DNA from: Elusimicrobiota bacterium
Lineage (GTDB): Bacteria; Elusimicrobiota; UBA8919
Length of the DNA stretch: 64,000 nt
Reading direction: 5' to 3'
Assembly (NCBI GenBank): GCA_041658185.1
Contig: JBBAAR010000001.1
Location: 122,400-186,399, forward strand
Shown: one piece after another, positions 1-64,000 of the stretch
How the letters are laid out: each line of letters opens with the position of its first letter
How positions within the stretch are numbered: the first letter of the stretch is position 1
Notes under the pieces: generated by a model
Told to the model about the DNA's origin: nothing
Databases searched by the model: none
Seen by the model: only the letters and a program-made list of their open reading frames with translations
Program-made: the position numbers and the translations under genes

Positions 1-801
1 CGCATATCCCTCAACGGTCGTGAACATAGGTCCCATTAAATCGGGTGCAACCAGATAAATGAAAAATGACAGCACAAAAGGAAGTAACGCCGTGATAGCG
101 CCCGAAAGTTTTCCCTGGGCGGTTAATGCTTCAATTTTCCCCTGCATCTCGTTTCTTTTTCTCATCGTCTCAGAAAGGGTTGTGAGCGCCTCCGACATAT
201 TTCCGCCGGTTTCTCTTGCAATATTTATTGCCGTCATCGCTATCCTCATTTCTTTGGATTTTTTGAGCCGCTCCGAGAGATTGTTCAACGCCTGCTCCAT
301 TGAAATACCTAATTTCAATTCCTGTGTTACCGTCTGAAACTCCTCCGCCAACGGCACTTGTCCCTGCTGGGCAATTACCTCAATCGCCTGGGCAAATGAC
401 AGCCCGCTTCTTAATGAGTTGGAAATAAGCACAAGCCCGTCTGATAATTGCTTATCAATAAGCCGCAAGCGTTTACTTTCCTCTCGTTTCAGCAAAATTA
501 TCGGGAAGAAAAAACCGAAAATACCGAATACAAGCGTGAAAAAAACATTGGTTGTTAAAATATATCCGCCCAAAAGAAAAGCTCCAAATGACATCATCCT
601 GAATTTCTGCGCCTGACGGCTTTTCGGATTCTCGGCAAATTTCGCGAAGAGTTGTTTTATTGACGGCGCTTTTTTAATCTGGTCGCCGGCAAAATATGTC
701 GCTTCTTTTACTTCGTCGCCAGACAAAAGCCGCATCACGAGCAGAAAGAAAAACCCGAACACGCAAACGATAATCAAAAAAGTAAGAAAAATTATTAGCA
801 T
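1..801 (-). CDS. TadB/TadC-like Flp pilus assembly inner-membrane protein (T2SS-F domain); C-terminus truncated by window start
   Basis: Minus-strand ORF absent from the ORF track because it runs off the edge; ATG at 801..799. My translation (MLIIFLTF...LSDGLVLISNSLRSGLSFAQAIEVIAQQG...KIEALTAQGKLSGAITALLPFVLSFFIYLVAPDLMGP) shows the GspF/TadB-C domain pattern and multiple TM helices. It lies directly upstream of cpaE/F and cpaB. Confidence 0.6.
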   Translation of the reverse strand, partial: MLIIFLTFLIIVCVFGFFFLLVMRLLSGDEVKEATYFAGDQIKKAPSIKQLFAKFAENPKSRQAQKFRMMSFGAFLLGGYILTTNVFFTLVFGIFGFFFPIILLKREESKRLRLIDKQLSDGLVLISNSLRSGLSFAQAIEVIAQQGQVPLAEEFQTVTQELKLGISMEQALNNLSERLKKSKEMRIAMTAINIARETGGNMSEALTTLSETMRKRNEMQGKIEALTAQGKLSGAITALLPFVLSFFIYLVAPDLMGPMFTTVEGYA

Positions 802-807
802 AAATTT

Positions 808-1281
808 CTACTGCCCGCTTCCATTTTCTCTCTCATCGGTATGTGCCAGCAGTACAAAATCCCTGACTGGAATCGTATCGCCGGGGCGGGCATCAATATA
901 TTGACTAATCGGTTCATCTGTTCCAGGATCTTGCGCACCGGTAAAATAATTTCTCTGCGAAAATGCCTGCAGGGTATATTTATCCGCAGAAGCCTTAAAA
1001 CCTATGACCCGGGTCACCTCAATAGAAAGTTCATACAAACCGTTTGCATCCGTCACTGCAGTTTCCGAATGTCCCACGCATCTTACAACTGCATCCCGCA
1101 GAGGACCATCCACAGTATATCTGGTATCTACAATTGCGCCGGTACCATCCGTTATATCCACTAATCGCGCCTGCAAAACTTTTCCCTTAAATTTTACTTC
1201 ATCCTCAAAACAGCCGGTCAATAAAAAAGGTAAAAGTAAAAAAGTAAAAGGTAAAAAGTAACGGCTGAAAGATTTTTTCAT
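808..1281 (-). CDS. small secreted lipoprotein (LLTGC lipobox), beta-sandwich-like, function unknown
   Basis: ORF 808..1293; the likely start is the internal MKKSF (ATG at 1281). Signal peptide plus Cys lipobox. Sits between the TadB-like gene and cpaE/F. Confidence 0.4.
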   Translation of the reverse strand: MKKSFSRYFLPFTFLLLPFLLTGCFEDEVKFKGKVLQARLVDITDGTGAIVDTRYTVDGPLRDAVVRCVGHSETAVTDANGLYELSIEVTRVIGFKASADKYTLQAFSQRNYFTGAQDPGTDEPISQYIDARPGDTIPVRDFVLLAHTDERENGSGQ

Positions 1282-1300
1282 AAACACCCCCAATAAACAT

Positions 1301-1348
1301 CAGAGCGGAGAGCGTAGTTTTCTGTCCTCTATGCTCTATCCTCTGCCT
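1301..1348. repeat. repeat family C (AGAGCrTAG tandem units followed by inverted CTATsCTCT units)
   Basis: cagagcggagagcgtag...tctgtcctctatgctctatcctctgcc in the intergenic region between the lipoprotein start and the cpaE/F stop. Confidence 0.6.
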
Positions 1349-3489
1349 CATCTGAATATTCCCATATCAAAAGATAATCCGTGCGATTTAACCTCGCTGA
1401 TAAATGACGGTATAACTCCCGTCGTACTGAAATCGCCGTCAACCTTACCTGTTGCGTCAATTCCGGTCTGCTTATAGACGAAAATATCCGCTAATGTGAT
1501 TGTATCTTTTTCAAGCCCCGTAATTTCTGTAATGTGCGTGATTTTTCTCGTTCCGTCGGAAAATCTGGATATTTGAACGATAACATCAATAGCGGCGGAG
1601 ACCTGACTTCTTATCGCATGCATGGGTAAATCCATTCCCGCCATAAGAACAAGCGTTTCCAGACGACTCAAACAGTCACGGGGCGCGTTTGCATGCACGG
1701 TTGTTAACGAGCCGTCGTGGCCCGTATTCATCGCCTGCAACATATCCAGCGCCTCGCCGCCGCGGCACTCTCCTACGACAATTCTGTCCGGTCTCATACG
1801 GAGCGAGTTGACCACAAGACGTCTGATGGTAATTTCTCCGGCGCCCTCAATGTTGGGAGGTCTGCTTTCAAGACGAACCCAGTGTTCCTGCGGAAGTTGG
1901 AGTTCTGCAGCATCTTCAATAGTTAAAATCCTTTCGCTTGCGGGAATAAAACTTGCTAAAATGTTCAACAGCGTTGTTTTACCGGAACCTGTTCCGCCTG
2001 AAATAATTATATTTTTCCGCAGTTGGACGCAGATCCTTAAAAACTCAATCATCTCCGGTGTGATAGAACTAAAATTGAGCAAATCCTTGAATGTGAAACG
2101 CTCTTTTGAAAATTTTCTGATGGTGAGGCAGGGTCCCACGAGAGATAAAGGCGGAATAACGGCATTTACCCGGGAGCCGTCTTTTAAACGCGCATCAACT
2201 AACGGAGAGGACTCGTCTATCCTTCTTCCTAAGGGTGTCACGATTCTTTCAATAACATTTAACAACTGCTGGTTAGTCGTAAATTTTTTATTCGTAAGAA
2301 AAATTTTTCCGGCGCGCTCTACATAGATTCTGTCGCGACCGTTAACCATAACCTCGGTGATGGTCGGGTCGCGAAGGAAATCTTCAAGAGGACCCAAACC
2401 GAGCGACTGGTCTAAAACCTCCATCACAAGCCGGACTCTGTCAACACGGGCGGTAAGTTTTTCACCCTCGGAATTTAATATGCGTTCAATCGCTTCCTGA
2501 ACCGTTTGTCTTGTTTCCGCTAATTTTTGTTTATCACCCGACGGCGAAAGTTCTATTCTTCTTTCTTTCATCTCGGCGACCAGTTTGTTGTAGACGCGCA
2601 TTTTTAATTCGTCCGTCGGAGGAAGAAGATTTCCGGAGGAGGATTTTACGGCGACAACCTCTTTTTCGCTTCGGGATGTCCGATGCTCTTTCCTTGTCTG
2701 CTCCATCGCATTTTTAAGTCCGACAAATAACCCGGCGCCTTGTTCTGCGCGGATGGTTTCTTCGGCAATGGTATTGACGATTGAATAAATCCCTCTTGAA
2801 AATGGCGAGCGGGTGGATGCGGTAACGGCGGGAACGCCTCTGTTTATTGACAGAACCGCGGAGTCGGCGTCAAAAGGAATAAGCCATGCCGGTCTCTGCT
2901 TGATGTATTCCGAAACCTGGTCAACGCTCAAACCGCCGGCGATGTCCGCTTTATTTAAAACAACTTTCAGCATCTGAGTCGGATAATGATTTATTATAAA
3001 CTGCTGCCAGACCTTTTTCGCGTGATAAAGAGATGCGAGTTCGGGTGTGGTAACCAGAACAACCATATCTATATTGTCCATAACTGCAATCTGCAAATCG
3101 TTGAAACTTCTGCCGATGTTGACAATAACATAATCGTAGACGGAGCCGAAAAATGAAACCGTTTTTTCCGCATATGACGGAAGGATTTTAACCGAATCGC
3201 CGGATTCTGAAACTGCTGAAAGAAAATCAATTCCCGAGGAGTGTTCTACGACATAACCCTTCAACATCTGGGGCGAAAGTTTATCTATGACGGAAAGTAA
3301 ATCCAATAATGATTTAGTTTGAGGAACTGCTAATAGCAGCGCTATCTCACCCGCCATCGCAAAATTGAAATCCAAAAGCGCCACCCGTTTTTTTGTCTGA
3401 GATTTGAGTGCTACGGCAAGATTAATAGCGACCAGCGTCTGTCCGACGCCGCCCTTTGAACCCATCACAGCAATTATTTTTCCTGACAT
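1348..3489 (-). CDS. fused CpaE/TadZ-like ParA-MinD ATPase domain + CpaF/TadA secretion ATPase (Tad pilus motor)
   Basis: N-terminus MSGKIIAVMGSKGGVGQTL (deviant Walker A of the ParA/MinD/CpaE type). C-terminal half carries the Walker A box IISGGTGSGKTT, then RILTIEDAAEL and VGECRGGEALDMLQAMNTGHDGSLTTVHAN, typical of VirB11/CpaF/TadA. The track ORF starts at 3573 with an alternative codon inside the GTGAA repeat; the ATG at 3489 is preferred. Confidence 0.8.
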   Translation of the reverse strand: MSGKIIAVMGSKGGVGQTLVAINLAVALKSQTKKRVALLDFNFAMAGEIALLLAVPQTKSLLDLLSVIDKLSPQMLKGYVVEHSSGIDFLSAVSESGDSVKILPSYAEKTVSFFGSVYDYVIVNIGRSFNDLQIAVMDNIDMVVLVTTPELASLYHAKKVWQQFIINHYPTQMLKVVLNKADIAGGLSVDQVSEYIKQRPAWLIPFDADSAVLSINRGVPAVTASTRSPFSRGIYSIVNTIAEETIRAEQGAGLFVGLKNAMEQTRKEHRTSRSEKEVVAVKSSSGNLLPPTDELKMRVYNKLVAEMKERRIELSPSGDKQKLAETRQTVQEAIERILNSEGEKLTARVDRVRLVMEVLDQSLGLGPLEDFLRDPTITEVMVNGRDRIYVERAGKIFLTNKKFTTNQQLLNVIERIVTPLGRRIDESSPLVDARLKDGSRVNAVIPPLSLVGPCLTIRKFSKERFTFKDLLNFSSITPEMIEFLRICVQLRKNIIISGGTGSGKTTLLNILASFIPASERILTIEDAAELQLPQEHWVRLESRPPNIEGAGEITIRRLVVNSLRMRPDRIVVGECRGGEALDMLQAMNTGHDGSLTTVHANAPRDCLSRLETLVLMAGMDLPMHAIRSQVSAAIDVIVQISRFSDGTRKITHITEITGLEKDTITLADIFVYKQTGIDATGKVDGDFSTTGVIPSFISEVKSHGLSFDMGIFR

Positions 3490-3510
3490 ATTAGAACCAG
3501 TGATAACGGC

Positions 3511-3590
3511 AGTGAACAAAAGTGGTGAAACAGTGAACGAAAGTGAATTGCACTTCCTCTCACTTCCTTTCACTTTCTTATACTGCCCTA
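3511..3590. repeat. repeat family A (GTGAA-type tandem units followed by inverted TTCAC units)
   Basis: agtgaacaaaagtggtgaaacagtgaacgaaagtgaattgcacttcctctcacttcctttcactttc in the cpaB-cpaE/F intergenic region. Confidence 0.6.
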
Positions 3591-4322
3591 TTTAGAGAAC
3601 ACTCCCATCGTAGTTGCACCGACACCTACGATGTTATGGTCGTTTAATCCGCGCAGCACCAGCCGAATCGTGCCTTTTTCCAAAGCAAGGGCTACCGCCT
3701 GTGCCTCGTAAGGCGAAACAGCCAGCGTGACCGTCGGCAGTATATCTTCCGACGGAGCGGACACATCTGCGATATTGGTAACCGACTGCGTTTTGGCAGC
3801 GGATGCTCCCAGAATATTCTGTTTCCATGCGAGAACAAGGACATTCTGCAAAACCGTTACGGATTTATCCTGCTCGTCAATTGTGCAAATCACATCTACA
3901 TAATTTCCGGGCTTTATCAGTTCCGCAACACCCGAGGCAGAATCAACATTTATTGAAATTGCTCTTTTATTCTCGGGAACAATTATCGCAAGCCCCGTAT
4001 CTTTACCGGGAGTTAAAAGTTTGGTGGAAACAATCTGTTCGCCCTGCATTACAGGAACCGCAGTCGCATAACTTTCATTTATAATTTGCGACACCGAATC
4101 AAGTGCTTTGGGCTGTTTGTACGCAGCGGGAACTTTTATCACATCAACATTATACTCTTTCAGGAGAGTTCCCTCGGCGATATCACCTCTTGCAATAAGC
4201 ACCTCCGTCATCTGAGCACCGCTGCGATATTTTATTTCCATACTGCGGACAAGCATAAATGTTAAGATAACGGCAAACAAACCCATAACGACGGCAATCA
4301 AAAGCACCTTTTTGTTTTTCAT
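3588..4322 (-). CDS. cpaB: Flp pilus assembly protein CpaB/RcpC
   Basis: N-terminal TM anchor, SAF-like region and RcpC-type beta domain. Directly downstream of the CpaE/F fusion. Confidence 0.7.
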   Translation of the reverse strand: MKNKKVLLIAVVMGLFAVILTFMLVRSMEIKYRSGAQMTEVLIARGDIAEGTLLKEYNVDVIKVPAAYKQPKALDSVSQIINESYATAVPVMQGEQIVSTKLLTPGKDTGLAIIVPENKRAISINVDSASGVAELIKPGNYVDVICTIDEQDKSVTVLQNVLVLAWKQNILGASAAKTQSVTNIADVSAPSEDILPTVTLAVSPYEAQAVALALEKGTIRLVLRGLNDHNIVGVGATTMGVFSK

Positions 4323-4430
4323 AAATCAATCCCTCCGACCGAGTATGTCCGCTTTGGCGGAAAACGGTGAAATTCAGTTAGAATTATGATATAAAAAATA
4401 AACGGAAATGTCAAGAAAAAAATAAAAAAG

Positions 4431-4500
4431 AAACCCGACAGGATTTACAGGATAAAACAGGATAAAAATCAGATATTAAAATCCTGTTAATCCCGTCAAA
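4431..4500 (-). terminator. possible rho-independent terminator after the standalone MBL gene
   Basis: On the minus-strand RNA, acaggau...auccugu stems are followed by a U-rich run (cggguuucuuuuuuauuuuuuu). Confidence 0.3.
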
Positions 4501-4506
4501 AAATTT

Positions 4507-5550
4507 TTATCTTTCTGTTGTGATTTTGAGTGAAGTACCGTCGGTAAGAAGCGTAATTGTCCCGTTTTGGTCGGTCCGATAAATGTTTACGTTTCTGTCA
4601 ACAAGTTTTTTTACGGTTTCGTCGGCTGGATGTCCGAAAGTATTGCCCCTTCCGGAAGATATAACGGCGATATCCGGAGATACCCTGTCAAGAAACGGAG
4701 ACGAGGTGGATGTTTTTGAGCCGTGATGGGCGATTTTTAATACGGTGGATTTTAACTCGCCGCGCCAACTGACAAGGTCGTTTTCAGCTTCAAGTTCAAC
4801 ATCGCCTGTAAAAAGAAAGGATACATTTTGATATGTAATCTTTAGGACAATTGAAGAATTGTTCTCGTCGGATTTTGTACCTCTGTATTTACTAAGTGGT
4901 CCCAAAAACTTCATTAAAACACCGCCGCCCAAATCAACCGTTTCACCGACAGTCGGAACAACATATTTCGCCTTGGCATCCTTAACCTGCTGCAAAAATG
5001 TTTCATACAACGGATATGATTTCGGGAAATTGGCGTCATAAACAACTTTCGGAAAAATTTTATTTTCCATAAGCGTAACAAATCCGCCGTAATGGTCTGC
5101 ATGCGGATGGGTGGCGATGAAATAGTCAATAACAAGCGGTAAATGGTAAGTGGTAAGCGGCTGAAGTTCTTTTTGTAAATAAGGAATTATTACATTTTTC
5201 GCAGCATCCTCTTTTTCTTCGCTGGTTCCTTCACTTTCTTCAATAATATATCCTGGCTTTCCGCCGGCATCAATCAAAATTATTTTTTTAGAAGGCGTGA
5301 ATAAAAGCGTTGAGTCGCCCTGTCCAACGTCAAAAAATATAATTTTTAAAACTTTTGAAGGGTCACTGAACTCCTTGGATTTTGAGGACGGTTTAACAGC
5401 AAAGTAAATTGCCCACACAGATATGCACCCGATAAATAAAATAGCGGCGGTGATGTTACCGGCGTTAAAAATCTTTGATTCCTCGCCGGAACGGGCTTTT
5501 TTTGCCTCATCCTGTAATATCTGCCTGTACTTTTTAAATCTTGATTCCAT
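4507..5550 (-). CDS. standalone ComEC-type metallo-beta-lactamase-fold hydrolase, membrane-anchored and exported
   Basis: FFDVGQGDSTLLF...LIDAGG, HPHADHYGG, KIAHHGSKTS motifs of the ComEC/Rec2 C-terminal MBL domain, with an N-terminal TM helix. Start preferred at the ATG at 5550 (MESRFKK), because the track start lies inside a palindrome. Confidence 0.7.
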   Translation of the reverse strand: MESRFKKYRQILQDEAKKARSGEESKIFNAGNITAAILFIGCISVWAIYFAVKPSSKSKEFSDPSKVLKIIFFDVGQGDSTLLFTPSKKIILIDAGGKPGYIIEESEGTSEEKEDAAKNVIIPYLQKELQPLTTYHLPLVIDYFIATHPHADHYGGFVTLMENKIFPKVVYDANFPKSYPLYETFLQQVKDAKAKYVVPTVGETVDLGGGVLMKFLGPLSKYRGTKSDENNSSIVLKITYQNVSFLFTGDVELEAENDLVSWRGELKSTVLKIAHHGSKTSTSSPFLDRVSPDIAVISSGRGNTFGHPADETVKKLVDRNVNIYRTDQNGTITLLTDGTSLKITTER

Positions 5551-5560
5551 TTTAATACCA

Positions 5561-5680
5561 GTGAGTAAGTGAGTAGGAAGTAGTGTAGTTGCCGAGTTTG
5601 CTCGGCTGTTTGTAGTTGCAGACATTATATCTGCATAAAGCCAACCAAGGTTGGCAACTACTACTCGCTACTTACCTGAA
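5561..5680. repeat. complex 120-bp imperfect palindrome (family F) with nested perfect hairpins
   Basis: Outer arms are gtgagtaagtgagtaggaagtagtgtagttgcc and ggcaactactactcgctacttacc. Inner hairpins are gccgag-tttg-ctcggc and ccaacc-aa-ggttgg. Confidence 0.55.
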
Positions 5681-8050
5681 CATCTTCACCAAAAAATACT
5701 TAAACTTTTCCAAGAACCCGACGGCAAAACTTCCTTTATCCAAAAGTTTACCGGGCAAGCAGTTCAAAAATTGAGACGGTTCAAATTGCTGCGGCTTTCC
5801 GTACCACTTTCTTGTATCCGCATATGTAAGAAACAACCGCTCTTTTGCGCGGGTGAGACCCACATAAAAAAGCCGGCGCTCCTCGTCAAGCCGTTTTTCT
5901 TTTTCTTTTTTTGAGATTTTTTCACCGGAAAAATGTTTTATCGGAATTATATTTTCTTCAAGCCCGATAAAAAATACGGCGTTAAATTCCAGACCTTTGG
6001 CGGCGTGCAGCGACATCACATTGACATAATCATTAACCGTTTTCAGCGCCGACTGCTCGGTTGATTTCCCTCGCATAGATATGCTTTCAATAAACATATC
6101 AATTTTCTCGTATAGGGGAAGATTGCCGCCGCGAACCCGCTCAAAATCAGCCGCTTCCTCCTTTACTGCGAGAGCGAATCTTACCGACTCTTTTCCCTGT
6201 TCCGACTGGAATGCGCTTTTCTGATAATAATCCAGATAACCGCCTTTTTCCAAAATATAACCGATTGCATCGGACAAAGACATCTGAGGATTGCTATCTG
6301 CTATGTCCAAAAAAATCTCAAAAAGTTTTAGGAATTTCTTTTTACTACTTTCGTCTATTAAGCGGCGAAGCATATCTTCAAGAACTTTTCCATCGGTAAA
6401 AAGTTTATACGGATGCAAAATATGCGACATTATCTCGTTTTCAATGGCGGAAAATAAAACCGGCGGCAGATAGTAAAGACGCTTAATATCGCCCTCAATA
6501 GAAGAACCTTCAATAACAATCATCGGCATCGGTTCGGTAAAAATTTTTTCATGCAGTTTAATATAAAAGTCTAACACTTTAATGTATGAGCAAATATCCT
6601 GCACCTCTTTTCTCTGCCAGAAATGCGGATTGTATATTATAAATGGGATTTTTTTGCTTTCTAAAATTTTTTTTGCGACTTTTGATTGCTCGTGTGTGCG
6701 GTATAAAATCGCGAAATCATTCCATCTTAAATGCGAATCTTTTTGTTTTATCCGCTCCATTTCAAACACGCAGAAATTGATTTCATCAGTTTCGTCTTTT
6801 GCTTTATAGACGGTAATCGCATCGCCGAAGTCCAAAGAACCGTCATTTTTTCTTTTAACCGGCTCAATCGTTTTAACGAGATGTTTCGGCTTGGACTTTT
6901 TGAACACCTCGTTTGCAGCGGTGATAATTGTTGCAGTGGAGCGGTAGTTTTTTACAAGTTTGATGTTGGTGCAATTCGGGTAGTCCTTTTCAAAAAATAG
7001 AATGTTTCTGATGTCGGCTCCTCGCCAGGCATAGATTGACTGGTCGTCATCGCCCACGACAAAAAGATTTTGACTCTTGCCTACAAGTTTTTTGCAAAGG
7101 GTGTACTGCGCGTAATTTGTGTCCTGATATTCGTCCACAAGAATAAACTTGAACCGACGCTGATACCATGACAGCACCGTCGGGAATCTGTTAAATAAAT
7201 CCACGACAAGCATCATCATATCGTTGAAATCAATAAGCCCCTGCTGTTTCAAAGTATTCTGATACCTTTCATAAACGGGAACGATTTTCTGTTCTTCTTT
7301 TGTTGCCATTTTTCTTAAATTTTCAACATTAATAAGTTCGTTTTTCCAGTGCTCTATTTTCATTACAACGTCGTCGTATTTCACATTCGGGTCGGTTGCA
7401 AACTCCAAATCAAAGCATGGCTTCAAAACCTTGTATGGGTTTTCTAAAATCTTAAATCCCGCAGGCATACCGATCCTCTCTGCATTAAGCCAAGTCCGTC
7501 CGTCGTCGGTAGGAGATTCTTCCTTTAAGATTTTAAGACAAATTGAGTGAAATGTTCCCACCCACATTTTAGAAATCTGTTCAGAAATTGTCAGGTACTG
7601 TTCTTCCGTCATTCCCTCTTTTACAGAGAGAAAAAATCTTTTGATACGGGCACGCATCTCTTCCGCCGCTTTAACGGTAAATGTAAGTGCAAGTATGTTC
7701 TGCGGATTAACTCCGGATAATATAAGGTAAATAATTCTGTATGTAAGGGCGGTCGTTTTTCCGCTGCCGGCGCAGGCAAAAATAAGGAGCGGGCCGCCGG
7801 TTTTATGATTGTGAAAGACCGCCTCTAACTGCTCCGGATTAAGTTGCTGTGAAATTGTCAGAAGTTGTCCCACGCGGGAAGCCGGCTGTCCCGCCCGCAG
7901 GATTACCGCAGAGAGAGCATCATCCAAAATGCTTTTTTGCTTTTCGTTCAAATCTGAAATCCTCAAGTTATACAACCGGGCAACATCCGGCGGTAAACCC
8001 GCGAGCGGGTCAACTTTATTGAAATTATTTATGGCATCAACCGTGTTCAT
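5672..8050 (-). CDS. UvrD/PcrA-family superfamily-1 DNA helicase
   Basis: Walker A CAGSGKTT, ILALTFTVKAAEEM, VDEYQDTNYAQY, a GDDDQSIY-like motif, and a C-terminal UvrD_C region. Confidence 0.8.
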   Translation of the reverse strand: MNTVDAINNFNKVDPLAGLPPDVARLYNLRISDLNEKQKSILDDALSAVILRAGQPASRVGQLLTISQQLNPEQLEAVFHNHKTGGPLLIFACAGSGKTTALTYRIIYLILSGVNPQNILALTFTVKAAEEMRARIKRFFLSVKEGMTEEQYLTISEQISKMWVGTFHSICLKILKEESPTDDGRTWLNAERIGMPAGFKILENPYKVLKPCFDLEFATDPNVKYDDVVMKIEHWKNELINVENLRKMATKEEQKIVPVYERYQNTLKQQGLIDFNDMMMLVVDLFNRFPTVLSWYQRRFKFILVDEYQDTNYAQYTLCKKLVGKSQNLFVVGDDDQSIYAWRGADIRNILFFEKDYPNCTNIKLVKNYRSTATIITAANEVFKKSKPKHLVKTIEPVKRKNDGSLDFGDAITVYKAKDETDEINFCVFEMERIKQKDSHLRWNDFAILYRTHEQSKVAKKILESKKIPFIIYNPHFWQRKEVQDICSYIKVLDFYIKLHEKIFTEPMPMIVIEGSSIEGDIKRLYYLPPVLFSAIENEIMSHILHPYKLFTDGKVLEDMLRRLIDESSKKKFLKLFEIFLDIADSNPQMSLSDAIGYILEKGGYLDYYQKSAFQSEQGKESVRFALAVKEEAADFERVRGGNLPLYEKIDMFIESISMRGKSTEQSALKTVNDYVNVMSLHAAKGLEFNAVFFIGLEENIIPIKHFSGEKISKKEKEKRLDEERRLFYVGLTRAKERLFLTYADTRKWYGKPQQFEPSQFLNCLPGKLLDKGSFAVGFLEKFKYFLVKMFR

Positions 8051-8051
8051 T

Positions 8052-9137
8052 TTATTTTCCCAACTTTTTTATCTGATTTTTTGCCTCCGCATCATACTTA
8101 CTGCCTTTTAGTGCTTCCCACTCTTTTACGGCATCATTTTTGTTATCAAGTTTTTCATACATAACTGCCAGTCGGTGTCTCATATCAATTGCCTGCGGGT
8201 TTGTTTTAACACATTTTTTTAAGATTCCCGCTTCTTTTTTCGGCTCGTCTATTTTATTCCAAATATCCGCCAGACGGCTGTAAAGTTTTACTTCCTTCGG
8301 AAAAACCTTTATCCCGTAATTTAAGTTATCAACGGCTCTATCAAGGAGATTGTCTTTCATATACTCTTCGCTGAGAGTCAGGTAATCGGCAGGAATTTTC
8401 TGCCTCAGTTTCAACATAAGATATATCTTTTCCCGCCAGATAGTGTACCAAACATCCACCGTCTCATTATAGGCGTTTATTATAGAATTTCTTGTAAGTT
8501 TTTCAACCTGCTTTATCTGATTGCCGGGATTGTCAATATATGCATCCGCGATATCTGAATAGTGGTCGTATCCGTATTTTGCATCGGCGGAAAACATCGT
8601 CGGAATATCAGAAATATAGTTAGGTTTCCTCGGGACATATTTTATATTAAGGTCCGCCGCATTGTCCTCATACCTTTGATGAAAAGTATCCTCAAACTGT
8701 CTCTGGTCGCAGTGCAGCGGCTGATTCGCATCGGATATGTAATGACTGATTTTCCCCAAATCCAAAAAAAAATTTTCGTCAGTTTTTCTTTCGGGTTTCA
8801 GAAGTTCATCATTTATTTTTAGAGTCATATACAGACATATCTCTGAATTGTGAGGGCGGATTTCCCCTTCGTCGTAGACATCCGGATAGATGCTTCCCTC
8901 TCTCAATTTTGATTCGTTCTGAATAAGAAAATCCCTGAACTTCGTCGGTAAATATCTGTTTCTTGCCGCCTGGGATGCGATTCCTCTGTGAGTATTGTGA
9001 ATCCAGCCGAAAAGGAAGGTTAAAGGTATAAATAAAAGGTATAAATTAAGGCAAGTAAAAGATAGAAAATTAAAACTAAAATTACGGCAAAATATTTTAA
9101 CCTTTAACCTTAAACCTTTAACCTTTATTGTTTTCAT
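8052..9137 (-). CDS. secreted S1/P1-family zinc nuclease-like domain with C-terminal TPR-like region
   Basis: The predicted mature N-terminus is W-IHNTHRGIASQAA (compare the P1 nuclease W1-GxxGH zinc ligand). HYISDANQPLHCD matches the H..D..QPLH motif. The signal peptide LNLYLLFIPLTFLFG is encoded by repeat family B. Start placed at the ATG at 9137, overlapping the upstream stop as ATGA. Confidence 0.5.
   Translation of the reverse strand: MKTIKVKGLRLKVKIFCRNFSFNFLSFTCLNLYLLFIPLTFLFGWIHNTHRGIASQAARNRYLPTKFRDFLIQNESKLREGSIYPDVYDEGEIRPHNSEICLYMTLKINDELLKPERKTDENFFLDLGKISHYISDANQPLHCDQRQFEDTFHQRYEDNAADLNIKYVPRKPNYISDIPTMFSADAKYGYDHYSDIADAYIDNPGNQIKQVEKLTRNSIINAYNETVDVWYTIWREKIYLMLKLRQKIPADYLTLSEEYMKDNLLDRAVDNLNYGIKVFPKEVKLYSRLADIWNKIDEPKKEAGILKKCVKTNPQAIDMRHRLAVMYEKLDNKNDAVKEWEALKGSKYDAEAKNQIKKLGK
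9013..9130. repeat. repeat family B (AAGGTTAAAGGTATAAAT tandem units followed by inverted TTAACCTTT units)
   Basis: aaggttaaaggtataaataaaaggtataaattaaggc ... ttttaacctttaaccttaaacctttaaccttt. Encodes the signal peptide of the S1/P1-like gene. Confidence 0.65.
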
Positions 9138-17670: not shown

Positions 17671-19256
17671 TTTATCTTTCCCGTTAACAAAAATCTTTTT
17701 GTGTAATCGTCAACCGTCTCCAGATTTATGCGGGGATAATCCACATCCTCTGCGACATGAAAATGCCTGTCTTCAAGGGTGTTTCTTCTCATAAAATACT
17801 GGGCTGAAATATCCCAATCAATAATCCAAATCTTAAAACCCGCACCGCCGGAAACAGCCACCGTCTGGGAACCCTTTCTTGAATAATCCGGAAGATACGC
17901 AATCCCGTACCTGAAAATAAAATCCCTTCTTACCTTATGACGGGCGCCGGCCTGCCAGGACAATGTATCTGCCCACCCGAGGTTTGTCCAGACGCCGCCG
18001 GTAGCTTTCACCCGGGCTGCAGACCACTTTGTGTGAATAAAATCAAATGAAAATGTCGGCTCACTGACACCCGGAAATTTGAAGGTCAACCCGTAAGATA
18101 TCGCCGAAGGATATTCGTATTGATATTTGATATTTGTTAAAGTTGCCGCACCTGATATATTGTTTTCCAAGTTTGTTTTTAACTTATCCTCAATCTCTTT
18201 TTCCGGACGATACGAAACGCCTATTTTAGTTCTCGGGGTTACTTCATATGATGCTCCGATAAGATACAGCGAACCGCTTATTGAATGAGTCGTCGTTGTT
18301 GATATGTCCGCGATTATTTGTCCCCTGTTTGAAAGGAGTGTCCCGTAGTCAATCTCCTCAATTTTGCCCTCCGGCTCACCGTATAAATTCCATAATGATA
18401 TGCCTATTGCAAGAGGTTCAACCGGATAATAATTCAACCCTCCGCCGATTGCATAAATCAACCCCCGGGATGTAATTTTATTTGTTTCGGTGCGCTGGGT
18501 TGACGAGTAATTGTTCTCCTCATAAAAATAGTTGAAATCGCTTAGTTCCGTTTCACACACTGCAACCGAAAGTTTGTTTTTTATTACCGGCTGGGAAATC
18601 CCGATACCTGAAAACCGGCCGAAAGAATTCTTGTTCGGCACGGTGGTACCGGCAGAATCATTTCTAACTTTTCTTCCATAAATTGAAAGAAGACCGCCGG
18701 ATAAAACAAACTGTCCGTTGTCAACGGAAATAGTCGCCGGATTTATAAAGACAGATGCCGGCTCATCATTAACAGAAACAGCAGTGCCGCCGGCCGCCGC
18801 AGATGCCGCCGTAAAACCTACCGCATTATCGCCTAACTGTAAAAACGACCCGCGATAGGTGTAGGAGTAAAGAAAGGTTAAAGGTATAAGGTTTAAGGTT
18901 AAAATTAAAATAAGAGCAGAGCGGATTTTTTTGACGGTAGATGTAAAAATACTTATCAGTTCATCTGTTTCTGCAAACAAGTTTTTTACATCTTCTTTTT
19001 GAACTAATCCAGCACCAAGTAATAATCTTAACCAATATCTTGTTTCATTTGCTTCTTTGCGTGAAATGTTTATACTATGAGAAAAATCCTTTCTTGTTAA
19101 TCCGGAATACGCTTCTTCAATATTCGCTCCGACTGATGTACCTGAGCGAAGTATTTGGTCACCCAAAGTTTTGGCTATCTGGTTTTGGGGTAATTTCTGC
19201 ACCAGTTTTATTATTTGTAAAGCGAATTTATAAGTCCGTTCTTTTAAATTCTGCAT
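17664..19256 (-). CDS. in-frame fusion ORF: N-terminal four-helix-bundle protein (23S rRNA IVS protein family) + FadL/PorV-like OM beta-barrel
   Basis: Residues 1-113 (ERTYKFALQII...SGTSVGANIEEAYSG...RKEANETRYWLRLL) match the TIGR02436/PF05635 four-helix-bundle family. The ORF then continues without a stop into a repeat-B-encoded signal peptide (SALILILTLNLIPLTFLYS) and a barrel with NPATI and a C-terminal ...GKIKW. Confidence 0.55.
   Translation of the reverse strand: MQNLKERTYKFALQIIKLVQKLPQNQIAKTLGDQILRSGTSVGANIEEAYSGLTRKDFSHSINISRKEANETRYWLRLLLGAGLVQKEDVKNLFAETDELISIFTSTVKKIRSALILILTLNLIPLTFLYSYTYRGSFLQLGDNAVGFTAASAAAGGTAVSVNDEPASVFINPATISVDNGQFVLSGGLLSIYGRKVRNDSAGTTVPNKNSFGRFSGIGISQPVIKNKLSVAVCETELSDFNYFYEENNYSSTQRTETNKITSRGLIYAIGGGLNYYPVEPLAIGISLWNLYGEPEGKIEEIDYGTLLSNRGQIIADISTTTTHSISGSLYLIGASYEVTPRTKIGVSYRPEKEIEDKLKTNLENNISGAATLTNIKYQYEYPSAISYGLTFKFPGVSEPTFSFDFIHTKWSAARVKATGGVWTNLGWADTLSWQAGARHKVRRDFIFRYGIAYLPDYSRKGSQTVAVSGGAGFKIWIIDWDISAQYFMRRNTLEDRHFHVAEDVDYPRINLETVDDYTKRFLLTGKIKW
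18872..18912. repeat. repeat family B forward arm
   Basis: aaggttaaaggtataaggtttaaggttaaaattaaaataag. Confidence 0.6.
18915..19256 (-). other. four-helix-bundle (IVS-protein family) module nested between the two arms of a family B repeat
   Basis: Occupies exactly the space between the inverted arm (19258-19305) and the forward arm (18872-18912). Confidence 0.6.
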
Positions 19257-19257
19257 A

Positions 19258-19305
19258 TTTTAACCTTTAACCTTTTATTTATACCTTTTATTTATACCTT
19301 TAACC
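19258..19305. repeat. repeat family B inverted arm
   Basis: ttttaacctttaaccttttatttataccttttatttatacctttaacc, followed by a perfect hairpin ccgacgc-taaa-gcgtcgg at 19306-19325. Confidence 0.6.
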
Positions 19306-19324
19306 TCCGACGCTAAAGCGTCGG

Positions 19325-20566
19325 CTACCATTTATATCCTACCGTTGACAAAAGTTTTAACCGGCTTTCAACCACATCGTCAAATCCGGTTAATTGCTGC
19401 GAAATCCTTTCTTGCGTTGATTGCCTCCACGCATATTCTCCCGCCACATCAACAATAGCCCGTCCCACAATAATTCCCAATCCGAATGAAACGGAAGGCA
19501 GCGCTTCCGACGGATTCGGGTAATCCGGCAGATACGAAAAACCGTACCGTAAAGTTGTTTTTTGCGACGGCGAATGTTCTAATCCCAAATGATATTCCCA
19601 TACATTTTTATACAATGGATTTTTTTTGTCTTTCGTTTGTTTTACATTGTTGAGTTTGGTTATCCAGTATCTGGAATCCCCCCAGTTTGAAAAAATCGCA
19701 TCAAAAGTTATTTTTGAATCGTTACTGTCTTTGAAATTATAATTCGCGCCGAAGCCCAGATTATACGGCATTTCAAATATGGAATCGGTGGCGGTAAAAA
19801 CACTGCCGGTACTGTCTTTATCATTTACTTTCAGAGCAAAATTTGAACGATACGCGAGCCCGAAATTAAATTTATCCTCATATATAAAATTACCGCCGAA
19901 AATGAAACTGTCGCCCGTCAGCGTCTGGTAGTCGGATGTCTTCTTAGGCAAAGCACCCGTCTGTAAGTATGTGTAGTCGGTTAGGTTTTCACCTCTTCCC
20001 CAAAGATATGTAAATCCCATAGATACCCAGTCAGCCATCACCCAATTCATACCCAGCGCCCAATTGTGAAACCCGCCCGCTTTTTCAATTATGTCGTTTG
20101 TACCGGCCGAAGTATCCGCTTCCTCAAAATTGTAGTCGGAGTTCAAGTCGGAAAAAAAGCCGAAACCAAAAACAACATCGTTCCTTTTTGACGCAGACCA
20201 TAAAATTGATGCGGAAGGCATTTGAAAATACAGGTTATCCGTTGTTACATAATCGGTGCTCAAATAAGAATGATTCCTTTTGTCAAAAAACAAAACAAGC
20301 CCCGGCGAAACATTTGCAAGACCCTTTTGCCCGGCGTCAAGTTTCATCAGCGAAGGATTGGCGTATAATGATGAGGATTCATTATTAGAGGCAACACCGG
20401 CGCTGCCAAGTGCTAACGAACGGGCCGAAAGTCCGCGTACCGGCTCACCCAGGTTCCAGTAAGAATCAAGGGAAGAATAGCCGGAAAGGAAGGTTAAAGG
20501 TATAAATAAAAGGTATAAATTAAGGCAAATAACTTTAATAATATGATTTTTAATTTTCAATTCCAT
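19325..20566 (-). CDS. FadL/PorV-like outer-membrane beta-barrel protein
   Basis: Signal peptide LNLYLLFIPLTFLSG (from repeat B), GSAGVASNNESSSLYANPS hatch motif, and a C-terminal ...GYKW. Confidence 0.55.
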   Translation of the reverse strand: MELKIKNHIIKVICLNLYLLFIPLTFLSGYSSLDSYWNLGEPVRGLSARSLALGSAGVASNNESSSLYANPSLMKLDAGQKGLANVSPGLVLFFDKRNHSYLSTDYVTTDNLYFQMPSASILWSASKRNDVVFGFGFFSDLNSDYNFEEADTSAGTNDIIEKAGGFHNWALGMNWVMADWVSMGFTYLWGRGENLTDYTYLQTGALPKKTSDYQTLTGDSFIFGGNFIYEDKFNFGLAYRSNFALKVNDKDSTGSVFTATDSIFEMPYNLGFGANYNFKDSNDSKITFDAIFSNWGDSRYWITKLNNVKQTKDKKNPLYKNVWEYHLGLEHSPSQKTTLRYGFSYLPDYPNPSEALPSVSFGLGIIVGRAIVDVAGEYAWRQSTQERISQQLTGFDDVVESRLKLLSTVGYKW

Positions 20567-20600
20567 AATTTTAACCTTAAACCTTATACCTTTAACCTTT
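20489..20600. repeat. repeat family B copy
   Basis: aaggttaaaggtataaataaaaggtataaattaaggc...ttttaaccttaaaccttatacctttaaccttt. Confidence 0.65.
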
Positions 20601-20605
20601 CCCCT

Positions 20606-22681
20606 CTACCATTTATAATCCACCCTTACTTCCCACTTATTGCCGTAGCCCGGGTCAACCGTATTATAATACTCGTCGTTGAAAAACTCATCCGCCGACC
20701 ACTTGTATTTATCTGTGAACCTCATTTTTATCTTAGCGTATCTTGAAAGTTTGTCGGTTACCTGAAGCCAGAACTGACGGGACTCCTTCCCGCTTTTTCT
20801 TAAATCACTATCGGCAAACTTTAACTCGCCTGCAATTTCAAGGTTTCCTGTTATATCATATGTGGTGCGGGTAGTCACTTCATCCTTTGGAAGATATAAA
20901 GTCGGGGTACCGGCATAATCTTCTATGTATTTGTATTTTATAAGCAAATCGCTTACTTTTGAAGGTCTGAATTTCAACTGGAAATTAGTGGTCACCGTCA
21001 TTTTTTCCGAATACTCCACATTTTTGTAGATGTCCTTGTCTTTCCATTTCCTATCGATTTGAATATTCACTCCCCGTGGGAGTTTCCAATTGTATTTCAG
21101 GTAAATCTCCCTGTCAGTAGTGGGCGTTTCATAGATGGTATAATACAGACCGGTGACCGTATCCTTTTGGGTTTTTGCAATGTGGTTGAACTGGTCAACA
21201 TAAAATTTCAGTTTCATCGTCCGTGTTAGTTTTGAGTTAAACTCAATGTAATCGCCTTGCTCGTCGCGGTCACGGAACCTTGTTTTATCGGTATGTTTTG
21301 AATAACCCCGCGCCCACGGGTTGTAAAAATCAATATCGTAATCACGGCGAGAATAAATCATATCAATTTTGCCCATTTTTTTGAATGTTTTTATGTACCA
21401 GGCATTGCCCCAGCCGTGAACCTTTGCCATCTCGCCCGCTATATTAAAACCCTTGTAACCGGTTACGAAATTAGTTCCATAGACGGCAAACGATTGTTCC
21501 GGCGGCCAGCGCCAAATTTGTATGTCCGTATCGGAAAATGTTGCCTCTCTTTTTGAAGTGTAGACCGTGCCGCCGATATAAGTCGCATCAATATTAGGTG
21601 TGGCATCCGCTAATTTATATGTCAAATTACTTCCCACAAGCGTTTCCTCATAGACATCTTCAAGCGTGACATAATGAAGCGCACCGTCATCCATTTTAAC
21701 ATATGTCTTGAACGCATAACCGCCTTTTGAATAAAACTCCGTCAAATCAAACCGGCCCTGCTTCATCCGTGCGCCGAAGCCCTTTAATTGCTGTTGGGTT
21801 GAACCCAGCGTATATTTGTCTTGTAAGACGATATTACCTCCGGACAAACTGTAAATACTTGTCTGCGTCTCTTTTGAATATGTATCGTCGGGATAAAGTC
21901 CCTGGGGCGATGATTTTCCGGACGTATCAAATACAAGCCGCTGTCCGAAGCCCGCCCGGAAATTGCCGAGATACGCCTGCTCTATAACGGGTCCCTTTTC
22001 ATAGCCGATGTATGATTTGTTGAGACGATAACCGTGTTCAAACTCGCCGCCGGTAATGTCCCTTGTGTAATAATAATTGACGTACCTGACGTCGCCTTCT
22101 ATAATTGCCCCGAAATTCATATATCTTCCGAACTTCAATAGCCGCAGGCGGAACAAGTCATATGTCCTCGGATAGTCGGTCGTTGCCATTTCCACTTCCA
22201 AGTTTGATTTGGTCCTGAACACGATATCCCCTTTTGTTTTTATTTTTTCCGGCTGCTCGGCGGCAATAAAAATTTTTATATTTTCGTAAGCCACGTCGTC
22301 TATAATCTCCGGGTTGATTAAATCCTTTATATCTTTGTAATAGCCGTGTTTTAGACGGTAATTTACTATTTTTGAGGCATCCGGAGCGGTTAAACCTGGT
22401 AACGACTGCAGCTGGAAAACATCGGCAGTATTTATGTCAATTTTGTCGTCATAGATAGCTAAAAGATTCTCATATGTTTCATACTCAATATCTCCGTCCT
22501 GATACGCCTGTTCAATATCCGAGTCGCTTTCCCACTGGGAAGTATCGTCGGGATCATCCTCGGCGGAATGGAGAAAGGTTAAAGGTTTAAATAAAAGGTA
22601 TAAATTAAAGGTATAAATTAAAAGAAGGGAAAAAATTTTAAATCTTGGCGCCGTTTTTTTATTGTTATTTTTTTCGTCCAT
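20606..22681 (-). CDS. large OM beta-barrel protein with N-terminal (periplasmic) ComEA-type helix-hairpin-helix DNA-binding domain
   Basis: After the signal peptide, DINTADVFQLQSLPGLTAPDASKIVNYRLKHGYYKDIKDLINPEIIDD is a ComEA HhH repeat (approx. 22276-22440). About 550 beta-rich residues follow, ending ...VRVDYKW. Confidence 0.6.
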   Translation of the reverse strand: MDEKNNNKKTAPRFKIFSLLLIYTFNLYLLFKPLTFLHSAEDDPDDTSQWESDSDIEQAYQDGDIEYETYENLLAIYDDKIDINTADVFQLQSLPGLTAPDASKIVNYRLKHGYYKDIKDLINPEIIDDVAYENIKIFIAAEQPEKIKTKGDIVFRTKSNLEVEMATTDYPRTYDLFRLRLLKFGRYMNFGAIIEGDVRYVNYYYTRDITGGEFEHGYRLNKSYIGYEKGPVIEQAYLGNFRAGFGQRLVFDTSGKSSPQGLYPDDTYSKETQTSIYSLSGGNIVLQDKYTLGSTQQQLKGFGARMKQGRFDLTEFYSKGGYAFKTYVKMDDGALHYVTLEDVYEETLVGSNLTYKLADATPNIDATYIGGTVYTSKREATFSDTDIQIWRWPPEQSFAVYGTNFVTGYKGFNIAGEMAKVHGWGNAWYIKTFKKMGKIDMIYSRRDYDIDFYNPWARGYSKHTDKTRFRDRDEQGDYIEFNSKLTRTMKLKFYVDQFNHIAKTQKDTVTGLYYTIYETPTTDREIYLKYNWKLPRGVNIQIDRKWKDKDIYKNVEYSEKMTVTTNFQLKFRPSKVSDLLIKYKYIEDYAGTPTLYLPKDEVTTRTTYDITGNLEIAGELKFADSDLRKSGKESRQFWLQVTDKLSRYAKIKMRFTDKYKWSADEFFNDEYYNTVDPGYGNKWEVRVDYKW

Positions 22682-22715
22682 ATTTTAACCTTTAATTTAT
22701 ACCTTTAACCTTATT
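22574..22715. repeat. repeat family B copy
   Basis: aaaggttaaaggtttaaataaaaggtataaattaaaggtataaatt...tattttaacctttaatttatacctttaacctt. Confidence 0.65.
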
Positions 22716-24330
22716 TTATCTCTATATTATCCTTTACTTCATCAATTATATCCGCAGATATGCCCGGAACTTTTTTCAAATCATCTACCGCCGGCATCGG
22801 GCCGTTTTTCTTAATATATCTTAAGATATTTTGTGATTGCACAGTCGTAAATCCCAAATCCCGCAGTTGAGACATATCCGCTTTGTTGATGTTTATCTTC
22901 CCTGACGGAATCGATTCCTCCGGCGCCGGTGCCGGTTCAACTTTCGGTTTCGTTGCCGGAGTAGGTAGAACTTTAGGAGCAGGGGGGACAACCTTTGGCA
23001 CAACCGGGGGCGGTGTCACTTCCGACTTCCCGCCCGCCGCAGGTGCTTCCGGCTCTTCCGCATCCGGCTGGGGCTCTTCATTTTCATCTGAAACGGTCGG
23101 TTTAGCAGGAACTGGTTTTTCACTTTCTTCCACTTTTTCTTCACTTTTTTTCACCGGTTCTTCCTTCTGCCTCTCCTCCACCGTTATCAGTCCTTCAATT
23201 TTTGAATAAACCCTTCTTGACATCCTCGGAACATTTAATATATCCTCAATTGAGTTGAATTGCCCTTTTTCACCGCGGTAATCAACAACCCGTTTTGCCA
23301 TCACTTTGCCCATACCCGGAAGTTCCGCTATCTCATCCGAGGATGCAGTATTTATATTGACTTTTCCGGCAGGACGAACCGCTTCCTCCGTCACCTGTCC
23401 CTCGGCCTTCCGCCCGTCTACCCTCTTCCTGGTTGTCCTTGCCGCCTTTTTCGTCTTCGGAGCATATTTAATGGTCGCCTCTTGCTCGCCGCCCCATTTC
23501 ATAGAAAGTGAAACTACATGCATTGCATCAAGCGTGGCGTGGGAAGAATAGCCGTAATCAAAATAAACCGTTTTATAATTTGTTCCGAAACCAAGAGCAT
23601 ATTTTGAAGGATTTGTCTGAAGACCCGTGCGAAACACGAAAAAATCGGTGAGACGGAATTCCGTTCCGATGTGGACGGCGACCGGTTCGTCTATTATTTT
23701 CTCAAAATCCATCGCAAAATTCAATCCCGGAAGAGGTCTGTAAAAAATCCCGGTTAAAAATTCTTCCGTCAGATTTTCATTCCCTTTTGATATCTCCGGC
23801 TCGTTTATGTTTTTGGCGGAAACACCGAGGGCAAAGTCCCCTGAAACCCTTGCCAGAACGCCCAAATCCAGCCCGAATGCGGAATCACTGCCATATTCCT
23901 TGATTTTTATACCCATTGATTTCAAGTTATATCCGAACATTATTCCTTCCGCCAGCCCGAAGCCGTGAGAAAAAATTAAAACGCTTTCTTTGTATTCGGA
24001 GGGACCGAAATCTGAATATAAAAAACCGATGTCGCCGTAGCCCTGAACGGGAAATGCGAATTTTACATTGGTATAACCCAGCCCTTCAACGCCATAAATA
24101 TTCGTATATGTTGAGGCGAACTGGAACGCGGGTATCAGACGCAATCCCGCCGGGTTATAGTCAATAGCGTTGGTGTCGTTGGAAAAACCTACGAAAGCCC
24201 CGCCCATCCCGATAGGTCTTGCCGAGGCGGGTTTTTGCTCAAAAGCAGGGTAGAGCGGAGAGCATAGAGCATAGAGCATAGTAAAAAAGAGCATAGAGCA
24301 TAGAGCGTAGAAAGATTTTTTTGAAAACAT
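22711..24330 (-). CDS. FadL/PorV-like OM beta-barrel fused to two C-terminal ComEA-type HhH domains separated by a Pro/Lys-rich spacer
   Basis: N-terminal PASARPIGMGGAFVGFSNDTNAIDYNPAGL barrel motif. HhH-1 is VNINTASSDEIAELPGMGKVMAKRVVDYRGEKGQFNSIEDILNVP (approx. 23178-23358). A PVK/E-rich linker of about 90 aa follows (approx. 22905-23177). HhH-2 is ININKADMSQLRDLGFTT...LKKVPGISADIIDEV (approx. 22714-22903). Confidence 0.7.
   Translation of the reverse strand: MFSKKSFYALCSMLFFTMLYALCSPLYPAFEQKPASARPIGMGGAFVGFSNDTNAIDYNPAGLRLIPAFQFASTYTNIYGVEGLGYTNVKFAFPVQGYGDIGFLYSDFGPSEYKESVLIFSHGFGLAEGIMFGYNLKSMGIKIKEYGSDSAFGLDLGVLARVSGDFALGVSAKNINEPEISKGNENLTEEFLTGIFYRPLPGLNFAMDFEKIIDEPVAVHIGTEFRLTDFFVFRTGLQTNPSKYALGFGTNYKTVYFDYGYSSHATLDAMHVVSLSMKWGGEQEATIKYAPKTKKAARTTRKRVDGRKAEGQVTEEAVRPAGKVNINTASSDEIAELPGMGKVMAKRVVDYRGEKGQFNSIEDILNVPRMSRRVYSKIEGLITVEERQKEEPVKKSEEKVEESEKPVPAKPTVSDENEEPQPDAEEPEAPAAGGKSEVTPPPVVPKVVPPAPKVLPTPATKPKVEPAPAPEESIPSGKININKADMSQLRDLGFTTVQSQNILRYIKKNGPMPAVDDLKKVPGISADIIDEVKDNIEIK
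24251..24312. repeat. repeat family C forward arm
   Basis: agagcggagagcatagagcatagagcatag...agagcatagagcatagagcgtag; encodes the YALCSMLFFTMLYALCS signal peptide. Confidence 0.65.
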
Positions 24331-24331
24331 T

Positions 24332-24700
24332 TTAATTCTCCTTCAACTTTTTCGTCATTGAATTTATCAGTCCGTTTAACATCTTGGAAATTTCTTCAAG
24401 TTCTTCATATAATTTTCTAAATTCTTGGTGTTCTAAATACTTTTGACCTAATGCTACTTCAAGCAACGGAACACATTCATATGCAGAACCTTTCGCTATT
24501 CTCAAAAACTGGATATATTCTTTTCTGGAATATCTACCATTACCCTCAGCAATATTTGCGGCAATAGAAACAGATGCTCTCCGAAGTTGGTCGGTTAATC
24601 CGAAACATTCTTTTTTAGGAAAATTTGCAGACACTTTATAAATCTCATTTGCAAAGCTCATAGATTTTTTATATACCGTCAAATTTTCAAAATCAAACAT
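24332..24700 (-). CDS. four-helix-bundle protein, 23S rRNA intervening-sequence protein family (TIGR02436-like)
   Basis: FGLTDQLRRASVSIAANIAEGNGRYSRKEYIQFLRIAKGSAYE matches the family signature. Start preferred at the ATG at 24700 (MFDFENL). The stop codon lies 1 nt from the start codon of the following barrel gene. The gene is nested between family C repeat arms. Confidence 0.7.
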   Translation of the reverse strand: MFDFENLTVYKKSMSFANEIYKVSANFPKKECFGLTDQLRRASVSIAANIAEGNGRYSRKEYIQFLRIAKGSAYECVPLLEVALGQKYLEHQEFRKLYEELEEISKMLNGLINSMTKKLKEN

Positions 24701-24702
24701 AT

Positions 24703-24730
24703 CTACGCTCTGTCCTCTACGCTCTCTGCC
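24703..24730. repeat. repeat family C inverted arm
   Basis: ctacgctctgtcctctacgctctctgcc. Confidence 0.55.
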
Positions 24731-24731
24731 C

Positions 24732-27056
24732 TTACATTTTTCTTCCCACCACAATTCTTTTTGAGGATGTTTTTGCGGCGCCGGTTGTTTTATCCAAGGA
24801 CTCAATGTTGACTATGTAGATACCGGTTCTGACTATGTTGCCGTCATCGTCTTTGCCGTCCCAAGTGACGGTAGCGGCTGCGCCGCCGCCGTCGGAATGG
24901 TCAAGAAGTATCCTAACCTGATGCCCGGAAACATCAAAAACCCTCATCGTTATTTGGCTGTTCGCGGGGACAAGATATGCTATTTTTGCCTGACTGTAAG
25001 TTCCGTCTTTATAAGGTGAAAACGGCGACTGGAAGACCTCCATCGTCTTTGTCGTAGTAATCAGCGTTCCGCCGTAATCGCCGTAGCCGGGAGTTGTTGA
25101 ACTTTCCGACCAGTCGGCTTTTGTATCTGTGTCCATCGGTGCGAGTGTGGCTGTGGTAGCAAGACGGTACATTGATTTTGAAGTTGAACCGCTCCACGCA
25201 AAAGAACCGGCGATATATCCTGCCTCATCCGTTGCCTCCGGCGACCACTTGCCCGCCGTAAAAGCGGCATCATATGCCGCCGTAGCTCCGGTATAACTCG
25301 TATCGCTGTTGGCAAAACTCATAAAATCAACAATCGTATCATCGGCATTTTTTAGCGAGATGTTGTTGTCCGTTCCGGTTAAACCCGGGGACGTCTCGTC
25401 CGAGAATAAATCAATATAGCCGCTGGCGTTTTCGTCGGCAGCCGTTTCGTCGCGGGTCTCACCTCTGATACCTGTCGCGCTATTTCCCTTGGATGCCCAT
25501 AGAACTATAAACTTATCTTTTGCGATAGTTCCCATATCGCCGGGGAATGTCTTAATTAAAGTCGTGCCCTCGTATATTTTTACGCTGCTGACATCAGCAG
25601 AGGCGGCAGTAACAAAAATCTCAATAAAATCACCGCCTGAAATTCCGGGCGCAACTTCAGTAATTTTTCCGGTTATAGAACCTGTTCCGCCGGAGGCGGT
25701 AGCGCTGGAAACAAGCCTTCCCAGATTTCTGTCAGCATACCCCAACCAGTCGGATTTTGCATTTGTTGTATCAACCGGAACGCCGTACTCGCTGGTTCTG
25801 CGATTAAGCGTTATTTTGGTGTCCATTAAACCCGCGGTATTGTCCACGGAATTTACCTCGTGTTCCGACACTGAAGTAGCCGCAGGCACCCACTGATTTA
25901 AAACGACCGCCGCATCATACTCTACGTCATAATCAAACTGACCGTCAACTTTGGCAAAAGGGACAAAATCAATCATTGTGCCGGCGGCATTTTTGAGAGT
26001 TAATGTATTCTCGGTAGCGACAATTGTTATGGCGGAAAAAAAGTCCCATTGCCTGTTTCCAAATGCGTTGATGATTGGAACAGCAGCGTTTGTGCCTGAC
26101 TTAAAATGTGCAATTATGTAATCCCCGGAACTTACTGCCACTGACGGAAAAGTGAAAGTCCCTGAATTTGAAACCGCAATCGCGCAACCGCCGATATTTG
26201 CGGTTGATTCAATAACATAAAGTTCCACCGCATCATAGTCACCGCTACTTGACTGGCCCGCATCTATTTCGGTTATAACCGCTTTTATTGAACCGGTACC
26301 GCCGCCGGCGCCGCCGGTATTTACGGCTCCGGGAGAAGTTGACGGTTGAATAGACCAGTCGGATTTTGCCGTTCCGGTATCGTCAGTATCCGTTGAACTT
26401 GAGTCCCTACCAAATGATTTTCCGACAGCGATACTGCCTGAAGCTACACAATCCGCTTGGCCGCTTCCCGTCCATTGAAATTCGGCGACGGCATTATTTA
26501 ACGCTGTGTTGTTGGCGGTTGTCCAAGTCGCATCCTGGTTGGCAAAAGCCATTGCATCTATCGCATCCGGCGTATTGGCGGCATTTCTTAATGTTAAAAC
26601 AGCATCCGTATTAACCAAACTGGGATCTGCCGTATAAAAATCCCAGACATTGTTTGCACCTTTGCCGGAAATGTCATCTTCGCTATTGCTGGTGCCTTTG
26701 ACGCCAAAATGAAGAAGGATATAATCGCCGACACCCGCCGTAGTAAATAAATTAGGAAATGTTTTATTGGCAACGGTTGCCCCCGTACCAGCTACCACCC
26801 AGGTACTTCCCTGAATTATAGCGGAACCTTCCTGCAACACAAGATTTGAATAATTGCCTGCAACGGCGACATAAAACTCTATCCATTCGGCGCCGGCTGC
26901 TTCGGCCGGTGCGACCTCGTTTATCATTATCGGTGATGCGGAAAAAACGAATCCGCAAATGCCGAGAAATAAGGATAAAGTTAAGATAAAAAATCTCTGC
27001 CCGCCAGAGGCGGATTTCGCCCCACAGGGACTTCCGTTGGTCGCTTTTTTCAGCAT
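24732..27056 (-). CDS. secreted surface protein with three lamin-tail-domain (LTD) repeats and T9SS-type C-terminal sorting domain
   Basis: LTD signatures MINEVAPAEAAGAEWIEFYV, ITEIDAGQSSSGDYDAVELYV and ITEVAPGISGGDFIEIFV. C-terminus ...GIYIVNIESLDKTTGAAKTSSKRIVVGRKM is T9SS-CTD-like. Confidence 0.6.
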   Translation of the reverse strand: MLKKATNGSPCGAKSASGGQRFFILTLSLFLGICGFVFSASPIMINEVAPAEAAGAEWIEFYVAVAGNYSNLVLQEGSAIIQGSTWVVAGTGATVANKTFPNLFTTAGVGDYILLHFGVKGTSNSEDDISGKGANNVWDFYTADPSLVNTDAVLTLRNAANTPDAIDAMAFANQDATWTTANNTALNNAVAEFQWTGSGQADCVASGSIAVGKSFGRDSSSTDTDDTGTAKSDWSIQPSTSPGAVNTGGAGGGTGSIKAVITEIDAGQSSSGDYDAVELYVIESTANIGGCAIAVSNSGTFTFPSVAVSSGDYIIAHFKSGTNAAVPIINAFGNRQWDFFSAITIVATENTLTLKNAAGTMIDFVPFAKVDGQFDYDVEYDAAVVLNQWVPAATSVSEHEVNSVDNTAGLMDTKITLNRRTSEYGVPVDTTNAKSDWLGYADRNLGRLVSSATASGGTGSITGKITEVAPGISGGDFIEIFVTAASADVSSVKIYEGTTLIKTFPGDMGTIAKDKFIVLWASKGNSATGIRGETRDETAADENASGYIDLFSDETSPGLTGTDNNISLKNADDTIVDFMSFANSDTSYTGATAAYDAAFTAGKWSPEATDEAGYIAGSFAWSGSTSKSMYRLATTATLAPMDTDTKADWSESSTTPGYGDYGGTLITTTKTMEVFQSPFSPYKDGTYSQAKIAYLVPANSQITMRVFDVSGHQVRILLDHSDGGGAAATVTWDGKDDDGNIVRTGIYIVNIESLDKTTGAAKTSSKRIVVGRKM

Positions 27057-27173
27057 TTCACCCTCCGAAAACTCTATATATTAAAAAGCAAGTTAAAAGT
27101 CAAAAATCAAAAGCAAAAAACAGTGCATATTTTTCACCTTCAATTTTTAACCTTTAACTTTGAACCTTCTATT

Positions 27174-27791
27174 CTATTCTTCTTCCGATGACTCGCTTGC
27201 GGATGTTTTGTATTTATCCATAAGCGCTTTTTCCACGGCGTCTTTCAGTTTTTTATTTGTGATTAAAATCTGTTTTACCCATTTGCCGCCGCCTTCGGGT
27301 TTTCTTGAAGGCCACGAAATCCAGGGACCTTTTCCGCTTTCCATCAATTTGCATTCAATCCGGACGGCATTATTGAAATCAACCGCAGCAAAAACTTTTA
27401 ACGCTGATGCACGGGTAAATCTTGAATATTTTGATATTTTGTATGAAATTTGTTTTGACGCTTTTGCCGACGGTTTTCCTGATTCAACCGCCTTTTCTAT
27501 CTCGTCCTTCGCCTGTTTCGTAAGCGTCTCAAACTGCGGATATTCTTTGCCTGCTTTTGAAACATATGTCGGATATTTAAGAGAGATGCGACCGCCGACC
27601 TTAATCACCTGAATCTCTTTTACCTTGATGCAGTCGTTGAGAACAATCGTTGCCATTTCCTTTACCGCACCGCCGTCCTCTACCGGCGCCTTTTCAACGC
27701 TGGTTACATAAATTTCGTCAGCCGCAAAAACCGGAACTGCAAACGAAACCGCTAAAAGACAACCCAACAATAAACCAAAAACTTTACGCAT
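27174..27791 (-). CDS. secreted protein with two tandem SpoVG-like domains
   Basis: Signal peptide MRKVFGLLLGCLLAVSFAVPVFA. Both repeats match the SpoVG pattern (repeat 1 IVLNDCIKVKEIQVIKVGGRISLKYPTYVSKAGKEYPQF; repeat 2 AVDFNNAVRIECKLMESGKGPWISWPSRKPEGGGKW). Confidence 0.5.
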   Translation of the reverse strand: MRKVFGLLLGCLLAVSFAVPVFAADEIYVTSVEKAPVEDGGAVKEMATIVLNDCIKVKEIQVIKVGGRISLKYPTYVSKAGKEYPQFETLTKQAKDEIEKAVESGKPSAKASKQISYKISKYSRFTRASALKVFAAVDFNNAVRIECKLMESGKGPWISWPSRKPEGGGKWVKQILITNKKLKDAVEKALMDKYKTSASESSEEE

Positions 27792-27807
27792 TTTTGCCTC
27801 CCCTTAA

Positions 27808-27892
27808 CACCAGCGAATTAGAGAATTAGAGAATTAGAGAATTAGTCAAGCAATATCTAATTCTCTGTCGTTTAAACTAATTCTCTTTCGTA
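27808..27892. repeat. repeat family D copy
   Basis: aacaccagcgaattagagaattagagaattagagaattag...aattctctgtcgtttaaactaattctctttcg. Confidence 0.65.
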
Positions 27893-27896
27893 TAAA

Positions 27897-29447
27897 CTAT
27901 TTTACAACCAACTTCCCTTTTATCTGATTCAATCTTGCAGCAGTAATTCCCTGTACTTCCAATAAATCCTCAACCTTCTCAAATCTTCGGTTTTTTCTGT
28001 AATTGACAATGCTCCTCGCCTGAATCCAGCTGAACCCTGCATCGTGAAGAACATCAACATTCGCAGTATTTATGTCCGTTAGGGACGAGCGGAGAGCAGG
28101 GAGCGGAGTTTCTGTCTTCTGTCCTCTATCCTCTATCCTCTGTCCTTTCATTTTCTGTTTCGCCTGTTCAATCTTATTTTTTGATTCTTTATGGTTCGGG
28201 TCAATTTTCAAAACCTCTTCCCATCCGGCAATCGCAAGTTCGTATTCGCCATTCTGGTAGTGTTTGAACGCGGCATCGTAACGCTGTTTTTTAAACTCCG
28301 ATTTTTCCTGCTCGGTTAATTCTTTCGGTTTTTTCTCTTCCGTAACCGCCGGGGGCTTACTTGTAACTGCCGGCGGACGAACGGGAGAAGGCATCGCCGG
28401 AATAATCATCCCCTCATCTTTTGCCTTTTGCTCTTTCCTCTCTAACTTCTTTTTATCTTTTTTCGGCATTGAATACCTGAATGTCAGAGACAGCCGGTGG
28501 CTTCCTGATGTATCCGCCAATTGCAGCGGGAGCAAAAACGCATAGTCAAGTTGCAACCCGGACTCTTTGAACATTTTATTATACGAAAAACCAAGCGAGA
28601 GTTCCCTGTCGTTTCCGCCGAAACGGGCAGCCCAGGTATTGTAATTAAACCATGTCTCAACACCGCCGGAAATTTTCATATCGGCATCGTTATCGGCAGG
28701 TTTTCTGTAAGAGACATCAACCGTAGGGGTGATATTTTCAAAAAACTTCCAGTCGCCGATGCGATAGGCAGTTCCGAATTTTACAATCATCGGGACTTTA
28801 TCCTCGGTTTTAAGTCCTACATCCGGTTGTAAAATATTTAACGCCGAAAGTCCGAATGAAAAATCGGACGGTTTCAATAAAAATCCTATGTCCGGAGTAA
28901 ATCCGCCCGCGGATGTTTTGTCAAACACCGGGTCGGCGATATTTTTTGTTCTGTCATCAAGCGTATAAGAATGCGTAAGATATTTCAAGTTAAGACCGGC
29001 CATAAACGGAAATCTTATGCCGAGAGAGGAAGCAATATCGCATGAATAACTTGCCGAAATCGTGTTCTCCCTGTAAAATCCCCATAGTGCAAAATCGGTT
29101 ATTGTAAATCCAAAAGCCCCTATTTCCGTCGGATAAACTCCGGCTGCAAACATCTGGGAGAGATTTACATCATCAATTCCCATAAAAAGTTTGTTGTACA
29201 TAAATGTCGTTTCCAGCATTTCAAGTTGAGCAATTCCCGCGGGATTCCAAAGCGTTGCCGCCGGCTCGTTGGCAATAGCGGTAAATGCGTTGCCCATTCC
29301 GCCCGCACGGGTCCCCCAGCCGGTATCCTGGAAAGCGGCAAAAGACAGTGAACAAAAGTGAACAAAAGTGAACAAAAGTGAACAAAAATAAATGCTTTTT
29401 TTCACTTTATTCCAATTATTTTTTCTCTGGTTTAATATTTTAATCAT
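27897..29447 (-). CDS. FadL/PorV-like OM beta-barrel + TPR-like segment + C-terminal ComEA-type HhH domain
   Basis: N-terminal TRAGGMGNAFTAIANEPAATLWNPAGI barrel motif, a TPR-like stretch (YDAAFKHYQNGEYELAIAGWEEVLKIDPNHK), and a C-terminal DINTANVDVLHDAGFSWIQARSIVNYRKNRRFEKVEDLLEVQGI ComEA HhH. A family C repeat lies inside the coding region at 28084-28150. Confidence 0.65.
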   Translation of the reverse strand: MIKILNQRKNNWNKVKKSIYFCSLLFTFVHFCSLSFAAFQDTGWGTRAGGMGNAFTAIANEPAATLWNPAGIAQLEMLETTFMYNKLFMGIDDVNLSQMFAAGVYPTEIGAFGFTITDFALWGFYRENTISASYSCDIASSLGIRFPFMAGLNLKYLTHSYTLDDRTKNIADPVFDKTSAGGFTPDIGFLLKPSDFSFGLSALNILQPDVGLKTEDKVPMIVKFGTAYRIGDWKFFENITPTVDVSYRKPADNDADMKISGGVETWFNYNTWAARFGGNDRELSLGFSYNKMFKESGLQLDYAFLLPLQLADTSGSHRLSLTFRYSMPKKDKKKLERKEQKAKDEGMIIPAMPSPVRPPAVTSKPPAVTEEKKPKELTEQEKSEFKKQRYDAAFKHYQNGEYELAIAGWEEVLKIDPNHKESKNKIEQAKQKMKGQRIEDRGQKTETPLPALRSSLTDINTANVDVLHDAGFSWIQARSIVNYRKNRRFEKVEDLLEVQGITAARLNQIKGKLVVK

Positions 29448-29510
29448 TGTTTCTTAACTTCCTTTCACTTTCTTCCACTTTCCTTCACTTCCTTTCACTG
29501 TCCCATCACT
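29345..29510. repeat. repeat family A copy (arms about 60 bp apart)
   Basis: gtgaacaaaagtgaacaaaagtgaacaaaagtgaacaaaaataaatgc ... cctttcactttcttccactttccttcacttcctttcactg. Confidence 0.7.
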
Positions 29511-32500
29511 TAGCCAACACCACTGCGCCGGTGCGCTTTTCGCCGCTTACCGCTTCAACTTTATAAATATAAACGCCGGATTCCAGGACATTGCCGTCGT
29601 CGTCTTTACCGTCCCAGTCAAGATATGCCTGGTTATTTCCGTCAACAGTTCTAATCTTTTTACCGGTAACATCGTAAATTTCAATTTTAACTATATTGCT
29701 GTCGCATATAAAATGAGCTATATCGTTTTTACCGTCAACGGTAGCGGGAGTAACGAATTTCTCGGATGCCGTAGGTTTAACGGGTATTGCACCCTTCGGG
29801 AAAACCGCGAAAAGTGTGAAGTGGTCCACATAGCCGGAAACGGTATTTTTCACGGTATCAACAGTTCCGCCGATATAACGCCACTCCCAGTTATCCCAAT
29901 AGTATATGCGTAAATTCGTCTCCAAAATGCCGGGACGGTCGTCAATTTCACCGTCGCTGTTCTGGTCAAGGTATCTTATCGTTAAAATTATCGGTTTTTT
30001 GAAATGTGTGTTGTCGGGTGTGAAATCAAAGCAAACAATGGGCGCAGTGCTGACCGATGCAATAGTGGAAGTGTTTTCATTTTTGAAAGCCGAGGGGGGA
30101 GGCGTTAAATCACCGGGGTAACCCTCCTGTAAAATCGCTATAGGAACATTTGTTGCAAGCGCACCGGCTGGAATTGTAACGGACGTTTCACCGTCCGTCT
30201 GGTCGCCGTCGGAAACCGTCAGAGTACCTCCGCCGGCTGTCAGTGTTATAACTGCCGTCTGAGTTTTTACATCAACCGTCGGGGCGGTCGCAGCAGTTTT
30301 TGTATCTCCGTTAATAACAATATACCCGTAGTTTGATGCGACATCCTTTGCCTCAATATAGTATTTGAAATCAACCAGAAACGCCGCACCAATAGGACCT
30401 ATTTTGAAAGTGTAAAGGTCGCCGATGTTGGTCGCCGTTGAGACCTCTATCCAACTGCCGCCGGTCAACTGGTAATAAAGTTTTGCGGATGTAACCGGTT
30501 GAATTGAACCGTTATTATCGGTATCAGTAATGGTAGCGACAAAAATCGCATAGCCGCCTAAAACATTAATTTCTGTTACCAGCGTGTGCGTAACGGTCGG
30601 CGGAACGGTATCGGGATTGGCAACTTTTTCGTTTGAATAAATTGACTCAACACCGTCGGTATCGCGAGTTGTGAGCACATAGTAATATGCTTTCTGAGTG
30701 CGGGGTGAAACAATCGGGTCGGTATAACTCGTTCCCGTAGAAGTTGAACCGGCAAGCGTGTAAGGGCCGCCGGAAACGATTGAATAATAAATTCTGTATG
30801 ACGAGAAATTGCTTGCCGTAAAGTCCGGCGAATGCGTCCAGACAAGATTGATATTACTTCCCGCATAATTCGCCGAAACAAGAACCGGCGGCGCAATAAA
30901 CGGTGCGGTTGAGACGGCAGAGGAATACCCGCTTTCAAGTGCGATTGAATAAAGTCCGTTCAACTGGTCCCCTTTATCAACCGCTACTATTCTGAAATAA
31001 TATGTCACGCCGTTTGTTAAACTTGTTATGTGAAGCGGATTAGAAGAACTGTATAGTGCGGGATAATTTGTTGTAGAACATAACACAACATTACCGTCAA
31101 ATTTTGTAGCAAAAGTGAATGTCGCTCTGTAGACCCAGTATTTTTCTATATCATCATTGCCGGGTTTAAGTGTTGAATTTGTCCACCAGATATTAACGGC
31201 GGTATTTGATGAAACAACAGTCACTGCGGTCGGTTCATTCGGTGCCACATCATATGCGGCGGCATAAGAAAGCGTATTTACAAAAGTTCCCGTTGACCAA
31301 CCCGCCCAGTTGCTGGCAACTTCATCCCTGTATTTCAGCGCAAAATAATATGATGTTCCGGGGTTAAGCCCTGTTACAATAGTAGAATACGGCTCCCGGG
31401 TTACAGTATTTGTTGACACATCAGGACGTATTGTTGCATTACTAAAATCCGTGTCATTTCCTATCGGATTTGTAGAGTACGCCACCCGGTATTCGCCGCC
31501 GGAAACGTTGCCGACTGTTCCGTCGTCGCCGGGAGCCGTCCATCTCAAGTTGACCTCGCCGTCATTTGTTCCGGTTAAAGCAGTCAAGTCGGAAATGTTA
31601 TTCGGCGGTACGGTCTGGACATATGCATATGCGGAGGTGTTTTGTGTAAAAGGTGCATCGGCGGTTGACTTCCACACAGACCAGTTTGTAGAAATTTCAT
31701 CCCGCGCCTTTATCGCAAAATGATAGAGCACATTGTTTCCTAAAAGCCCTGTTACTACTCTTGAACAAGCCGTTAAAGGCAATAGCGAAGAAGTTGATAT
31801 CACGATAGTATTTGCAGCAGACACTGAGCCATAATTTGAATTGCTTATAATATCTGTTGATGAATATTTTATTTCAAATGCCGCATTGTTAAGCGTCCCC
31901 ACAGTTCCGTCATCGCCGGGCGATGTCCACTGCAAAATTATCTGCCCGTCATCGCTCCCGGTTAAAGCGGTCAAATCGGAAATATTATCGGGCGTAACGT
32001 TCACAACGGTTGCATATGCGGAAGTGTTGACGGTTAAATCATTTGCTGATGAAGTCCACACGGACCAGTTTGTAGAAATTTCATCCCTCGTCTTTATCGC
32101 AAAATAATACAGAACGTTGTTACCTAATAAATTATATATGGTAGTTGTACAGGCAGTTAATGGCTGAAGTGAGGTCGTTGTAATCGTAACGGTATAACTC
32201 GGTGCCGGCGGAGAATCGTAATTGGAACTATTTATAATACCTGTTGAAGAGTATTTTATCTCAAAAACGCCGGTAAGATTGCCGACCGTCCCGTCATCGC
32301 CGGGCGATGTCCACTGCAAAATTATCTGCCCGTCATCGCTCCCGGTTAAAGCGGTTAAATCAGAAATCCCGGCAGGCGGAAGGGTATCAGGCGGTTGTTC
32401 CGGCGCCGAAGAAGAGTTTTTGGCAAATCTATAAGTTGAATGAAAAGTGTAATCTGCGTCGTTATTATCAGAATCATAGCCGCATCCGTTTGGCGAATTG

Positions 32501-35500
32501 GGTTTTCTTTCGTAGGATTTTCCGGATGCAAGCCCGCCGGATGAAACCAGGGTTCCTTCAATAGAGTTAACATTCCCGGCATTTTGGGCTATACCGTCAA
32601 TTTTTACACTGGCGGCATCAGTTATCATAACACCGTTTGACACCCCTATACTGGCAGAATATGTTGCATCGGGCGTGGCATTGCCCGCTGGCAGAATGCC
32701 TGCAACAAACAAGAAATACCCATATGCCGGAATAGTTGAGTTTGCCCCCCATGCTATCGTTTTACTTGACAGTACCCCTAAACTGGTTTCAGTTCTCAAT
32801 TTCAATATCCCGCCGGCACTGGGAAGGTTCTTCAAATCAATGTCATTGTTTGTGGGATTGTACAATTCAACAAACTCATTGCCGGCGGCATCCGTACCCG
32901 CGGTTATCTGGCTTATCACTATGTGGTTCGCCCAGGTATTTGATGCCTGAGGCATCGTCATGGTACTTACCGGAGACGCATATGCCGTTTCTATCCGGTC
33001 GCCGTTGTACGCCCACACACTGAAATAGTAAGTTGTGTTAGCGGATAAATAATAGACAATAGTTGTTGTTGCAGTAAGTCCTGACGCAAAATTGACAGCG
33101 GTTGTGGACACATAAAAATCGGTGGCAGTTGCATATTTGACGCCGTATTTTGTCGCCGGGGACGGATTATCATTGGCGTTCCAAGTGAGATTTATAGAAG
33201 TTGAGTTATTTGTCGTCGCTGAAGGACTTGCCGGAGGTGCAGCGGCGGTATATGAAGTTATAGACACAGACCACACACTGCCGTTGGCGTTATTTGCTTC
33301 GGCAAATCTTGTATATTGCGTGTTAGTTGAAAGCCCGACCTCTGCCCAGTAGGTCGTGCCTGTAAATGCGGCATCTGCAAGATTCCCTGAAAGATGCATC
33401 GCAGTATCCGACCCGCTGGACAAATAAAGCCCCGTCTCATTAGTTGAATTATCGTCAAACTGCCAGTAGATTGCGGTTGTACCTCCGAGTAAAGAAGATA
33501 TTTTCAAATTAGAAGGCGCCGTCGGAGGTCCCACTTTCGTTGTTGTGCTTGACTGTATGTATGCCGTCATCGTGGAAACTTCGTTGTATGCCCACACGCG
33601 GAAATAATATGTTGTCTCGGCGGAAAGTCCGAATGCGGTAGTCGTGTTGCCGGTAAAATTATCCGCAAACACTATGAATGTGCTTATGGCAGGCCCGTCA
33701 AATGTATCGGTGGTTGATTTGGCAACGCTGTATCTTGTCCAACTCGGATTGTCGTTGACATTCCACTGAAATGTTGCGCTTGAATAACCCACGCAAGTAT
33801 TTGTAGGGAATACCAAGTTTGTGGGCGGTCGGGCAAGAGTGTATGCGGTCGCTGCATTTGATAACTGGCTTTCGCCTGTAGAATTTGTCGCAACGACAAC
33901 CCTGCAATATGATGAGTTTGCAGATAAAATGTCTTCAATCCAAAATGCGCTGACCGACGGTAAAATTGACGAAACGGCAACGCCGTAAGGCGAAGTTGCA
34001 TACCTCACCCGATAGCCTACTCCCCCGCCGGCATCCGTCCAACTCCACTTTATTGAGTATGTTGACTGTGCAATTCCCGTAAATCCGGTCGGTGCAGAAG
34101 GCGGCGCCAGCCACGGTATCGTGCTTACCTCAACCACCGAAAAACTTTCTTTCGGAACGCTGTAAAGCCCTTGCCCCTGGTCGCCTTTATCAAAAAGTGA
34201 AATGTGATAATAATATGTTGTAAGATTTGTAAGCCCGATATCAACAAACGAGGTAGTCGGATAACCAAGCAGATAAGTGAATGTTGCGGCAACATGAACA
34301 TAACCGCTATCATTTCTTTCCGGCTCGGTAAATGAGGCACTGGACCGATAAACCCAGAATTTGTCGTAATCGTTGACGCCGGCTGGCACCGCGGGATATG
34401 TCCATGTAAGCGAAATGAATGTGTCCCCTCCGACGGCGGTTGATGTAACAACGGCATTCGGTAATAAATCCTGCGCGGCGGAGGTAGAGGCGGTATTTGT
34501 GTAAGTCCCGGTTGACCAACTCGCCCAGTTGTTTGATTCATCTCTATATTTCAATGCGAAATAATATGATGTTCCGGGATTAAGTCCGGTAACCGTTAAC
34601 GAATACGGTTGACTGGGCACGGTCTCGGTCGGTTTCACAATTCTGTAATTTGCCGGTATATTTGAGAAATTGGTTTCGTTTCCGATGGCATTTGTTGAAT
34701 ACCTCAAATCATACTGCCCGCCGGAAATGTTACTTGTCATACCGTCGTCGCCGGGCGCCGTCCAACTCAAAATTACATCCCCGTCGTTTATGCCGGTTAA
34801 ACCCGTCAAATCCGAAATCGCCGCCGGCGGAGTGGTATCTACAGCAGAAGTAAGATTCCCAATAGCCATATCAAACGACTGTCTTGTGGAAAGCGAGTTG
34901 GTTTCTACTGTGGTTACAGCACCCCACGAAGCGCCGCCCCACTTCTGCCATCTGACGGAACTATCGGCACCGTTTGCTATTAGATATATGTCGTCGCTTG
35001 TTGCAGAAACCTCTCTTACAAGACGATACCACTGCCCCTGCGCACCGGCTCCAAAGTCGGTAGCCTGTGCAACGTTGGAAAAAGTCAATCCTCCGGATGC
35101 TCTCGTTGCATATGAAGGCGGTGTAAAAGTGGAAGACGAAAATGCGATAAGACAATCTCCGCTCTGTCTTTCGTAATTTATATCAAATCTTTGTTGAGAA
35201 GAACCTGTTGTATTCCCGGAAATAAAGGCACCGTTTCCCCATGTTGTGCCATCCCAAATTGCAACAGCAAGTTGCGGTGTAGTACTGCCGGGTTTGAAAT
35301 AGTTAAACGCAAGTTGTATTTCGTTAGCGTTTGGTTTTGTGACAAGCCGTACCCACTGTGACCTTGTTGAGTAAGTAACGCTATACCCTACACTCATAGG
35401 AGATGCCGCCCAATCGCCCGCGGCGGTCCACGTTGAATAACTCAAAGAAGTCGCGTTGTTCGTATCAACCCAAACAGCCATCGCTTTTCCGGAATTTTCC

Positions 35501-36378
35501 ACTGCCAAATCAAAGCTACGCGCCATTGTTGTGCTATCGGGCGCAGTTGCGTCTCCCAACACTTTTTCTGCCCCCCAAGTTCCAGTATCCAAATCAAACA
35601 CAGCAGAAATTATACGCTGACCGGCAGTCGCGGAAAGTGCGACGAGAACAACTTTATTTGTACCGGGTATGGGCTCGAGGCGAATCCACCGGTACGTTCT
35701 CGCGCCCATTCCAGTATCTCTATCAACGTTGTCTATAGTGCCGGCGGTTGAATACCATATTCTGTATGCAACCTGCGGGGCGGAGCTTCTATAATAAACT
35801 GCGATTCCCCTCTTATATGTGGAATCGTTGGCAAAATATGTGAAATCGAAGTGCTTCACACCGGCCGCACCGGTACCTGCTTTCCAGCAAGCCGTAGAAC
35901 CGGTAATCTGCCATGAAGTTCCATTCCAATACTGGGTCTGATAAATACTACCGGAGCCGCTAAATGTCATTAAAAAGGATTCTGTTGTATTAGGGTTATG
36001 ACTGACTAACCAATGACCTGTCTGGTCAACACCTGCATATTGAGGCGTTGCCATTGAAAGTTTGGTTTCGGTGCCATCAAAACCACTTGCTGTTGATGTA
36101 GAATATGAAGGCGGGAATGGACCGGAACCAGTTGAGGAACTGAAATACACCATTGCACCTTCAGTGGCATTCAAAACAACCGGAGTTGATAAAATTAAAA
36201 TAATGGGGACAGAGGAAAGTAAAAAGACAGAGATTAAAAGATTACGAGATTGAGAGATTAAAAACCGGCGTGAAATAAATACAGAGATTGCTTCGGCGAC
36301 GCCTCGTAACGGCACTTTCAAAAAAGGGACAGGTACTTTTTTTATTGCATCAAATATGGTGTTAGACTTTAATTTCAT
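29506..36378 (-). CDS. giant (2290 aa) secreted surface protein with FN3-like repeats, a lamin-tail domain and T9SS-type C-terminal sorting domain
   Basis: Internal repeated modules (DNISDLTALTGSDDGQIILQWTSPGDDGTVG x3-4); LTD motif VISQITAGTDAAGNEFVELYNPTNNDIDL; C-terminus ...SGVYIYKVEAVSGEKRTGAVVLAK. The N-terminus carries a hydrophobic signal-like region. Confidence 0.65.
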   Translation of the reverse strand: MKLKSNTIFDAIKKVPVPFLKVPLRGVAEAISVFISRRFLISQSRNLLISVFLLSSVPIILILSTPVVLNATEGAMVYFSSSTGSGPFPPSYSTSTASGFDGTETKLSMATPQYAGVDQTGHWLVSHNPNTTESFLMTFSGSGSIYQTQYWNGTSWQITGSTACWKAGTGAAGVKHFDFTYFANDSTYKRGIAVYYRSSAPQVAYRIWYSTAGTIDNVDRDTGMGARTYRWIRLEPIPGTNKVVLVALSATAGQRIISAVFDLDTGTWGAEKVLGDATAPDSTTMARSFDLAVENSGKAMAVWVDTNNATSLSYSTWTAAGDWAASPMSVGYSVTYSTRSQWVRLVTKPNANEIQLAFNYFKPGSTTPQLAVAIWDGTTWGNGAFISGNTTGSSQQRFDINYERQSGDCLIAFSSSTFTPPSYATRASGGLTFSNVAQATDFGAGAQGQWYRLVREVSATSDDIYLIANGADSSVRWQKWGGASWGAVTTVETNSLSTRQSFDMAIGNLTSAVDTTPPAAISDLTGLTGINDGDVILSWTAPGDDGMTSNISGGQYDLRYSTNAIGNETNFSNIPANYRIVKPTETVPSQPYSLTVTGLNPGTSYYFALKYRDESNNWASWSTGTYTNTASTSAAQDLLPNAVVTSTAVGGDTFISLTWTYPAVPAGVNDYDKFWVYRSSASFTEPERNDSGYVHVAATFTYLLGYPTTSFVDIGLTNLTTYYYHISLFDKGDQGQGLYSVPKESFSVVEVSTIPWLAPPSAPTGFTGIAQSTYSIKWSWTDAGGGVGYRVRYATSPYGVAVSSILPSVSAFWIEDILSANSSYCRVVVATNSTGESQLSNAATAYTLARPPTNLVFPTNTCVGYSSATFQWNVNDNPSWTRYSVAKSTTDTFDGPAISTFIVFADNFTGNTTTAFGLSAETTYYFRVWAYNEVSTMTAYIQSSTTTKVGPPTAPSNLKISSLLGGTTAIYWQFDDNSTNETGLYLSSGSDTAMHLSGNLADAAFTGTTYWAEVGLSTNTQYTRFAEANNANGSVWSVSITSYTAAAPPASPSATTNNSTSINLTWNANDNPSPATKYGVKYATATDFYVSTTAVNFASGLTATTTIVYYLSANTTYYFSVWAYNGDRIETAYASPVSTMTMPQASNTWANHIVISQITAGTDAAGNEFVELYNPTNNDIDLKNLPSAGGILKLRTETSLGVLSSKTIAWGANSTIPAYGYFLFVAGILPAGNATPDATYSASIGVSNGVMITDAASVKIDGIAQNAGNVNSIEGTLVSSGGLASGKSYERKPNSPNGCGYDSDNNDADYTFHSTYRFAKNSSSAPEQPPDTLPPAGISDLTALTGSDDGQIILQWTSPGDDGTVGNLTGVFEIKYSSTGIINSSNYDSPPAPSYTVTITTTSLQPLTACTTTIYNLLGNNVLYYFAIKTRDEISTNWSVWTSSANDLTVNTSAYATVVNVTPDNISDLTALTGSDDGQIILQWTSPGDDGTVGTLNNAAFEIKYSSTDIISNSNYGSVSAANTIVISTSSLLPLTACSRVVTGLLGNNVLYHFAIKARDEISTNWSVWKSTADAPFTQNTSAYAYVQTVPPNNISDLTALTGTNDGEVNLRWTAPGDDGTVGNVSGGEYRVAYSTNPIGNDTDFSNATIRPDVSTNTVTREPYSTIVTGLNPGTSYYFALKYRDEVASNWAGWSTGTFVNTLSYAAAYDVAPNEPTAVTVVSSNTAVNIWWTNSTLKPGNDDIEKYWVYRATFTFATKFDGNVVLCSTTNYPALYSSSNPLHITSLTNGVTYYFRIVAVDKGDQLNGLYSIALESGYSSAVSTAPFIAPPVLVSANYAGSNINLVWTHSPDFTASNFSSYRIYYSIVSGGPYTLAGSTSTGTSYTDPIVSPRTQKAYYYVLTTRDTDGVESIYSNEKVANPDTVPPTVTHTLVTEINVLGGYAIFVATITDTDNNGSIQPVTSAKLYYQLTGGSWIEVSTATNIGDLYTFKIGPIGAAFLVDFKYYIEAKDVASNYGYIVINGDTKTAATAPTVDVKTQTAVITLTAGGGTLTVSDGDQTDGETSVTIPAGALATNVPIAILQEGYPGDLTPPPSAFKNENTSTIASVSTAPIVCFDFTPDNTHFKKPIILTIRYLDQNSDGEIDDRPGILETNLRIYYWDNWEWRYIGGTVDTVKNTVSGYVDHFTLFAVFPKGAIPVKPTASEKFVTPATVDGKNDIAHFICDSNIVKIEIYDVTGKKIRTVDGNNQAYLDWDGKDDDGNVLESGVYIYKVEAVSGEKRTGAVVLAK

Positions 36379-36464
36379 TGCGGGTTTCTTAAAACGACAA
36401 TTTATATTTTTGTGCTTTTTTACTTTTTCCGTTTTTCACTTTACCGTCGGTAGAACAAAACCTA

Positions 36465-36525
36465 TTCAACTGGTTTCGCAACTACGGAAGTAGTTGAATA
36501 CTGACTCAAAAAAAATATAGCGCAA
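36465..36525. repeat. REP-like palindromic element (GTAGTTGAAT family)
   Basis: aacctattcaactggtttcgcaactacggaagtagttgaatactg, with a caactac-GGAA-gtagttg hairpin; just downstream of the 36593..37582 gene. Confidence 0.6.
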
Positions 36526-36592
36526 AGAACCAATCACATTTTTATTATTTTGCTTTTGCCAAAATTAAGTATACCATAAAAATCCAATCTTG

Positions 36593-37582
36593 TCAAGGGT
36601 TTTTTTCGGTTTCAATAATAAATTTTTTACCGTCGGTTCTAACGGTAATGTTCCCGTCTTCATCCGTCCTGTAAATACTTATATCCGCATCCTGCAATTT
36701 TGCGAGAACTCCGGAATACGGATGCCCGAAATTGTTTCTTGCACCGACGGAAATAACAGCAATTTCCGGATTAACCGCTTTTAAGAATTTTCCAGATGTT
36801 GATGTCGCGGAACCGTGGTGGGCAACTTTCAATATATTTGATCTTATTTTGTCACCATAAATTTGGAGTACATTATCCTCCGCTTCATATTCCATATCTG
36901 CCGTAAAAAAGAAACTTACATCTCCATAAATAAGCCGGATTATTACAGAATTGCTGTTTTCTCCCTCAAAATAAAAATCCTTCGGCGGAGCAAAAACTTC
37001 AAACTTTACCGACGGGTCTACGTCAATAACATCTCCCTGCCTGACAACAGCAGTAACTATTTTTTTCTCTTTTATTACGGCGTGCATTCTTTCATTTTCA
37101 GGCGAGTCGGATTCAATGCCGTTTTCGTAAAGAACCGTCACCGGAAATCTTCTTAAAACCGCGGGCATCCCGCCGATGTGGTCGCCGTCGGGATGGCTTG
37201 CAACCACAAAATCAAGTCGCTTCACATTATGGCTTTCCAAAAAAGGAACGACTATTTCTTCGCCGGGTTCTGCCGACGCCGGACTCCAGTAGGGAGTGCC
37301 GCCGGTATCAATTAAACCGTTTTTTCCGTCCGGAGTTTTTATGAAAATCGAGTCGCCCTGACCGACATCAATAAATGTAACAACAAGTTCCGGGACTCGC
37401 GGTTTATATTCATTCGCCGGAACTTCAAGATATACCTTCGGTTTTGGCGGTTCTTTCGGAAGTGTCGTACACCCGGTAAAAAAACAATTGAAAATTGAAA
37501 ATTGAAAATTGAGAATTAAAATCAAACATATACCATAATTCTTAATTCTTAATTTGTAATTCTTAATTGTCTCTATATTCAT
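36593..37582 (-). CDS. standalone ComEC-type MBL-fold hydrolase, lipoprotein
   Basis: FIDVGQGDSIFIKTPDGKNGLIDTGG, ASHPDGDHIGG and KVAHHGSATS motifs. The signal peptide is encoded by repeat E (ILILNFQFSIFNCFFTGC). Confidence 0.7.
   Translation of the reverse strand: MNIETIKNYKLRIKNYGICLILILNFQFSIFNCFFTGCTTLPKEPPKPKVYLEVPANEYKPRVPELVVTFIDVGQGDSIFIKTPDGKNGLIDTGGTPYWSPASAEPGEEIVVPFLESHNVKRLDFVVASHPDGDHIGGMPAVLRRFPVTVLYENGIESDSPENERMHAVIKEKKIVTAVVRQGDVIDVDPSVKFEVFAPPKDFYFEGENSNSVIIRLIYGDVSFFFTADMEYEAEDNVLQIYGDKIRSNILKVAHHGSATSTSGKFLKAVNPEIAVISVGARNNFGHPYSGVLAKLQDADISIYRTDEDGNITVRTDGKKFIIETEKNP
37487..37565. repeat. repeat family E copy
   Basis: aattgaaaattgaaaattgaaaattgagaattaaaat...ataattcttaattcttaatttgtaattcttaattg. 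Confidence 0.65.
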
Positions 37583-38496
37583 TTCTTAAATCCCAGCGAT
37601 TTGACCGTGTATGTTTCGCCGTCGGTTGAAATAAAAATCGTTCCCTCTTTGTCGGTTCTGTGAAGTTCAATATTAAAATCATTAAATCGTCTCACTGTGT
37701 CCGGATGCGGATGTCTGAATCTGTTGTATCTTCCGCAGGAAATAACGGCGATTTCCGGATTGACCGCATCAAGAAAATACTCGGTTGAAGATGTTTTTGA
37801 GCCATGATGCGGAACTTTTAATATAACGGACGAAACTTCCGATTTTTTATAATTGCCTATCAGCTCGTCTTCCGCAATCGCTTCCGCATCGCCGGTGAAT
37901 AAAAAAGATATATCTTTATATGTAATCTTTAACACTATTGAATTATTGTTAGGGTCTTCAAATAAATGGTCTTTCCTCGGCGATAAAACTTTTACGGTTA
38001 AATCCGGGTCCCAGTTAAGAATATCGCCCTGCTGAGCAATCTTATACGATATTTTTTTCAATTTTATTATTTGAAGAAATTTTTCATATATAGGCGAGGA
38101 GTATGAAAATCCGGAATCGTAGACAATACCCACTGGAAACTTTTTCATAACGCTTAGCAGACCGCCGATGTGGTCCGCGTGTGCGTGAGAGGCAACGACA
38201 TAATCAATTGTTGTGATATTTTTTTTGACTAAAAAAGGAATAACTATTTCTTTACCGGCATCAAATTCGTCGTCGCCGACGGCACATTGCCCGGCATCAA
38301 TAAGAATGTTTTTGCCGTTAGGCGTTCTTATAAATGCGCTGTCGCCTTGACCGACATCAAGAAAATATACATACAGATTCTTTGCGGGATGTCCCTGTTG
38401 ACCGTAAAAAACTTGTATATTTAATGCAGTTATTGCAGTGACAAAAAGTAATAAAACTCTTGGTTTTGATAATTTTGATAATAATGTTTTTTTCAT
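37579..38496 (-). CDS. standalone ComEC-type MBL-fold hydrolase, secreted
   Basis: YFLDVGQGDSAFIRTPNGKNILIDAG, ASHAHADHIGG and KVPHHGSKTS motifs, with a signal peptide. A 4-nt overlap with the upstream paralog suggests translational coupling. Confidence 0.7.
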   Translation of the reverse strand: MKKTLLSKLSKPRVLLLFVTAITALNIQVFYGQQGHPAKNLYVYFLDVGQGDSAFIRTPNGKNILIDAGQCAVGDDEFDAGKEIVIPFLVKKNITTIDYVVASHAHADHIGGLLSVMKKFPVGIVYDSGFSYSSPIYEKFLQIIKLKKISYKIAQQGDILNWDPDLTVKVLSPRKDHLFEDPNNNSIVLKITYKDISFLFTGDAEAIAEDELIGNYKKSEVSSVILKVPHHGSKTSSTEYFLDAVNPEIAVISCGRYNRFRHPHPDTVRRFNDFNIELHRTDKEGTIFISTDGETYTVKSLGFKK

Positions 38497-38505
38497 TTAT
38501 AGTCG

Positions 38506-38605
38506 GTAAAACAAAACCTATTCAACTACTTTCGTCCCTAAAGGGATTTCCTTCGGTCACAACTACGAAACTACGGAAGTAGTTGAGTGCTTATTAAAAA
38601 AATTA
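38506..38605. repeat. REP-like palindromic element (GTAGTTGAAT family, with CCCTAAAGGGA and CTTCGGTC submotifs)
   Basis: aacctattcaactactttcgtccctaaagggatttccttcggtcacaactacgaaactacggaagtagttgagtgc. Confidence 0.65.
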
Positions 38606-39532
38606 AAATCTCACGCCGATGCTTGCCTTATTTGAATAACCCAAATCTCCGGCATTTGAAAACGCATAATCAAATATAAAATCCTGTTTCTGGCTATAGA
38701 CAATACCGAAACCGAATGTTAAAGGTTCAATACCCGTTAAATCATCCCGGAAAAGTTTATAGCCAAGTCGTAACACAAAAATTTCTGATAACATATACTC
38801 AAAACCTATGCCTGCCGTCATATCGGATATAAACGGATAATCCACTTCGGTATTTACCGTCACTTTTTCTTCAAACAATTTCAAAGAAAAACCTGCCTTT
38901 AATTTTTTAGGCAAATCAGATTTATCTCCGGGTCCCATACTCCCGCCGAGATTCAAAAGAGAAATACCGAAATTCAAAGGCATATCATTTATCTGGGTCA
39001 TATACAAACCGCCAAGGTCCGCGGCAAAACCCGTCCCGGATTCCGAATCAATTTTTTCAGATAAATATTTTAGCGAAACGCCCAACGAAATATTCTGAAA
39101 AAATTCGGCACCGTAACCGACATTTAAACCGATGTCCTTCACGTCATAACTTCCGGCTTCCTCTTTCGTCTCTTCTCTTTTTGTAATGCTTCCCGAATTG
39201 AGATACATAATTCCCACGCCCAAACTTCCTGTTTGGCCAAACGGCATCGCATAACTCAAACTTCCGACCTTTATATCCTGTATCCATGAATTATAAGAAG
39301 CCAGCAATTCATTCCATGTTACGAGTGATAAACCCGCGGGATTCCAGAAAATTGCCGATGAATCATTTGCAATTGCCACATAAGTTTCACCGAGCGAGGA
39401 AGGACGGGTGCCATATGAAAGTTTAAGAAATTCAGCGGAAGTTGTACCTGCCGGTTTCGCGTATAAAATGTAAAACTGTCCTATAAATATCAACTGATAT
39501 AAAATTATTTTAATAAATTTTCTATATTTCAT
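38603..39532 (-). CDS. FadL/PorV-like outer-membrane beta-barrel protein
   Basis: TSAEFLKLSYGTRPSSLGETYVAIANDSSAIFWNPAGLS motif; C-terminal ...SIGVRF. Confidence 0.6.
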   Translation of the reverse strand: MKYRKFIKIILYQLIFIGQFYILYAKPAGTTSAEFLKLSYGTRPSSLGETYVAIANDSSAIFWNPAGLSLVTWNELLASYNSWIQDIKVGSLSYAMPFGQTGSLGVGIMYLNSGSITKREETKEEAGSYDVKDIGLNVGYGAEFFQNISLGVSLKYLSEKIDSESGTGFAADLGGLYMTQINDMPLNFGISLLNLGGSMGPGDKSDLPKKLKAGFSLKLFEEKVTVNTEVDYPFISDMTAGIGFEYMLSEIFVLRLGYKLFRDDLTGIEPLTFGFGIVYSQKQDFIFDYAFSNAGDLGYSNKASIGVRF

Positions 39533-39544
39533 TTTTTCTATTTT

Positions 39545-39652
39545 GTATCAGTAAAACAAACCCTGAAGGGACTCCCTTCGGTCGCTACTTTCGTCCCTAA
39601 AGGGATTTCCTTCGGTCACAACTACGAAACTACGAAAGTAGTTGAATGGTTA
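39545..39652. repeat. REP-like palindromic element (same family)
   Basis: aaaccctgaagggactcccttcggtcgctactttcgtccctaaagggatttccttcggtcacaactacgaaactacgaaagtagttgaatgg. Confidence 0.65.
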
Positions 39653-39985
39653 TTTCTCAATTCTTTGATTATGTTTTTCTACCGCTAAAAAATACGGCTT
39701 AAGAACTTTCAATAAATCAACCGGCATTCTTCTTTCCCGTTTTGTATCTATTATTGAATAATAAATCCGGTTTTTTTCCCGCCTGTATTTTACTATATGT
39801 GCATTTTTTAATACGGTTAGATGTCTTGAAACAAGCGGCAAATTTACCCGCAATTCATAAACAATTTCAGAAACACTTGCCTCTTTTTTCTTGTACAGAA
39901 ACTTCAAAATTTTCAAACGAACAACGGAGCCCAATGTAGTAAATAATCTTGCATAATTCAAAGCATTCCTGTCAACCGTTATCAT
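39650..39985 (-). CDS. ArsR/SmtB-family winged-helix transcriptional regulator
   Basis: LKILKFLYKKKEASVSEIVYELRVNLPLVSRHLTVLKNAHIV has the HTH pattern of ArsR-type regulators. A 4-nt overlap with the upstream nuclease gene. Confidence 0.6.
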   Translation of the reverse strand: MITVDRNALNYARLFTTLGSVVRLKILKFLYKKKEASVSEIVYELRVNLPLVSRHLTVLKNAHIVKYRREKNRIYYSIIDTKRERRMPVDLLKVLKPYFLAVEKHNQRIEK

Positions 39986-41430
39986 TTTTCCCCCTTTATA
40001 ACCGCGAACTTTTCAATCGCAAAAAATGTTTTATCGGAGGTGGCCGCCTCAATTTTTAATATGTACAGACCGCTTGCAACTTTTTCACCGTCATCATTAT
40101 CACAATTCCACAAAACCTCATTATAAACACCGGGAGTTACTACCGGTGTAATTTCTCTTGCAATTTCTCCGGAAAGAGTATAGATTTTTACCGTTACCGA
40201 CGTTACATCCGAAGAAATTTCAAAACCGATTGCAGTTCTATTTTTTGCAGGCGACGGATAAACAACAACTTTATCAACCGCTTTTTTTGACGGGGTGGAA
40301 ATTGGCCCGACATTTTTGTAAATTCTCTGAAATTCCTCGTAGTACTCTTTTGCAATTCCAGTTGAATAAATTACAAGCGTATTTTCATCATTAAGTGTAT
40401 TGGCACTGTTGGACCAGTTGTGAGAACCGGTTATAACCTTTGCATTCGTAGTAAAAGGGTCAATCACTCCGAATTTGTGGTGAAGATTATAATTTATGTT
40501 GCTGGCATCGGCATTATAGGTAACATACGCGCCGGTCGAGCGAAGTTTTGCATATGTGGACTGGCTGTCGGTTTGCGTAATGTCAAAAATACCGTAGACT
40601 TCCACCCCTTGTTTCATAACATCAACAAGCGAATCGTATATTTGTGAATCATCGGAATTGGTTGTAAAACTGAACAGACAAAAACTAACTTTTTCTTTGG
40701 CACCCTGAATACTTTTTGTTCCTCCTGTTCCTTTTATTTCATTTGCAATTACTTTATTCGTTCCGCCTGTAACGGGAGTACTATATGGCGAAAAATAAAT
40801 TTTGACCTTAACACCGTTGACATATTCCGTTTTCCCGTTGTTTGATGTATTAATTACGTTAACCGCTTTTGAAGAACCAAAATGAGAAAAACCCGTTCTT
40901 AACGGCGTCCCATACATTTCAACAAATTCATTTTTGTAAATTTCAGCAACGGCAGTTGAACGAATTACAACAACATTATTATTATTTTGATATGTGTCAT
41001 TATTCGTAGGATTCCACGAACCCGTCCAGACAGACGAACCCTCAATTACACAAAATTTGTTATGAACTTGACTGCCCGATGAAGTGCGTATCTTATAAGA
41101 TGTTGTAATACTACTGGTAAATATGCTTGCATTTGTTGCATCGGCATCGCAAATAAAATAAACGGTACAGCCGCGATTTAATGCGGAATTCAAAGCGGCA
41201 ATTGCCGTTGAATTATCTATATCATAAAAAGCAGCATAAATTATTTTATTGTTTACCGAAGCCAGATAGTTTTTGAAACGGAAATCAAGTCCCGGACTGT
41301 TTGCATCGCTGGTACCGGTCGGTTTATTAAAATAGACCTCAAAACCAGGCGGGATTTCACAAAAAAGATTGGTGAAAGGAAAAAAGTAAAAGATAATAAG
41401 TAGAAAAATACTTAAAAATTTAATTTTCAT
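39982..41430 (-). CDS. secreted phospholipase-D-family (two HKD motifs) nuclease-like protein with T9SS-type C-terminal sorting domain
   Basis: HKD motif 1 is HNKFCVIEGSSVWTGSWNPTNN; HKD motif 2 is HHKFGVIDPFTTNAKVITGSHNWSNSA. Signal peptide present; C-terminus ...SGLYILKIEAATSDKTF. Confidence 0.6.
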   Translation of the reverse strand: MKIKFLSIFLLIIFYFFPFTNLFCEIPPGFEVYFNKPTGTSDANSPGLDFRFKNYLASVNNKIIYAAFYDIDNSTAIAALNSALNRGCTVYFICDADATNASIFTSSITTSYKIRTSSGSQVHNKFCVIEGSSVWTGSWNPTNNDTYQNNNNVVVIRSTAVAEIYKNEFVEMYGTPLRTGFSHFGSSKAVNVINTSNNGKTEYVNGVKVKIYFSPYSTPVTGGTNKVIANEIKGTGGTKSIQGAKEKVSFCLFSFTTNSDDSQIYDSLVDVMKQGVEVYGIFDITQTDSQSTYAKLRSTGAYVTYNADASNINYNLHHKFGVIDPFTTNAKVITGSHNWSNSANTLNDENTLVIYSTGIAKEYYEEFQRIYKNVGPISTPSKKAVDKVVVYPSPAKNRTAIGFEISSDVTSVTVKIYTLSGEIAREITPVVTPGVYNEVLWNCDNDDGEKVASGLYILKIEAATSDKTFFAIEKFAVIKGEK

Positions 41431-41454
41431 TTTGATACCTTTCCAACTATAATT

Positions 41455-41530
41455 TCAAAACTACTTTCGTACTTTCGCAACTACGAAAGTAGCGACCGTA
41501 GGGAGTCCCTTTAGGGATTGAATACCTTTT
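41455..41530. repeat. REP-like palindromic element (same family, inverted orientation)
   Basis: aaaactactttcgtactttcgcaactacgaaagtagcgaccgtagggagtccctttagggattgaatacc. Confidence 0.55.
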
Positions 41531-41538
41531 TAAAAAAA

Positions 41539-41772
41539 TTATTTTTTGTTTGAGCGACTTAACAATTCTTGCTGCAATTTTTTCACCCTATCAAGCGATT
41601 TTGACTCTGCTTTTTTGTTCGGATTAAACTCAACATCAAGCCACATGCCTTCATGCAATTTGAACTTAAACTGTTTTACCGGAATTATCATTTCGCCGCC
41701 GCCTACTATTAAAACGGCTGTTTTTCCGTCTTCTATCCTATCTATTACCGCCCGCATAAAATCCTCCGGCAA
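41539..41772 (-). CDS. small hypothetical protein (DUF3006-like)
   Basis: 77-aa ORF; AVIDRIEDGKTAVLIVGGGEM resembles the DUF3006 pattern. The match is weak. Confidence 0.3.
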   Translation of the reverse strand: MPEDFMRAVIDRIEDGKTAVLIVGGGEMIIPVKQFKFKLHEGMWLDVEFNPNKKAESKSLDRVKKLQQELLSRSNKK

Positions 41773-41787
41773 TATTTTTAAATACGA

Positions 41788-42975
41788 TTATCTGTTGCTA
41801 AATATTTGCTTGGCGTATCCGCGATAAAATGCAGAACGCTCTTCTTCGTTCGGTATTTCCTTCCTCGGAATAATTACTGCATTCTCGTTTTTTGGCACAT
41901 CAAATGACTGCTCAACAAAAAGTTTCACTATAGCGGCTGGGACCGAATAAAGCACATCAAATTTGTCTTGCTGTTTTTTACCGTTTGTAATCTCTTCCGT
42001 CCTTGTTAAAGTTCTCTGAAAATTATTTTTTATAAGTTCTATTATTTTTGCAACATTCGGCGACAATAGTGTAATGTCAATTTTGTCTACGGGAGTTGCC
42101 CAAAGATTTATGGACTTCAACTCTTTCAATTCGGCAGGGGATAATTTTACGGGTGGTTCAAAATATACAAGTTTGATTTTATACGGAATTCCCAAATATA
42201 ACGGGTCGGAATTTTCCATAGTTATCGGCGAACGATATTCCATATCTGTATTGACACCGTTATAGAAAACACTATATCCATTGTTGAGATAGCTGTCAGT
42301 CAGTTGATTAACCGACCACCAGGCAAGACAACTTTCCCAAGAACTGAAACAGGGTCCGAATTCCTTAAAAAGAAGATACCGCACATTATCGCAGGAAATA
42401 TTTATTACATTTGAAAGTTCTCTGTAAAAAGTTGATTTTCCTCCTCCGGCAGCACCTATCGGAATTATTAGAACGGGACCTTTACTGATAAGCGTTTTTT
42501 CATCCCAGTTGGAGTTATTTTTCAGAGAATATTTGATGAAATTCTCTATGTGTTTTTTCCCTTCTTCATACAATTTTGCCAAATCAAAACCGGTTATCTG
42601 TGCTTCAATAATTGCAAGGAAAGTGTTTATTATGCTATATGGATTAAGATGAAAACAATTAGAAAAATCTTTCATCCGTAAAATCGCTTCTTCAAAATCC
42701 GGCTTGTTTTTTATTAGAAAAATTCCTTTCTGAGAATTTACGGCAAAAATGGGAGAGTTGTAAAGATTTTTGGCCAGGCGCAAATTTTCAAGAATATCAC
42801 CGGAAGTAAGCGAAGCGTCAATTATATTATGAAGACATATATAAACATCTTTTTCATACAGGAGGGAGTTGTCGTTTTCAACAACATCTAATAACTTTTT
42901 AAGACCGTATCTATCGGCAACTTTTTTCAATAAATTCCTGGTTTCACTGTGTCTCTTAAATTCTCTTTTTTCCAT
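41788..42975 (-). CDS. P-loop NTPase/kinase-family protein with N-terminal domain of unknown function
   Basis: Walker A box IIPIGAAGGGKST in the C-terminal half. No close family is recognisable by eye. Confidence 0.4.
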   Translation of the reverse strand: MEKREFKRHSETRNLLKKVADRYGLKKLLDVVENDNSLLYEKDVYICLHNIIDASLTSGDILENLRLAKNLYNSPIFAVNSQKGIFLIKNKPDFEEAILRMKDFSNCFHLNPYSIINTFLAIIEAQITGFDLAKLYEEGKKHIENFIKYSLKNNSNWDEKTLISKGPVLIIPIGAAGGGKSTFYRELSNVINISCDNVRYLLFKEFGPCFSSWESCLAWWSVNQLTDSYLNNGYSVFYNGVNTDMEYRSPITMENSDPLYLGIPYKIKLVYFEPPVKLSPAELKELKSINLWATPVDKIDITLLSPNVAKIIELIKNNFQRTLTRTEEITNGKKQQDKFDVLYSVPAAIVKLFVEQSFDVPKNENAVIIPRKEIPNEEERSAFYRGYAKQIFSNR

Positions 42976-43149
42976 TTAATCTCCCCCCAATCTTTATATT
43001 AAAATTTATTTTCAAGCGAACGAGCGAAAAGTAAACTTATTTGTTTTTCGAGCGACCGCAAGAAGTCCCTTCAGGGGCGAGCGCTGAAAACAAAGGGTTT
43101 AATACCCTTTATAAAAAACCAAAAATCAATAAAATCAAAAATTACAATT

Positions 43150-43215
43150 ACCGATGATAAAACCCTAAACTACTTTCGTAGTTGCGTAGTTGCGAAAGTA
43201 GTTGAATAGTTTTTA
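43150..43215. repeat. REP-like palindromic element (same family)
   Basis: aaaccctaaactactttcgtagttgcgtagttgcgaaagtagttgaatag. Upstream, at 43040-43120, are the additional palindromes cccttcagggg and aaagggtttaataccctttat. Confidence 0.6.
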
Positions 43216-43221
43216 AAAAAA

Positions 43222-44256
43222 TTATTCCCCTATTTTCAGCGCATTGATTTCTGTTTTAAATATCTTGTTCAACTCCGCCTTATTTTTGTCCGGAATAAAC
43301 AGGGCATTAATCCCATTATGTATTATTTTTATCAAATCGGATACATCAAAACCAAGACGGTTAACCGCCACATTATATTCATTTGTAAGGTCAATTCCGC
43401 TAACCGATCTATCATCGGTATTTATAGTAACTATTACGCCGTTATCATAAAATTTTTTTATAGGATGGCTTTCAAAATCAGCGACAACATGCGTTTGAAT
43501 ATTTGATGTAATACACATTTCAAGCGGGATTTCTTTTTCTTTTATTTCTTCCATAAGATTTGTGTCATCTATTAAATGTACGCCGTGACCTATGCGGCTT
43601 GCCCCAAGTTCCACTGCTTCTCTTATACTTTCGGCACCGGCTGATTCACCAGCATGCACGGTAAAAGGAATTTTATATTTTTTAGCAAGGACAAACGGCT
43701 CGGCGAAATCCCTTGTCGGATATCTTGTTTCATCACCCGCCAAATCCAGCGCAACAATACCGTAATCTGCGTATTTTTTTGCCAATTCTACCGTTGTGAT
43801 ATTCGCTTCTTCAGGATTTGAACGATAACAGCATAAAATCAAGCCGACGCCAATTTTGAAATCACGGCTGCCTTGACGTAATCCGTCAAGGCAAATTTTT
43901 ACGACATCGGTTATCTTAAAATTTTCGGATGCCTGAAGAAACGGTGCAAAACGCACTTCAAGATATTTAATGTTTTCAGAAGCGGCATCTTCACAAAGTT
44001 CATAACCGATTTTTTCCACAGCGTACGGAGTTTGCAAGAGCGGGTAAAAAAATTCAAACGCCTGCAAAAAATCGGTTAAACTCCGGCAATCAGGGGATAC
44101 CTGAACATACTTATTCAATTCTTCAACATTTTCCGTCGGCAGTTTTACCTTTTGCTTTTTGGCAAGTTCTAAAATGGTTGATGTCCGAACGGAACCGTCC
44201 AAATGACAATGCAGTTCAACTTTCGGAATTTTTTTAAGAACTTCTGTTGATACCAT
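43222..44256 (-). CDS. add: adenosine deaminase
   Basis: LHCHLDGSVR N-terminal signature, HAGESAG, and a C-terminal INTDD-type motif (VTINTDDRS). Confidence 0.85.
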   Translation of the reverse strand: MVSTEVLKKIPKVELHCHLDGSVRTSTILELAKKQKVKLPTENVEELNKYVQVSPDCRSLTDFLQAFEFFYPLLQTPYAVEKIGYELCEDAASENIKYLEVRFAPFLQASENFKITDVVKICLDGLRQGSRDFKIGVGLILCCYRSNPEEANITTVELAKKYADYGIVALDLAGDETRYPTRDFAEPFVLAKKYKIPFTVHAGESAGAESIREAVELGASRIGHGVHLIDDTNLMEEIKEKEIPLEMCITSNIQTHVVADFESHPIKKFYDNGVIVTINTDDRSVSGIDLTNEYNVAVNRLGFDVSDLIKIIHNGINALFIPDKNKAELNKIFKTEINALKIGE

Positions 44257-44258
44257 TA

Positions 44259-44942
44259 TTATTCCTCGTCATCCGGCTCGGGCAAAGCCTCTTCCGTTTT
44301 TGGAGATTTTTTCTTTTTTATCGTCTCTTTTTTATCTTTCGTTTCAACCTTTTGACCTTTCAATTTAGCAATTTTTTCTTTTGCATTTTCTGCTTTTTTG
44401 GAATCAGGGAAGTTATTTATAACTTTCTGATATTCCTCTATCGCCCTTTTATTATTTTTTATTTTTTCATAGCAATCACCTAACTCAAACTGTGCATTAG
44501 CCGCTTTTTTTGAATCAGGATATTTATCTATGACGGTCTGGTATGTTTTAATCGCACTCTCATATTTCTTCTGTTTTTTCTGGTAAATACCGCCAATCTG
44601 CAAAATTGCATCAACTGCTTTTTTTCTTTCCGGAAATTTATCTATCACCAGTTGGAACTCCTTAATTGCAACATCATAATCTTTCATTTTTGAATAACAG
44701 GTCCCTATATTATACTGCGCATCAGACGATTCTTTCGCTTCGGGATATTTTTTCAAAAAATTCTGATATGTTTTTATGGCTTCCGAATACTGCTTTTCTT
44801 TCTGCATCGCTTTTGCTTTCTGAAACAAATCATCTGTTTCGCAAAACAAAATGCCGCAGGAAAAAATTGCCAATACCAACCCTGCCAAATACTTTTTTCC
44901 GCACAAAGCGGATTTCACTTCGCTCAACACCGCGTTCAACAT
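44259..44942 (-). CDS. tetratricopeptide-repeat lipoprotein (YbgF-like TPR), Lys-rich C-terminal tail
   Basis: Signal peptide plus Cys, four or five TPR-like repeats (AQYNIGTCYSKMKDYDVAIKEFQ...), and a KKKKSPK tail. Confidence 0.55.
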   Translation of the reverse strand: MLNAVLSEVKSALCGKKYLAGLVLAIFSCGILFCETDDLFQKAKAMQKEKQYSEAIKTYQNFLKKYPEAKESSDAQYNIGTCYSKMKDYDVAIKEFQLVIDKFPERKKAVDAILQIGGIYQKKQKKYESAIKTYQTVIDKYPDSKKAANAQFELGDCYEKIKNNKRAIEEYQKVINNFPDSKKAENAKEKIAKLKGQKVETKDKKETIKKKKSPKTEEALPEPDDEE

Positions 44943-44944
44943 TT

Positions 44945-45592
44945 TTACCTCCCGTCCCGCTTCAGCGAGATCACTTTTTTTATTTCAAACATGATTTTTT
45001 CTATCTTGGGAATAAGATGGTCTATGCCCGGAGCATCGGTATCTATAACGAGGACCGGTATTTTTGATTTTTTCAATAACTCGTCTTTATCATCGTGAAG
45101 ATATGTTTTTTCCATTTCCTCCCGGGAAACCAGATGGTCGTCGGTACCCTTGGCAAGAGCTGCCTTATGCCTTGCAACATTTCTCTCCCAACAGGTCTCA
45201 AATGAACAATCGGAATAAATAATTATTGCATTGTCCAGGATTTTTTCTGAAAAATTTTTCATCGACGCCGCATAATTCGGACGGGAAAACTCTATGAAAA
45301 CAACGCGTTCATCTTTTTGCAACCCGCGAACATCCTTATCAACCTGCCGTAAAATTTCATCCCAAATACTATTATCGGTTACTAAATATCCGCCGTCGGG
45401 CGTTTTGCGGCATCTTTTCCATTTGCCTGTTTTTTCATCTTCCTGAAAAATATTCCACAACTTCGGAAAATCGTCAACTCTTAAAAAATCGTTGCAGATT
45501 TTTTCCTGACTTAATTTAGCGGTTATCCGGCGAAAGATTTCCGATTTGCCGCAGCCCGGCCGACCTAAAAGAAAAACATTTAAACAATTCAT
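44945..45592 (-). CDS. P-loop kinase-like ATP-binding protein (paralog of 48814..49446)
   Basis: Walker A FLLGRPGCGKS at the N-terminus; about 210 aa; its start overlaps the stop of the downstream TIM-barrel gene. Confidence 0.5.
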   Translation of the reverse strand: MNCLNVFLLGRPGCGKSEIFRRITAKLSQEKICNDFLRVDDFPKLWNIFQEDEKTGKWKRCRKTPDGGYLVTDNSIWDEILRQVDKDVRGLQKDERVVFIEFSRPNYAASMKNFSEKILDNAIIIYSDCSFETCWERNVARHKAALAKGTDDHLVSREEMEKTYLHDDKDELLKKSKIPVLVIDTDAPGIDHLIPKIEKIMFEIKKVISLKRDGR

Positions 45593-46560
45593 TAACCCAT
45601 AACCTCCCTTACATATTCCGCTTCCTTTTCCATTAACTCCCTTGTATTTAATAGTTCGTCAACTTCTCTCACCGCCGTTTCCATCACGACAATCTCAACT
45701 TTTTTGTGTCTAAAAATCTCAAAAAGTTTTTTAAGATTTTCTTTTTTGAGAAGGCCCGCCTGATAATGCAAAGGCGGATGAAATTTTTTAACCACGGGTA
45801 TATAATCGTTAAGATGGACCTGAGAGATATATTTATCGGGGATAGTCTCCATTATTTGCTCCGGCGGATTGGGGACTTGCTTGCCAAAATCTGCCCGAGT
45901 GAACCAGTGACCTATATCAAAACAGAATTTTACATTTTTTCCTTTCGGATCTATCATCTCAAGAATTTCAAGACATTCTTCAACATCAACCAGAATTGAA
46001 TCAAATGCGGTATTATTCTCAAGATGAAACATTATTCCCTTTTTTTGTGCGTACGGCACAAGTTCTTTGAGAGAGCGGATAAGGTTTTCTCTGACCAGTT
46101 TCCTGTAAAGTCCGACTGCCTGATAAAAAGGAACGGAACCGGGGTGCATAACGACATTTATACAGTTCAATTTCGCGGCAAAATCAATATATCTCTTTAA
46201 TAAATCAACCGCCATCTCACGGTCCTCTTTCTGAAATGCGCAGACGGCACTGCCGATATATGTGTACGGAAGATGGAAAGAAAGCGTGATATTTCTTTTT
46301 TCTGCTTCTTTTTTTGCTTTGGAAATTTCGGATGACGGCATTTGAAGATACGGATTTGGAATTCCTCCGTCCAACTCAACATGGTCAAGTGAAACCTCCG
46401 ACGCAACCTTAACCTGGTTAATAATATCCTTTTTGGCTTTATCCTGCACTTTGGCATCCATATCGGCGACTGTAAGCGTACCGGCTTTCAACTGCTTTTT
46501 TTCGGCTTCTGTTAAAAACGATGTGTTCAACAAATTTGTGAAATCTCTTCCTATTCTCAT
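45592..46560 (-). CDS. xylose-isomerase-like TIM-barrel protein of the endonuclease IV (AP endonuclease family 2) type
   Basis: Motifs in Nfo-like order: LSFHLPYTYIGS, VVMHPGS, MFHLENN, FCFDIGHWF, VHLNDY. Confidence 0.5.
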   Translation of the reverse strand: MRIGRDFTNLLNTSFLTEAEKKQLKAGTLTVADMDAKVQDKAKKDIINQVKVASEVSLDHVELDGGIPNPYLQMPSSEISKAKKEAEKRNITLSFHLPYTYIGSAVCAFQKEDREMAVDLLKRYIDFAAKLNCINVVMHPGSVPFYQAVGLYRKLVRENLIRSLKELVPYAQKKGIMFHLENNTAFDSILVDVEECLEILEMIDPKGKNVKFCFDIGHWFTRADFGKQVPNPPEQIMETIPDKYISQVHLNDYIPVVKKFHPPLHYQAGLLKKENLKKLFEIFRHKKVEIVVMETAVREVDELLNTRELMEKEAEYVREVMG

Positions 46561-46624
46561 AATACCTCCGTTAATTTTTTTCTGGATTTATTAAATCCGG
46601 CAATCGGCAAAAACCATGTTTCTG

Positions 46625-46690
46625 ACGGTAAAATCAATTCTATTCAACTACTTTCGTAGTTGCGAAACTAGTTGAATACCTTAAAAAAAT
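46625..46690. repeat. REP-like palindromic element (same family)
   Basis: tctattcaactactttcgtagttgcgaaactagttgaatacc, with competing caactac/gtagttg and tattcaact/agttgaata stems. Confidence 0.65.
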
Positions 46691-47547
46691 CAAATGTATT
46701 TTTCAACCAATAATTCAAGTTTTTTCTTTGTTTTCGGATTTATCGCTTTTGGGGACGTCATTATAGCATATTTTAGCGCATCTTTGCAAGAACAATTTCT
46801 TTCGCCCTGTAATTTTACAATAACACTCTTCACAAGTTTTTTTACATTTGTCGTTAAAACTTTCATATTCGCCATAACCTTTTCCGCCGAGACCTCTTCG
46901 CCCTCTTTCCAGACATCGTAATCGGTCGCCAAAGAAACGGTAGCAAAACATATTTCGGCTTCACGGGCAAGTTTTGCCTCGGGCAAATTTGTCATCCCTA
47001 TAACTAAAAAACCGAGCGAGCGATAAACTTTTGATTCCGCTTTCGTAGAAAATTGAGGTCCCTCAATACAAACATAGGTGCCGCCGTCATGAACTGGAAG
47101 GGCAAGCGATTTCGCCGTTTCAATTAAAATTTTTCTTAACTGCGGGCAATACGGTTCGGCAAAACCTACATGCGCAACAATACCATCGCCGAAAAATGTA
47201 GAAGGTCTTGATTTTGTCCTGTCAAAAAGTTGGTCGGGAATAACAAAATCCCTCGGTTTTATTTCTTCTCTCAGCGAACCGCAGGCGGAAATGGATATAA
47301 TTTTTTCAACTCCGATTTTTTTAAGAGCAAAAATGTTGGCCCGCGAGTTCACTTCCGACGGCATAATTTTGTGTCCCACGGCATGACGCGGAAGAAACGC
47401 AACTTTCACGCCTTCAAGTTCGCCGATACGAATTTTATCGGACGGCAAACCGAAAGGAGTTTTTATTTCCAGCTCTTTCAGTATTTTTATTCCTTCAATT
47501 TCGTAGACACCGCTTCCGCCGATAATTGCGATTTTTACTTCATTCAT
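46690..47547 (-). CDS. mtnP: S-methyl-5'-thioadenosine phosphorylase / purine nucleoside phosphorylase
   Basis: VKIAIIGGSGVYE, LPRHAVGHKIMPSEVNSRANIFALKKIGVEKIISISACGSLREEIKPRDFVIPDQ: strong match to the MTAP/PNP family. Confidence 0.8.
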   Translation of the reverse strand: MNEVKIAIIGGSGVYEIEGIKILKELEIKTPFGLPSDKIRIGELEGVKVAFLPRHAVGHKIMPSEVNSRANIFALKKIGVEKIISISACGSLREEIKPRDFVIPDQLFDRTKSRPSTFFGDGIVAHVGFAEPYCPQLRKILIETAKSLALPVHDGGTYVCIEGPQFSTKAESKVYRSLGFLVIGMTNLPEAKLAREAEICFATVSLATDYDVWKEGEEVSAEKVMANMKVLTTNVKKLVKSVIVKLQGERNCSCKDALKYAIMTSPKAINPKTKKKLELLVEKYI

Positions 47548-48827
47548 TACTTTTTACCTCCGGTAAGATTTGAATAAACTTCAAAAAAATCCTTCATAGT
47601 ATTAAAAAGTGAAACACCCGAAGATCTAGTTCTAAACTCTGCCGCCATCGGGTGACCGCCGCCGGAAATTATACCTTTATTGCCGAATTTTGAAACAAGT
47701 TTTTCAGTCATCTGCGAAGCAATATTGCCGCAGTGAATTTTATCGGTGTTTGCGCGGAAAGAAATATGTACGCCGTTTTTTTCGCCGAGCCAGTTAAACA
47801 TAATAAGTACCGCCGGATTGCCCAGTTCGTAAAGTTTTACCGAGCCGACCATCGGCATCAAGGAGACATTGCTTCCCATAAAAATATACACACCGGCACC
47901 GTCAACTTTGTCCAGAAGCGCCGCATTATCAAACATATTTTTTGATTTATTCCAGTCATCAAGAAAACATTGATATATTTTCCCGGCCAAATCTTTACGG
48001 GGCATTTGTCCCACAAATTCGTCAAGCGAACCGTAATCTTTTGCGTTGAGAGCAAGAAGCGTTTCAAATGCAAAGTTAACCTGTTTTTTGTTTTTTAATT
48101 CGGGGATATTATCGTTATAAAAATACTGAAATCCGCCTCCTGATAGTGCAAAATAAAATTCTCCTATCTGGTTTAATGCCGTTGTTTTTTCTCTCTGATT
48201 AACTTCAAACATCGTCGGACGGGATGATATTTTTTTTACAAGGTTCGGAAATTTTTTTGCCGCTTCGTCATAAAACTGTTTCGCCAGCGGCGCTACAATA
48301 TCGGTCGCCGGTTCAATCGCCCAATCGCCTTTTAATCCTATAAGCGTCAAAAAATCATCAAGGTCTTCTCTTAAACCAAGCGCCTCGGATATCATATTGC
48401 ATAAAATCGCAGCCGAGCAAAAAGTGTAATTCGGCACGGAAGGATTGAGAATTACGCACCTTTCAGGCAACGCCCCTATTAAAGGATGATGGTCAATAAT
48501 AACGACATCTTTTATCAAATCCACATATTCGTTGTAATAGCCCATTGTTGCCTTATCAATTATAAAAAGTATGTCATATTTTTTTTGTTTGAGTTCTTCT
48601 TCAATGCGAAATTTTTCTAATTCCATAGTTTCGGGAATTTTTACGGTTATATCGGCACCGAGTTTTTTCAGCATTCTAAAGATTATTGCACCGGATGTCA
48701 GCCCGTCCGGATCATCGTGAAAAAAAACAAGGCATTTTTTGCCTTTTACATTTTTCAATAATTCAACCGTTTTTTTGAAACCTTCCGATTTTTCCAATTG
48801 CTCTTTTACAAATTCAGAATAACTCAT
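47547..48827 (-). CDS. DHH/DHHA1-family phosphoesterase (NrnA-like oligoribonuclease/pAp phosphatase or RecJ-like)
   Basis: VFFHDDPDGLTSGA, IIDHHP (DHH) and ISGGGHPMAAEF (DHHA1 GGGH). Confidence 0.7.
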   Translation of the reverse strand: MSYSEFVKEQLEKSEGFKKTVELLKNVKGKKCLVFFHDDPDGLTSGAIIFRMLKKLGADITVKIPETMELEKFRIEEELKQKKYDILFIIDKATMGYYNEYVDLIKDVVIIDHHPLIGALPERCVILNPSVPNYTFCSAAILCNMISEALGLREDLDDFLTLIGLKGDWAIEPATDIVAPLAKQFYDEAAKKFPNLVKKISSRPTMFEVNQREKTTALNQIGEFYFALSGGGFQYFYNDNIPELKNKKQVNFAFETLLALNAKDYGSLDEFVGQMPRKDLAGKIYQCFLDDWNKSKNMFDNAALLDKVDGAGVYIFMGSNVSLMPMVGSVKLYELGNPAVLIMFNWLGEKNGVHISFRANTDKIHCGNIASQMTEKLVSKFGNKGIISGGGHPMAAEFRTRSSGVSLFNTMKDFFEVYSNLTGGKK

Positions 48828-49446
48828 TTATCACCTCTTTTTCAATCTGCTTTCTTAAATTTTCCATACCAGTTTTTCCGGAAACGGTACTGTCAATAAC
48901 AATCGTTTTCGCCGGAACAATTTTCATTAACTCTTTTTCTGATTTTAGATATACCTGCTCATAATCGTCGGTTTTGTAATATGTTTTCATCAAATCCAAC
49001 GGAACTATATGGTCGTCGTGCCCGTCCTTTTTTGCTTTCTGAAATCTTGCGACATTTCTTTTGTAACATTCCTCTAAAGTGCTGTAAAGATACAGGATAA
49101 TGGAATCATCCAGAACATCTTTTGTGAAATTTTCAAATGCATGTTGATAATTATCACGCGCAAATTCTATGAAAATAATTTTTTTGTCAGCTTTTTCTTT
49201 TTTTACCAATTTACACAAATCACTAAGCGCCTCGTCAACAACCGTCCAGTCGGTAACCGCGAAACCTCCGTCTTTCAGGATATGCCTTTTGAACTCTTTG
49301 TCTCTGGCAAGAATTTCTTTAAGCGTTAAAAAATCGTCAAGCCGCGGGGCATAAATTTCTTTTTTTTCCAAAATTTCTTTTATTATTTTATAAACCACAG
49401 ATTTTCCGCAACCCGGTCTGCCCAATAAAAAAACAAAATGTTTCAC
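48814..49446 (-). CDS. P-loop kinase-like ATP-binding protein (paralog of 44945..45592)
   Basis: FLLGRPGCGKS Walker A; same length and architecture as 44945..45592; overlaps both neighbours. Confidence 0.5.
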   Translation of the reverse strand: MKHFVFLLGRPGCGKSVVYKIIKEILEKKEIYAPRLDDFLTLKEILARDKEFKRHILKDGGFAVTDWTVVDEALSDLCKLVKKEKADKKIIFIEFARDNYQHAFENFTKDVLDDSIILYLYSTLEECYKRNVARFQKAKKDGHDDHIVPLDLMKTYYKTDDYEQVYLKSEKELMKIVPAKTIVIDSTVSGKTGMENLRKQIEKEVINELF

Positions 49447-50429
49447 TTAAAAATCTCCTTTACATATTTCATCTCTGCATCTATTATGTTTTTTCTGTCT
49501 TTTACCTGTTCAAGCATTTTGAATGCCGTTTCAAGTAAAATTAATTCCGGATTTTTCGTTTTAAGAATTTTCCAGTAATTCTCAAGATTTTCTCTCTTTA
49601 AAGGACCTTTCGTTTGATTCAAGGGCGGGTGGAATGTGAACTGCTTCTGCGGGTCCCATGATGACGGAACAAAATCGTTCAGGTGAACCTCGCATATAAA
49701 ATCATCGGGAATAATTTTGAGGATTTCTTCCGGGTTTTTGGGAATTTCTTTGCCTTTTTCGGCGCGGGTGAACCAGTGACCGATATCAAAATTAAAATAA
49801 ATTTTAGCACCGTTGGAACGCACCGCTTTTACAACTTCTATGCAATCTTCCGGCTCAACGAATAAACTATCAAATGAAACATTATTTTCAATGTGGAGTT
49901 TAAGCCCTTTATCATTGGCATATTTTCCGATCTCCGTGAACGATTTTACGACCGAGTTAAAAAACTGTTTCATGTAAATATCTGAAATCATATAAAACGG
50001 AGCGGTGCCGGGATGCATTACAAGATATTTGGCACCGACATCAGACGCAAAATCAACATAAACATTTTGGAGTTTTACGGCGCACGAACGGTCCAATTCC
50101 TGCAAACTTGAAATAGAAGAACCGGCATTGGAATAAGATAAATGAACCGACAGTGAAATACCGTTATCCTCGGCGAATTTTTTTATTTTTTTCCGGCTCT
50201 CTTTTGAAAACTCCGGATACGGGTTCGGCACGTCGCAGTCAAGTTCTACATGGTCAAGACCGAGTTCTTTCGCTTTTTTTATCTGAAACTCAACATTTTT
50301 CTTGAACTTAACAAGCCCGAGCGCGTTCATAGAAAAAAGCGACAAAGTTCCGTTTAGGATTTTTTCCTGCTCCCCTTTTTCCAGCACATCAAATACAAAA
50401 GTGTTAGTAAAGTTTCTGCCGATTTTCAT
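49443..50429 (-). CDS. endonuclease-IV-like xylose-isomerase-fold TIM-barrel protein (paralog of 45592..46560)
   Basis: LSVHLSYSNAGSS, LVMHPGTAP, LHIENN, FNFDIGHWF and VHLNDF, the same motif series as its paralog. Confidence 0.5.
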   Translation of the reverse strand: MKIGRNFTNTFVFDVLEKGEQEKILNGTLSLFSMNALGLVKFKKNVEFQIKKAKELGLDHVELDCDVPNPYPEFSKESRKKIKKFAEDNGISLSVHLSYSNAGSSISSLQELDRSCAVKLQNVYVDFASDVGAKYLVMHPGTAPFYMISDIYMKQFFNSVVKSFTEIGKYANDKGLKLHIENNVSFDSLFVEPEDCIEVVKAVRSNGAKIYFNFDIGHWFTRAEKGKEIPKNPEEILKIIPDDFICEVHLNDFVPSSWDPQKQFTFHPPLNQTKGPLKRENLENYWKILKTKNPELILLETAFKMLEQVKDRKNIIDAEMKYVKEIFK

Positions 50430-50513
50430 TAGGACTCCTTAACTATATTTTTATTTTTTTGACAACTTTTTCACTACTGAAAAAGTTACGATTTTTGAAT
50501 TTTAACAAATTTA

Positions 50514-50542
50514 TTTGATAAAGTCAAGTTTTTTTAGTAAAA
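50514..50542 (+). promoter_or_regulatory. candidate sigma70-like promoter for the second comEC (TTGATA-17-TAAAAT)
   Basis: ttgataaagtcaagtttttttagtaaaat lies 11 nt upstream of the ATG at 50554, in a divergent intergenic region. Confidence 0.25.
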
Positions 50543-50553
50543 TATATTATATT

Positions 50554-52746
50554 ATGAAAAAACCGCTGATAGCAATAACAGTTTCCTACATACTAATTAT
50601 CGTGCTTATGGAAATGCTCGGTATTCTTAATAAAATTCCTGCCGGCAATATCGCAAGACAATCAACCGGAGACACCGCAGTTATCACAGGTAAAATTATA
50701 TCCGAGCCGGAAGAAAGCGACAGTAAAACATCTTTTATTCTAAAGACAACAAAAATTAACGGCACAGACACGAAAGGTAATGTTTTGGTGAATTATTATG
50801 CTGAAGAAAATAATTTTTCCTACGGCGATATCGTTGAAATAACCGGAAAATTTTTCAGACCGGATACGCCATCGGTTCCAGGAACTTTTGATTATAAAAA
50901 ATATTTATTCAGAAAAAGAATTTATGCATTGTTGTCGGTTTTTAAGAATTATGACATTCAGATTATAGACAGAAAACCGTTTTTTATCCGGCAGTTATCA
51001 TTGAAATTGCGGCAACAGATTCTTGAATCTTATAAAAAAAATCTCCTTCCGCAACAAGCGGCAGTTTTATCCGGCATAACTATCGGGGAAAAATCCGGGC
51101 TTACAACTTACATCCAGAAAATTTTTATTGACGCGGGCGTAATGCATGTCCTGGTGGTCAGCGGTTCAAATGTGGCATTCGTATCGGTAATTTTTTTCTG
51201 GATATTCAGAAGTATTCTACGGTTAAAAAAGAAAATCTCACTCGGCCTTTTAATCCCCATTATCCTGCTTTATGCGATGATTACCGGCGCCAATCCTCCT
51301 GTTTTACGGGCAACAATAATGACGCTTATCGTTATTTTTGCCCTGCTTTTATCAAGAAACGCCGATATTTATCAGGACATATTTTTGGCGGCGCTTATAA
51401 TTTTGATTTACAATCCGCTTACATTATTTGAAGCCGGTTTCCAGATGTCTTTTGCGGCAACACTCGGTATAATTTATTTTTTTCCGATTTTTCAGTCGGC
51501 TATGAAAATTCACAAACTTCCGAAATTTTGCAACTGGTTTTTAAGCGTTTTTCTCGCCTCGTTTTCCGCACAAATTGCAATCGCACCGTTACTGGCTTAT
51601 TATTTCAACAAGGTATCCTTAATAGCGCTTGTCTCAAATCTTGTGATATTGCCGATGATCGGGATTTCGCTCGGCGCAGGTTTTGCTTTGTATTTTGCAA
51701 GTTTAATCGGAACGCAGTTGTTATTTATCGTATCAAAACTTACGGGTGGAGTGGTGTCTGTTATAACATATCTGGTTGATATGTTCGCAAATGTTCCTTA
51801 TTCAACGGTAAGAATACCCACGCCCTCAATATATTTTATACTGCTTTTTTACATAATCGTCGTCGGGCTTCCGAAAATTAAAAATTATATCTGGAAACGA
51901 ATCGTTATTTTGTCATTCGGAATTTTGATATTCCTGCCTGTATTGAATTATTTTTCAGAAAATAAAAAAAATCTGGAAATTACATTTATAGATGTAGGAC
52001 TTGGCGATGATGTCTTGTGCGAATTTCCCGACGGCTCAAATATGCTTATTGACGGCGGCGGCGATTGGGGAGCAAAATATGATATCGGTGAAACGGTTAT
52101 TTCTCCGTTCTTGTGGAATAAAGGCATTATGAAAATTGACACCATAGTCCTTACCCATCCGCATATCAACCATTTTCAGGGACTTATTGCTGTTTGTAAT
52201 AATTTCAAAATTAAAAAATTTATTACGACCGGTGAGGTTTCCAAAGAAGACGAATATCTGGAATTGATGAAAATTTTAAGAAAAAAGAAAGTTATTGTTG
52301 AAAAAATATCTGCAGGTGTTCATTTTAATATCGGAAATATATCTGTTGATGTCTTAAATCCTGAAAAGATTCTGCCGGAAACCGACGACAACTCAATAGT
52401 TATGAAACTTTCGTATAATGATTTTTCAATTTTATTCTGCGGCGACATTACCCGAAAAACACAAAACATTCTTACTGAAAAAAATATTAATTCAACTGTT
52501 CTGTTTGTTCCAAGCCATGGAAAAAAGAAACTGCTTTTGGATTTCTTGTTAACAATTTCCCCGGAATATGCTATAATATCAACCGATATGCCGGCATCAT
52601 CAGTCCTTGAACAACTTAACTGGTGTAAATTGTTCACCACATCCGCATCGGGGACTTTAACCATTTACACCAACGGACGATATTGGAAAATAAGGGAAAC
52701 GATTAAAGATATACCCATGGATATGATAATTCTGGATTGGGAGTAA
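50554..52746 (+). CDS. comEC: second ComEC/Rec2 DNA internalization channel (full length)
   Basis: DUF4131-like N-terminus, GVMHVLVVSGSNVAFV competence motif, and C-terminal MBL domain (ITFIDVGLGDDVLCEFPDGSNMLIDGGG, THPHINHFQG). The track start at 50515 is TTG; the ATG at 50554 (MKKPLIAI) is preferred. Confidence 0.8.
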   Translation: MKKPLIAITVSYILIIVLMEMLGILNKIPAGNIARQSTGDTAVITGKIISEPEESDSKTSFILKTTKINGTDTKGNVLVNYYAEENNFSYGDIVEITGKFFRPDTPSVPGTFDYKKYLFRKRIYALLSVFKNYDIQIIDRKPFFIRQLSLKLRQQILESYKKNLLPQQAAVLSGITIGEKSGLTTYIQKIFIDAGVMHVLVVSGSNVAFVSVIFFWIFRSILRLKKKISLGLLIPIILLYAMITGANPPVLRATIMTLIVIFALLLSRNADIYQDIFLAALIILIYNPLTLFEAGFQMSFAATLGIIYFFPIFQSAMKIHKLPKFCNWFLSVFLASFSAQIAIAPLLAYYFNKVSLIALVSNLVILPMIGISLGAGFALYFASLIGTQLLFIVSKLTGGVVSVITYLVDMFANVPYSTVRIPTPSIYFILLFYIIVVGLPKIKNYIWKRIVILSFGILIFLPVLNYFSENKKNLEITFIDVGLGDDVLCEFPDGSNMLIDGGGDWGAKYDIGETVISPFLWNKGIMKIDTIVLTHPHINHFQGLIAVCNNFKIKKFITTGEVSKEDEYLELMKILRKKKVIVEKISAGVHFNIGNISVDVLNPEKILPETDDNSIVMKLSYNDFSILFCGDITRKTQNILTEKNINSTVLFVPSHGKKKLLLDFLLTISPEYAIISTDMPASSVLEQLNWCKLFTTSASGTLTIYTNGRYWKIRETIKDIPMDMIILDWE

Positions 52747-52751
52747 AAACT

Positions 52752-53537
52752 ATGAAAAATATTTTTATTATTGCAAACAAGGAAAAACCGAAAGCCGTTG
52801 AATTTTCAAAAAAAATATCCGGATGGCTTAAAAAACAAAAAATAAAAACGGATGAAAAAATCGCCATTGTCTTAGGCGGCGACGGAATGATGCTTAAGTC
52901 CGCACGGGAACTGTCACCAAAAAATATTCCTTTATTCGGGGTCAATCTCGGAAAACTGGGATTTCTCGCGGGAACCGATTTGAAAAATGTTTTTATATCT
53001 GTTAAAAAAATTATTAAAGGCATCTACAAAATTGAAGAAAGGAGTATGCTGAAAATAGAAATACTTCGGAACAAAAAAATAATAAACAATTTTATTGCCT
53101 TGAACGATGCCGTTATAAAAAACGGCAAAACTGCAAGAGTTATAAACTTAAATCTCAATATCAATAATAAACAGGTCACGGAAATAACCGCCGACGGACT
53201 GATTATTTCAACCCCCACCGGTTCAACCGCTTATTCGCTGGCGGCAAACGGGCCTATTGTTCATCCAAAAACACAAAATATAATCATAACGCCCATTGCC
53301 CCGCACACTTTAAGTCAAAGACCAGTAATTATTCCGGATAATTTTATAATAGATGTAAGGGTAAATTCTAATCATACCGATGTGATTTTATCAATCGACG
53401 GACAGATTGACTTGACGCTTTCTGCCGGCGATATTGTAAAAATACAAAAATATAAAACGCCCGTGAAACTGATTACCGTAGGTAAGAATGATTATTTTGA
53501 GGTTTTGCGGAAAAAACTTAACTGGGGAAACAGATAA
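52752..53537 (+). CDS. nadK: NAD(+) kinase
   Basis: GGDGMML, NDAVI, and DGLIISTPTGSTAYSLAANGPIVHP. Confidence 0.85.
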   Translation: MKNIFIIANKEKPKAVEFSKKISGWLKKQKIKTDEKIAIVLGGDGMMLKSARELSPKNIPLFGVNLGKLGFLAGTDLKNVFISVKKIIKGIYKIEERSMLKIEILRNKKIINNFIALNDAVIKNGKTARVINLNLNINNKQVTEITADGLIISTPTGSTAYSLAANGPIVHPKTQNIIITPIAPHTLSQRPVIIPDNFIIDVRVNSNHTDVILSIDGQIDLTLSAGDIVKIQKYKTPVKLITVGKNDYFEVLRKKLNWGNR

Positions 53538-55219
53538 TGCTGGACACATTCCTTATAAAAAACTTCGCCATTATTGATGACATAACAATTGATTTTGGTA
53601 CGGGCTTGAATATACTGACGGGCGAAACGGGTGCCGGAAAATCTATAATTATAGATGCTCTTGGACTAATACTCGGCGACAGGGCAAACACAAAAATTGT
53701 AAGAAAAAATGCACAGAGTTGCGAACTGACCGCAAGTTTTAACATTGAAAATCTTAAATCGTTGAAAAAATTACTGGCTGAAATAGGTGTCCCGCAGGAA
53801 GACACACTTATTATCAAACGGGAAATAACCGCCGACGGAAAAACCAAATGTTTCATAAACGGTTCCATTGCATCGGTAGGGATGTTGCAGACAATCTCAT
53901 CCGCACTTGTGGATATACACGGCCAACACGAGCACCAATCGCTTATTAAACCCGACAACCAAAGAGATATGCTTGACAGATACGGAAACCTTGAAAAATT
54001 AAAATTGGAAATAGCGAATGTTTTCGGCAAATTCACATCGCTTAAAAACCAGTTATATGAACTGAAAAATTCGGAAAAAGACCGCATCCAAAAACTTGAC
54101 CTCTACAAGTATCAACTCAAAGAAATTGAGGAAGCAAAATTATTTGAGATGGATGAAAACGGCCTGGAAAATGAAATTAACCGTCTGAATAATGCCGAAA
54201 AACTTTTTAATTATGCGAACGATATCTATTCGCTCCTATACGAGTCCGACGGGTCGGCGGTTGAAAAACTGGGCATTGCAAAAAAACATATAGAAAATCT
54301 TGCGGCAATAGACAGGCAGGAGTTTGAAAACACTGCAATCATCAACCGGACAGTTGAAGATGTAAAATCTCTCGCAGATACATTCCGTCAATATAAGGAA
54401 TCCGTTGAATTTAACCCAAAACGGCTGGAAGAAATTATTGTAAAAATTGAACTTATAAAAAAACTGAAAAGAAAATATGCACCGACTGTAAAAGAAATTC
54501 TTGATTACGCAGATAATATAAAAAAGCAAATAAACTTTTATGAATTAGCGGACGAAAACATCGCTAAACTTGAAAAAGACGGAAGAGCGGCAGAGTCAAA
54601 ACTAAAAGAAATATCTATTGAACTTTCGGAAAAGCGGAACGCGGCAGCAAAAAAACTTTCAAAAGGAATTGAAGCGGAACTTGCAGAATTAGGAATGGCA
54701 AAATCAAAATTTTTTATTTCTGTTGAAAAGGAAACTGATGAAAACGGGGACTATCACTTTAAGTCATCGGGAATTGACAGAATAGAATATAAAATTGCAG
54801 CAAATGTCGGCGAGGACTTAAAGCCGCTTAAAACGGTTGCATCGGGCGGTGAGATGTCGCGGGTTATGCTTGCCATAAAAACGGTGCTCGCAAAAGCGGA
54901 TGATACTCCGACTTTGATTTTTGATGAAATAGATGCCGGGCTTTCGGGACCGATGGGACAGGTAGTCGGAAAAAAATTAAGCGTTCTCTCCAAAAACCAT
55001 CAGATACTTTGCATTACCCATCTGCCTCAACTTGCGGCATTTTCATCGGAACATTTTCATATATCAAAAATTACGGACGGCGGAAAGACGAAAACATTGG
55101 TTTCTAAACTTAACGCGGGTGAAAAAGTTACAGAATTATCACGAATGCTCGGCGGTGGCATTGAATCCGAAACATCAATAAAACATGCTAAAGAACTTAT
55201 AAAACAGACAAGAAAATGA
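53537..55219 (+). CDS. recN: DNA repair protein RecN
   Basis: MLDTFLIKNFAIIDDITIDFGTGLNILTGETGAGKSIIIDAL N-terminus, coiled-coil middle and SMC-like C-terminus (LIFDEIDAGLSG). Confidence 0.85.
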   Translation: MLDTFLIKNFAIIDDITIDFGTGLNILTGETGAGKSIIIDALGLILGDRANTKIVRKNAQSCELTASFNIENLKSLKKLLAEIGVPQEDTLIIKREITADGKTKCFINGSIASVGMLQTISSALVDIHGQHEHQSLIKPDNQRDMLDRYGNLEKLKLEIANVFGKFTSLKNQLYELKNSEKDRIQKLDLYKYQLKEIEEAKLFEMDENGLENEINRLNNAEKLFNYANDIYSLLYESDGSAVEKLGIAKKHIENLAAIDRQEFENTAIINRTVEDVKSLADTFRQYKESVEFNPKRLEEIIVKIELIKKLKRKYAPTVKEILDYADNIKKQINFYELADENIAKLEKDGRAAESKLKEISIELSEKRNAAAKKLSKGIEAELAELGMAKSKFFISVEKETDENGDYHFKSSGIDRIEYKIAANVGEDLKPLKTVASGGEMSRVMLAIKTVLAKADDTPTLIFDEIDAGLSGPMGQVVGKKLSVLSKNHQILCITHLPQLAAFSSEHFHISKITDGGKTKTLVSKLNAGEKVTELSRMLGGGIESETSIKHAKELIKQTRK

Positions 55220-56550
55220 ACTATAAAAAAACTTTTGGACCTATAATTATTCTTTTTACTTTTTTAACAATTACCGTGCTTTCGTTTGTTTTCAAAAATA
55301 ATTTTGTCGGCATGTTTGCGTTGTTTTTTGTTTTGATAATAATTTCGCCGGCGGCAGTATCTGAACTTCTGATAACAGATTTGATTGCTCTTTTAGTGAG
55401 TTTGACGGGACTTATTGGAATGAGTTTTACCGACGGCGTTGAAAGATTTTTTCTTTTGGGCGAAATTGCTGCCGTCTGGGGTTTTGTTTGGATTATTCAT
55501 CTGTTTAATGACAGGGCAAAGTATCGGGAAGCAGAAAATAAAAACAAATTAACCGATATGGCGGCGGAAATTGAAAAAACAAAAAAGGAATTTTTTGCCA
55601 ATAAAATTAAATTAGAAAAAATTTCATTGCGGATTGCACAATACAAAAATTTGACTTTTGCCACAAAAGAAATAACAAAAACCGATAATTTGCAGGAATT
55701 GAAGGAAAAACTAAAAGATATAACAAAACGGATATTAAAATGTGATAATGCACGGCTTACAACTTTTCTTCCGACCGACGACAGGCCGCCGGATATTTTT
55801 GACGCATGGGTCGTGCAGAAACAGTCGCCGCTTTTAATTGCGAATACACTGCGTGATTATCGTTTTGATTATTCTTCCATTCCAAAATCAATAAAATCAA
55901 TAATAGCCGTTCCTATTTTTCACAACAAAAATATAATCGGCATTATAAGATTAGATTCGCAGGAAGAAAACAGATTTTTGCAGGAAGATATGGTCGTCGT
56001 CAACTTACTCGTGGGTGTGGCGGAAATGACGGTTGAAAATATAACACTGCTTGAAAAAACAAAAGACCTTTCAATTATAGACGGACTGACCGGTGTTTAT
56101 GTACGGAAATTTTTTGATGAACGACTACACCAAGAAATAACAAGGGCTTCCCGGTTCAAAACCCCTCTTTGCGTAATACTTTCCGATATTGACCATTTCA
56201 AAAAATTCAACGATACATACGGCCATCAGCAGGGTGACGAGGCGTTGAAAAGATTTTCACAGATTTTAAAAAATAATTGCCGTGAAATGGATATCGTGAC
56301 AAGATACGGCGGCGAGGAATTTGCGGTAATACTGCCGGAGACATCAAAGAATGAATGTATGGAAATTGCCGAAAATATACGAAATAATTTTCAAAATGAA
56401 ATCATTAACGGACAGCATATCACCGTATCTATCGGCATATCCGCATATCCCGACGACGCTACGGAACACAGCCAACTTATACGAAAATCCGACGAACGAC
56501 TCTACATTGCGAAGTCAACGGGACGGAACAAAATTGTATGGAAAAATTAA
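55216..56550 (+). CDS. membrane-anchored GAF-GGDEF diguanylate cyclase
   Basis: N-terminal TM helices, a GAF-like region, and GGDEF with RYGGEEFAVILPE. Confidence 0.75.
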   Translation: MNYKKTFGPIIILFTFLTITVLSFVFKNNFVGMFALFFVLIIISPAAVSELLITDLIALLVSLTGLIGMSFTDGVERFFLLGEIAAVWGFVWIIHLFNDRAKYREAENKNKLTDMAAEIEKTKKEFFANKIKLEKISLRIAQYKNLTFATKEITKTDNLQELKEKLKDITKRILKCDNARLTTFLPTDDRPPDIFDAWVVQKQSPLLIANTLRDYRFDYSSIPKSIKSIIAVPIFHNKNIIGIIRLDSQEENRFLQEDMVVVNLLVGVAEMTVENITLLEKTKDLSIIDGLTGVYVRKFFDERLHQEITRASRFKTPLCVILSDIDHFKKFNDTYGHQQGDEALKRFSQILKNNCREMDIVTRYGGEEFAVILPETSKNECMEIAENIRNNFQNEIINGQHITVSIGISAYPDDATEHSQLIRKSDERLYIAKSTGRNKIVWKN

Positions 56551-57749
56551 TTATTTTTTCACCTTTAATAACATTTATTATCGGATATAATGCCGGAATA
56601 AATTTTTCCCGTATATTCGCGGTATTATTTTCCGTTTGTGCGGTAATTTTCCCGAAGGCTTCGTATCTTGAAGGTGTAGTCACGATTTTGGCATTATTTT
56701 TAACGGAATTTTTTCTTGAAAAATTTTACAGGAATATGAAGTCATTAAGACGGCTTTTTAACGATAAACTTAGGGATTTGGTGGACGAACTTTCATCGCT
56801 TAAAAAAGATTCTGATACGACGAAACTGGTACTTGTTCGTAACGAAAAGGTTATTAAAAATATTCTGCACATTTACGAACTTTCAAAAGACATTGCATCT
56901 TACGTTGATTTAGAAAAAATGTTTTTACTTATTGTTCAGTCGCTGGACCAGCAGTTCACCATAAAAGATGTCGTTATGAAAATATTTGACGGCAATAAAA
57001 TTTTTTCCAAAGGGGTCTATTCGGACAAAAAAGGCGCATCTTTTGATATTGATGAAACCGCCAAGATTCTTAAAATTTCAAAAAATATAATTCATCTTCC
57101 GATGAATATCGGCGATAAATACTTCGGGGTTATCTCGGCAAAAATTCCTCCTCTATTTGAAAAAGATGCTGAATTTGTGAACGAAATATCTGCATTTGTT
57201 GAAGAACTTAATCCTGCCGTACAAAGAGCAATCCTCTACTTAAAAGTGGAGGAAATGTCACGCACCGACGGACTAACGGGACTTTACAGGCGGGGATATT
57301 TTAATGAACGGCTTAAAGAAGAGGAACTGCGCGCAAAAAGGTCAAACGGCAGATTTTCAATTCTTATGACGGACATTGACCATTTCAAAAAAGTTAACGA
57401 CACCTACGGTCATCAGGCAGGAGATATGGTGCTTAAAACGGTGACAGAAATTCTGAAAAATTCTATTTATGAGACGGATTTTGCGGCACGATACGGGGGC
57501 GAGGAATTTGTCGTGATTTTTCCAAAAACGGACCCGGAAGGTCTGAAAATCAAGGCTGAAAAAATCCGCCGAAAAATAGAGGAAACGGAAATTACCGTCG
57601 GACTTGAAAAAATAAAAGTGACCGCCTCATTCGGTATAGCCCATTATCCGAAAGACAGTCAAGTCGCAGAAGAAGTTTTACGCTGTGCCGATATGTCACT
57701 TTATAAATCCAAACAAACTGGCAGAAACAAAGTAACGGAATTTGAATAA
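56538..57749 (+). CDS. GGDEF-domain diguanylate cyclase
   Basis: RYGGEEFVVIFPK and a conserved DxD region; the N-terminal sensor part is of unknown type. Confidence 0.75.
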   Translation: MEKLIIFSPLITFIIGYNAGINFSRIFAVLFSVCAVIFPKASYLEGVVTILALFLTEFFLEKFYRNMKSLRRLFNDKLRDLVDELSSLKKDSDTTKLVLVRNEKVIKNILHIYELSKDIASYVDLEKMFLLIVQSLDQQFTIKDVVMKIFDGNKIFSKGVYSDKKGASFDIDETAKILKISKNIIHLPMNIGDKYFGVISAKIPPLFEKDAEFVNEISAFVEELNPAVQRAILYLKVEEMSRTDGLTGLYRRGYFNERLKEEELRAKRSNGRFSILMTDIDHFKKVNDTYGHQAGDMVLKTVTEILKNSIYETDFAARYGGEEFVVIFPKTDPEGLKIKAEKIRRKIEETEITVGLEKIKVTASFGIAHYPKDSQVAEEVLRCADMSLYKSKQTGRNKVTEFE

Positions 57750-57765
57750 TATCGGAAAGATAATT

Positions 57766-59037
57766 TTAAATCTTTCTTTTCATCGCGCAGAATTCCCCGC
57801 ACATTGAACAGACATCTTTGCTTTTTGCAGAAATCCGTTTTTCAAATTCAGAAGGATTTATTGAAAGCGCTTTTTGTTTTTTCCAGTTAAAATTTTTTCT
57901 CGCCTTTGAAAGTTCATAATCCATCCGGAGCGAATTTTTATAACCCCTTGCAATTTCAGCAGAATGAGCGGCTATCCGGGAAGCAATAACGCCGTTTTTT
58001 ACATCTTCTAAATCCGGTAATGTTAAATGTTCGCTGGGTGTGACATAACACAGAAAATCGGCGCCGTAATAACCGGCCAAAGCACCGCCGATGGCAGAGG
58101 TAATATGGTCGTAACCCGGTGCAATATCCGTCGTTAACGGTCCTAAAACATAAAAAGGCGCGTTATGGCAGTATTTTTTTTCAAGTTTGATGTTTTTTTC
58201 AATCTGATTCAGTGGAACATGACCTGGACCTTCAATCATTGTCTGAACATTTCGCACTATCGCATATTTTTGTAATTTGCCGAGTGTTTTTAATTCTTCT
58301 ATCTGGGCGGCATCGGTATTATCAGCGATACAACCGGGACGCAACCCGTCGCCCAGAGAAATTACTGCATCATATTTTTTTGCAATATTTAAGAGTTCGT
58401 CAAAATTTTCATAAAACGGATTTTCTTTTTTATTGTGAAGCATCCACTCGGCGAGAAATGAACCGCCGCGCGAAACAATTCCGACAAGCCGTTTTTTCTT
58501 TTTAAGAATTTCAAGGGCTTTAAGCGTCAAGCCGCAATGCAACGTTACGAAATCAACACCATCGGAAAGTTGTTTTTCTACTTCTTCCAACATCTGTCCG
58601 GCGTTTGCACTTTCGGCAAATCTTTTTTTTCTGTGCGACAATTCGCATATCAATCCGTAGAGCGGAACTGTACCGACGGGCACGGATGACGTTTCAATAA
58701 CCATTTTTCTTATTTTTGAAATGTTGCCGCCCGTTGATAAATCCATAACGGCATCCGCACCGTATTTTATAGCGGTTAAAACTTTTTGTTTTTCATAACG
58801 GATGTTGACATTCATCGGCGAGGTCCCTATGTTCGCGTTGACTTTTATTCTAAGATTTCTGCCGATGCCGACGATACGGAATTTAGTATTTGATTTTCGT
58901 CTGTTATTTTTTAAAATAACTATTCTTCCGTTAATAACACTTTTTTTAATAAATTCGGCGGGAACTTGCTCATATTTAGCGACTTCCCGCATTTCACGCG
59001 TTGTAATATTTTTTTTAGCAGATTCTATCTGTGTCAT
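57766..59037 (-). CDS. thiC: phosphomethylpyrimidine synthase ThiC
   Basis: Radical-SAM-type C-terminal CSMCGEFCAMK cluster and overall ThiC-like sequence (about 420 aa). Confidence 0.75.
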   Translation of the reverse strand: MTQIESAKKNITTREMREVAKYEQVPAEFIKKSVINGRIVILKNNRRKSNTKFRIVGIGRNLRIKVNANIGTSPMNVNIRYEKQKVLTAIKYGADAVMDLSTGGNISKIRKMVIETSSVPVGTVPLYGLICELSHRKKRFAESANAGQMLEEVEKQLSDGVDFVTLHCGLTLKALEILKKKKRLVGIVSRGGSFLAEWMLHNKKENPFYENFDELLNIAKKYDAVISLGDGLRPGCIADNTDAAQIEELKTLGKLQKYAIVRNVQTMIEGPGHVPLNQIEKNIKLEKKYCHNAPFYVLGPLTTDIAPGYDHITSAIGGALAGYYGADFLCYVTPSEHLTLPDLEDVKNGVIASRIAAHSAEIARGYKNSLRMDYELSKARKNFNWKKQKALSINPSEFEKRISAKSKDVCSMCGEFCAMKRKI

Positions 59038-59432
59038 ATTATTTTTTTTACAATTTCTTTCTCTATATCGTAAACCGTAAATCTTATTTTTTTAAATTTT
59101 GAACCGGCAGAAGCAGAAATAATTTTTGAGAATTCCTCAAGCACCCGCAGGGATTCTTCGGCCCTTTTTATATTTGAGACGACGACAGAAAAACTATTTT
59201 TTTTACGGGGCTCTTTTGTCCGGCGGAAAACATCGTTTTTACTGTCCCGGGATGAAACTAACTGCGGATAAACAGTTCTTGCTATTTTGTCAATCTTATG
59301 TCTTTGTTTTTTTATTACCGACGCCAAATTCTCATCAGACATTACAAATCTTGAAAAGTCCTCTATAACCCGCAAACCCTCTCTTGACCTGTTCAGGTTA
59401 GCATCAATAATTCTTAATATATTTTTTCTCAT
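59034..59432 (-). CDS. hypothetical protein, translationally coupled to thiC
   Basis: 132-aa ORF overlapping thiC by 4 nt. I cannot assign a family. Confidence 0.3.
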   Translation of the reverse strand: MRKNILRIIDANLNRSREGLRVIEDFSRFVMSDENLASVIKKQRHKIDKIARTVYPQLVSSRDSKNDVFRRTKEPRKKNSFSVVVSNIKRAEESLRVLEEFSKIISASAGSKFKKIRFTVYDIEKEIVKKII

Positions 59433-59433
59433 T

Positions 59434-59904
59434 TTAGAGATTTTTCAGTTTTTCTATGATTTTGGTCGTGGAGCGGCCTTTTGCAAGCGGGATTCTTACA
59501 ACCTTTTTTGCGAATTCACTGCCGACGATTTTTTCGCTTTTCCAATCGGCGCCTTTCACTAAAACATCAGGCATGATTTTTTTTATAAGTTCGTAAGGTG
59601 TGGGTTGCAAAAATTTCACTATGAAATCAATTGAAGATATGGCTGAGAGAACTTCTGCTCTTTCATTTTCGGAAATTATCGGACGGTTTTTGTCTTTTAT
59701 TTTTTTTACGGACGAATCGGAGTTTAACCCGACTATTAAAATATCCCCGAACGATTTCGCTTTATTAAGGAGACGGGTATGACCTATATGAAGAATATCA
59801 AAACATCCGTTAGTAAAAACAATTTTTTTGCCGGATTTTTTTAATTTTCTGACGATTTCGGAAATTTGATTTTGGGATTTGATTTTAGAAAATTTCATCT
59901 TCAA
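59434..59904 (-). CDS. D-glycero-beta-D-manno-heptose 1-phosphate adenylyltransferase (RfaE domain II / HldC-like cytidylyltransferase fold)
   Basis: VFTNGCFDILHIGHTRLL...IVGLNSDSSVKKIK matches the HldE C-terminal domain. Adjacent to gmhA. Confidence 0.7.
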   Translation of the reverse strand: MKMKFSKIKSQNQISEIVRKLKKSGKKIVFTNGCFDILHIGHTRLLNKAKSFGDILIVGLNSDSSVKKIKDKNRPIISENERAEVLSAISSIDFIVKFLQPTPYELIKKIMPDVLVKGADWKSEKIVGSEFAKKVVRIPLAKGRSTTKIIEKLKNL

Positions 59905-60448
59905 CCAGTTTGCAAATAATATGCCCGACGGTAATATGCACTTCCTGAATTCTCGCGGTTATGTTTGACGGAACTTCCAAAGTTATGTCACAAACATTTT
60001 TTAATTTACCACCGGAAGAACCTGTAAGTCCCACCACAACCGCACCCTGTTTTTTTGATTGTTTTGCTCCCTCTACAACATTTTCCGAATTTCCGCTGGT
60101 GGAAATCGCAATCACTACATCTTTTTTTTCAACCGTTGATTCAACCTGTCTTGAAAAAATTTTATTAAAATTGTAATCATTCGCAATTGCGGTAATTGCG
60201 GATGTGTTTGTCGTAAGTGCAACCGCATTAAGTGATTTTCTCTCTTTTTCAAAACGGCTCACAAATTCCGTTACTATATGCTGGGCATCAGCAGCGGAAC
60301 CTCCGTTTCCGAAAATAACAACTTTTCCGCCGGTGCGGTAACATTTTATTATCTCTTGAGTAATTTTTTCAATAGTGCCGGAAAGTGATTTTGATTTTTC
60401 TTTTACGGCAATGCTGTCATTGATAATTTGTAAGATTTTCTGTTTCAT
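59885..60448 (-). CDS. gmhA: phosphoheptose isomerase (SIS domain)
   Basis: VVIFGNGGSAADAQHIVTEF and DVVIAISTSGNSENV SIS motifs. Confidence 0.75.
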   Translation of the reverse strand: MKQKILQIINDSIAVKEKSKSLSGTIEKITQEIIKCYRTGGKVVIFGNGGSAADAQHIVTEFVSRFEKERKSLNAVALTTNTSAITAIANDYNFNKIFSRQVESTVEKKDVVIAISTSGNSENVVEGAKQSKKQGAVVVGLTGSSGGKLKNVCDITLEVPSNITARIQEVHITVGHIICKLVEDEIF

Positions 60449-60469
60449 TTTTTTACTCTTTACGCGGAG

Positions 60470-60575
60470 CGAAGCAAGAAATTTCTGCAGGTTTTGAATT
60501 TGCGACCTATACCCTGCAGGAGCAAATTCTTTAAGCGACTACAAAAGAGCGACCAAAGAAATTTGCTTGCGAGCG
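60470..60575. repeat. about 100-bp imperfect palindrome downstream of accC (GAGCGACC-containing)
   Basis: gcaagaaatttct...ctgcagg...cctgcagg...agaaatttgcttgcgagcgacc; shares the GAGCGACC motif with the element at 43040-43060. Confidence 0.4.
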
Positions 60576-60580
60576 ACCTT

Positions 60581-61930
60581 TTATTTCTCATTATAAATCC
60601 TTTTTTGAATGAAATTCGTATAAATCTCTCCTTTCTTAAAATAGTCATTCGCCAAAGTCGTCTTGTGGAAAGGAATGGTTGTTTTAATTCCGGTAATTTC
60701 AAATTCCGAAAGTGCGCGTTGCATCCTCGCAATTGCTTTTTCTCTTTTCGTGTCTATAACCAATAATTTTGCTATCAAACTGTCATACGCAGACGGCACG
60801 GTATAGCCGTTATAAATATGAGTATCTAATCTTACGCCGGGACCGCCGGGAAAAATTACCGATTCAATTTTGCCGGGGCTCGGGATAAAATCTTTTTCCG
60901 GGTCTTCCGCATTAATTCTGCATTCTATAACATGCCCTTTAATTACCACGTCATCATAATCATATCCCAACTGTTCGCCGCTAGCCAGACGAATCTGTTC
61001 TCTAACAAGGTCAACTCCGGAAACCATTTCCGTTACCGGATGCTCAACTTGAATGCGAGTGTTCATTTCCATAAAATAAAAATTTTCTTTTTTATCAACT
61101 AAAAACTCAATCGTGCCGGCGGTAAAATAATCAACGGCTTTTGCGGCAAGCCGAGCATAATGTCCCATCTTTTTTCTCAATTTCGGTGAAATGTTAGACG
61201 GCGATTCCTCAATCAGTTTTTGATGGCGTCTTTGAATTGAGCAGTCCCTTTCCGGATAAGATACTACATTCCCTTTTATATCGCCTAAAATTTGAAACTC
61301 AATGTGCTTCGGTTCTTCAAGATATTTTTCGAGATAGACGTCCCCGTTTCCGAACGCCGCTTTCGCTTCCGTCTGTGCGGTAATGATTGCATTTTTAAGT
61401 GCGTCCTCCGACGGGACAATACGCATCCCTTTACCGCCGCCGCCGGCAGATGCTTTTACAATTAAAGGATACCCTATTTTTTTTGCAATCTTAAAAAGTT
61501 TCGGGGTTTCGGCGGTGATACATTCTTCCGTTCCGGGAATAGTCGGAATTCCAGCTTTTTTCATCGTCTTCTTCGCCGTTGATTTATCTCCCATCTGCTG
61601 AATTGTGGTTTTGGTGGGACCTATAAATTTTATATTGCACGACTCGCAGACATCGGCAAAATATGTATTTTCCGATAAGAAACCGTAACCGGGATGAATC
61701 GCATCGGCGCCGGTTATTTCCGCGGCGGAAATTATATTTGCAATGTTCAGATAACTTTCCGAAGATTGTGCGGGACCGATACAAACCGATTCATCGGCAA
61801 ATTTTACATGAAGGCATTCGGCGTCAATATCGGAATGCACGGCGACAGTTCTTATGCCCATCTCCCGACAGGCACGGATAATCCTTACCGCTATTTCGCC
61901 TCTGTTCGCTATTAAAATTTTATTGAACAT
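60581..61930 (-). CDS. accC: acetyl-CoA carboxylase biotin carboxylase subunit
   Basis: [34 protein letters not shown] and the ATP-grasp motifs; 449 aa. Confidence 0.9.
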
Positions 61931-61942
61931 AATTCTGTGTAA

Positions 61943-64000: not shown

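What the first reader, a model, noticed from the sequence alone, without database searches (positions are those of the whole stretch)
27174..27791. Secreted protein with two tandem SpoVG-like domains
Established knowledge: SpoVG is a cytoplasmic nucleic-acid-binding regulator. Here two SpoVG-like repeats (KVKEIQVIKVGGRISLKYPTYVSKAGKEYPQF and RIECKLMESGKGPWISWPSRKPEGGGKW) follow a classical cleavable signal peptide and end in an acidic SESSEEE tail. The gene sits between the LTD protein and a barrel-ComEA gene. An exported SpoVG-fold DNA or RNA binder would fit a periplasmic DNA-handling role.
Basis: partly seen in the sequence, partly recalled or inferred. Interest (0 to 1): 0.55.

Follow-up and report, generated by a model that had tools for sequence, protein, structure and literature searches.

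The report
Exported two-domain SpoVG protein, Elusimicrobiota
This gene encodes a version of the normally cytoplasmic DNA/RNA-binding regulator SpoVG that has been duplicated in tandem and given an export signal, and it belongs to an unstudied family, largely from Elusimicrobiota, that in many genomes sits among outer-membrane DNA-binding and DNA-uptake genes.

Summary

An N-terminal n/h/c signal peptide (MRK, hydrophobic core, VFA|AD) is kept in property, not sequence, across about 170 family representatives. SignalP could not be run.

New findings:
- The D1-D2 unit is a fixed architecture of a family of at least 174 clusters, named members mostly Elusimicrobiota.
- The mature core is strongly basic (family median pI 9.6).
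- D2 keeps the Lys/Arg doublet essential for DNA binding in canonical SpoVG; D1 has lost it.
- In Elusimicrobia-class genomes the gene lies in a conserved array: PorP/SprF-like barrel(-TPR-ComEA-type HHH), then SpoVG2, then an LTD surface protein, then barrel-HHH. ComEC and putative nucleases (PLD-family, metallo-beta-lactamase) lie in the same envelope block.
- In Endomicrobiia it lies among glmU-prs-ctc-pth...mfd, the classical spoVG neighbourhood, which suggests descent from canonical spoVG.

Best reading: a periplasmic nucleic-acid binder in eDNA capture or uptake. This is inferred, not shown. Novelty: a new variant of a known kind. I found no literature on it.

The parts
27174..27791 (-). 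Gene for the exported tandem SpoVG protein ('SpoVG2'), 205 aa plus stop codon.
   Evidence: ORF. Pfam SpoVG 51.4 bits with two stretches. Exact match to NCBI 'hypothetical protein WC947_00665 [Elusimicrobiota bacterium]'.
27797..27805 (-). Shine-Dalgarno sequence AAGGGGAGG, 5 nt upstream of the ATG.
   Evidence: Read directly from the sequence.
27723..27791 (-). Signal peptide, residues 1-23 (MRKVFGLLLGCLLAVSFAVPVFA). Predicted signal peptidase I cleavage after VFA.
   Evidence: The n/h/c features and the -3/-1 rule are met. The property is conserved across the family. Not run through SignalP.
27474..27716 (-). Domain D1, residues 26-106. A diverged SpoVG fold that is near neutral or acidic (pI 5.5 for residues 24-106). 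Y76-V77 replace the basic doublet.
   Evidence: Pfam stretch 29-102. Strand/helix pattern in the model. hhalign against D2. pI.
27453..27473 (-). Short Lys/Ser-rich linker, residues 107-113 (PSAKASK); it follows the conserved K106 at the end of D1 and contains the conserved S108.
   Evidence: Alignments A2 and A3.
27204..27452 (-). Domain D2, residues 114-196. A SpoVG fold closer to the canonical form and strongly basic (linker plus D2: pI 10.1, net +13).
   Evidence: The profile hit to PDB SpoVG covers residues 122-198. The NCBIfam stretch covers 124-202. pI.
27300..27305 (-). Codons for R163-K164 in WPSRK. They align with the MPSKR K50-R51 doublet of staphylococcal SpoVG, which is essential for DNA binding.
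   Evidence: Alignment to 2i9z and 2ia9. Mutagenesis in PMC3688583. Position 164 is basic in 87% of the family.
27177..27203 (-). Acidic C-terminal tail, residues 197-205 (SASESSEEE).
   Evidence: Sequence. Net -4. Low pLDDT at the end of the model. Many relatives end in an acidic run followed by W or Y.
27805..27886 (-). Intercistronic hairpin element built from 8-nt repeats (AGAGAATTAG x2, then CTAATTCT x4, then AATTCGCTGGTGTTA), directly 5' of the gene.
   Evidence: The same element lies directly upstream of ComEC (12870-12948) and of a small TM ORF (13283-13360).
27897..29447 (-). Upstream neighbour: a PorP/SprF-like outer-membrane barrel with a C-terminal TPR-like segment and a ComEA-type HHH_3 domain. 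This is the conserved syntenic partner.
   Evidence: Pfam. Synteny.
24732..27056 (-). Downstream neighbour: a lamin-tail-domain protein with a FlgD_ig-type C-terminal sorting domain. Also a conserved syntenic partner.
   Evidence: Pfam. Synteny.
22711..24330 (-). Context gene: an outer-membrane barrel fused to two HHH_3 (ComEA-type) domains.
   Evidence: Pfam HHH_3, 106.6 bits, two stretches. Conserved in L002, L005, L006, L007 and L009.
9979..12867 (-). Context gene: ComEC (DUF4131/OB domain, Competence channel, and a region similar to MBL), in the same strand block. It is preceded by the same repeat hairpin as SpoVG2.
   Evidence: Pfam. tblastn overlap with MBL. Repeat element.

Best explanation
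The gene encodes a Sec-exported, signal-peptidase-I-processed protein of about 20 kDa. It is made of two diverged SpoVG-fold domains (D1-D2). Elusimicrobiota are diderm (my own knowledge), so its default destination is the periplasm.

Shown:
- the SpoVG fold of the protein, with a sequence-profile match for each half;
- the internal duplication;
- the export-type N-terminus, conserved across the family;
- the strongly basic mature core;
- retention in D2 of the basic doublet and a Lys-rich helix;
- conserved synteny with a PorP/SprF-like barrel and an LTD protein, inside a block of envelope genes that carries three ComEA-type HHH proteins, PLD-family and MBL hydrolases (putative nucleases) and ComEC.

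Inferred:
- The covalently linked D1-D2 pair replaces the SpoVG homodimer with an asymmetric pseudo-dimer.
- Basic D2 binds nucleic acid without sequence specificity. D1 has been freed for another contact.
- The protein holds or hands over incoming extracellular DNA between the barrel-tethered HHH domains at the outer membrane and ComEC or nucleases at the inner membrane. This would serve transformation or nucleotide scavenging.
- The acidic tail may mask the basic surface or dock onto a partner, for example the TPR segment of the neighbouring barrel protein.

Evolution: the family probably arose from canonical spoVG by tandem duplication plus gain of a signal peptide, because Endomicrobiia still carry it in the glmU-prs-ctc-pth...mfd neighbourhood.

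The confidence given (0.45) is for the functional part, an envelope nucleic-acid binder in DNA capture or uptake. For 'exported tandem SpoVG-fold protein' alone I would say about 0.9.
For: Identity and fold:
- Pfam SpoVG above the gathering score, with two stretches.
- The family profile hits only SpoVG in the PDB.
- D1 against D2 by hhalign: 97.5%, E 5e-12.

Export:
- n/h/c layout and the VFA|AD motif.
- 133 of 170 representatives pass a strict heuristic. The rest are largely ORFs with truncated or mis-called N-termini, plus some lacking a net-positive n-region.
- A few of 165 members have a plausible lipobox in the presequence instead (11 matched a loose pattern, most of them weakly), which is also an export signal.
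- Nearly every gene from 9979 to 41430 has an export-type N-terminus.

Polyanion binding:
- Mature core pI is 9.6. Linker plus D2 has pI 10.1 and net charge +13. The family median core pI is 9.56, and 49 of 52 are above 8.
- WPSRK in D2 aligns with MPSKR of staphylococcal SpoVG. K50 and R51 there are each essential for DNA binding (PMC3688583).
- The D2 helix stretch NKKLKD aligns with the six-residue specificity stretch SDMRQE.
- Canonical SpoVG binds RNA, ssDNA and dsDNA (PMC11086051; PMC4959528).

Architecture: D1-D2 is fixed in 166 of 189 members, and 7 are D1-D2-D1-D2.

Context:
- Pfam annotation of the window genes.
- The order barrel, SpoVG2, LTD, barrel-HHH, HHH recurs in L002, L004, L005, L007, L008, L010, L018, L019 and L024-L031.
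- L019 has the order PorP, SpoVG2, PLD, PorV, MBL.
- The same repeat hairpin lies directly upstream of both SpoVG2 and ComEC.
- LTD domains occur in extracellular nucleases (PMC6085458; PMC8289736).

Ancestry: Endomicrobiia loci show glmU-prs-L25-pth-thrS-infC-SpoVG2-(ddl)-mfd.
Against: - There is no experimental or direct computational evidence of nucleic-acid binding.
- D1 lacks the basic doublet (Y76-V77) and is near neutral.
- In the wide family only position 164 is consistently basic. Position 163 varies.
- In Endomicrobiia the gene is in a housekeeping neighbourhood, so the protein's function cannot depend on the PorP/LTD cluster.
- The role of LTD domains in DNA handling is itself unsettled (PMC6085458).
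- A basic periplasmic protein could instead bind LPS, phospholipid or acidic protein partners.
- Signal-peptide cleavage rests on heuristics only.
Confidence: 0.45

Rival explanations
1. Envelope adaptor with no nucleic-acid role. The SpoVG fold has been recruited as a periplasmic partner of the PorP/SprF-like barrel and its neighbouring cargo proteins that carry C-terminal sorting domains. It could act as a plug, a chaperone or an anchor. Its basic surface would bind acidic lipids, LPS or acidic protein segments.
For: - The most constant neighbour in Elusimicrobia-class genomes is the PorP/SprF-like barrel immediately upstream.
- The window holds four 'sorting-domain cargo followed by barrel' gene pairs.
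- The barrel neighbour has a TPR segment that could bind the acidic tail.
- Many PorP neighbours in other loci match only the barrel part, with no HHH domain.
Against: - Endomicrobiia members lack any adjacent PorP or cargo genes.
- D2 retains the DNA-binding doublet and a Lys-rich helix.
- The cluster is enriched in DNA-related domains: HHH_3 in three proteins, PLD, MBL and ComEC.
Confidence: 0.22
2. Exported binder of another polyanion or of extracellular RNA. Candidates are polyphosphate, acidic polysaccharide, or RNA and nucleotides for scavenging. In this reading it has no role in DNA uptake.
For: - Canonical SpoVG binds RNA at least as well as DNA (PMC4959528; PMC11086051).
- The basic core is a general polyanion-binding feature.
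- Adenosine deaminase and a putative nucleoside-phosphorylase-like ORF (named from its N-terminal sequence only) nearby hint at nucleotide salvage.
Against: Nothing in the context points specifically to RNA. The HHH_3/ComEA domains and ComEC are dsDNA and ssDNA machinery.
Confidence: 0.15
3. Still a cytoplasmic, SpoVG-type regulator. The hydrophobic N-terminus would be an uncleaved membrane anchor with the domains facing the cytoplasm, or it would not be used at all. The protein would be simply the Elusimicrobiota orthologue of SpoVG.
For: - Endomicrobiia keep it in the classical spoVG neighbourhood.
- Databases name its relatives 'septation protein SpoVG family protein'.
Against: - A positively charged n-region followed by an acidic early mature region (ADEIYVTSVEKAPVEDGG) predicts N-in, C-out topology.
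- An AxA-type motif follows a helix-breaking Pro.
- Some members carry a lipobox.
- The window gene lies in a contiguous block of exported proteins.
- The NCBIfam SpoVG equivalog score is 34.9 against a cutoff of 108.
Confidence: 0.06
4. Artefact: a spurious ORF or a chance profile match.
For: None beyond the fact that each half alone scores about 1-2 bits below the Pfam gathering score.
Against: - 37 close homologs, and at least 174 cluster representatives with E <= 1e-10.
- A confident structure model with SpoVG as the only strong structural match.
- A strong ribosome-binding site.
Confidence: 0.01

Closest known systems
Canonical SpoVG (Pfam PF04026; B. subtilis, S. aureus/S. epidermidis, L. 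monocytogenes, B. burgdorferi; PDB 2ia9, 2i9z, 2i9x)
   Same: - The Pfam match is above the gathering score.
- D2 keeps the P-S-[KR]-[KR] doublet and the C-terminal helix.
- An acidic C-terminal tail is also present in the staphylococcal protein (visible in part; the remainder is from my own knowledge).
- In Endomicrobiia it occupies the classical spoVG neighbourhood (the B. subtilis gene order is from my own knowledge).
   Different: - It has two fused, diverged domains instead of a single domain of about 100 aa that forms homodimers or tetramers.
- It has a cleavable export signal, whereas canonical SpoVG is cytoplasmic.
- Its core is strongly basic (pI about 9.6). The canonical protein is acidic overall; I computed that from a sequence partly recalled from memory.
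- D1 has lost the DNA-binding doublet.
- It fails the NCBIfam equivalog cutoff (34.9 against 108).
- In this window it lies in an envelope gene cluster.
ComEA / ComE periplasmic DNA receptor (HHH_3, PF12836)
   Same: The proposed role is the same: a small exported, non-specific DNA binder acting upstream of ComEC. It is encoded among genes with HHH_3 domains and near ComEC.
   Different: There is no helix-hairpin-helix motif and no sequence or fold relationship. This is a functional analogy only, and it is untested.
Single-stranded DNA-binding protein SSB (acidic C-terminal tip)
   Same: It has a basic nucleic-acid-binding body followed by a flexible acidic tail. Many relatives end in an acidic run plus an aromatic residue (EEW, EEY, DDW), reminiscent of the SSB tip DDDIPF (my own knowledge).
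   Different: The fold is not an OB fold, the protein is exported, and the function of the tail is untested.
Multi-domain cytoplasmic SpoVG repeats (for example P0182, four canonical-like domains, no signal peptide)
   Same: The SpoVG domain is repeated in tandem.
   Different: P0182 has no signal peptide and all its repeats are of the D2 type. It is not the D1-D2 exported unit.

Membership tests
SpoVG family (Pfam PF04026) | Whole-protein score above the Pfam gathering cutoff. | tested here: met
   51.4 bits against 29.6, E 1.3e-13, two stretches. All 37 close homologs carry precomputed PF04026.
SpoVG family (Pfam PF04026) | SpoVG three-dimensional fold (beta-rich core with a C-terminal helix). 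| tested here: met
   [not shown]
SpoVG family (Pfam PF04026) | Conserved basic doublet (Sa K50-R51, Bb R53-R54) required for DNA binding. | tested here: inconclusive
   Met in D2 of this protein (R163-K164). Only position 164 is basic family-wide (87%). Not met in D1 (Y76-V77).
SpoVG family (Pfam PF04026) | Nucleic-acid binding. | not testable with these tools
   Needs EMSA or anisotropy with purified mature protein.
Canonical septation regulator SpoVG (NCBIfam NF009749 equivalog) | Score above the equivalog cutoff; a single domain of about 96 aa; cytoplasmic. | tested here: not met
   34.9 bits against a cutoff of 108. Two domains. Export signal. It should not be named a septation regulator.
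Sec signal peptide, signal peptidase I type | Positive n-region, hydrophobic h-region, small residues at -3 and -1, and a non-hydrophobic mature start. | tested here: met
   MRK (+2). Mean Kyte-Doolittle hydrophobicity 2.8 over 12 residues. V-F-A|A-D-E. Conserved as a property in 133 of 170 representatives. This is a heuristic only; SignalP was not available.
Bacterial lipoprotein (signal peptidase II) | A lipobox [LVI][ASTVI][GAS]C at the end of a full-length signal peptide, with the Cys conserved. | tested here: not met
   LLGC has its Cys at position 11, after only 7 hydrophobic residues, and 12 more hydrophobic residues follow it. The Cys is absent in many homologs. A few distant members do have a proper lipobox.
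ComEA-type DNA receptor | Helix-hairpin-helix HHH_3 domain. | tested here: not met
   There is no HHH hit in this protein. HHH_3 is present in three other proteins of the cluster.
T9SS-type cargo | C-terminal sorting domain (Por_Secre_tail, CHU_C or FlgD_ig-like). | tested here: not met
   No such hit in this protein. Neighbouring proteins have them. No route across the outer membrane is therefore indicated.

The most novel reading that the evidence does not exclude
SpoVG2 is the soluble periplasmic DNA-holding component of an undescribed Elusimicrobiota apparatus for capturing and importing extracellular DNA. That apparatus would be built from outer-membrane barrels fused to ComEA-type domains, LTD surface proteins, secreted nucleases and ComEC.

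In lineages such as Endomicrobiia, where published competence gene lists contain no comEA, SpoVG2 would be the functional replacement for ComEA. This would make an entire phylum's 'SpoVG' an envelope protein rather than a gene regulator. It would also show that the SpoVG fold can be moved from cytoplasmic regulation to periplasmic DNA handling.
Probability: 0.2. Interest if true: 0.75.

Novelty: new variant of a known kind. Interest (0 to 1): 0.55.

Why it matters
SpoVG is studied only as a cytoplasmic DNA/RNA-binding regulator of sporulation, virulence, biofilm and cell-envelope genes. Three consequences follow from this finding.

1. Annotation. The family, found mainly in Elusimicrobiota, carries a duplicated and exported form, and in Endomicrobiia it sits at the ancestral spoVG position. 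Pipelines currently name these proteins 'septation regulator SpoVG', which is probably wrong for them. Whether these genomes also keep a canonical SpoVG was not checked.

2. Protein evolution. It is a clean natural example of a homo-oligomeric nucleic-acid binder turned into an asymmetric single-chain pseudo-dimer. One half has been released from the ancestral binding constraint.

3. DNA uptake. Its conserved place among barrel-ComEA fusions, LTD proteins, putative nucleases and ComEC points to an uncharacterised envelope system for extracellular DNA in a poorly cultured phylum. Natural competence has been proposed in that phylum, but its outer-membrane and periplasmic steps are unknown. The hypothesis can be tested directly with one small soluble recombinant protein.

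Tried and rejected
- Single-sequence phmmer against the PDB found no SpoVG, only noise such as antibody chains and TTHA0132. The family profile was needed.
A2 was used instead, which limits the taxonomic census to fairly close relatives.
- The AFDB50 fold library was not available. UniProt-level taxonomy and two-domain structural neighbours could not be obtained.
- Literature searches gave nothing on an exported or tandem SpoVG. The searches were SpoVG + 'signal peptide', SpoVG + Elusimicrobia (zero papers) and SpoVG + periplasmic.
- A search for the spoVG/glmU/prs/pth/mfd gene order found no paper. That gene order therefore rests on my own knowledge of the B. subtilis genome.
- I tried to confirm the classical neighbourhood around the domain-1-only SpoVG matches (presumably canonical SpoVG; not examined) in the Aquificota loci L021 and L022 and the unnamed L023. 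None of those genes is present there.
- Lipoprotein reading of LLGC: rejected. The Cys comes too early and is not conserved.
- The antisense ORF 27160-27612 (+ strand, 150 aa, TTG start) was treated as spurious. It overlaps the conserved gene on the opposite strand, and it was not searched.
- No sigma-70-like promoter lies between the three genes. The only minus-strand terminator-like site lies inside the LTD ORF. Co-transcription is therefore plausible but unproven.
- Rfam has no match to the upstream hairpin. Its exact sequence is absent from the 29 other loci held at that point.
- The model's coordinates are not exposed. Pseudo-dimer packing and electrostatic surface could not be analysed.
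Full report
**1. The observation**

ORF 27174-27791 on the minus strand encodes 205 aa from an ATG. A strong Shine-Dalgarno sequence, AAGGGGAGG, lies 5 nt upstream of the ATG. The next Met is residue 46, inside the first conserved strand region, so the hydrophobic N-terminus is part of the protein.

- Pfam-A gives SpoVG (PF04026) at 51.4 bits against a gathering score of 29.6 (E 1.3e-13), with two matched stretches.
- The halves scanned alone give 28.6 and 27.7 bits (E 1.6e-6 and 2.9e-6).
- The NCBIfam equivalog for the canonical septation regulator is hit at only 34.9 bits against a cutoff of 108.
- The two halves are 24% identical (BLASTP E 6e-5).
- Profiles of the two halves built from 52 family members align with 97.5% probability, E 5e-12.

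**2. Fold**

An AlphaFold2 model built on 36 homologs has mean pLDDT 87.2 and pTM 0.80. Only the signal peptide and the last few residues are disordered. Each half shows the same pattern of strands followed by one long helix.

- Foldseek against the PDB returns SpoVG chains (2ia9, 2i9z, 2i9x) as the ten best hits, with probability 1.00 and TM on target 0.68-0.82. Everything after that is noise.
- A profile of the family hits only these three SpoVG sequences in the PDB. Single-sequence phmmer had missed them.

**3. Export signal**

The N-terminus is MRK (+2), then a hydrophobic core (mean Kyte-Doolittle 2.8 over 12 residues), then AVPVFA|ADE. This satisfies the -3/-1 rule and is followed by an acidic mature start.

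- Every N-complete close homolog has the same layout, although the sequence differs.
- Among 170 family representatives that start with Met and contain D1, 133 pass a strict heuristic: net positive n-region, an uncharged run of at least 10 residues, and a hydrophobic core of at least 2.0. The failures are largely ORFs with truncated or mis-called N-termini, plus some whose n-region lacks net positive charge; most still carry a hydrophobic segment.
- A few distant members carry a plausible lipobox in the presequence instead (a loose pattern matched 11 of 165, most of them weakly).
- Conservation of the property without the sequence is what a signal peptide looks like.
- LLGC at residues 8-11 of the window protein is not a credible lipobox. 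It is too early, more hydrophobic residues follow it, and the Cys is not conserved.
- SignalP could not be run, so cleavage remains a prediction.

**4. The family**

A word-indexed search found 37 proteins of 124-242 aa (all but one fragment 187-242 aa), all with PF04026. Every named one came from Elusimicrobiota MAGs. The window protein is identical to NCBI 'hypothetical protein WC947_00665 [Elusimicrobiota bacterium]'.

- An exhaustive profile search of 1.84 billion cluster representatives found 713 hits at E <= 1e-3, 174 at E <= 1e-10 and 79 at E <= 1e-30. Nearly all are 185-230 aa.
- Domain calling gives D1-D2 in 166 of 189 sequences and D1-D2-D1-D2 in 7. The rest are mostly fragments, plus one signal-less protein with four D2-type repeats. 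The D1-D2 pair is therefore an obligate unit.
- A scan of GTDB species genomes found 20 full-length loci. Eighteen were labelled Elusimicrobiota, Elusimicrobia or Endomicrobiia, one was an 'Ignavibacteria' MAG and one was unnamed.
- A four-domain relative is labelled Caldisericota.
- Sources name these proteins 'septation protein SpoVG family protein' or 'DNA-binding cell septation regulator SpoVG'.

**5. Features that bear on mechanism**

- The mature protein without its tail has pI 9.6 (net +12). D1 has pI 5.5. Linker plus D2 has pI 10.1 (net +13). Across 52 diverse members the median core pI is 9.56, and 49 are above 8.
- D2 'WISWPSRKPEGGGKWVKQ' aligns with 'FVAMPSKRTP-DGEFRDI' of the crystallised SpoVGs. 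R163-K164 therefore correspond to K50-R51 of S. aureus SpoVG. Each of those residues is individually essential for DNA binding without affecting oligomerisation (PMC3688583).
- The six-residue helix stretch that sets DNA specificity in S. aureus and Borrelia (SDMRQE / QDFRKA) corresponds to NKKLKD in D2. That stretch is Lys-rich, which suggests backbone contacts rather than base contacts.
- Family-wide, position 164 is basic in 87% of members and position 183 in 85%. Position 163 varies.
- In D1 the doublet is replaced by Y76-V77, and Y76 is nearly invariant.
- Canonical SpoVG binds RNA, ssDNA and dsDNA (PMC11086051; PMC4959528). It is a dimer in crystals and a tetramer in solution.
- The single-chain D1-D2 unit and the D1-D2-D1-D2 variants mirror those dimer and tetramer states. 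This is an inference. I could not superpose coordinates.
- About half of the members have a net-acidic tail, and many end in an acidic run plus W or Y.

**6. Context in the window**

The gene lies in a long minus-strand block (9979-41430) in which almost every product has an export-type N-terminus.

| Coordinates | Product |
|---|---|
| 9979-12867 | ComEC (DUF4131 + Competence) |
| 13359-14444 | UPF0164/OMP barrel |
| 14441-16333 | M6 peptidase with CHU_C/FlgD_ig tail |
| 17664-19256 | Toluene_X barrel |
| 20606-22681 | HHH_3 protein |
| 22711-24330 | Barrel with two HHH_3 domains |
| 24332-24805 | Small 23S_rRNA_IVP/bAvd-like ORF |
| 24732-27056 | LTD protein with FlgD_ig tail |
| 27174-27791 | SpoVG2 |
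| 27897-29447 | PorP/SprF barrel + HHH_3 |
| 29506-36378 | 2290-aa fn3/LTD/CHU_C protein |
| 36593-38496 | Two metallo-beta-lactamase-fold proteins |
| 38603-39532 | PorV-like barrel |
| 39650-39985 | ArsR |
| 39982-41430 | PLD-family protein with Por_Secre_tail |
| 43222-44256 | Adenosine deaminase |

- No sigma-70-like promoter and no convincing terminator separates the PorP-HHH, SpoVG2 and LTD genes.
- The C-terminal extensions of outer-membrane barrels are expected to be periplasmic (established OMP topology). The HHH_3 domains would then be ComEA-like DNA binders tethered to the outer membrane.

**7. Context elsewhere**

Three kinds of neighbourhood appear.

(A) Elusimicrobia-class loci repeat the window order: [giant cargo], then PorP-like barrel, then SpoVG2, then LTD protein, then barrel-HHH, then HHH.
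- L002, L004, L005, L007, L008, L010, L018 and L019 have the barrel upstream.
- L006 and L009 have the downstream part.
- L024-L031 confirm the order with precomputed Pfam annotation. This includes a PorP_SprF-TPR-HHH_3 architecture and two tandem SpoVG2 paralogs in L028.
- L019 reads PorP, SpoVG2, PLD, PorV, MBL.

(B) Endomicrobiia loci L011 and L013-L017 place the gene directly upstream of, or one gene from, mfd. In L013 and L016 it is downstream of glmU-prs-L25(ctc)-pth-thrS-infC. In B. subtilis the order is spoVG-gcaD(glmU)-prs-ctc-spoVC(pth)-...-mfd. That order is my own knowledge; a literature search for it found nothing. This suggests the exported tandem form arose in place from canonical spoVG.

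(C) L012 and L020 have two GGDEF genes followed by PilM/N/O downstream. L003 has a PilB-type ATPase two genes away.

**8. Interpretation**

Shown: an exported-type, tandem, basic SpoVG-fold protein family with a fixed D1-D2 unit and conserved synteny with envelope proteins that carry DNA-binding domains.

Inferred: it is periplasmic. It has no sorting domain for crossing the outer membrane, and Elusimicrobiota are diderm (my own knowledge). D2 binds nucleic acid non-specifically, and D1 and the tail mediate other contacts. It takes part in holding or passing extracellular DNA between the barrel-tethered HHH domains and ComEC or nucleases.

- LTD domains occur in extracellular nucleases such as ExeM and in DNA-degradation loci. 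Their role there is not settled (PMC6085458; PMC8289736).
- Competence genes are conserved and expressed in Endomicrobium. The published list is comEC, comEB, comF, comM, ssb, dprA and recA. comEA is not mentioned anywhere in that paper (PMC8809381). This leaves room for a non-ComEA periplasmic DNA binder.
- I put about 0.45 on the nucleic-acid-handling role and about 0.9 on 'exported tandem SpoVG-fold protein'.

**9. Rivals**

- An envelope adaptor for the PorP/cargo system with no nucleic-acid role. It is supported by the tight PorP adjacency and the TPR segment. It is weakened by the Endomicrobiia context and the retained doublet.
- A binder of RNA or another polyanion.
- A membrane-anchored but cytoplasm-facing regulator. 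Charge topology, AxA motifs and lipobox variants speak against it.
- An artefact. This is excluded.

**10. Comparison and novelty**

The protein is a member of the SpoVG domain family by sequence and fold. It is not the canonical septation regulator: it fails the equivalog cutoff, has two domains and is exported. It works perhaps like ComEA but is unrelated to it.

No paper in the searchable library mentions an exported, periplasmic or tandem SpoVG, or SpoVG in Elusimicrobia. I rate it a new variant of a known kind, with interest 0.55. It would be surprising to people who work on SpoVG, it is directly testable, and its function is so far supported only by inference.

**11. Seen in passing**

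A hairpin element built from 8-nt repeats lies directly upstream of three start codons: SpoVG2, ComEC and a small TM ORF. It consists of AGAGAATTAG copies, then CTAATTCT copies, then the invariant AATTC(T/G)CTGGTGTTA.
- AGAGAATTAG occurs 13 times against 0.1 expected. The terminal motif occurs 3 times against 0 expected.
- Fold z-scores are -1.7, -5.2 and -4.2.
- There is no Rfam match.
- Close relatives have a hairpin at the same position built from different repeats.

Noticed in passing
window 27805-27886, 12870-12948 and 13283-13360 (all minus strand): Three copies of a hairpin element made of 8-nt repeats: AGAGAATTAG x2-3, then CTAATTCT x3-4, then the invariant AATTC(T/G)CTGGTGTTA. Each lies 5-17 nt upstream of a start codon (SpoVG2, ComEC, and a small TM ORF between the barrel gene and ComEC). 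The core 10-mer occurs 13 times against 0.1 expected. RNA fold z-scores are -1.7, -5.2 and -4.2. There is no Rfam match. It could be a shared leader or operator that links SpoVG2 and ComEC, or a REP/MITE-like repeat.
   Followed up: partly
L031 4030-4110; L030 9885-9960: In close relatives (95% and 88% identical proteins) the same intergenic position upstream of SpoVG2 carries a hairpin built from different repeats: GGGTGTAG/CTACACCC in L031 and another sequence in L030. The structure and position are conserved, but the sequence is not.
   Followed up: partly
window 29506-36378 with 27897-29447; 24732-27056 with 22711-24330; 14441-16333 with 13359-14444; 39982-41430 with 38603-39532: Four gene pairs follow the pattern 'protein with a C-terminal sorting-type domain (CHU_C, FlgD_ig or Por_Secre_tail) followed by a PorP/PorV/UPF0164-like outer-membrane barrel'. 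This resembles the type-B-CTD cargo plus cognate PorP/SprF arrangement of Bacteroidota T9SS, but it occurs in an Elusimicrobiota genome.
   Followed up: partly
window 22711-24330, 27897-29447 and 20606-22681: Outer-membrane barrels are fused to ComEA-type HHH_3 domains, one of them through a TPR-like segment, and there is also a 691-aa HHH_3 protein. This architecture would tether dsDNA-binding domains to the outer membrane. I did not find it described in the literature I searched.
   Followed up: partly
window 24332-24805; N-terminus of 17664-19256; also L004, L026, L028 and L031: Small 23S_rRNA_IVP / bAvd-like four-helix-bundle ORFs are interspersed in the cluster. One runs in frame into a Toluene_X barrel ORF. 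They recur just upstream of the PorP-like barrel genes in L004, L028/L029 and L031, and again fused in frame to a Toluene_X barrel in L026. No reverse transcriptase was looked for.
   Followed up: no
L013 3690-10603; L016 2918-14829; L011, L014, L015 and L017: In Endomicrobiia the exported tandem gene lies in glmU-prs-L25-pth-thrS-infC-SpoVG2-(ddl)-mfd. This is the classical Firmicute spoVG neighbourhood and suggests the exported form replaced the canonical gene in place.
   Followed up: yes
L028 3507-4151 and 4306-4932 (P0028 and P0021); P0018 and P0035 both report a longest contig of 6436 bp: Two SpoVG2 paralogs are encoded side by side downstream of one PorP-TPR-HHH gene in L028. P0018 and P0035 probably share a contig too, which I did not check.
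   Followed up: partly
P0038, P0040, P0043, P0055, P0074, P0087 (370-397 aa); P0182 (388 aa): Seven representatives carry D1-D2-D1-D2 behind one signal peptide, which is a single-chain equivalent of a tetramer. P0182 is a signal-less protein with four canonical-like SpoVG repeats.
   Followed up: partly
window 27090-27173: The intergenic region between SpoVG2 and the LTD gene contains short tandem repeats: the 7-mer AAGTCAA x4.3 and the 14-mer ATTTTTAACCTTCA x3.2. Their function is unknown.
   Followed up: no
L012 1365-6924; L020 10590-13407; L003 11300-13108: In three loci SpoVG2 is followed by two GGDEF diguanylate cyclase genes and then PilM/N/O, or lies two genes from a PilB-type ATPase with a c-di-GMP-binding MshEN domain. 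This hints at a link with type IV pili.
   Followed up: partly
window 27160-27612 (+ strand): A 150-aa TTG-start ORF lies antisense to the SpoVG2 gene. I treated it as spurious because it overlaps the conserved gene; I did not search it.
   Followed up: no

What the first reader, a model, noticed from the sequence alone, without database searches (positions are those of the whole stretch)
36465..46690. Family of REP-like intergenic palindromes built around CAACTAC-GNRA/UUCG-GTAGTTG hairpins
At least six copies lie immediately 3' of minus-strand genes: 36465-36525, 38506-38605, 39545-39652, 41455-41530, 43150-43215 and 46625-46690. They share TATTCAAC...GTAGTTGAATA outer arms, perfect 7-bp inner stems closed by GAAA, GGAA or TTTC loops, and accessory palindromes (CCCTAAAGGGA, CTTCGGTC). 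Several copies allow two mutually exclusive foldings. On the minus-strand transcript the U-run precedes the hairpin rather than following it, so they are not canonical terminators. They may be REP or MITE-like elements, mRNA-stabilising 3' structures, or sRNA genes.
Basis: seen in the sequence. Interest (0 to 1): 0.5.

Follow-up and report, generated by a model that had tools for sequence, protein, structure and literature searches.

The report
REP-like intergenic palindrome family in Elusimicrobia
Six copies of a short, sequence-invariant palindromic repeat sit between co-directional genes of an uncultured groundwater Elusimicrobia genome; they resemble the REP/BIME repeats of other bacteria and probably act as leaky transcript-punctuating hairpins, which makes them a new variant of a known kind and not a new kind of RNA.

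Summary
A covariance model finds exactly six copies in the window, all oriented with the minus-strand genes and all in true intergenic gaps. The host is an uncultured Elusimicrobia lineage. Three relatives at about 90% protein identity carry the family at the same intergenic sites, a 60% relative has none, and further copies occur at what I judge to be about 20 or more other sites in groundwater metagenomes.

On the sense strand each copy reads: stop codon, T7-9, short spacer, (T)ATTCAAC-TACTTTCG, loop, CGAAAGTA-GTTGAATA, then a U-rich tract ending in TTTTACCGTCGG.

Across 33 distinct copies the stem never covaries. It stays invariant although four-fold sites differ by 22-29%. Variation consists of 8-nt unit gain or loss, inversion of the loop, and gain or loss of GTAG-tagged accessory hairpins. 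Sense and antisense folds are equally stable.

This argues against a structure-selected RNA and for REP/BIME-like mosaic DNA palindromes. They are co-transcribed and probably act as leaky terminators or stabilising hairpins. No RAYT gene was found, and Rfam has no match. Integron attC, MITE and promoter readings were rejected. Interest is modest.

The parts
36441..36515 (-). Element 1 (A-type). On the sense strand: T8 (36508-36515), spacer, TATTCAAC (36493-36500 on +), local hairpin CAACTAC-TTCC-GTAGTTG, 3' arm GTTGAATA (36463-36470 on +), then GGTTTTGTTCTACCGACGG including CCGWCGG at 36444-36450. The long stem is weakened by two substitutions (CGAAACCAG). It lies about 55-70 nt downstream of a strong sigma-70-like promoter, in the leader of the 2290-aa gene.
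   Evidence: (CM E = 3.8e-7)
38497..38602 (-). Element 2 (A-type with an inserted N module). TAA stop at 38603-38605, then T7 (38596-38602), CACTCAAC-TACTTCCG, GTAGTTTCGTAGTTG, N module GTGACCGAAGGAAATCCCTTTAGGGA, CGAAAGTAGTTGAATA, and GGTTTTGTTTTACCGACTATAA. The start codon of the next gene follows directly (38494-38496).
   Evidence: (E = 1.7e-11)
39548..39649 (-). Element 3. It starts 2 nt after the TAA stop of the ArsR-like gene and has no T-run. Order: CATTCAAC-TACTTTCG-TAGTTTCG-TAGTTG, N module, CGAAAGTAG, M module (GTAG-CGACC-GAAGGGAGTCCCTTC-AGGG), then GTTTGTTTTACTGA.
   Evidence: (E = 3.4e-7)
41440..41538 (-). Element 4 (B-type with a 5' M module). TAA stop at 41539-41541, then T7 (41532-41538), AAAAAGG-TATTCAA, M module in reverse (TCCCTAAAGGGACTCCCTACGGTCGCTAC), TTTCG-TAGTTG-CGAAAGTA-CGAAAGTAGTT, and TTGAAATTATAGTTGG. 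The next start codon lies 14 nt further on.
   Evidence: E = 5.9e-8; z = -3.0
43150..43221 (-). Element 5 (B-type basic form). TAA stop at 43222-43224, then T7 (43215-43221), AAAAAC, TATTCAAC-TACTTTCG, loop CAACTACG-CAACTA, CGAAAGTAGTT, and TAGGGTTTTATCATCGGT.
   Evidence: E = 1.2e-18; z = -3.3
46622..46689 (-). Element 6 (A-type basic form). TGA stop at 46690-46692, then T7 (46683-46689), AAGG, a 16-bp stem TATTCAACTAGTTTCG / CGAAAGTAGTTGAATA with loop CAACTA, and GAATTGATTTTACCGTCAG.
   Evidence: E = 8e-11; z = -4.3
43020..43130 (-). An insertion of about 105-116 nt in the spacer downstream of element 5, absent from all three relatives. It carries an M-like module (CCCTGAAGGGACTTCTTGCGGTCGCTCG), repeated CGCTCG/GGTCGCT motifs and the hairpin AAAGGGTATTAAACCCTTT. 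It shows that the accessory modules come and go on their own.
5560..5690 (-). A related composite cluster outside the finding. GTAGTTG/CAACTAC tags flank three different small hairpins (GTAGTTG-CCAACC-TT-GGTTGG; GCAGA..TCTGC-AACTAC; GCCGAG-CAAA-CTCGGC-AACTAC), enclosed by GTAG-rich arms. This is the layout of a GTAG tag next to a short stem-loop.

Best explanation
The six elements belong to a lineage-specific family of REP/BIME-like mosaic palindromic DNA repeats in an uncultured groundwater Elusimicrobia clade.

Shown:
- The basic unit is a palindrome, TATTCAAC-TACTTTCG / CGAAAGTA-GTTGAATA, built from degenerate 8-nt units. The inner 11 bp are present in every copy.
- An A/T-rich spacer (usually T7-9) precedes the unit directly behind the upstream stop codon. 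A U-rich tract ending in TTTTACCGTCGG follows it.
- The element changes by gain or loss of 8-nt units, by inversion of the CG-flanked loop unit (CAACTA to TAGTTG and back), and by gain or loss of GTAG-tagged accessory hairpins (M/N modules).
- The core sequence stays invariant across paralogous and orthologous copies.

Inferred:
- The sequence is kept by a sequence-specific process, either recognition by a protein such as a RAYT-like HUH nuclease or gene conversion. It is not kept by selection for an RNA fold.
- The repeats are co-transcribed with the flanking genes. On the mRNA the stem begins about 11-15 nt behind the stop codon, at the edge of the terminating ribosome, and a U-rich tract follows it directly.
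- They therefore most likely work as leaky intrinsic terminators (attenuators) and as exonuclease-blocking hairpins that punctuate a run of co-directional operons.
- At least three of the six must be read through, because the next start codon follows within 6-25 nt.
For: - Census and orientation. There are six CM hits and nothing else in 84 kb of the source contig. Copies sit at the same intergenic sites in three Elusimicrobia MAGs at 89-92% protein identity, and none is present in a 60% relative with the same gene order. I count 52 distinct copies from metagenomes and relatives.
- Placement. Most copies lie 13-17 nt (a few 3-4 nt) after the stop of a co-directional gene. Distance to the next start varies from 0 to about 250 nt. 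This is the pattern reported for uni-REPs (PMC3733652).
- T7 after the stop. In the window this occurs only at the four gene ends that carry an element.
- Sequence constraint. Four-fold sites are 71-78% identical between the lineages. Yet 11 of 16 stem pairs never vary in 33 distinct copies. There are no compensatory or one-sided changes, and the only departures are mismatches.
- Strand symmetry. The mean sense-minus-antisense folding energy is 0.0 kcal/mol over 51 copies. The sign follows the loop orientation.
- Loop inversion and module gain or loss at orthologous sites.
- GTAG-tagged accessory modules and a GTAGTTG-tagged cluster.
- U-rich tail. It follows the stem end in both subtypes, and the 8-nt indel keeps it adjacent. 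The A-type sense tail has 6.6 T in 12 nt against 3.5 on the antisense.
- Contigs of an independent assembly break inside the repeats.
Against: - No RAYT or IS200-type transposase was found in the 0.93 Mb held. Pfam finds no transposase in the window or its flanks.
- GTAG is base-paired inside the core stem. It is not the unpaired terminal tag that defines the published REP superfamily.
- Copy number looks modest: none in the other 74 kb of the contig.
- Several non-orthologous copies lie in 5' leaders just downstream of good sigma-70 promoters or in divergent regions. This is odd for a terminator and the opposite of the usual REP bias.
- The stems are A/U-rich. The generic terminator scan called only element 5, on the + strand, and the M hairpin of element 3.
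- Three window copies do not fold better than shuffles.
- The orientation bias of 40:5 relative to the downstream gene cannot be separated from a replication-strand bias. The minus strand is the G-rich leading-strand sequence.
- No transcript data exist.
Confidence: 0.5

Rival explanations
1. The elements are operator sites of a sequence-specific DNA-binding protein. The invariant 6-4-6 palindrome AACTAC-N4-GTAGTT would be bound by a dimeric regulator, for instance the ArsR/SmtB-family protein encoded inside the cluster (39650-39985). The rest of the element would be neutral slippage around the site.
For: - Half-sites are invariant while the 4-nt centre varies (TTTC, TTCC, GAAA, GCAA, AAAA). 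There is no covariation, and the site is strand-symmetric.
- As far as I inspected, each copy keeps at least one full 6-4-6 palindrome.
- Three non-orthologous copies lie just downstream of sigma-70 promoters.
- The ArsR-like gene sits in the middle of the cluster. It is missing from L006, the relative that also lacks the family.
- Copy number seems modest.
Against: - The conserved sequence extends well beyond a 16-bp operator (TATTCAAC, TTTCG/CGAAA, T7, TTTTACCGTCGG).
- Extra half-sites repeat every 8 bp, which is off the helical phase.
- Most copies abut stop codons inside operons, with no recognisable promoter.
- GTAG-tagged modules insert between the arms.
- The protein's solved relatives (CzrA, SmtB, PagR; E about 1e-7) bind 12-2-12 repeats with a TGAA..TTCA core (own knowledge), not this motif.
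- The co-occurrence rests on a single comparison.
Confidence: 0.12
2. The elements are ordinary intrinsic terminators, partly bidirectional. They share sequence only because they arose by local duplication. No mobility or dedicated protein is involved.
For: - Each has a hairpin followed by a U-rich tract on the gene strand. An A-tract lies 5' of the stem in B-type copies. They sit immediately after stop codons, and orientation follows transcription in 40 of 45 cases.
Against: - Terminator stems normally drift and covary. Here the sequence is invariant across about 20 or more unlinked sites (my estimate) and four lineages.
- Elements 2-4 leave no room for a promoter before the next gene, so they cannot terminate efficiently.
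- Some copies lie in 5' leaders behind promoters.
- The convergent gene pair at 57749/57766 and most other gene ends have no such hairpin.
- Accessory modules insert independently, including into the 3' end of a coding sequence in L003.
Confidence: 0.15
3. The elements are protein-controlled RNA attenuators. The repeated CAACUAC / UAGUUG 8-nt units would be binding sites for an RNA-binding protein, in the manner of HutP or TRAP. The protein would choose between the 5'-local hairpin (read-through) and the long stem next to the U-tract (termination).
For: - Mutually exclusive folds exist in most copies.
- UAG/CUAC motifs repeat with an 8-nt period.
- Copies lie in leaders behind promoters and directly in front of start codons.
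Against: - There is no strand asymmetry. Loop units occur in both orientations at orthologous sites, which would swap the RNA motif for its complement.
- No covariation.
- 10 of 33 copies have a C.A mismatch in the sense-strand long stem. It would be G.U on the antisense strand.
- No candidate RNA-binding protein was identified.
Confidence: 0.1
4. The elements are integron attC sites (a cassette array or CALIN) or miniature transposons (MITEs).
For: - The outer arms ATTCAAC / GTTGAAT fit the attC R''/R' consensus RYYYAAC / GTTRRRY (consensus from own knowledge).
- The elements follow co-oriented genes one after another.
- The arms look like terminal inverted repeats.
Against: - B-type copies lack the R' arm.
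- The basic form is a perfect palindrome of 38-46 bp. It has no extrahelical bases or unpaired spacer and is shorter than attC sites.
- The loop flips, so there is no strand asymmetry.
- The 'cassettes' hold up to four housekeeping genes. Their order is conserved in L006 without any element.
- No integrase was found in the window or in the roughly 20 kb of extra contig sequence held (11 kb beyond one end, 9 kb beyond the other).
- Some copies lie in divergent promoter regions.
- No target-site duplication flanks any copy.
Confidence: 0.03

Closest known systems
REP / BIME repeats, in particular the GTAG-tagged REP superfamily (Di Nocera, De Gregorio and Rocco 2013, PMC3733652; E. coli REP/BIME, Pseudomonas REP, Stenotrophomonas SMAG)
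   Same: - Short extragenic palindromes, dispersed and lineage-specific.
- They lie tight against the 3' end of the upstream ORF, at variable distance from the downstream ORF.
- They form mosaic clusters with variable loops.
- GTAG motifs are present. The M module (GTAG-CGACC-GAAGGG-AGT-CCCTTC) and the 5.6-kb cluster (GTAGTTG next to 6-7 bp stems with a TT loop) match the published layout.
- They are co-transcribed with the flanking genes.
   Different: - In the core hairpin GTAG is paired with CTAC, not an unpaired terminal tag.
- The stems are A/T-rich and up to 16 bp long.
- The element is built from 8-nt units that expand, contract and invert.
- Conserved T7 and TTTTACCGTCGG flanks give it a fixed polarity.
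- There are no G.T or compensatory stem variants.
- Copy number appears low.
- No RAYT gene was found.
REPIN-RAYT systems (REP doublets mobilised by Y1 HUH transposases)
   Same: A sequence-invariant hairpin-forming repeat whose conservation is better explained by recognition than by structure. Its orientation is consistent with action on the lagging-strand template.
   Different: No RAYT gene is known for this lineage. The elements are single hairpins, not doublets of two self-palindromic REPs.
Intrinsic terminators made of a shared repeat, for example inverted DNA-uptake-sequence pairs in Neisseria and Haemophilus (own knowledge)
   Same: One repeated sequence forms the hairpins behind many genes, and a U-rich tract follows. 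The 3' flank carries a genome-wide over-represented motif (CCGWCGG).
   Different: The over-represented heptamer lies outside the stem and is itself palindromic. Many copies must be read through, and some lie in 5' leaders.
Modular repeats processed on mRNA: pneumococcal BOX elements (A-Bn-C) and neisserial Correia elements (own knowledge)
   Same: Conserved end modules enclose a variable number of internal modules. The element is transcribed with its neighbours and can form long hairpins.
   Different: These elements are much shorter, there is no target duplication, and the internal unit is 8 nt long as against about 45 nt.
Integron attC sites (for example Vibrio cholerae repeats)
   Same: The outer arms fit RYYYAAC/GTTRRRY, and the elements follow co-oriented genes.
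   Different: See the membership test: there are no L boxes or extrahelical bases, no integrase, and the genes are not cassettes.

Membership tests
REP (GTAG-tagged superfamily, PMC3733652) | Small (20-40 bp) palindromic unit that can form a stem-loop, with a stem of 5-13 bp | tested here: met
   The basic form is 38-46 bp. The inner stem is 11 bp and the full stem 16 bp. The M module has a 6-bp stem and a 3-nt loop.
REP (GTAG-tagged superfamily, PMC3733652) | Unpaired GTAG (or CGTC) tag at one end of the stem-loop | tested here: inconclusive
   In the core hairpin GTAG is paired with CTAC, so the feature is not met there. It is met for the M/N modules and for the GTAGTTG-tagged hairpins at 5560-5690. 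A CGTC lies in the 3' flank ACCGTCGG, but that is part of a genome-wide heptamer.
REP (GTAG-tagged superfamily, PMC3733652) | Many dispersed extragenic copies per genome | tested here: inconclusive
   All copies are extragenic. There are 52 distinct copies in the sequence held, at what I judge to be about 20 or more non-orthologous sites. However, there are only six in 84 kb of the source contig, all within 10 kb. No complete genome was available.
REP (GTAG-tagged superfamily, PMC3733652) | Between unidirectional genes: close to the 3' end of the upstream ORF, at variable distance from the downstream ORF | tested here: met
   Most copies lie 13-17 nt (a few 3-4 nt) from the upstream stop and 0 to about 250 nt from the next start (paper section read).
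REP (GTAG-tagged superfamily, PMC3733652) | Stem sub-families with complementary changes and G.T pairs | tested here: not met
   0 of 16 pairs show a change on both sides or on one side in 33 distinct copies.
REPIN-RAYT system | A RAYT (Y1 HUH transposase) gene in the genome, flanked by the repeats | tested here: inconclusive
No Y1_Tnp domain appears in the Pfam tables. Whole genomes could not be searched.
Intrinsic (Rho-independent) terminator | Stable stem-loop directly followed by a U-tract on the transcribed strand | tested here: inconclusive
   A U-rich tract follows the stem end in both subtypes. But the stems are A/U-rich and the tail starts with GG or is interrupted. The consensus scan called only element 5, on the + strand, and the M hairpin of element 3.
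Intrinsic (Rho-independent) terminator | Located at the end of a transcription unit | tested here: not met
   Elements 2, 3 and 4 end 6-25 nt before the next start codon, with no promoter in between. Element 1 and two other site types lie downstream of promoters.
Integron attC site | R''/R' boxes RYYYAAC ... GTTRRRY | tested here: inconclusive
   Met in A-type copies (ATTCAAC ... GTTGAAT). The R' box is absent from the 20 B-type copies of alignment A3.
Integron attC site | Imperfect palindrome with an unpaired spacer and strand-specific extrahelical bases; length about 57-141 bp | tested here: not met
   The stem is a perfect 16 bp, the basic element is 38-46 bp, and the loop occurs in both orientations.
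Integron attC site | Integron integrase and attI nearby; genes are mobile cassettes | tested here: not met
   No integrase in the window or in the roughly 20 kb of extra contig sequence held (11 kb beyond one end, 9 kb beyond the other). The same gene order is found in L006 without the elements.
MITE | Terminal inverted repeats plus a target-site duplication | tested here: not met
   The flanks are T7A5 on one side and a T-rich tract plus ACCGTCGG on the other. No direct repeat flanks any copy.
Any Rfam family | Match to a curated covariance model | tested here: not met
   No hit at gathering thresholds in the whole window. The permissive search of 36300-46800 gave only two chance-level hits, at E = 0.17 and 0.51.

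The most novel reading that the evidence does not exclude
The elements are heritable 'accordion' attenuators. Inversion of the CG-flanked loop unit (CAACTA to TAGTTG and back) and gain or loss of 8-nt units switch the transcript between two folds. One is a 5'-local hairpin that traps the stem and allows read-through. The other is a long or 3'-local stem next to the U-tract that terminates. Template-switch mutations in a quasi-palindrome would then tune, lineage by lineage or even within populations, how much transcription passes from one operon to the next.
Probability: 0.08. Interest if true: 0.7.

Novelty: new variant of a known kind. Interest (0 to 1): 0.3.

Why it matters
I found no description of a REP-type repeat in Elusimicrobia; a full-text search for the phylum name together with 'repetitive extragenic' returned nothing. 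If the reading holds, the phylum gains such a family, and one with an unusually legible mode of change: 8-nt unit slippage, loop inversion and module shuffling at orthologous sites, on a core that stays invariant.

That makes it a compact case for asking how such palindromes are kept uniform without a visible transposase. It also allows a test of whether their fold variants change read-through between operons.

On the practical side, the repeats break short-read assemblies of these genomes.

In itself this is an incremental finding. It does not open a long-standing question.

Tried and rejected
- Rfam, at gathering and at permissive thresholds: nothing.
- Covariation with RNAalifold and explicit pair counting: none.
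- Sense-versus-antisense stability as a sign of RNA-level selection: no bias for this family, mean 0.0 over 51 copies. The window's other hairpin families show a strong sense bias.
- RAYT or IS200 transposase search in all DNA held: negative, low power.
- Integron attC, CALIN and MITE: rejected (see the membership test).
- Promoter readings:
  - T7A5 resembles an UP element, but no core promoter follows at the right distance.
  - TTGAAT-17-CTATAA in element 2 would put the transcription start inside the ORF.
  - An ECF-type AAC...CGTC reading fails on spacing.
- A -1 frameshift signal (U7, 6-nt spacer, hairpin): rejected, because the run lies after the stop codon.
- DNA uptake sequence: some copies read ACCGTCTGAA, 9 of the 10 bases of the neisserial DUS. 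But the over-represented unit is the palindromic heptamer CCGWCGG with no extended consensus.
- sRNA: only element 1 has an upstream promoter, and its Rfam hit (RnaG, 26 bits against a threshold of 153) is noise.

Full report
**Observation.**
AACTAC-N4-GTAGTT occurs five times against none in shuffles. CTAC-N4-GTAG occurs at six sites, one per element and nowhere else in 64 kb. A covariance model built later from 33 copies finds exactly these six places (E = 1e-18 to 4e-7), always with a better score on the minus strand. The next hit has E = 0.06. All six lie in real gaps between minus-strand ORFs and carry stop codons in all frames. Rfam has no match. One part of the description is wrong: on the gene strand a U-rich tract also follows the hairpin.

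**Source and relatives.**
The window is part of a 197.6-kb metagenome contig. With the adenosine deaminase gene as probe, three Elusimicrobia MAGs at 89-92% protein identity and one at 60% were recovered.
- The three close relatives carry the family at the same intergenic sites. The 60% relative has the same gene order but no element.
About half are true members, from groundwater samples.
- In all I count 52 distinct copies, at what I judge to be about 20 or more non-orthologous sites.
- The family is therefore not confined to this region. Even so, within 84 kb of the source contig all six copies lie in one 10-kb stretch.

**Anatomy on the gene strand.**
- The order is: stop codon; T7-9; a 5-7 nt spacer, often AAAAC(C); (T)ATTCAAC-TACTTTCG; loop; CGAAAGTA-GTTGAATA; GGTTTnnTTTTACCGTCGG.
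- There are two subtypes. A-type has the full 16-bp stem. B-type lacks 8 nt of the 3' arm, so the U-rich tract abuts the 11-bp inner stem. In both subtypes a U-rich tail starts at the stem end.
- The whole element is phased in degenerate 8-nt units. Loops are one to three units of CAACTACG or of its complement.
- Some copies carry accessory hairpins. These M and N modules have the form GTAG-CGACCG-AAGGGAGTCCCTT-AGGG.
- In the window, T7 directly behind a stop codon occurs only at the four gene ends that carry an element.

**How it changes.**
Four-fold degenerate sites are only 71-78% identical between the lineages. The stems are nonetheless invariant.
- In 33 distinct copies 11 of 16 pairs never vary and no pair shows a one-sided or compensatory change. 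The only departures are mismatches, chiefly C.A in the sense strand in 10 copies.
- Orthologous sites differ by unit number, by exact inversion of the CG-flanked loop unit, and by presence or absence of the M/N modules.
- An M-like module is inserted in the spacer after element 5 in the window only. Another interrupts the 3' end of a coding sequence in L003.
- Sense and antisense folds are equally stable on average, and the sign follows the loop orientation.
- Together this points to a DNA palindrome kept uniform by a sequence-specific process. It does not point to an RNA selected for its fold.

**Context and function.**
- Most copies lie 13-17 nt (a few 3-4 nt) behind the stop of a co-directional gene. 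Distance to the next start is 0 to about 250 nt. This is the pattern published for REPs between unidirectional genes.
- Orientation follows the downstream gene in 40 of 45 cases. However, the genes are co-oriented with replication, so the two possible biases cannot be separated.
- Elements 2-4 end 6-25 nt before the next start codon, so they must be read through.
- Element 1 lies downstream of a strong promoter. Two other site types lie behind good sigma-70 promoters in divergent regions.
- A stem that starts at the edge of the terminating ribosome, followed by a U-rich tract, yet obligatorily read through, fits a leaky terminator or a protective hairpin inside polycistronic transcripts. This step is inference; no transcript data exist.

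**Comparison with known kinds.**
The closest kind is REP/BIME, specifically the GTAG-tagged superfamily.
- Shared features are size, extragenic position, proximity to stop codons, mosaic build and GTAG motifs.
- The M module and a GTAGTTG-tagged cluster at 5560-5690 match the published layout.
- Differences: GTAG is paired in the core hairpin, there are no compensatory stem variants, the element has an 8-nt unit architecture with polar flanks, and no RAYT gene was found (low power).
- I therefore say it works like a REP and do not file it as a proven member.

**Rivals.**
- An operator for the ArsR-like regulator encoded inside the cluster is the most serious rival. It explains invariant half-sites with a variable centre. 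In addition, the regulator gene is absent from the relative that lacks the family. It does not explain the long conserved arms, the 8-bp phasing, the T7 run or the positions behind stop codons.
- Plain terminators, protein-controlled attenuators, attC sites and MITEs are weighed in the corresponding fields.

**Beyond the finding.**
- The window's other hairpin families are of a different nature. They overlap the 5' ends of genes for secreted and outer-membrane proteins. The purine-rich arm covers the leader and the charged n-region, and the pyrimidine-rich arm encodes the hydrophobic core of the signal peptide. The sense RNA is far more stable than the antisense.
- Two 23S_rRNA_IVP genes sit in the loops of such hairpins.
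- The palindromic heptamer CCGWCGG is about eight-fold over-represented throughout this lineage.

**Verdict.**
The family is a new variant of a known kind, and interest is about 0.3.

Noticed in passing
window minus strand: 3490-3590, 9000-9135, 14300-14444, 16270-16333, 17535-17670, 20470-20625, 22560-22735, 24288-24332, 29325-29510, 37478-37582: Several other families of long hairpins are built of tandem 7-10 nt units (GTGAAnnnnn, AGGTTAAAGG, AGAGGAC/AGAGCAT, GAAAATT). They overlap the starts of genes for secreted or outer-membrane proteins. The purine-rich arm is the leader and the charged n-region. The pyrimidine-rich arm encodes the hydrophobic core of the signal peptide (for example MVIDTVNYSEKKWKDSERKWNFVHFCSLLFTFVHFCSLSL). 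The 10-nt units are read in three frames, and one 11-nt unit keeps TGA out of frame. The sense RNA is up to 30 kcal/mol more stable than the antisense, with 11-14 G.U pairs. This suggests an mRNA hairpin that encloses the ribosome-binding site.
   Followed up: partly
window 24332-24700 (-) and about 18900-19256 (-): Two 23S_rRNA_IVP (PF05635, four-helix-bundle) genes (E = 2e-41 and 3e-23) lie inside the loops of such hairpins. Each sits between the purine arm and the signal-peptide arm of the next gene (arms 24681-24725/24288-24332 and 19257-19299/18863-18905). The second has no stop codon and runs in frame into the signal-peptide core of a FadL-like outer-membrane protein. The layout recalls ORF-bearing intervening sequences in 23S rRNA helices.
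   Followed up: partly
whole window (47 sites, for example 36444-36450); also L003-L006, L008, L020, L040, L064, L073, L126, L128: The palindromic heptamer CCGWCGG occurs 47 times against 6.1 +/- 2.5 expected, about once per 1.4 kb and mostly inside genes, with no extended consensus. It is 5-12 times over-represented in most of the related Elusimicrobia loci tested (about 4-fold in two), and not consistently in the three unrelated loci (0 to about 3-fold, on counts of 0-2). This is reminiscent of the highly iterated palindromes of cyanobacteria. The 3' flank of the elements often carries one.
   Followed up: partly
window 36568-36596 (-): A strong sigma-70-like promoter (TTGACA-17-TATACT with an extended TG) lies directly behind the stop of the upstream gene and about 55-70 nt before element 1. 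It either drives a long leader for the 2290-aa surface-protein gene or a short RNA that ends at the element.
   Followed up: no
window 39650-39985 (-); L006 14071: An ArsR/SmtB-family regulator gene sits inside the element cluster. It is absent from the corresponding position in the 60% relative, which also lacks the repeat family.
   Followed up: partly
window 60440-60590 (-) and 43020-43130 (-): Further intergenic mosaics are built around repeated GGTCGCT / CGCTCG motifs and small hairpins. They are related to the linker of the M module.
   Followed up: no
window 12860-12950, 13275-13362, 27795-27870 (-): Non-coding leader hairpins made of GAGAATTA 8-mers. Each ends in CTCTGGTGTTAnnATG just before a start codon.
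   Followed up: no
L002, L127, L129 (Logan assembly SRR8449812 of the same strain): Contigs of this independent assembly end inside element 5, inside the GGTCGCT repeat and inside the GTAGTTG cluster. This is the behaviour expected of multi-copy repeats.
   Followed up: yes
window 1-29500 and 50515-52746; L128: The neighbourhood is dense in DNA-uptake and pilus genes: two ComEC-like proteins, ComEA-like HHH_3 proteins, a Tad/T2SS ATPase, T2SSF, a secretin, PDDEXK/Cas4 and UvrD. Type IX secretion components are also present (PorP, PorV, CHU_C cargo).
   Followed up: no

What the first reader, a model, noticed from the sequence alone, without database searches (positions are those of the whole stretch)
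44945..50429. Duplicated cassette of an Endo-IV-like TIM barrel plus a P-loop kinase, flanking a DHH phosphoesterase and MTA phosphorylase, next to adenosine deaminase
The pairs 45592..46560 + 44945..45592 and 49443..50429 + 48814..49446 are paralogous. The TIM barrels share the Nfo/AP-endonuclease-2 motif series (HLPY/HLSY, MHPG, HxENN, FDIGHWF, HLNDY). The kinases share FLLGRPGCGKS. Each pair overlaps by a few nucleotides, suggesting translational coupling. A DHH/DHHA1 phosphoesterase, MtnP/PNP and Add lie between and beside them. Inference: this is an end-processing and nucleotide-dephosphorylation module, for example a 3'-phosphatase/AP-endonuclease with a 5'-kinase. It would feed imported DNA fragments into nucleoside salvage, or heal the ends of incoming DNA.
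Basis: partly seen in the sequence, partly recalled or inferred. Interest (0 to 1): 0.65.

Follow-up and report, generated by a model that had tools for sequence, protein, structure and literature searches.

The report
Duplicated phosphoesterase-kinase pair in nucleoside-breakdown operon
An uncultivated Elusimicrobiota-like bacterium carries two old copies of an uncharacterised enzyme pair (an Endonuclease-IV-like metal enzyme plus a small kinase) inside an operon that breaks nucleic-acid fragments down to nucleosides and bases. The pair most likely edits phosphate groups on nucleotides, not on DNA ends, but its substrates are still unknown.

Summary
All eight genes from 50429 down to 43222 lie on the minus strand and form one tightly packed operon: TIM2-KIN2-DHH-MtnP-TIM1-KIN1-TPR-Add. 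The two TIM barrels are 40% identical and the two kinases 38% identical. Each pair overlaps by 1 or 4 nt.

The TIM-then-kinase pair is conserved: 41 of 44 TIM genes in related loci are followed by the kinase. It occurs in Elusimicrobiota, Hydrogenedentota, Caldiserica-like MAGs and Hadarchaeota. The two genes co-diverge and were duplicated as a unit.

The neighbours are consistently nucleoside or nucleic-acid catabolism genes. They include purine, pyrimidine and uridine phosphorylases, adenosine, cytidine, cytosine and adenine deaminases, DeoB, RecJ and DHH exonucleases, a Clp1-like 5'-kinase, a dGTPase and a nucleoside ABC transporter.

The TIM barrel keeps 8 of the 9 Endo IV metal ligands. 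It is not an Nfo, CbiR or ketose-epimerase family member. It also carries a roughly 30-residue longer, helical segment between strands 1 and 2 that Endo IV lacks.

The kinase is a divergent P-loop kinase with an Asp at the end of strand 2, the hydroxyl-kinase type. It is not an NMP kinase and not a PNK or Clp1 member.

Best reading (moderate confidence): a nucleotide-level 3'-phosphoesterase plus 5'-hydroxyl kinase that feeds salvage. The function is untested, and I found no description of the pair.

The parts
49443..50429 (-). TIM2: Endo IV-like (PF01261) metal-dependent TIM barrel, cassette type 2.
   Evidence: ORF. PF01261 at 93.0 bits. 40% identical to TIM1. Ligand motifs HLSY, MHPG, HIENN, FDIGHWF, HLNDF, FHPP and LETA are in the translation.
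48814..49446 (-). KIN2: divergent P-loop kinase, cassette type 2. Its GTG start overlaps the TIM2 stop by 4 nt.
   Evidence: Only sub-threshold P-loop Pfam hits.
47547..48827 (-). DHH/DHHA1 phosphoesterase, a RecJ-like core without an OB domain. Probably an exonuclease or nanoRNase.
   Evidence: PF01368 at 38.6 bits and PF02272 at 26.5 bits. Best NCBIfam hits are RecJ families, well below their cutoffs. Best PDB sequence matches are RecJ 8y30 (6e-8) and MjaRecJ2 (1e-6); a PAP phosphatase, 8a8k, scores only 5e-3.
46690..47547 (-). MtnP: MTAP-type purine nucleoside phosphorylase.
   Evidence: TIGR01694 at 325.8 bits, cutoff 274.85. PF01048 at 164.4 bits.
45592..46560 (-). TIM1: Endo IV-like (PF01261) metal-dependent TIM barrel, cassette type 1.
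   Evidence: PF01261 at 113.7 bits. AF2 model pLDDT 95.9 with 8 strands. Invariant residues H96, H139, E181, D215, H218, H249, D252, H261 and E294. Mapping to Endo IV ligands.
44945..45592 (-). KIN1: divergent P-loop kinase, cassette type 1. Its ATG overlaps the TIM1 stop by 1 nt.
44259..44942 (-). TPR lipoprotein-like gene inserted between KIN1 and Add. Lineage-specific and probably a passenger.
   Evidence: TPR Pfam hits. Found only in the close relatives L012 and L014.
43222..44256 (-). Add: adenosine deaminase, last gene of the operon.
   Evidence: TIGR01430 at 333.7 bits, cutoff 216.55. It follows KIN1 in 13 of 20 type-1 cassettes.
43168..43203 (.). 16-bp-stem palindromic hairpin just downstream of Add. 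Candidate operon terminator.
   Evidence: This is a consensus scan only, not evidence of function.
50499..50527 (-). Sigma-70-like promoter match (TTGACT-17-TAAAAT with TG) upstream of TIM2.
   Evidence: This is a consensus scan only, not evidence of function.

Best explanation
The locus is one operon for turning nucleic-acid fragments into nucleosides, bases and ribose phosphate. It holds a RecJ-like DHH exonuclease, an MTAP-type purine nucleoside phosphorylase and adenosine deaminase. Into it are inserted two ancient paralogous copies of a two-gene module.

Proposed mechanism (inferred, not shown): the TIM protein is a small-molecule phosphoesterase with an Endo IV-like multi-metal centre. 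Like Endo IV and CbiR, it would cut a ribose-O3'-phosphate bond. Candidate substrates are 3'-NMP, 2',3'-cyclic NMP, pNp and short 5'-OH oligonucleotides. The kinase is an ATP-dependent hydroxyl kinase that would phosphorylate the 5'-OH of the resulting nucleoside or of the 3'-nucleotide.

Together they would convert non-canonical breakdown products into ordinary 5'-NMPs or nucleosides that the neighbouring enzymes can use. This is a mononucleotide-level analogue of kinase/phosphatase end-healing.

The two cassettes probably differ in substrate class. Type 1 is tied to purine enzymes.
For: Shown:
(1) The pair is a conserved unit. 41 of 44 TIM genes are followed by KIN on the same strand, mostly with a gap of -16 to +5 nt. 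TIM and KIN distances correlate (r=0.91, Mantel p=0.001). Seven related loci and the window carry both cassettes, at 38-43% and 34-39% paralog identity.
(2) The context is nucleoside or nucleic-acid catabolism in every lineage.
- MtnP lies within 3 genes upstream in 17 of 20 type-1 cassettes, and Add lies downstream in 13 of 20.
- L039 reads Ade-DeoB-PNP-PyNP-TIM2-KIN2-DHH-PUR-like-MtnP-TIM1-KIN1-Add-c5-Clp1-dGTPase. Ade, DeoB, PNP, PyNP and dGTPase each score above their NCBIfam cutoff (Ade was scanned on its L002 homologue).
- L015 adds a canonical RecJ and Cdd (cytidine deaminase Pfam on the L020 and L002 homologues).
- L011 has a Bmp-type nucleoside ABC transporter upstream.
- Archaeal-like loci have uridine phosphorylase, a cytosine-deaminase-like gene, an NDT-like gene, a dCMP/cytidine-type deaminase and a secreted purple acid phosphatase.
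(3) KIN without TIM still sits beside PNP, MtnP, Add or Cdd.
(4) No other enzyme for the nucleotide-to-nucleoside step is encoded in these operons.
(5) TIM aligns to Endo IV ligands as H96=H69, H139=H109, E181=E145, D215=D179, H218=H182, H249=H216 and E294=E261. H261 lies in the D229/H231 loop. D-tagatose 3-epimerase lacks the H69 and H109 equivalents.
(6) Family members most often hit the two phosphodiesterase models: CbiR in 32 of 35 and nfo in 27 of 35. CbiR leaves the phosphate on cobinamide, so it too releases a ribose 3'-OH.

Inferred: bond specificity, the order of the two reactions, and the purine/pyrimidine split.
Against: - There is no biochemical data for any member.
- The Endo IV ligand D229 has no counterpart.
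- A cytoplasmic source of 3'-phosphorylated nucleotides in these organisms is assumed, not shown.
- A phosphatase and a kinase working on the same nucleoside could form a futile cycle unless their positions or specificities differ.
- The purine/pyrimidine split rests on few independent loci. PyNP lies directly upstream of type 2 only in L039 and L054.
Confidence: 0.4

Rival explanations
1. Branch-point pair. TIM is a 5'-nucleotidase that converts the 5'-(d)NMPs released by the RecJ-like and DHH exonucleases into nucleosides for Add and MtnP (the catabolic branch). KIN is a nucleoside 5'-kinase that sends nucleosides back to the nucleotide pool (the salvage branch). The two paralogous cassettes differ in base or sugar class.
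Against: A 5'-nucleotidase translationally coupled to a 5'-kinase of the same substrate class would form a futile cycle. The characterised phosphoesterases of this superfamily (Endo IV, CbiR) release a sugar 3'-OH, not a 5'-OH (plus established Endo IV chemistry). TIM almost never occurs without KIN (41 of 44), which is odd for an independent catabolic enzyme.
Confidence: 0.2
2. Polynucleotide end-healing. TIM removes 3'-phosphates or cleaves abasic sites on DNA or RNA strands. KIN phosphorylates their 5'-OH ends. This prepares imported or damaged strands for RecJ-like degradation or for repair.
For: 8 of 9 Endo IV ligands are present, plus the HxxY tyrosine (Y99, equivalent to Y72). KIN has a strand-2 Asp and an RxxxR lid motif, as in T4 PNK. 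Exonucleases, a Clp1-like kinase and a PUR-like ssDNA/RNA-binding protein share the operons. ComEC is divergently adjacent in the window. Distant KIN relatives are fused to PLD-like domains.
Against: nfo scores are far below cutoff. The segment between strands 1 and 2 is about 30 residues longer than in Endo IV and forms conserved helices that contain clade-specific acidic residues. From my recollection, not verified here, the closest solved relative MJ1311 keeps the zinc ligands but lacks a DNA groove. PNK and Clp1 are not the best structural or profile matches for KIN. A genuine Clp1-like kinase co-occurs with KIN in the same operons. ComEC adjacency is not conserved beyond close relatives.
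Confidence: 0.15
3. Pentose-phosphate processing. KIN phosphorylates the common product of all the neighbouring phosphorylases, (deoxy)ribose-1-phosphate or free ribose. TIM then dephosphorylates or isomerises the bisphosphate. This would be a pentose-bisphosphate-type route or a phosphopentomutase bypass.
For: The pair sits beside purine, pyrimidine and uridine phosphorylases alike, whose only shared product is ribose-1-phosphate. The TIM fold is closest to sugar isomerases and epimerases. Ribose-1-phosphate kinases and bisphosphate routes exist in archaea (PMC9700705).
Against: Phosphopentomutase DeoB is encoded in the same operon in L039 and L002, so a bypass is unnecessary there. Known R1P kinases are PfkB-type, and a PfkB gene already lies beside TIM1 in 7 loci. 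No RuBisCO or R15P-isomerase motif was found in any locus. Two co-diverging paralogous cassettes are hard to explain for a base-free substrate. The KIN acceptor region is rich in invariant aromatic and acidic residues (F42, W46, F49, D52, D66, Y69, W77). This is unlike a bisphosphate site, though that point is an inference.
Confidence: 0.12
4. An ordinary sugar epimerase or isomerase plus a sugar kinase, like FrlC/FrlD or the Iol enzymes. It would act on a carbohydrate unrelated to nucleotides and sit in these operons by chance.
Against: All of those scores are 10-fold below the family cutoffs. The H96 and H139 ligands are absent from ketose epimerases. The nucleoside context recurs across bacterial and archaeal phyla, which excludes chance.
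Confidence: 0.06

Closest known systems
Endonuclease IV (Nfo, TIGR00587; PDB 1qtw)
   Different: nfo scores 33.4 bits against a cutoff of 129.65. D229 has no counterpart. The segment between strands 1 and 2 is about 30 residues longer and forms conserved helices. The strand-2 motif DHVELD is of the isomerase type. The genomic context is nucleoside catabolism, always paired with a kinase. No evidence of DNA binding.
CbiR cobamide-remodelling phosphodiesterase (NF041277; Akkermansia, PMC7733943)
   Same: The most consistent profile match: 32 of 35 members, best E 1.2e-11. CbiR is a small-molecule phosphodiesterase of this superfamily that releases a ribose 3'-OH. That makes it a functional precedent for a non-DNA substrate.
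   Different: The score is 44.6 bits against a cutoff of 105. No cobamide genes lie nearby in any locus. CbiR has no obligate kinase partner.
MJ1311 (PDB 3wqo), the 'D-tagatose 3-epimerase-like protein' of M. jannaschii, function unknown
   Different: Only about 24% identity. It lacks the extended helical segment after strand 1. No adjacent kinase is known. Its function is also unknown.
Ketose 3-epimerases and sugar isomerases (D-tagatose/D-psicose 3-epimerase, FrlC, IolO, Art22)
   Different: They lack the H69 and H109 equivalents that are invariant here. Profile scores are 27-38 bits against cutoffs of about 300.
P-loop hydroxyl kinases: PSTK/Kti12, gluconate and shikimate kinase, APS kinase, NRK1/uridine kinase, T4 PNK
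T4 Pnkp / Clp1-type end-healing enzymes
   Same: The same logic of pairing a 5'-kinase with a 3'-phosphoesterase. T4 Pnk also accepts 3'-NMP as a minimal substrate (my own knowledge).
   Different: The protein families differ for both activities. The two activities here are separate polypeptides. A real Clp1-like protein co-occurs with KIN.
deo-type nucleoside catabolic operons (deoCABD, add, cdd)
   Same: DeoB, DeoA-like PyNP, PNP, Add and Cdd are in the same operons.
   Different: Classical deo operons contain no TIM-KIN pair, DHH, Clp1 or dGTPase. No DeoC was found in these loci.

Membership tests
PF01261 AP_endonuc_2 / xylose-isomerase-like TIM barrel superfamily | Pfam gathering score for the domain | tested here: met
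   TIM1 scores 113.7 bits and TIM2 93.0 bits against a cutoff of 31.1. The AF2 model has 8 strands.
Endonuclease IV (Nfo) | Family profile score (TIGR00587 / PRK01060) | tested here: not met
   TIM1 scores 33.4 bits against 129.65, and TIM2 16.8 bits. No member of 35 reaches the cutoff.
Endonuclease IV (Nfo) | Nine ligands of the trinuclear metal centre (H69, H109, E145, D179, H182, H216, D229, H231, E261) | tested here: inconclusive
   Seven align unambiguously: H96, H139, E181, D215, H218, H249 and E294. H261 occupies the D229/H231 loop. No acidic counterpart of D229 exists.
Endonuclease IV (Nfo) | DNA-binding groove and AP-endonuclease or 3'-diesterase activity on DNA | not testable with these tools
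   Only indirect evidence: a longer, conserved helical segment between strands 1 and 2 that Endo IV lacks.
CbiR cobamide phosphodiesterase | Profile score NF041277, and a location among cobamide biosynthesis genes | tested here: not met
   44.6 bits against a cutoff of 105. No cobamide genes in the 79 loci or the window.
Ketose 3-epimerase (DTE/DPE/FrlC) | Profile score, and a single E-D-H-E metal site without extra His ligands | tested here: not met
   Scores are 26.7-38.1 bits against cutoffs of 300-305. Extra invariant H96 and H139 are absent in 8xix.
NMP kinase (ADK PF00406, UMP/CMP kinase) | Family profile, and the LID Arg in GRxDD | tested here: not met
   PF00406 gives E 0.047 for KIN1. 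None of 37 members hit it at E<=1e-3. The weak 1tev alignment shows GTDDH in place of GRSDDN.
Polynucleotide 5'-kinase (T4 PNK / AAA_33; Clp1 PF16575) | Family profile, closest structural match, and activity on 5'-OH strands | tested here: not met
P-loop hydroxyl kinases in general | Walker A motif, Asp at the end of strand 2, lid arginines | tested here: met
   GRPGCGKS, D40/D41 after strand 35-40, and R137/R141 are invariant.
Deoxynucleoside kinase PF01712 | Family profile | tested here: inconclusive
   The C-terminal half scores 19.9 bits against a cutoff of 27. 9 of 37 members hit at E<=1e-3. One Hadarchaeota member is precomputed as 'dNK (weak)'.
MTAP (S-methyl-5'-thioadenosine phosphorylase) | TIGR01694 cutoff | tested here: met
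   325.8 bits against 274.85.
Adenosine deaminase | TIGR01430 cutoff | tested here: met
   333.7 bits against 216.55.
DHH/DHHA1 phosphoesterases (RecJ / NrnA group) | DHH and DHHA1 domains; RecJ equivalog score | tested here: inconclusive
   Both domains score above the Pfam cutoffs (38.6 vs 28.1; 26.5 vs 25.9). The RecJ equivalog model scores 58.8 bits against 396.9, so it is not met.
Known anti-phage defence systems (PADLOC) and phage families (PHROGs) | Any significant model hit | tested here: not met
   Only marginal P-loop hits at E>=5e-5 for the kinases and nothing for the TIM barrels or DHH. No PHROG hits.

The most novel reading that the evidence does not exclude
The TIM-KIN pair would be a previously undescribed salvage route. 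It would relocate the phosphate of 3'-nucleotides or 2',3'-cyclic nucleotides to the 5' position, either as Np -> N -> pN or as Np -> pNp -> pN. Such nucleotides come from metal-independent RNases or PLD-type nucleases. The route would have purine- and pyrimidine-specific versions. It would let nutrient-poor, uncultivated bacteria and archaea reuse nucleotides that standard salvage enzymes cannot touch. It would also define a new small-molecule clade of the Endo IV superfamily and a new P-loop kinase family.
Probability: 0.25. Interest if true: 0.7.

Novelty: new variant of a known kind. Interest (0 to 1): 0.5.

Why it matters
Both proteins belong to known superfamilies, but neither reaches any curated family model. 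I found no paper describing the pair. The kinase family is small: 747 representatives at E<=1e-3 among 1.84 billion proteins.

The module is conserved and duplicated, and it sits at the heart of nucleoside and nucleic-acid catabolic operons in several uncultivated phyla. These organisms are thought to live partly on scavenged nucleic acids.

Assigning its chemistry would fill a gap in metabolic reconstructions of these organisms: how nucleotides enter nucleoside catabolism or salvage. It would also add a third small-molecule-type function to the Endo IV/CbiR branch. If it turns out to be a plain nucleotidase plus nucleoside kinase, the finding is useful annotation rather than a surprise.

Tried and rejected
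- **Phosphopentomutase-bypass idea (R1P -> R1,5P2 -> R5P).** Downgraded because DeoB lies in the same operon in L039 and L002.
- **RuBisCO and R15P-isomerase motifs in the loci.** None found.
- **Riboswitch or other RNA element that might name a ligand.** Nothing in window 41000-51500 at E<=1, and nothing but tRNAs in nine related loci.
- **Defence-system or phage origin.** No meaningful PADLOC or PHROG hits. Only one weak plasmid hit and no phage hit for KIN1.
- **Literature.** Searches for MJ1311, CbiR/AP endonuclease 2, R1P kinase, Clp1/DHH RNA repair and Endo IV/nucleotidase/nucleoside kinase found no description of this pair. The MJ1311 structure paper is not held.
- **ORF395 as a Clp1 equivalent.** No similarity and no PDB relatives.
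- **Clade-specific residues.** These differ mostly in the TIM segment between strands 1 and 2 (D33/S, D35/N, Q39/L) but gave no unambiguous specificity call.
- **afdb50 fold library.** Unavailable.
- **Model coordinates.** Not exposed, so metal geometry and pocket size could not be inspected.

Full report
**Observation.** On the minus strand, the window carries a tightly packed gene row:
- TIM2 49443-50429
- KIN2 48814-49446
- DHH 47547-48827
- MtnP 46690-47547
- TIM1 45592-46560
- KIN1 44945-45592
- a TPR lipoprotein-like gene 44259-44942
- Add 43222-44256

TIM1 and TIM2 are 40% identical (E 1e-95). KIN1 and KIN2 are 38% identical (E 2e-40). The TIM1 stop and KIN1 start share one base (TAATG), and the TIM2 stop and KIN2 start share four (GTGA). 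KIN2/DHH and DHH/MtnP also overlap. A promoter-like site lies upstream of TIM2, and a 16-bp-stem hairpin lies just after Add (consensus matches only). Pfam and NCBIfam confirm PF01261 for both TIM barrels, DHH plus DHHA1, an MTAP-type phosphorylase and adenosine deaminase. The only slip is that TIM2 reads HLNDF, not HLNDY.

**Origin.** The exact TIM1 protein is encoded on a 197,627-bp ENA metagenome contig. The closest named homologues (75-80% identity) come from Elusimicrobiota MAGs.

**Is the pairing conserved?** Genome and metagenome scans gave 79 related loci.
- After ORF calling and clustering, 41 of 44 TIM genes with enough downstream sequence are followed on the same strand by KIN, mostly overlapping or within 5 nt.
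- Conversely, 42 of 67 KIN genes are preceded by TIM. The kinase can therefore stand alone, but the TIM barrel almost never does.
- TIM and KIN pairwise distances correlate (r=0.91, Mantel p=0.001).
- Seven related loci and the window carry both cassettes, at similar paralog identities (38-43% and 34-39%). The duplication is therefore old and copied the pair as a unit.
- The pair occurs in Elusimicrobiota, Hydrogenedentota, Caldiserica-labelled and unclassified bacterial MAGs, and Hadarchaeota.

**Context.** The neighbours are overwhelmingly enzymes of nucleoside and nucleic-acid breakdown.
- Type-1 cassettes have MtnP within three genes upstream in 17 of 20 cases and Add downstream in 13 of 20.
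- The richest operon is L039: adenine deaminase, phosphopentomutase DeoB, PunA-type PNP, pyrimidine-nucleoside phosphorylase, TIM2, KIN2, DHH, a PUR-like ssDNA/RNA-binding protein, MtnP, TIM1, KIN1, Add, a 133-aa protein (c5), a Clp1-like P-loop protein and a dGTP triphosphohydrolase. The named enzymes are above their NCBIfam cutoffs, with adenine deaminase scanned on its L002 homologue.
- L015 adds a canonical RecJ and cytidine deaminase.
- L011 has a Bmp-type nucleoside ABC transporter upstream and a microcompartment locus downstream.
- Archaeal-like single-copy pairs lie beside uridine phosphorylase, a BtpA-family protein, a nucleoside-deoxyribosyltransferase-like protein, a cytosine-deaminase-like amidohydrolase, a dCMP/cytidine-type deaminase, a histidine phosphatase and a secreted purple acid phosphatase.
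- Kinases without a TIM partner still sit next to PNP, MtnP, Add or Cdd.
- In L054, a DEDD exonuclease is inserted between TIM2 and KIN2.

None of these operons encodes a recognisable enzyme for the nucleotide-to-nucleoside step.

**The TIM barrel.** The AF2 model is confident (pLDDT 95.9) and shows eight strands. About 54 residues separate strand 1 from strand 2, against about 20 in Endo IV, and this longer segment forms conserved helices.
- The sequence is more telling. Residues invariant across 35 diverse members include H96, Y99, H139, E181, D215, H218, H249, D252, H261 and E294.
- Alignments were made to S. aureus, T. maritima and E. coli Endo IV. The E. coli sequence was verified against 1qtw. 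These alignments place H96 at H69, H139 at H109, E181 at E145, D215 at D179, H218 at H182, H249 at H216 and E294 at E261.
- In the D229/H231 loop, only H261 is invariant. H265 is conserved in type 1. No acidic counterpart of D229 exists.
- D-tagatose 3-epimerase lacks the H69 and H109 equivalents.
- At family level, members most often hit the two phosphodiesterase models (CbiR 32 of 35, nfo 27 of 35). They also hit fructoselysine 3-epimerase (26 of 35). All scores are far below the cutoffs.

The protein is thus a separate clade with an Endo IV-like metal site on an isomerase-like scaffold, as in its nearest solved relative MJ1311 (E 9.5e-15). From memory only, the MJ1311 paper noted conserved Endo IV zinc ligands without a DNA groove; I could not retrieve it. 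CbiR shows that this superfamily includes small-molecule phosphodiesterases that release a ribose 3'-OH.

**The kinase.** The AF2 model is confident (pLDDT 94.3).
- Invariant residues are the Walker A motif, R38-x-D40-D41-F42 at the end of strand 2, E101-F-x-R104 after strand 3, and R137-N-V-x-R141 in the lid.
- No curated family is reached. Members hit AAA_18, AAA_33 and AAA_17, with some hitting dNK, KTI12 or the uridine-kinase family. None hits ADK.
- An Asp at the end of strand 2 is where hydroxyl-directed P-loop kinases carry their catalytic base (my own knowledge of those families). I therefore read KIN as a hydroxyl kinase, not an NMP kinase and not a PNK or Clp1 member.
- A profile search of 1.84 billion representatives found only 747 relatives. 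Some distant ones are fused to TIR/DUF4062 and PLD-like domains. This may indicate other roles for the fold, but it does not bear directly on this operon.

**Mechanism.**

Shown:
- A conserved, co-duplicated phosphoesterase-like plus kinase pair is embedded in nucleoside and nucleic-acid catabolic operons.
- DeoB co-occurs with it in two of those operons.
- A genuine Clp1-like kinase and exonucleases also co-occur with it.

Inferred:
- TIM hydrolyses a ribose-3'-phosphate ester on a mononucleotide or very short oligonucleotide.
- KIN phosphorylates the 5'-OH.
- Together they would convert 3'-phosphorylated or 5'-OH breakdown products into 5'-NMPs or nucleosides for the neighbouring enzymes.

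I give this 0.4.

Rivals:
- A 5'-nucleotidase plus nucleoside kinase branch point (0.2).
- Pentose-phosphate processing (0.12, weakened by DeoB in the same operon and by the lack of RuBisCO or R15P-isomerase motifs).
- An unrelated sugar epimerase plus sugar kinase (0.06).

**Other checks.** There is no riboswitch. There are no defence or phage family hits. The kinase is essentially absent from plasmids and phages. No literature on the pair was found.

**Verdict.** This is an uncharacterised variant of known enzyme kinds. Interest is moderate, and biochemical tests would be straightforward.

Noticed in passing
L011:9735-11390; L004:6302-8028; L039:11645-13291; L045:12249-13940 (not in the window): A conserved protein of about 140 aa (cluster c5, 13 loci) is always followed by a Clp1-like P-loop protein of about 410 aa (PF16575, 9 loci). 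c5 has only weak PUA/HAS-barrel-like hits. The two recur directly downstream of KIN or Add. They may be a bacterial/archaeal 5'-OH polynucleotide kinase module.
   Followed up: partly
window 41788-42975 (-): ORF395 has an unknown N-terminal half and a PNK-like P-loop (GAAGGGKST ... ISCDNVR). It lies downstream of Add and is conserved only in close relatives (L012, L014). It has no Pfam, NCBIfam, PDB or PADLOC family and no similarity to the Clp1-like protein.
   Followed up: partly
window 39982-41430 (-): A secreted two-domain PLD-like (PLDc_2) protein with a FlgD-Ig / Por secretion tail, likely an extracellular nuclease or phosphodiesterase. PLD-like genes also follow Add in six other loci (cluster c11).
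   Followed up: partly
P0293, P0364, P0352, P0269, P0288 (representative-library hits, not in the window): Distant relatives of the kinase are C-terminal domains of 430-600-aa proteins. Their N-terminal parts are TIR/DUF4062-like and PLD-like. The P0293 N-terminus matches the PADLOC candidate PDC-S60 (3e-37). This may be a conflict-system use of the same kinase fold.
   Followed up: partly
window 50515-52746 (+): ComEC (DUF4131 + Competence + Lactamase_B) is transcribed divergently from TIM2. The arrangement is shared with the close relatives L012 and L063; a ComEC-like gene is four genes from KIN in the distant locus L020.
   Followed up: partly
window 29506-38496 (-): Two adjacent metallo-beta-lactamase-fold genes (36593-37582 and 37579-38496), a PorV-like gene (38603-39532) and a 2290-aa surface protein (29506-36378). 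The surface protein has fn3/CHU_C/FlgD-Ig domains and a faint purple-acid-phosphatase N domain. Together with the PLD protein, this suggests an extracellular nucleic-acid or phosphate scavenging region.
   Followed up: no
L011:12513-16978; L004:9847-13495: A bacterial microcompartment locus lies immediately downstream of the nucleoside cluster. It contains BMC shell proteins, triose-phosphate isomerase, PTAC, acetate kinase, EutN and aldehyde dehydrogenase. It resembles sugar-phosphate-utilising BMC loci.
   Followed up: no
L015:2093-4318: A canonical RecJ (TIGR00644, 520.8 bits) carries an inserted DnaQ-like DEDD exonuclease domain at residues about 210-385.
   Followed up: no
L054:1806-2456: A DnaQ-family 3'-5' exonuclease gene is inserted between TIM2 and KIN2. 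This is one of only three cases where the pair is interrupted.
   Followed up: no
L071-L076 (e.g. L073:9029-10594): Distant kinase homologues (27-36% identity) occur as tandem duplicates. They lie next to a 700-aa regulator-like protein, a sigma-factor-like protein and a Rho-like ATPase, not next to nucleoside genes. This branch probably has a different role.
   Followed up: no
window 46561-46689: A 129-nt gap separates MtnP and TIM1. In seven related loci, a PfkB-family kinase gene occupies this position. No Rfam element was found in the gap.
   Followed up: partly
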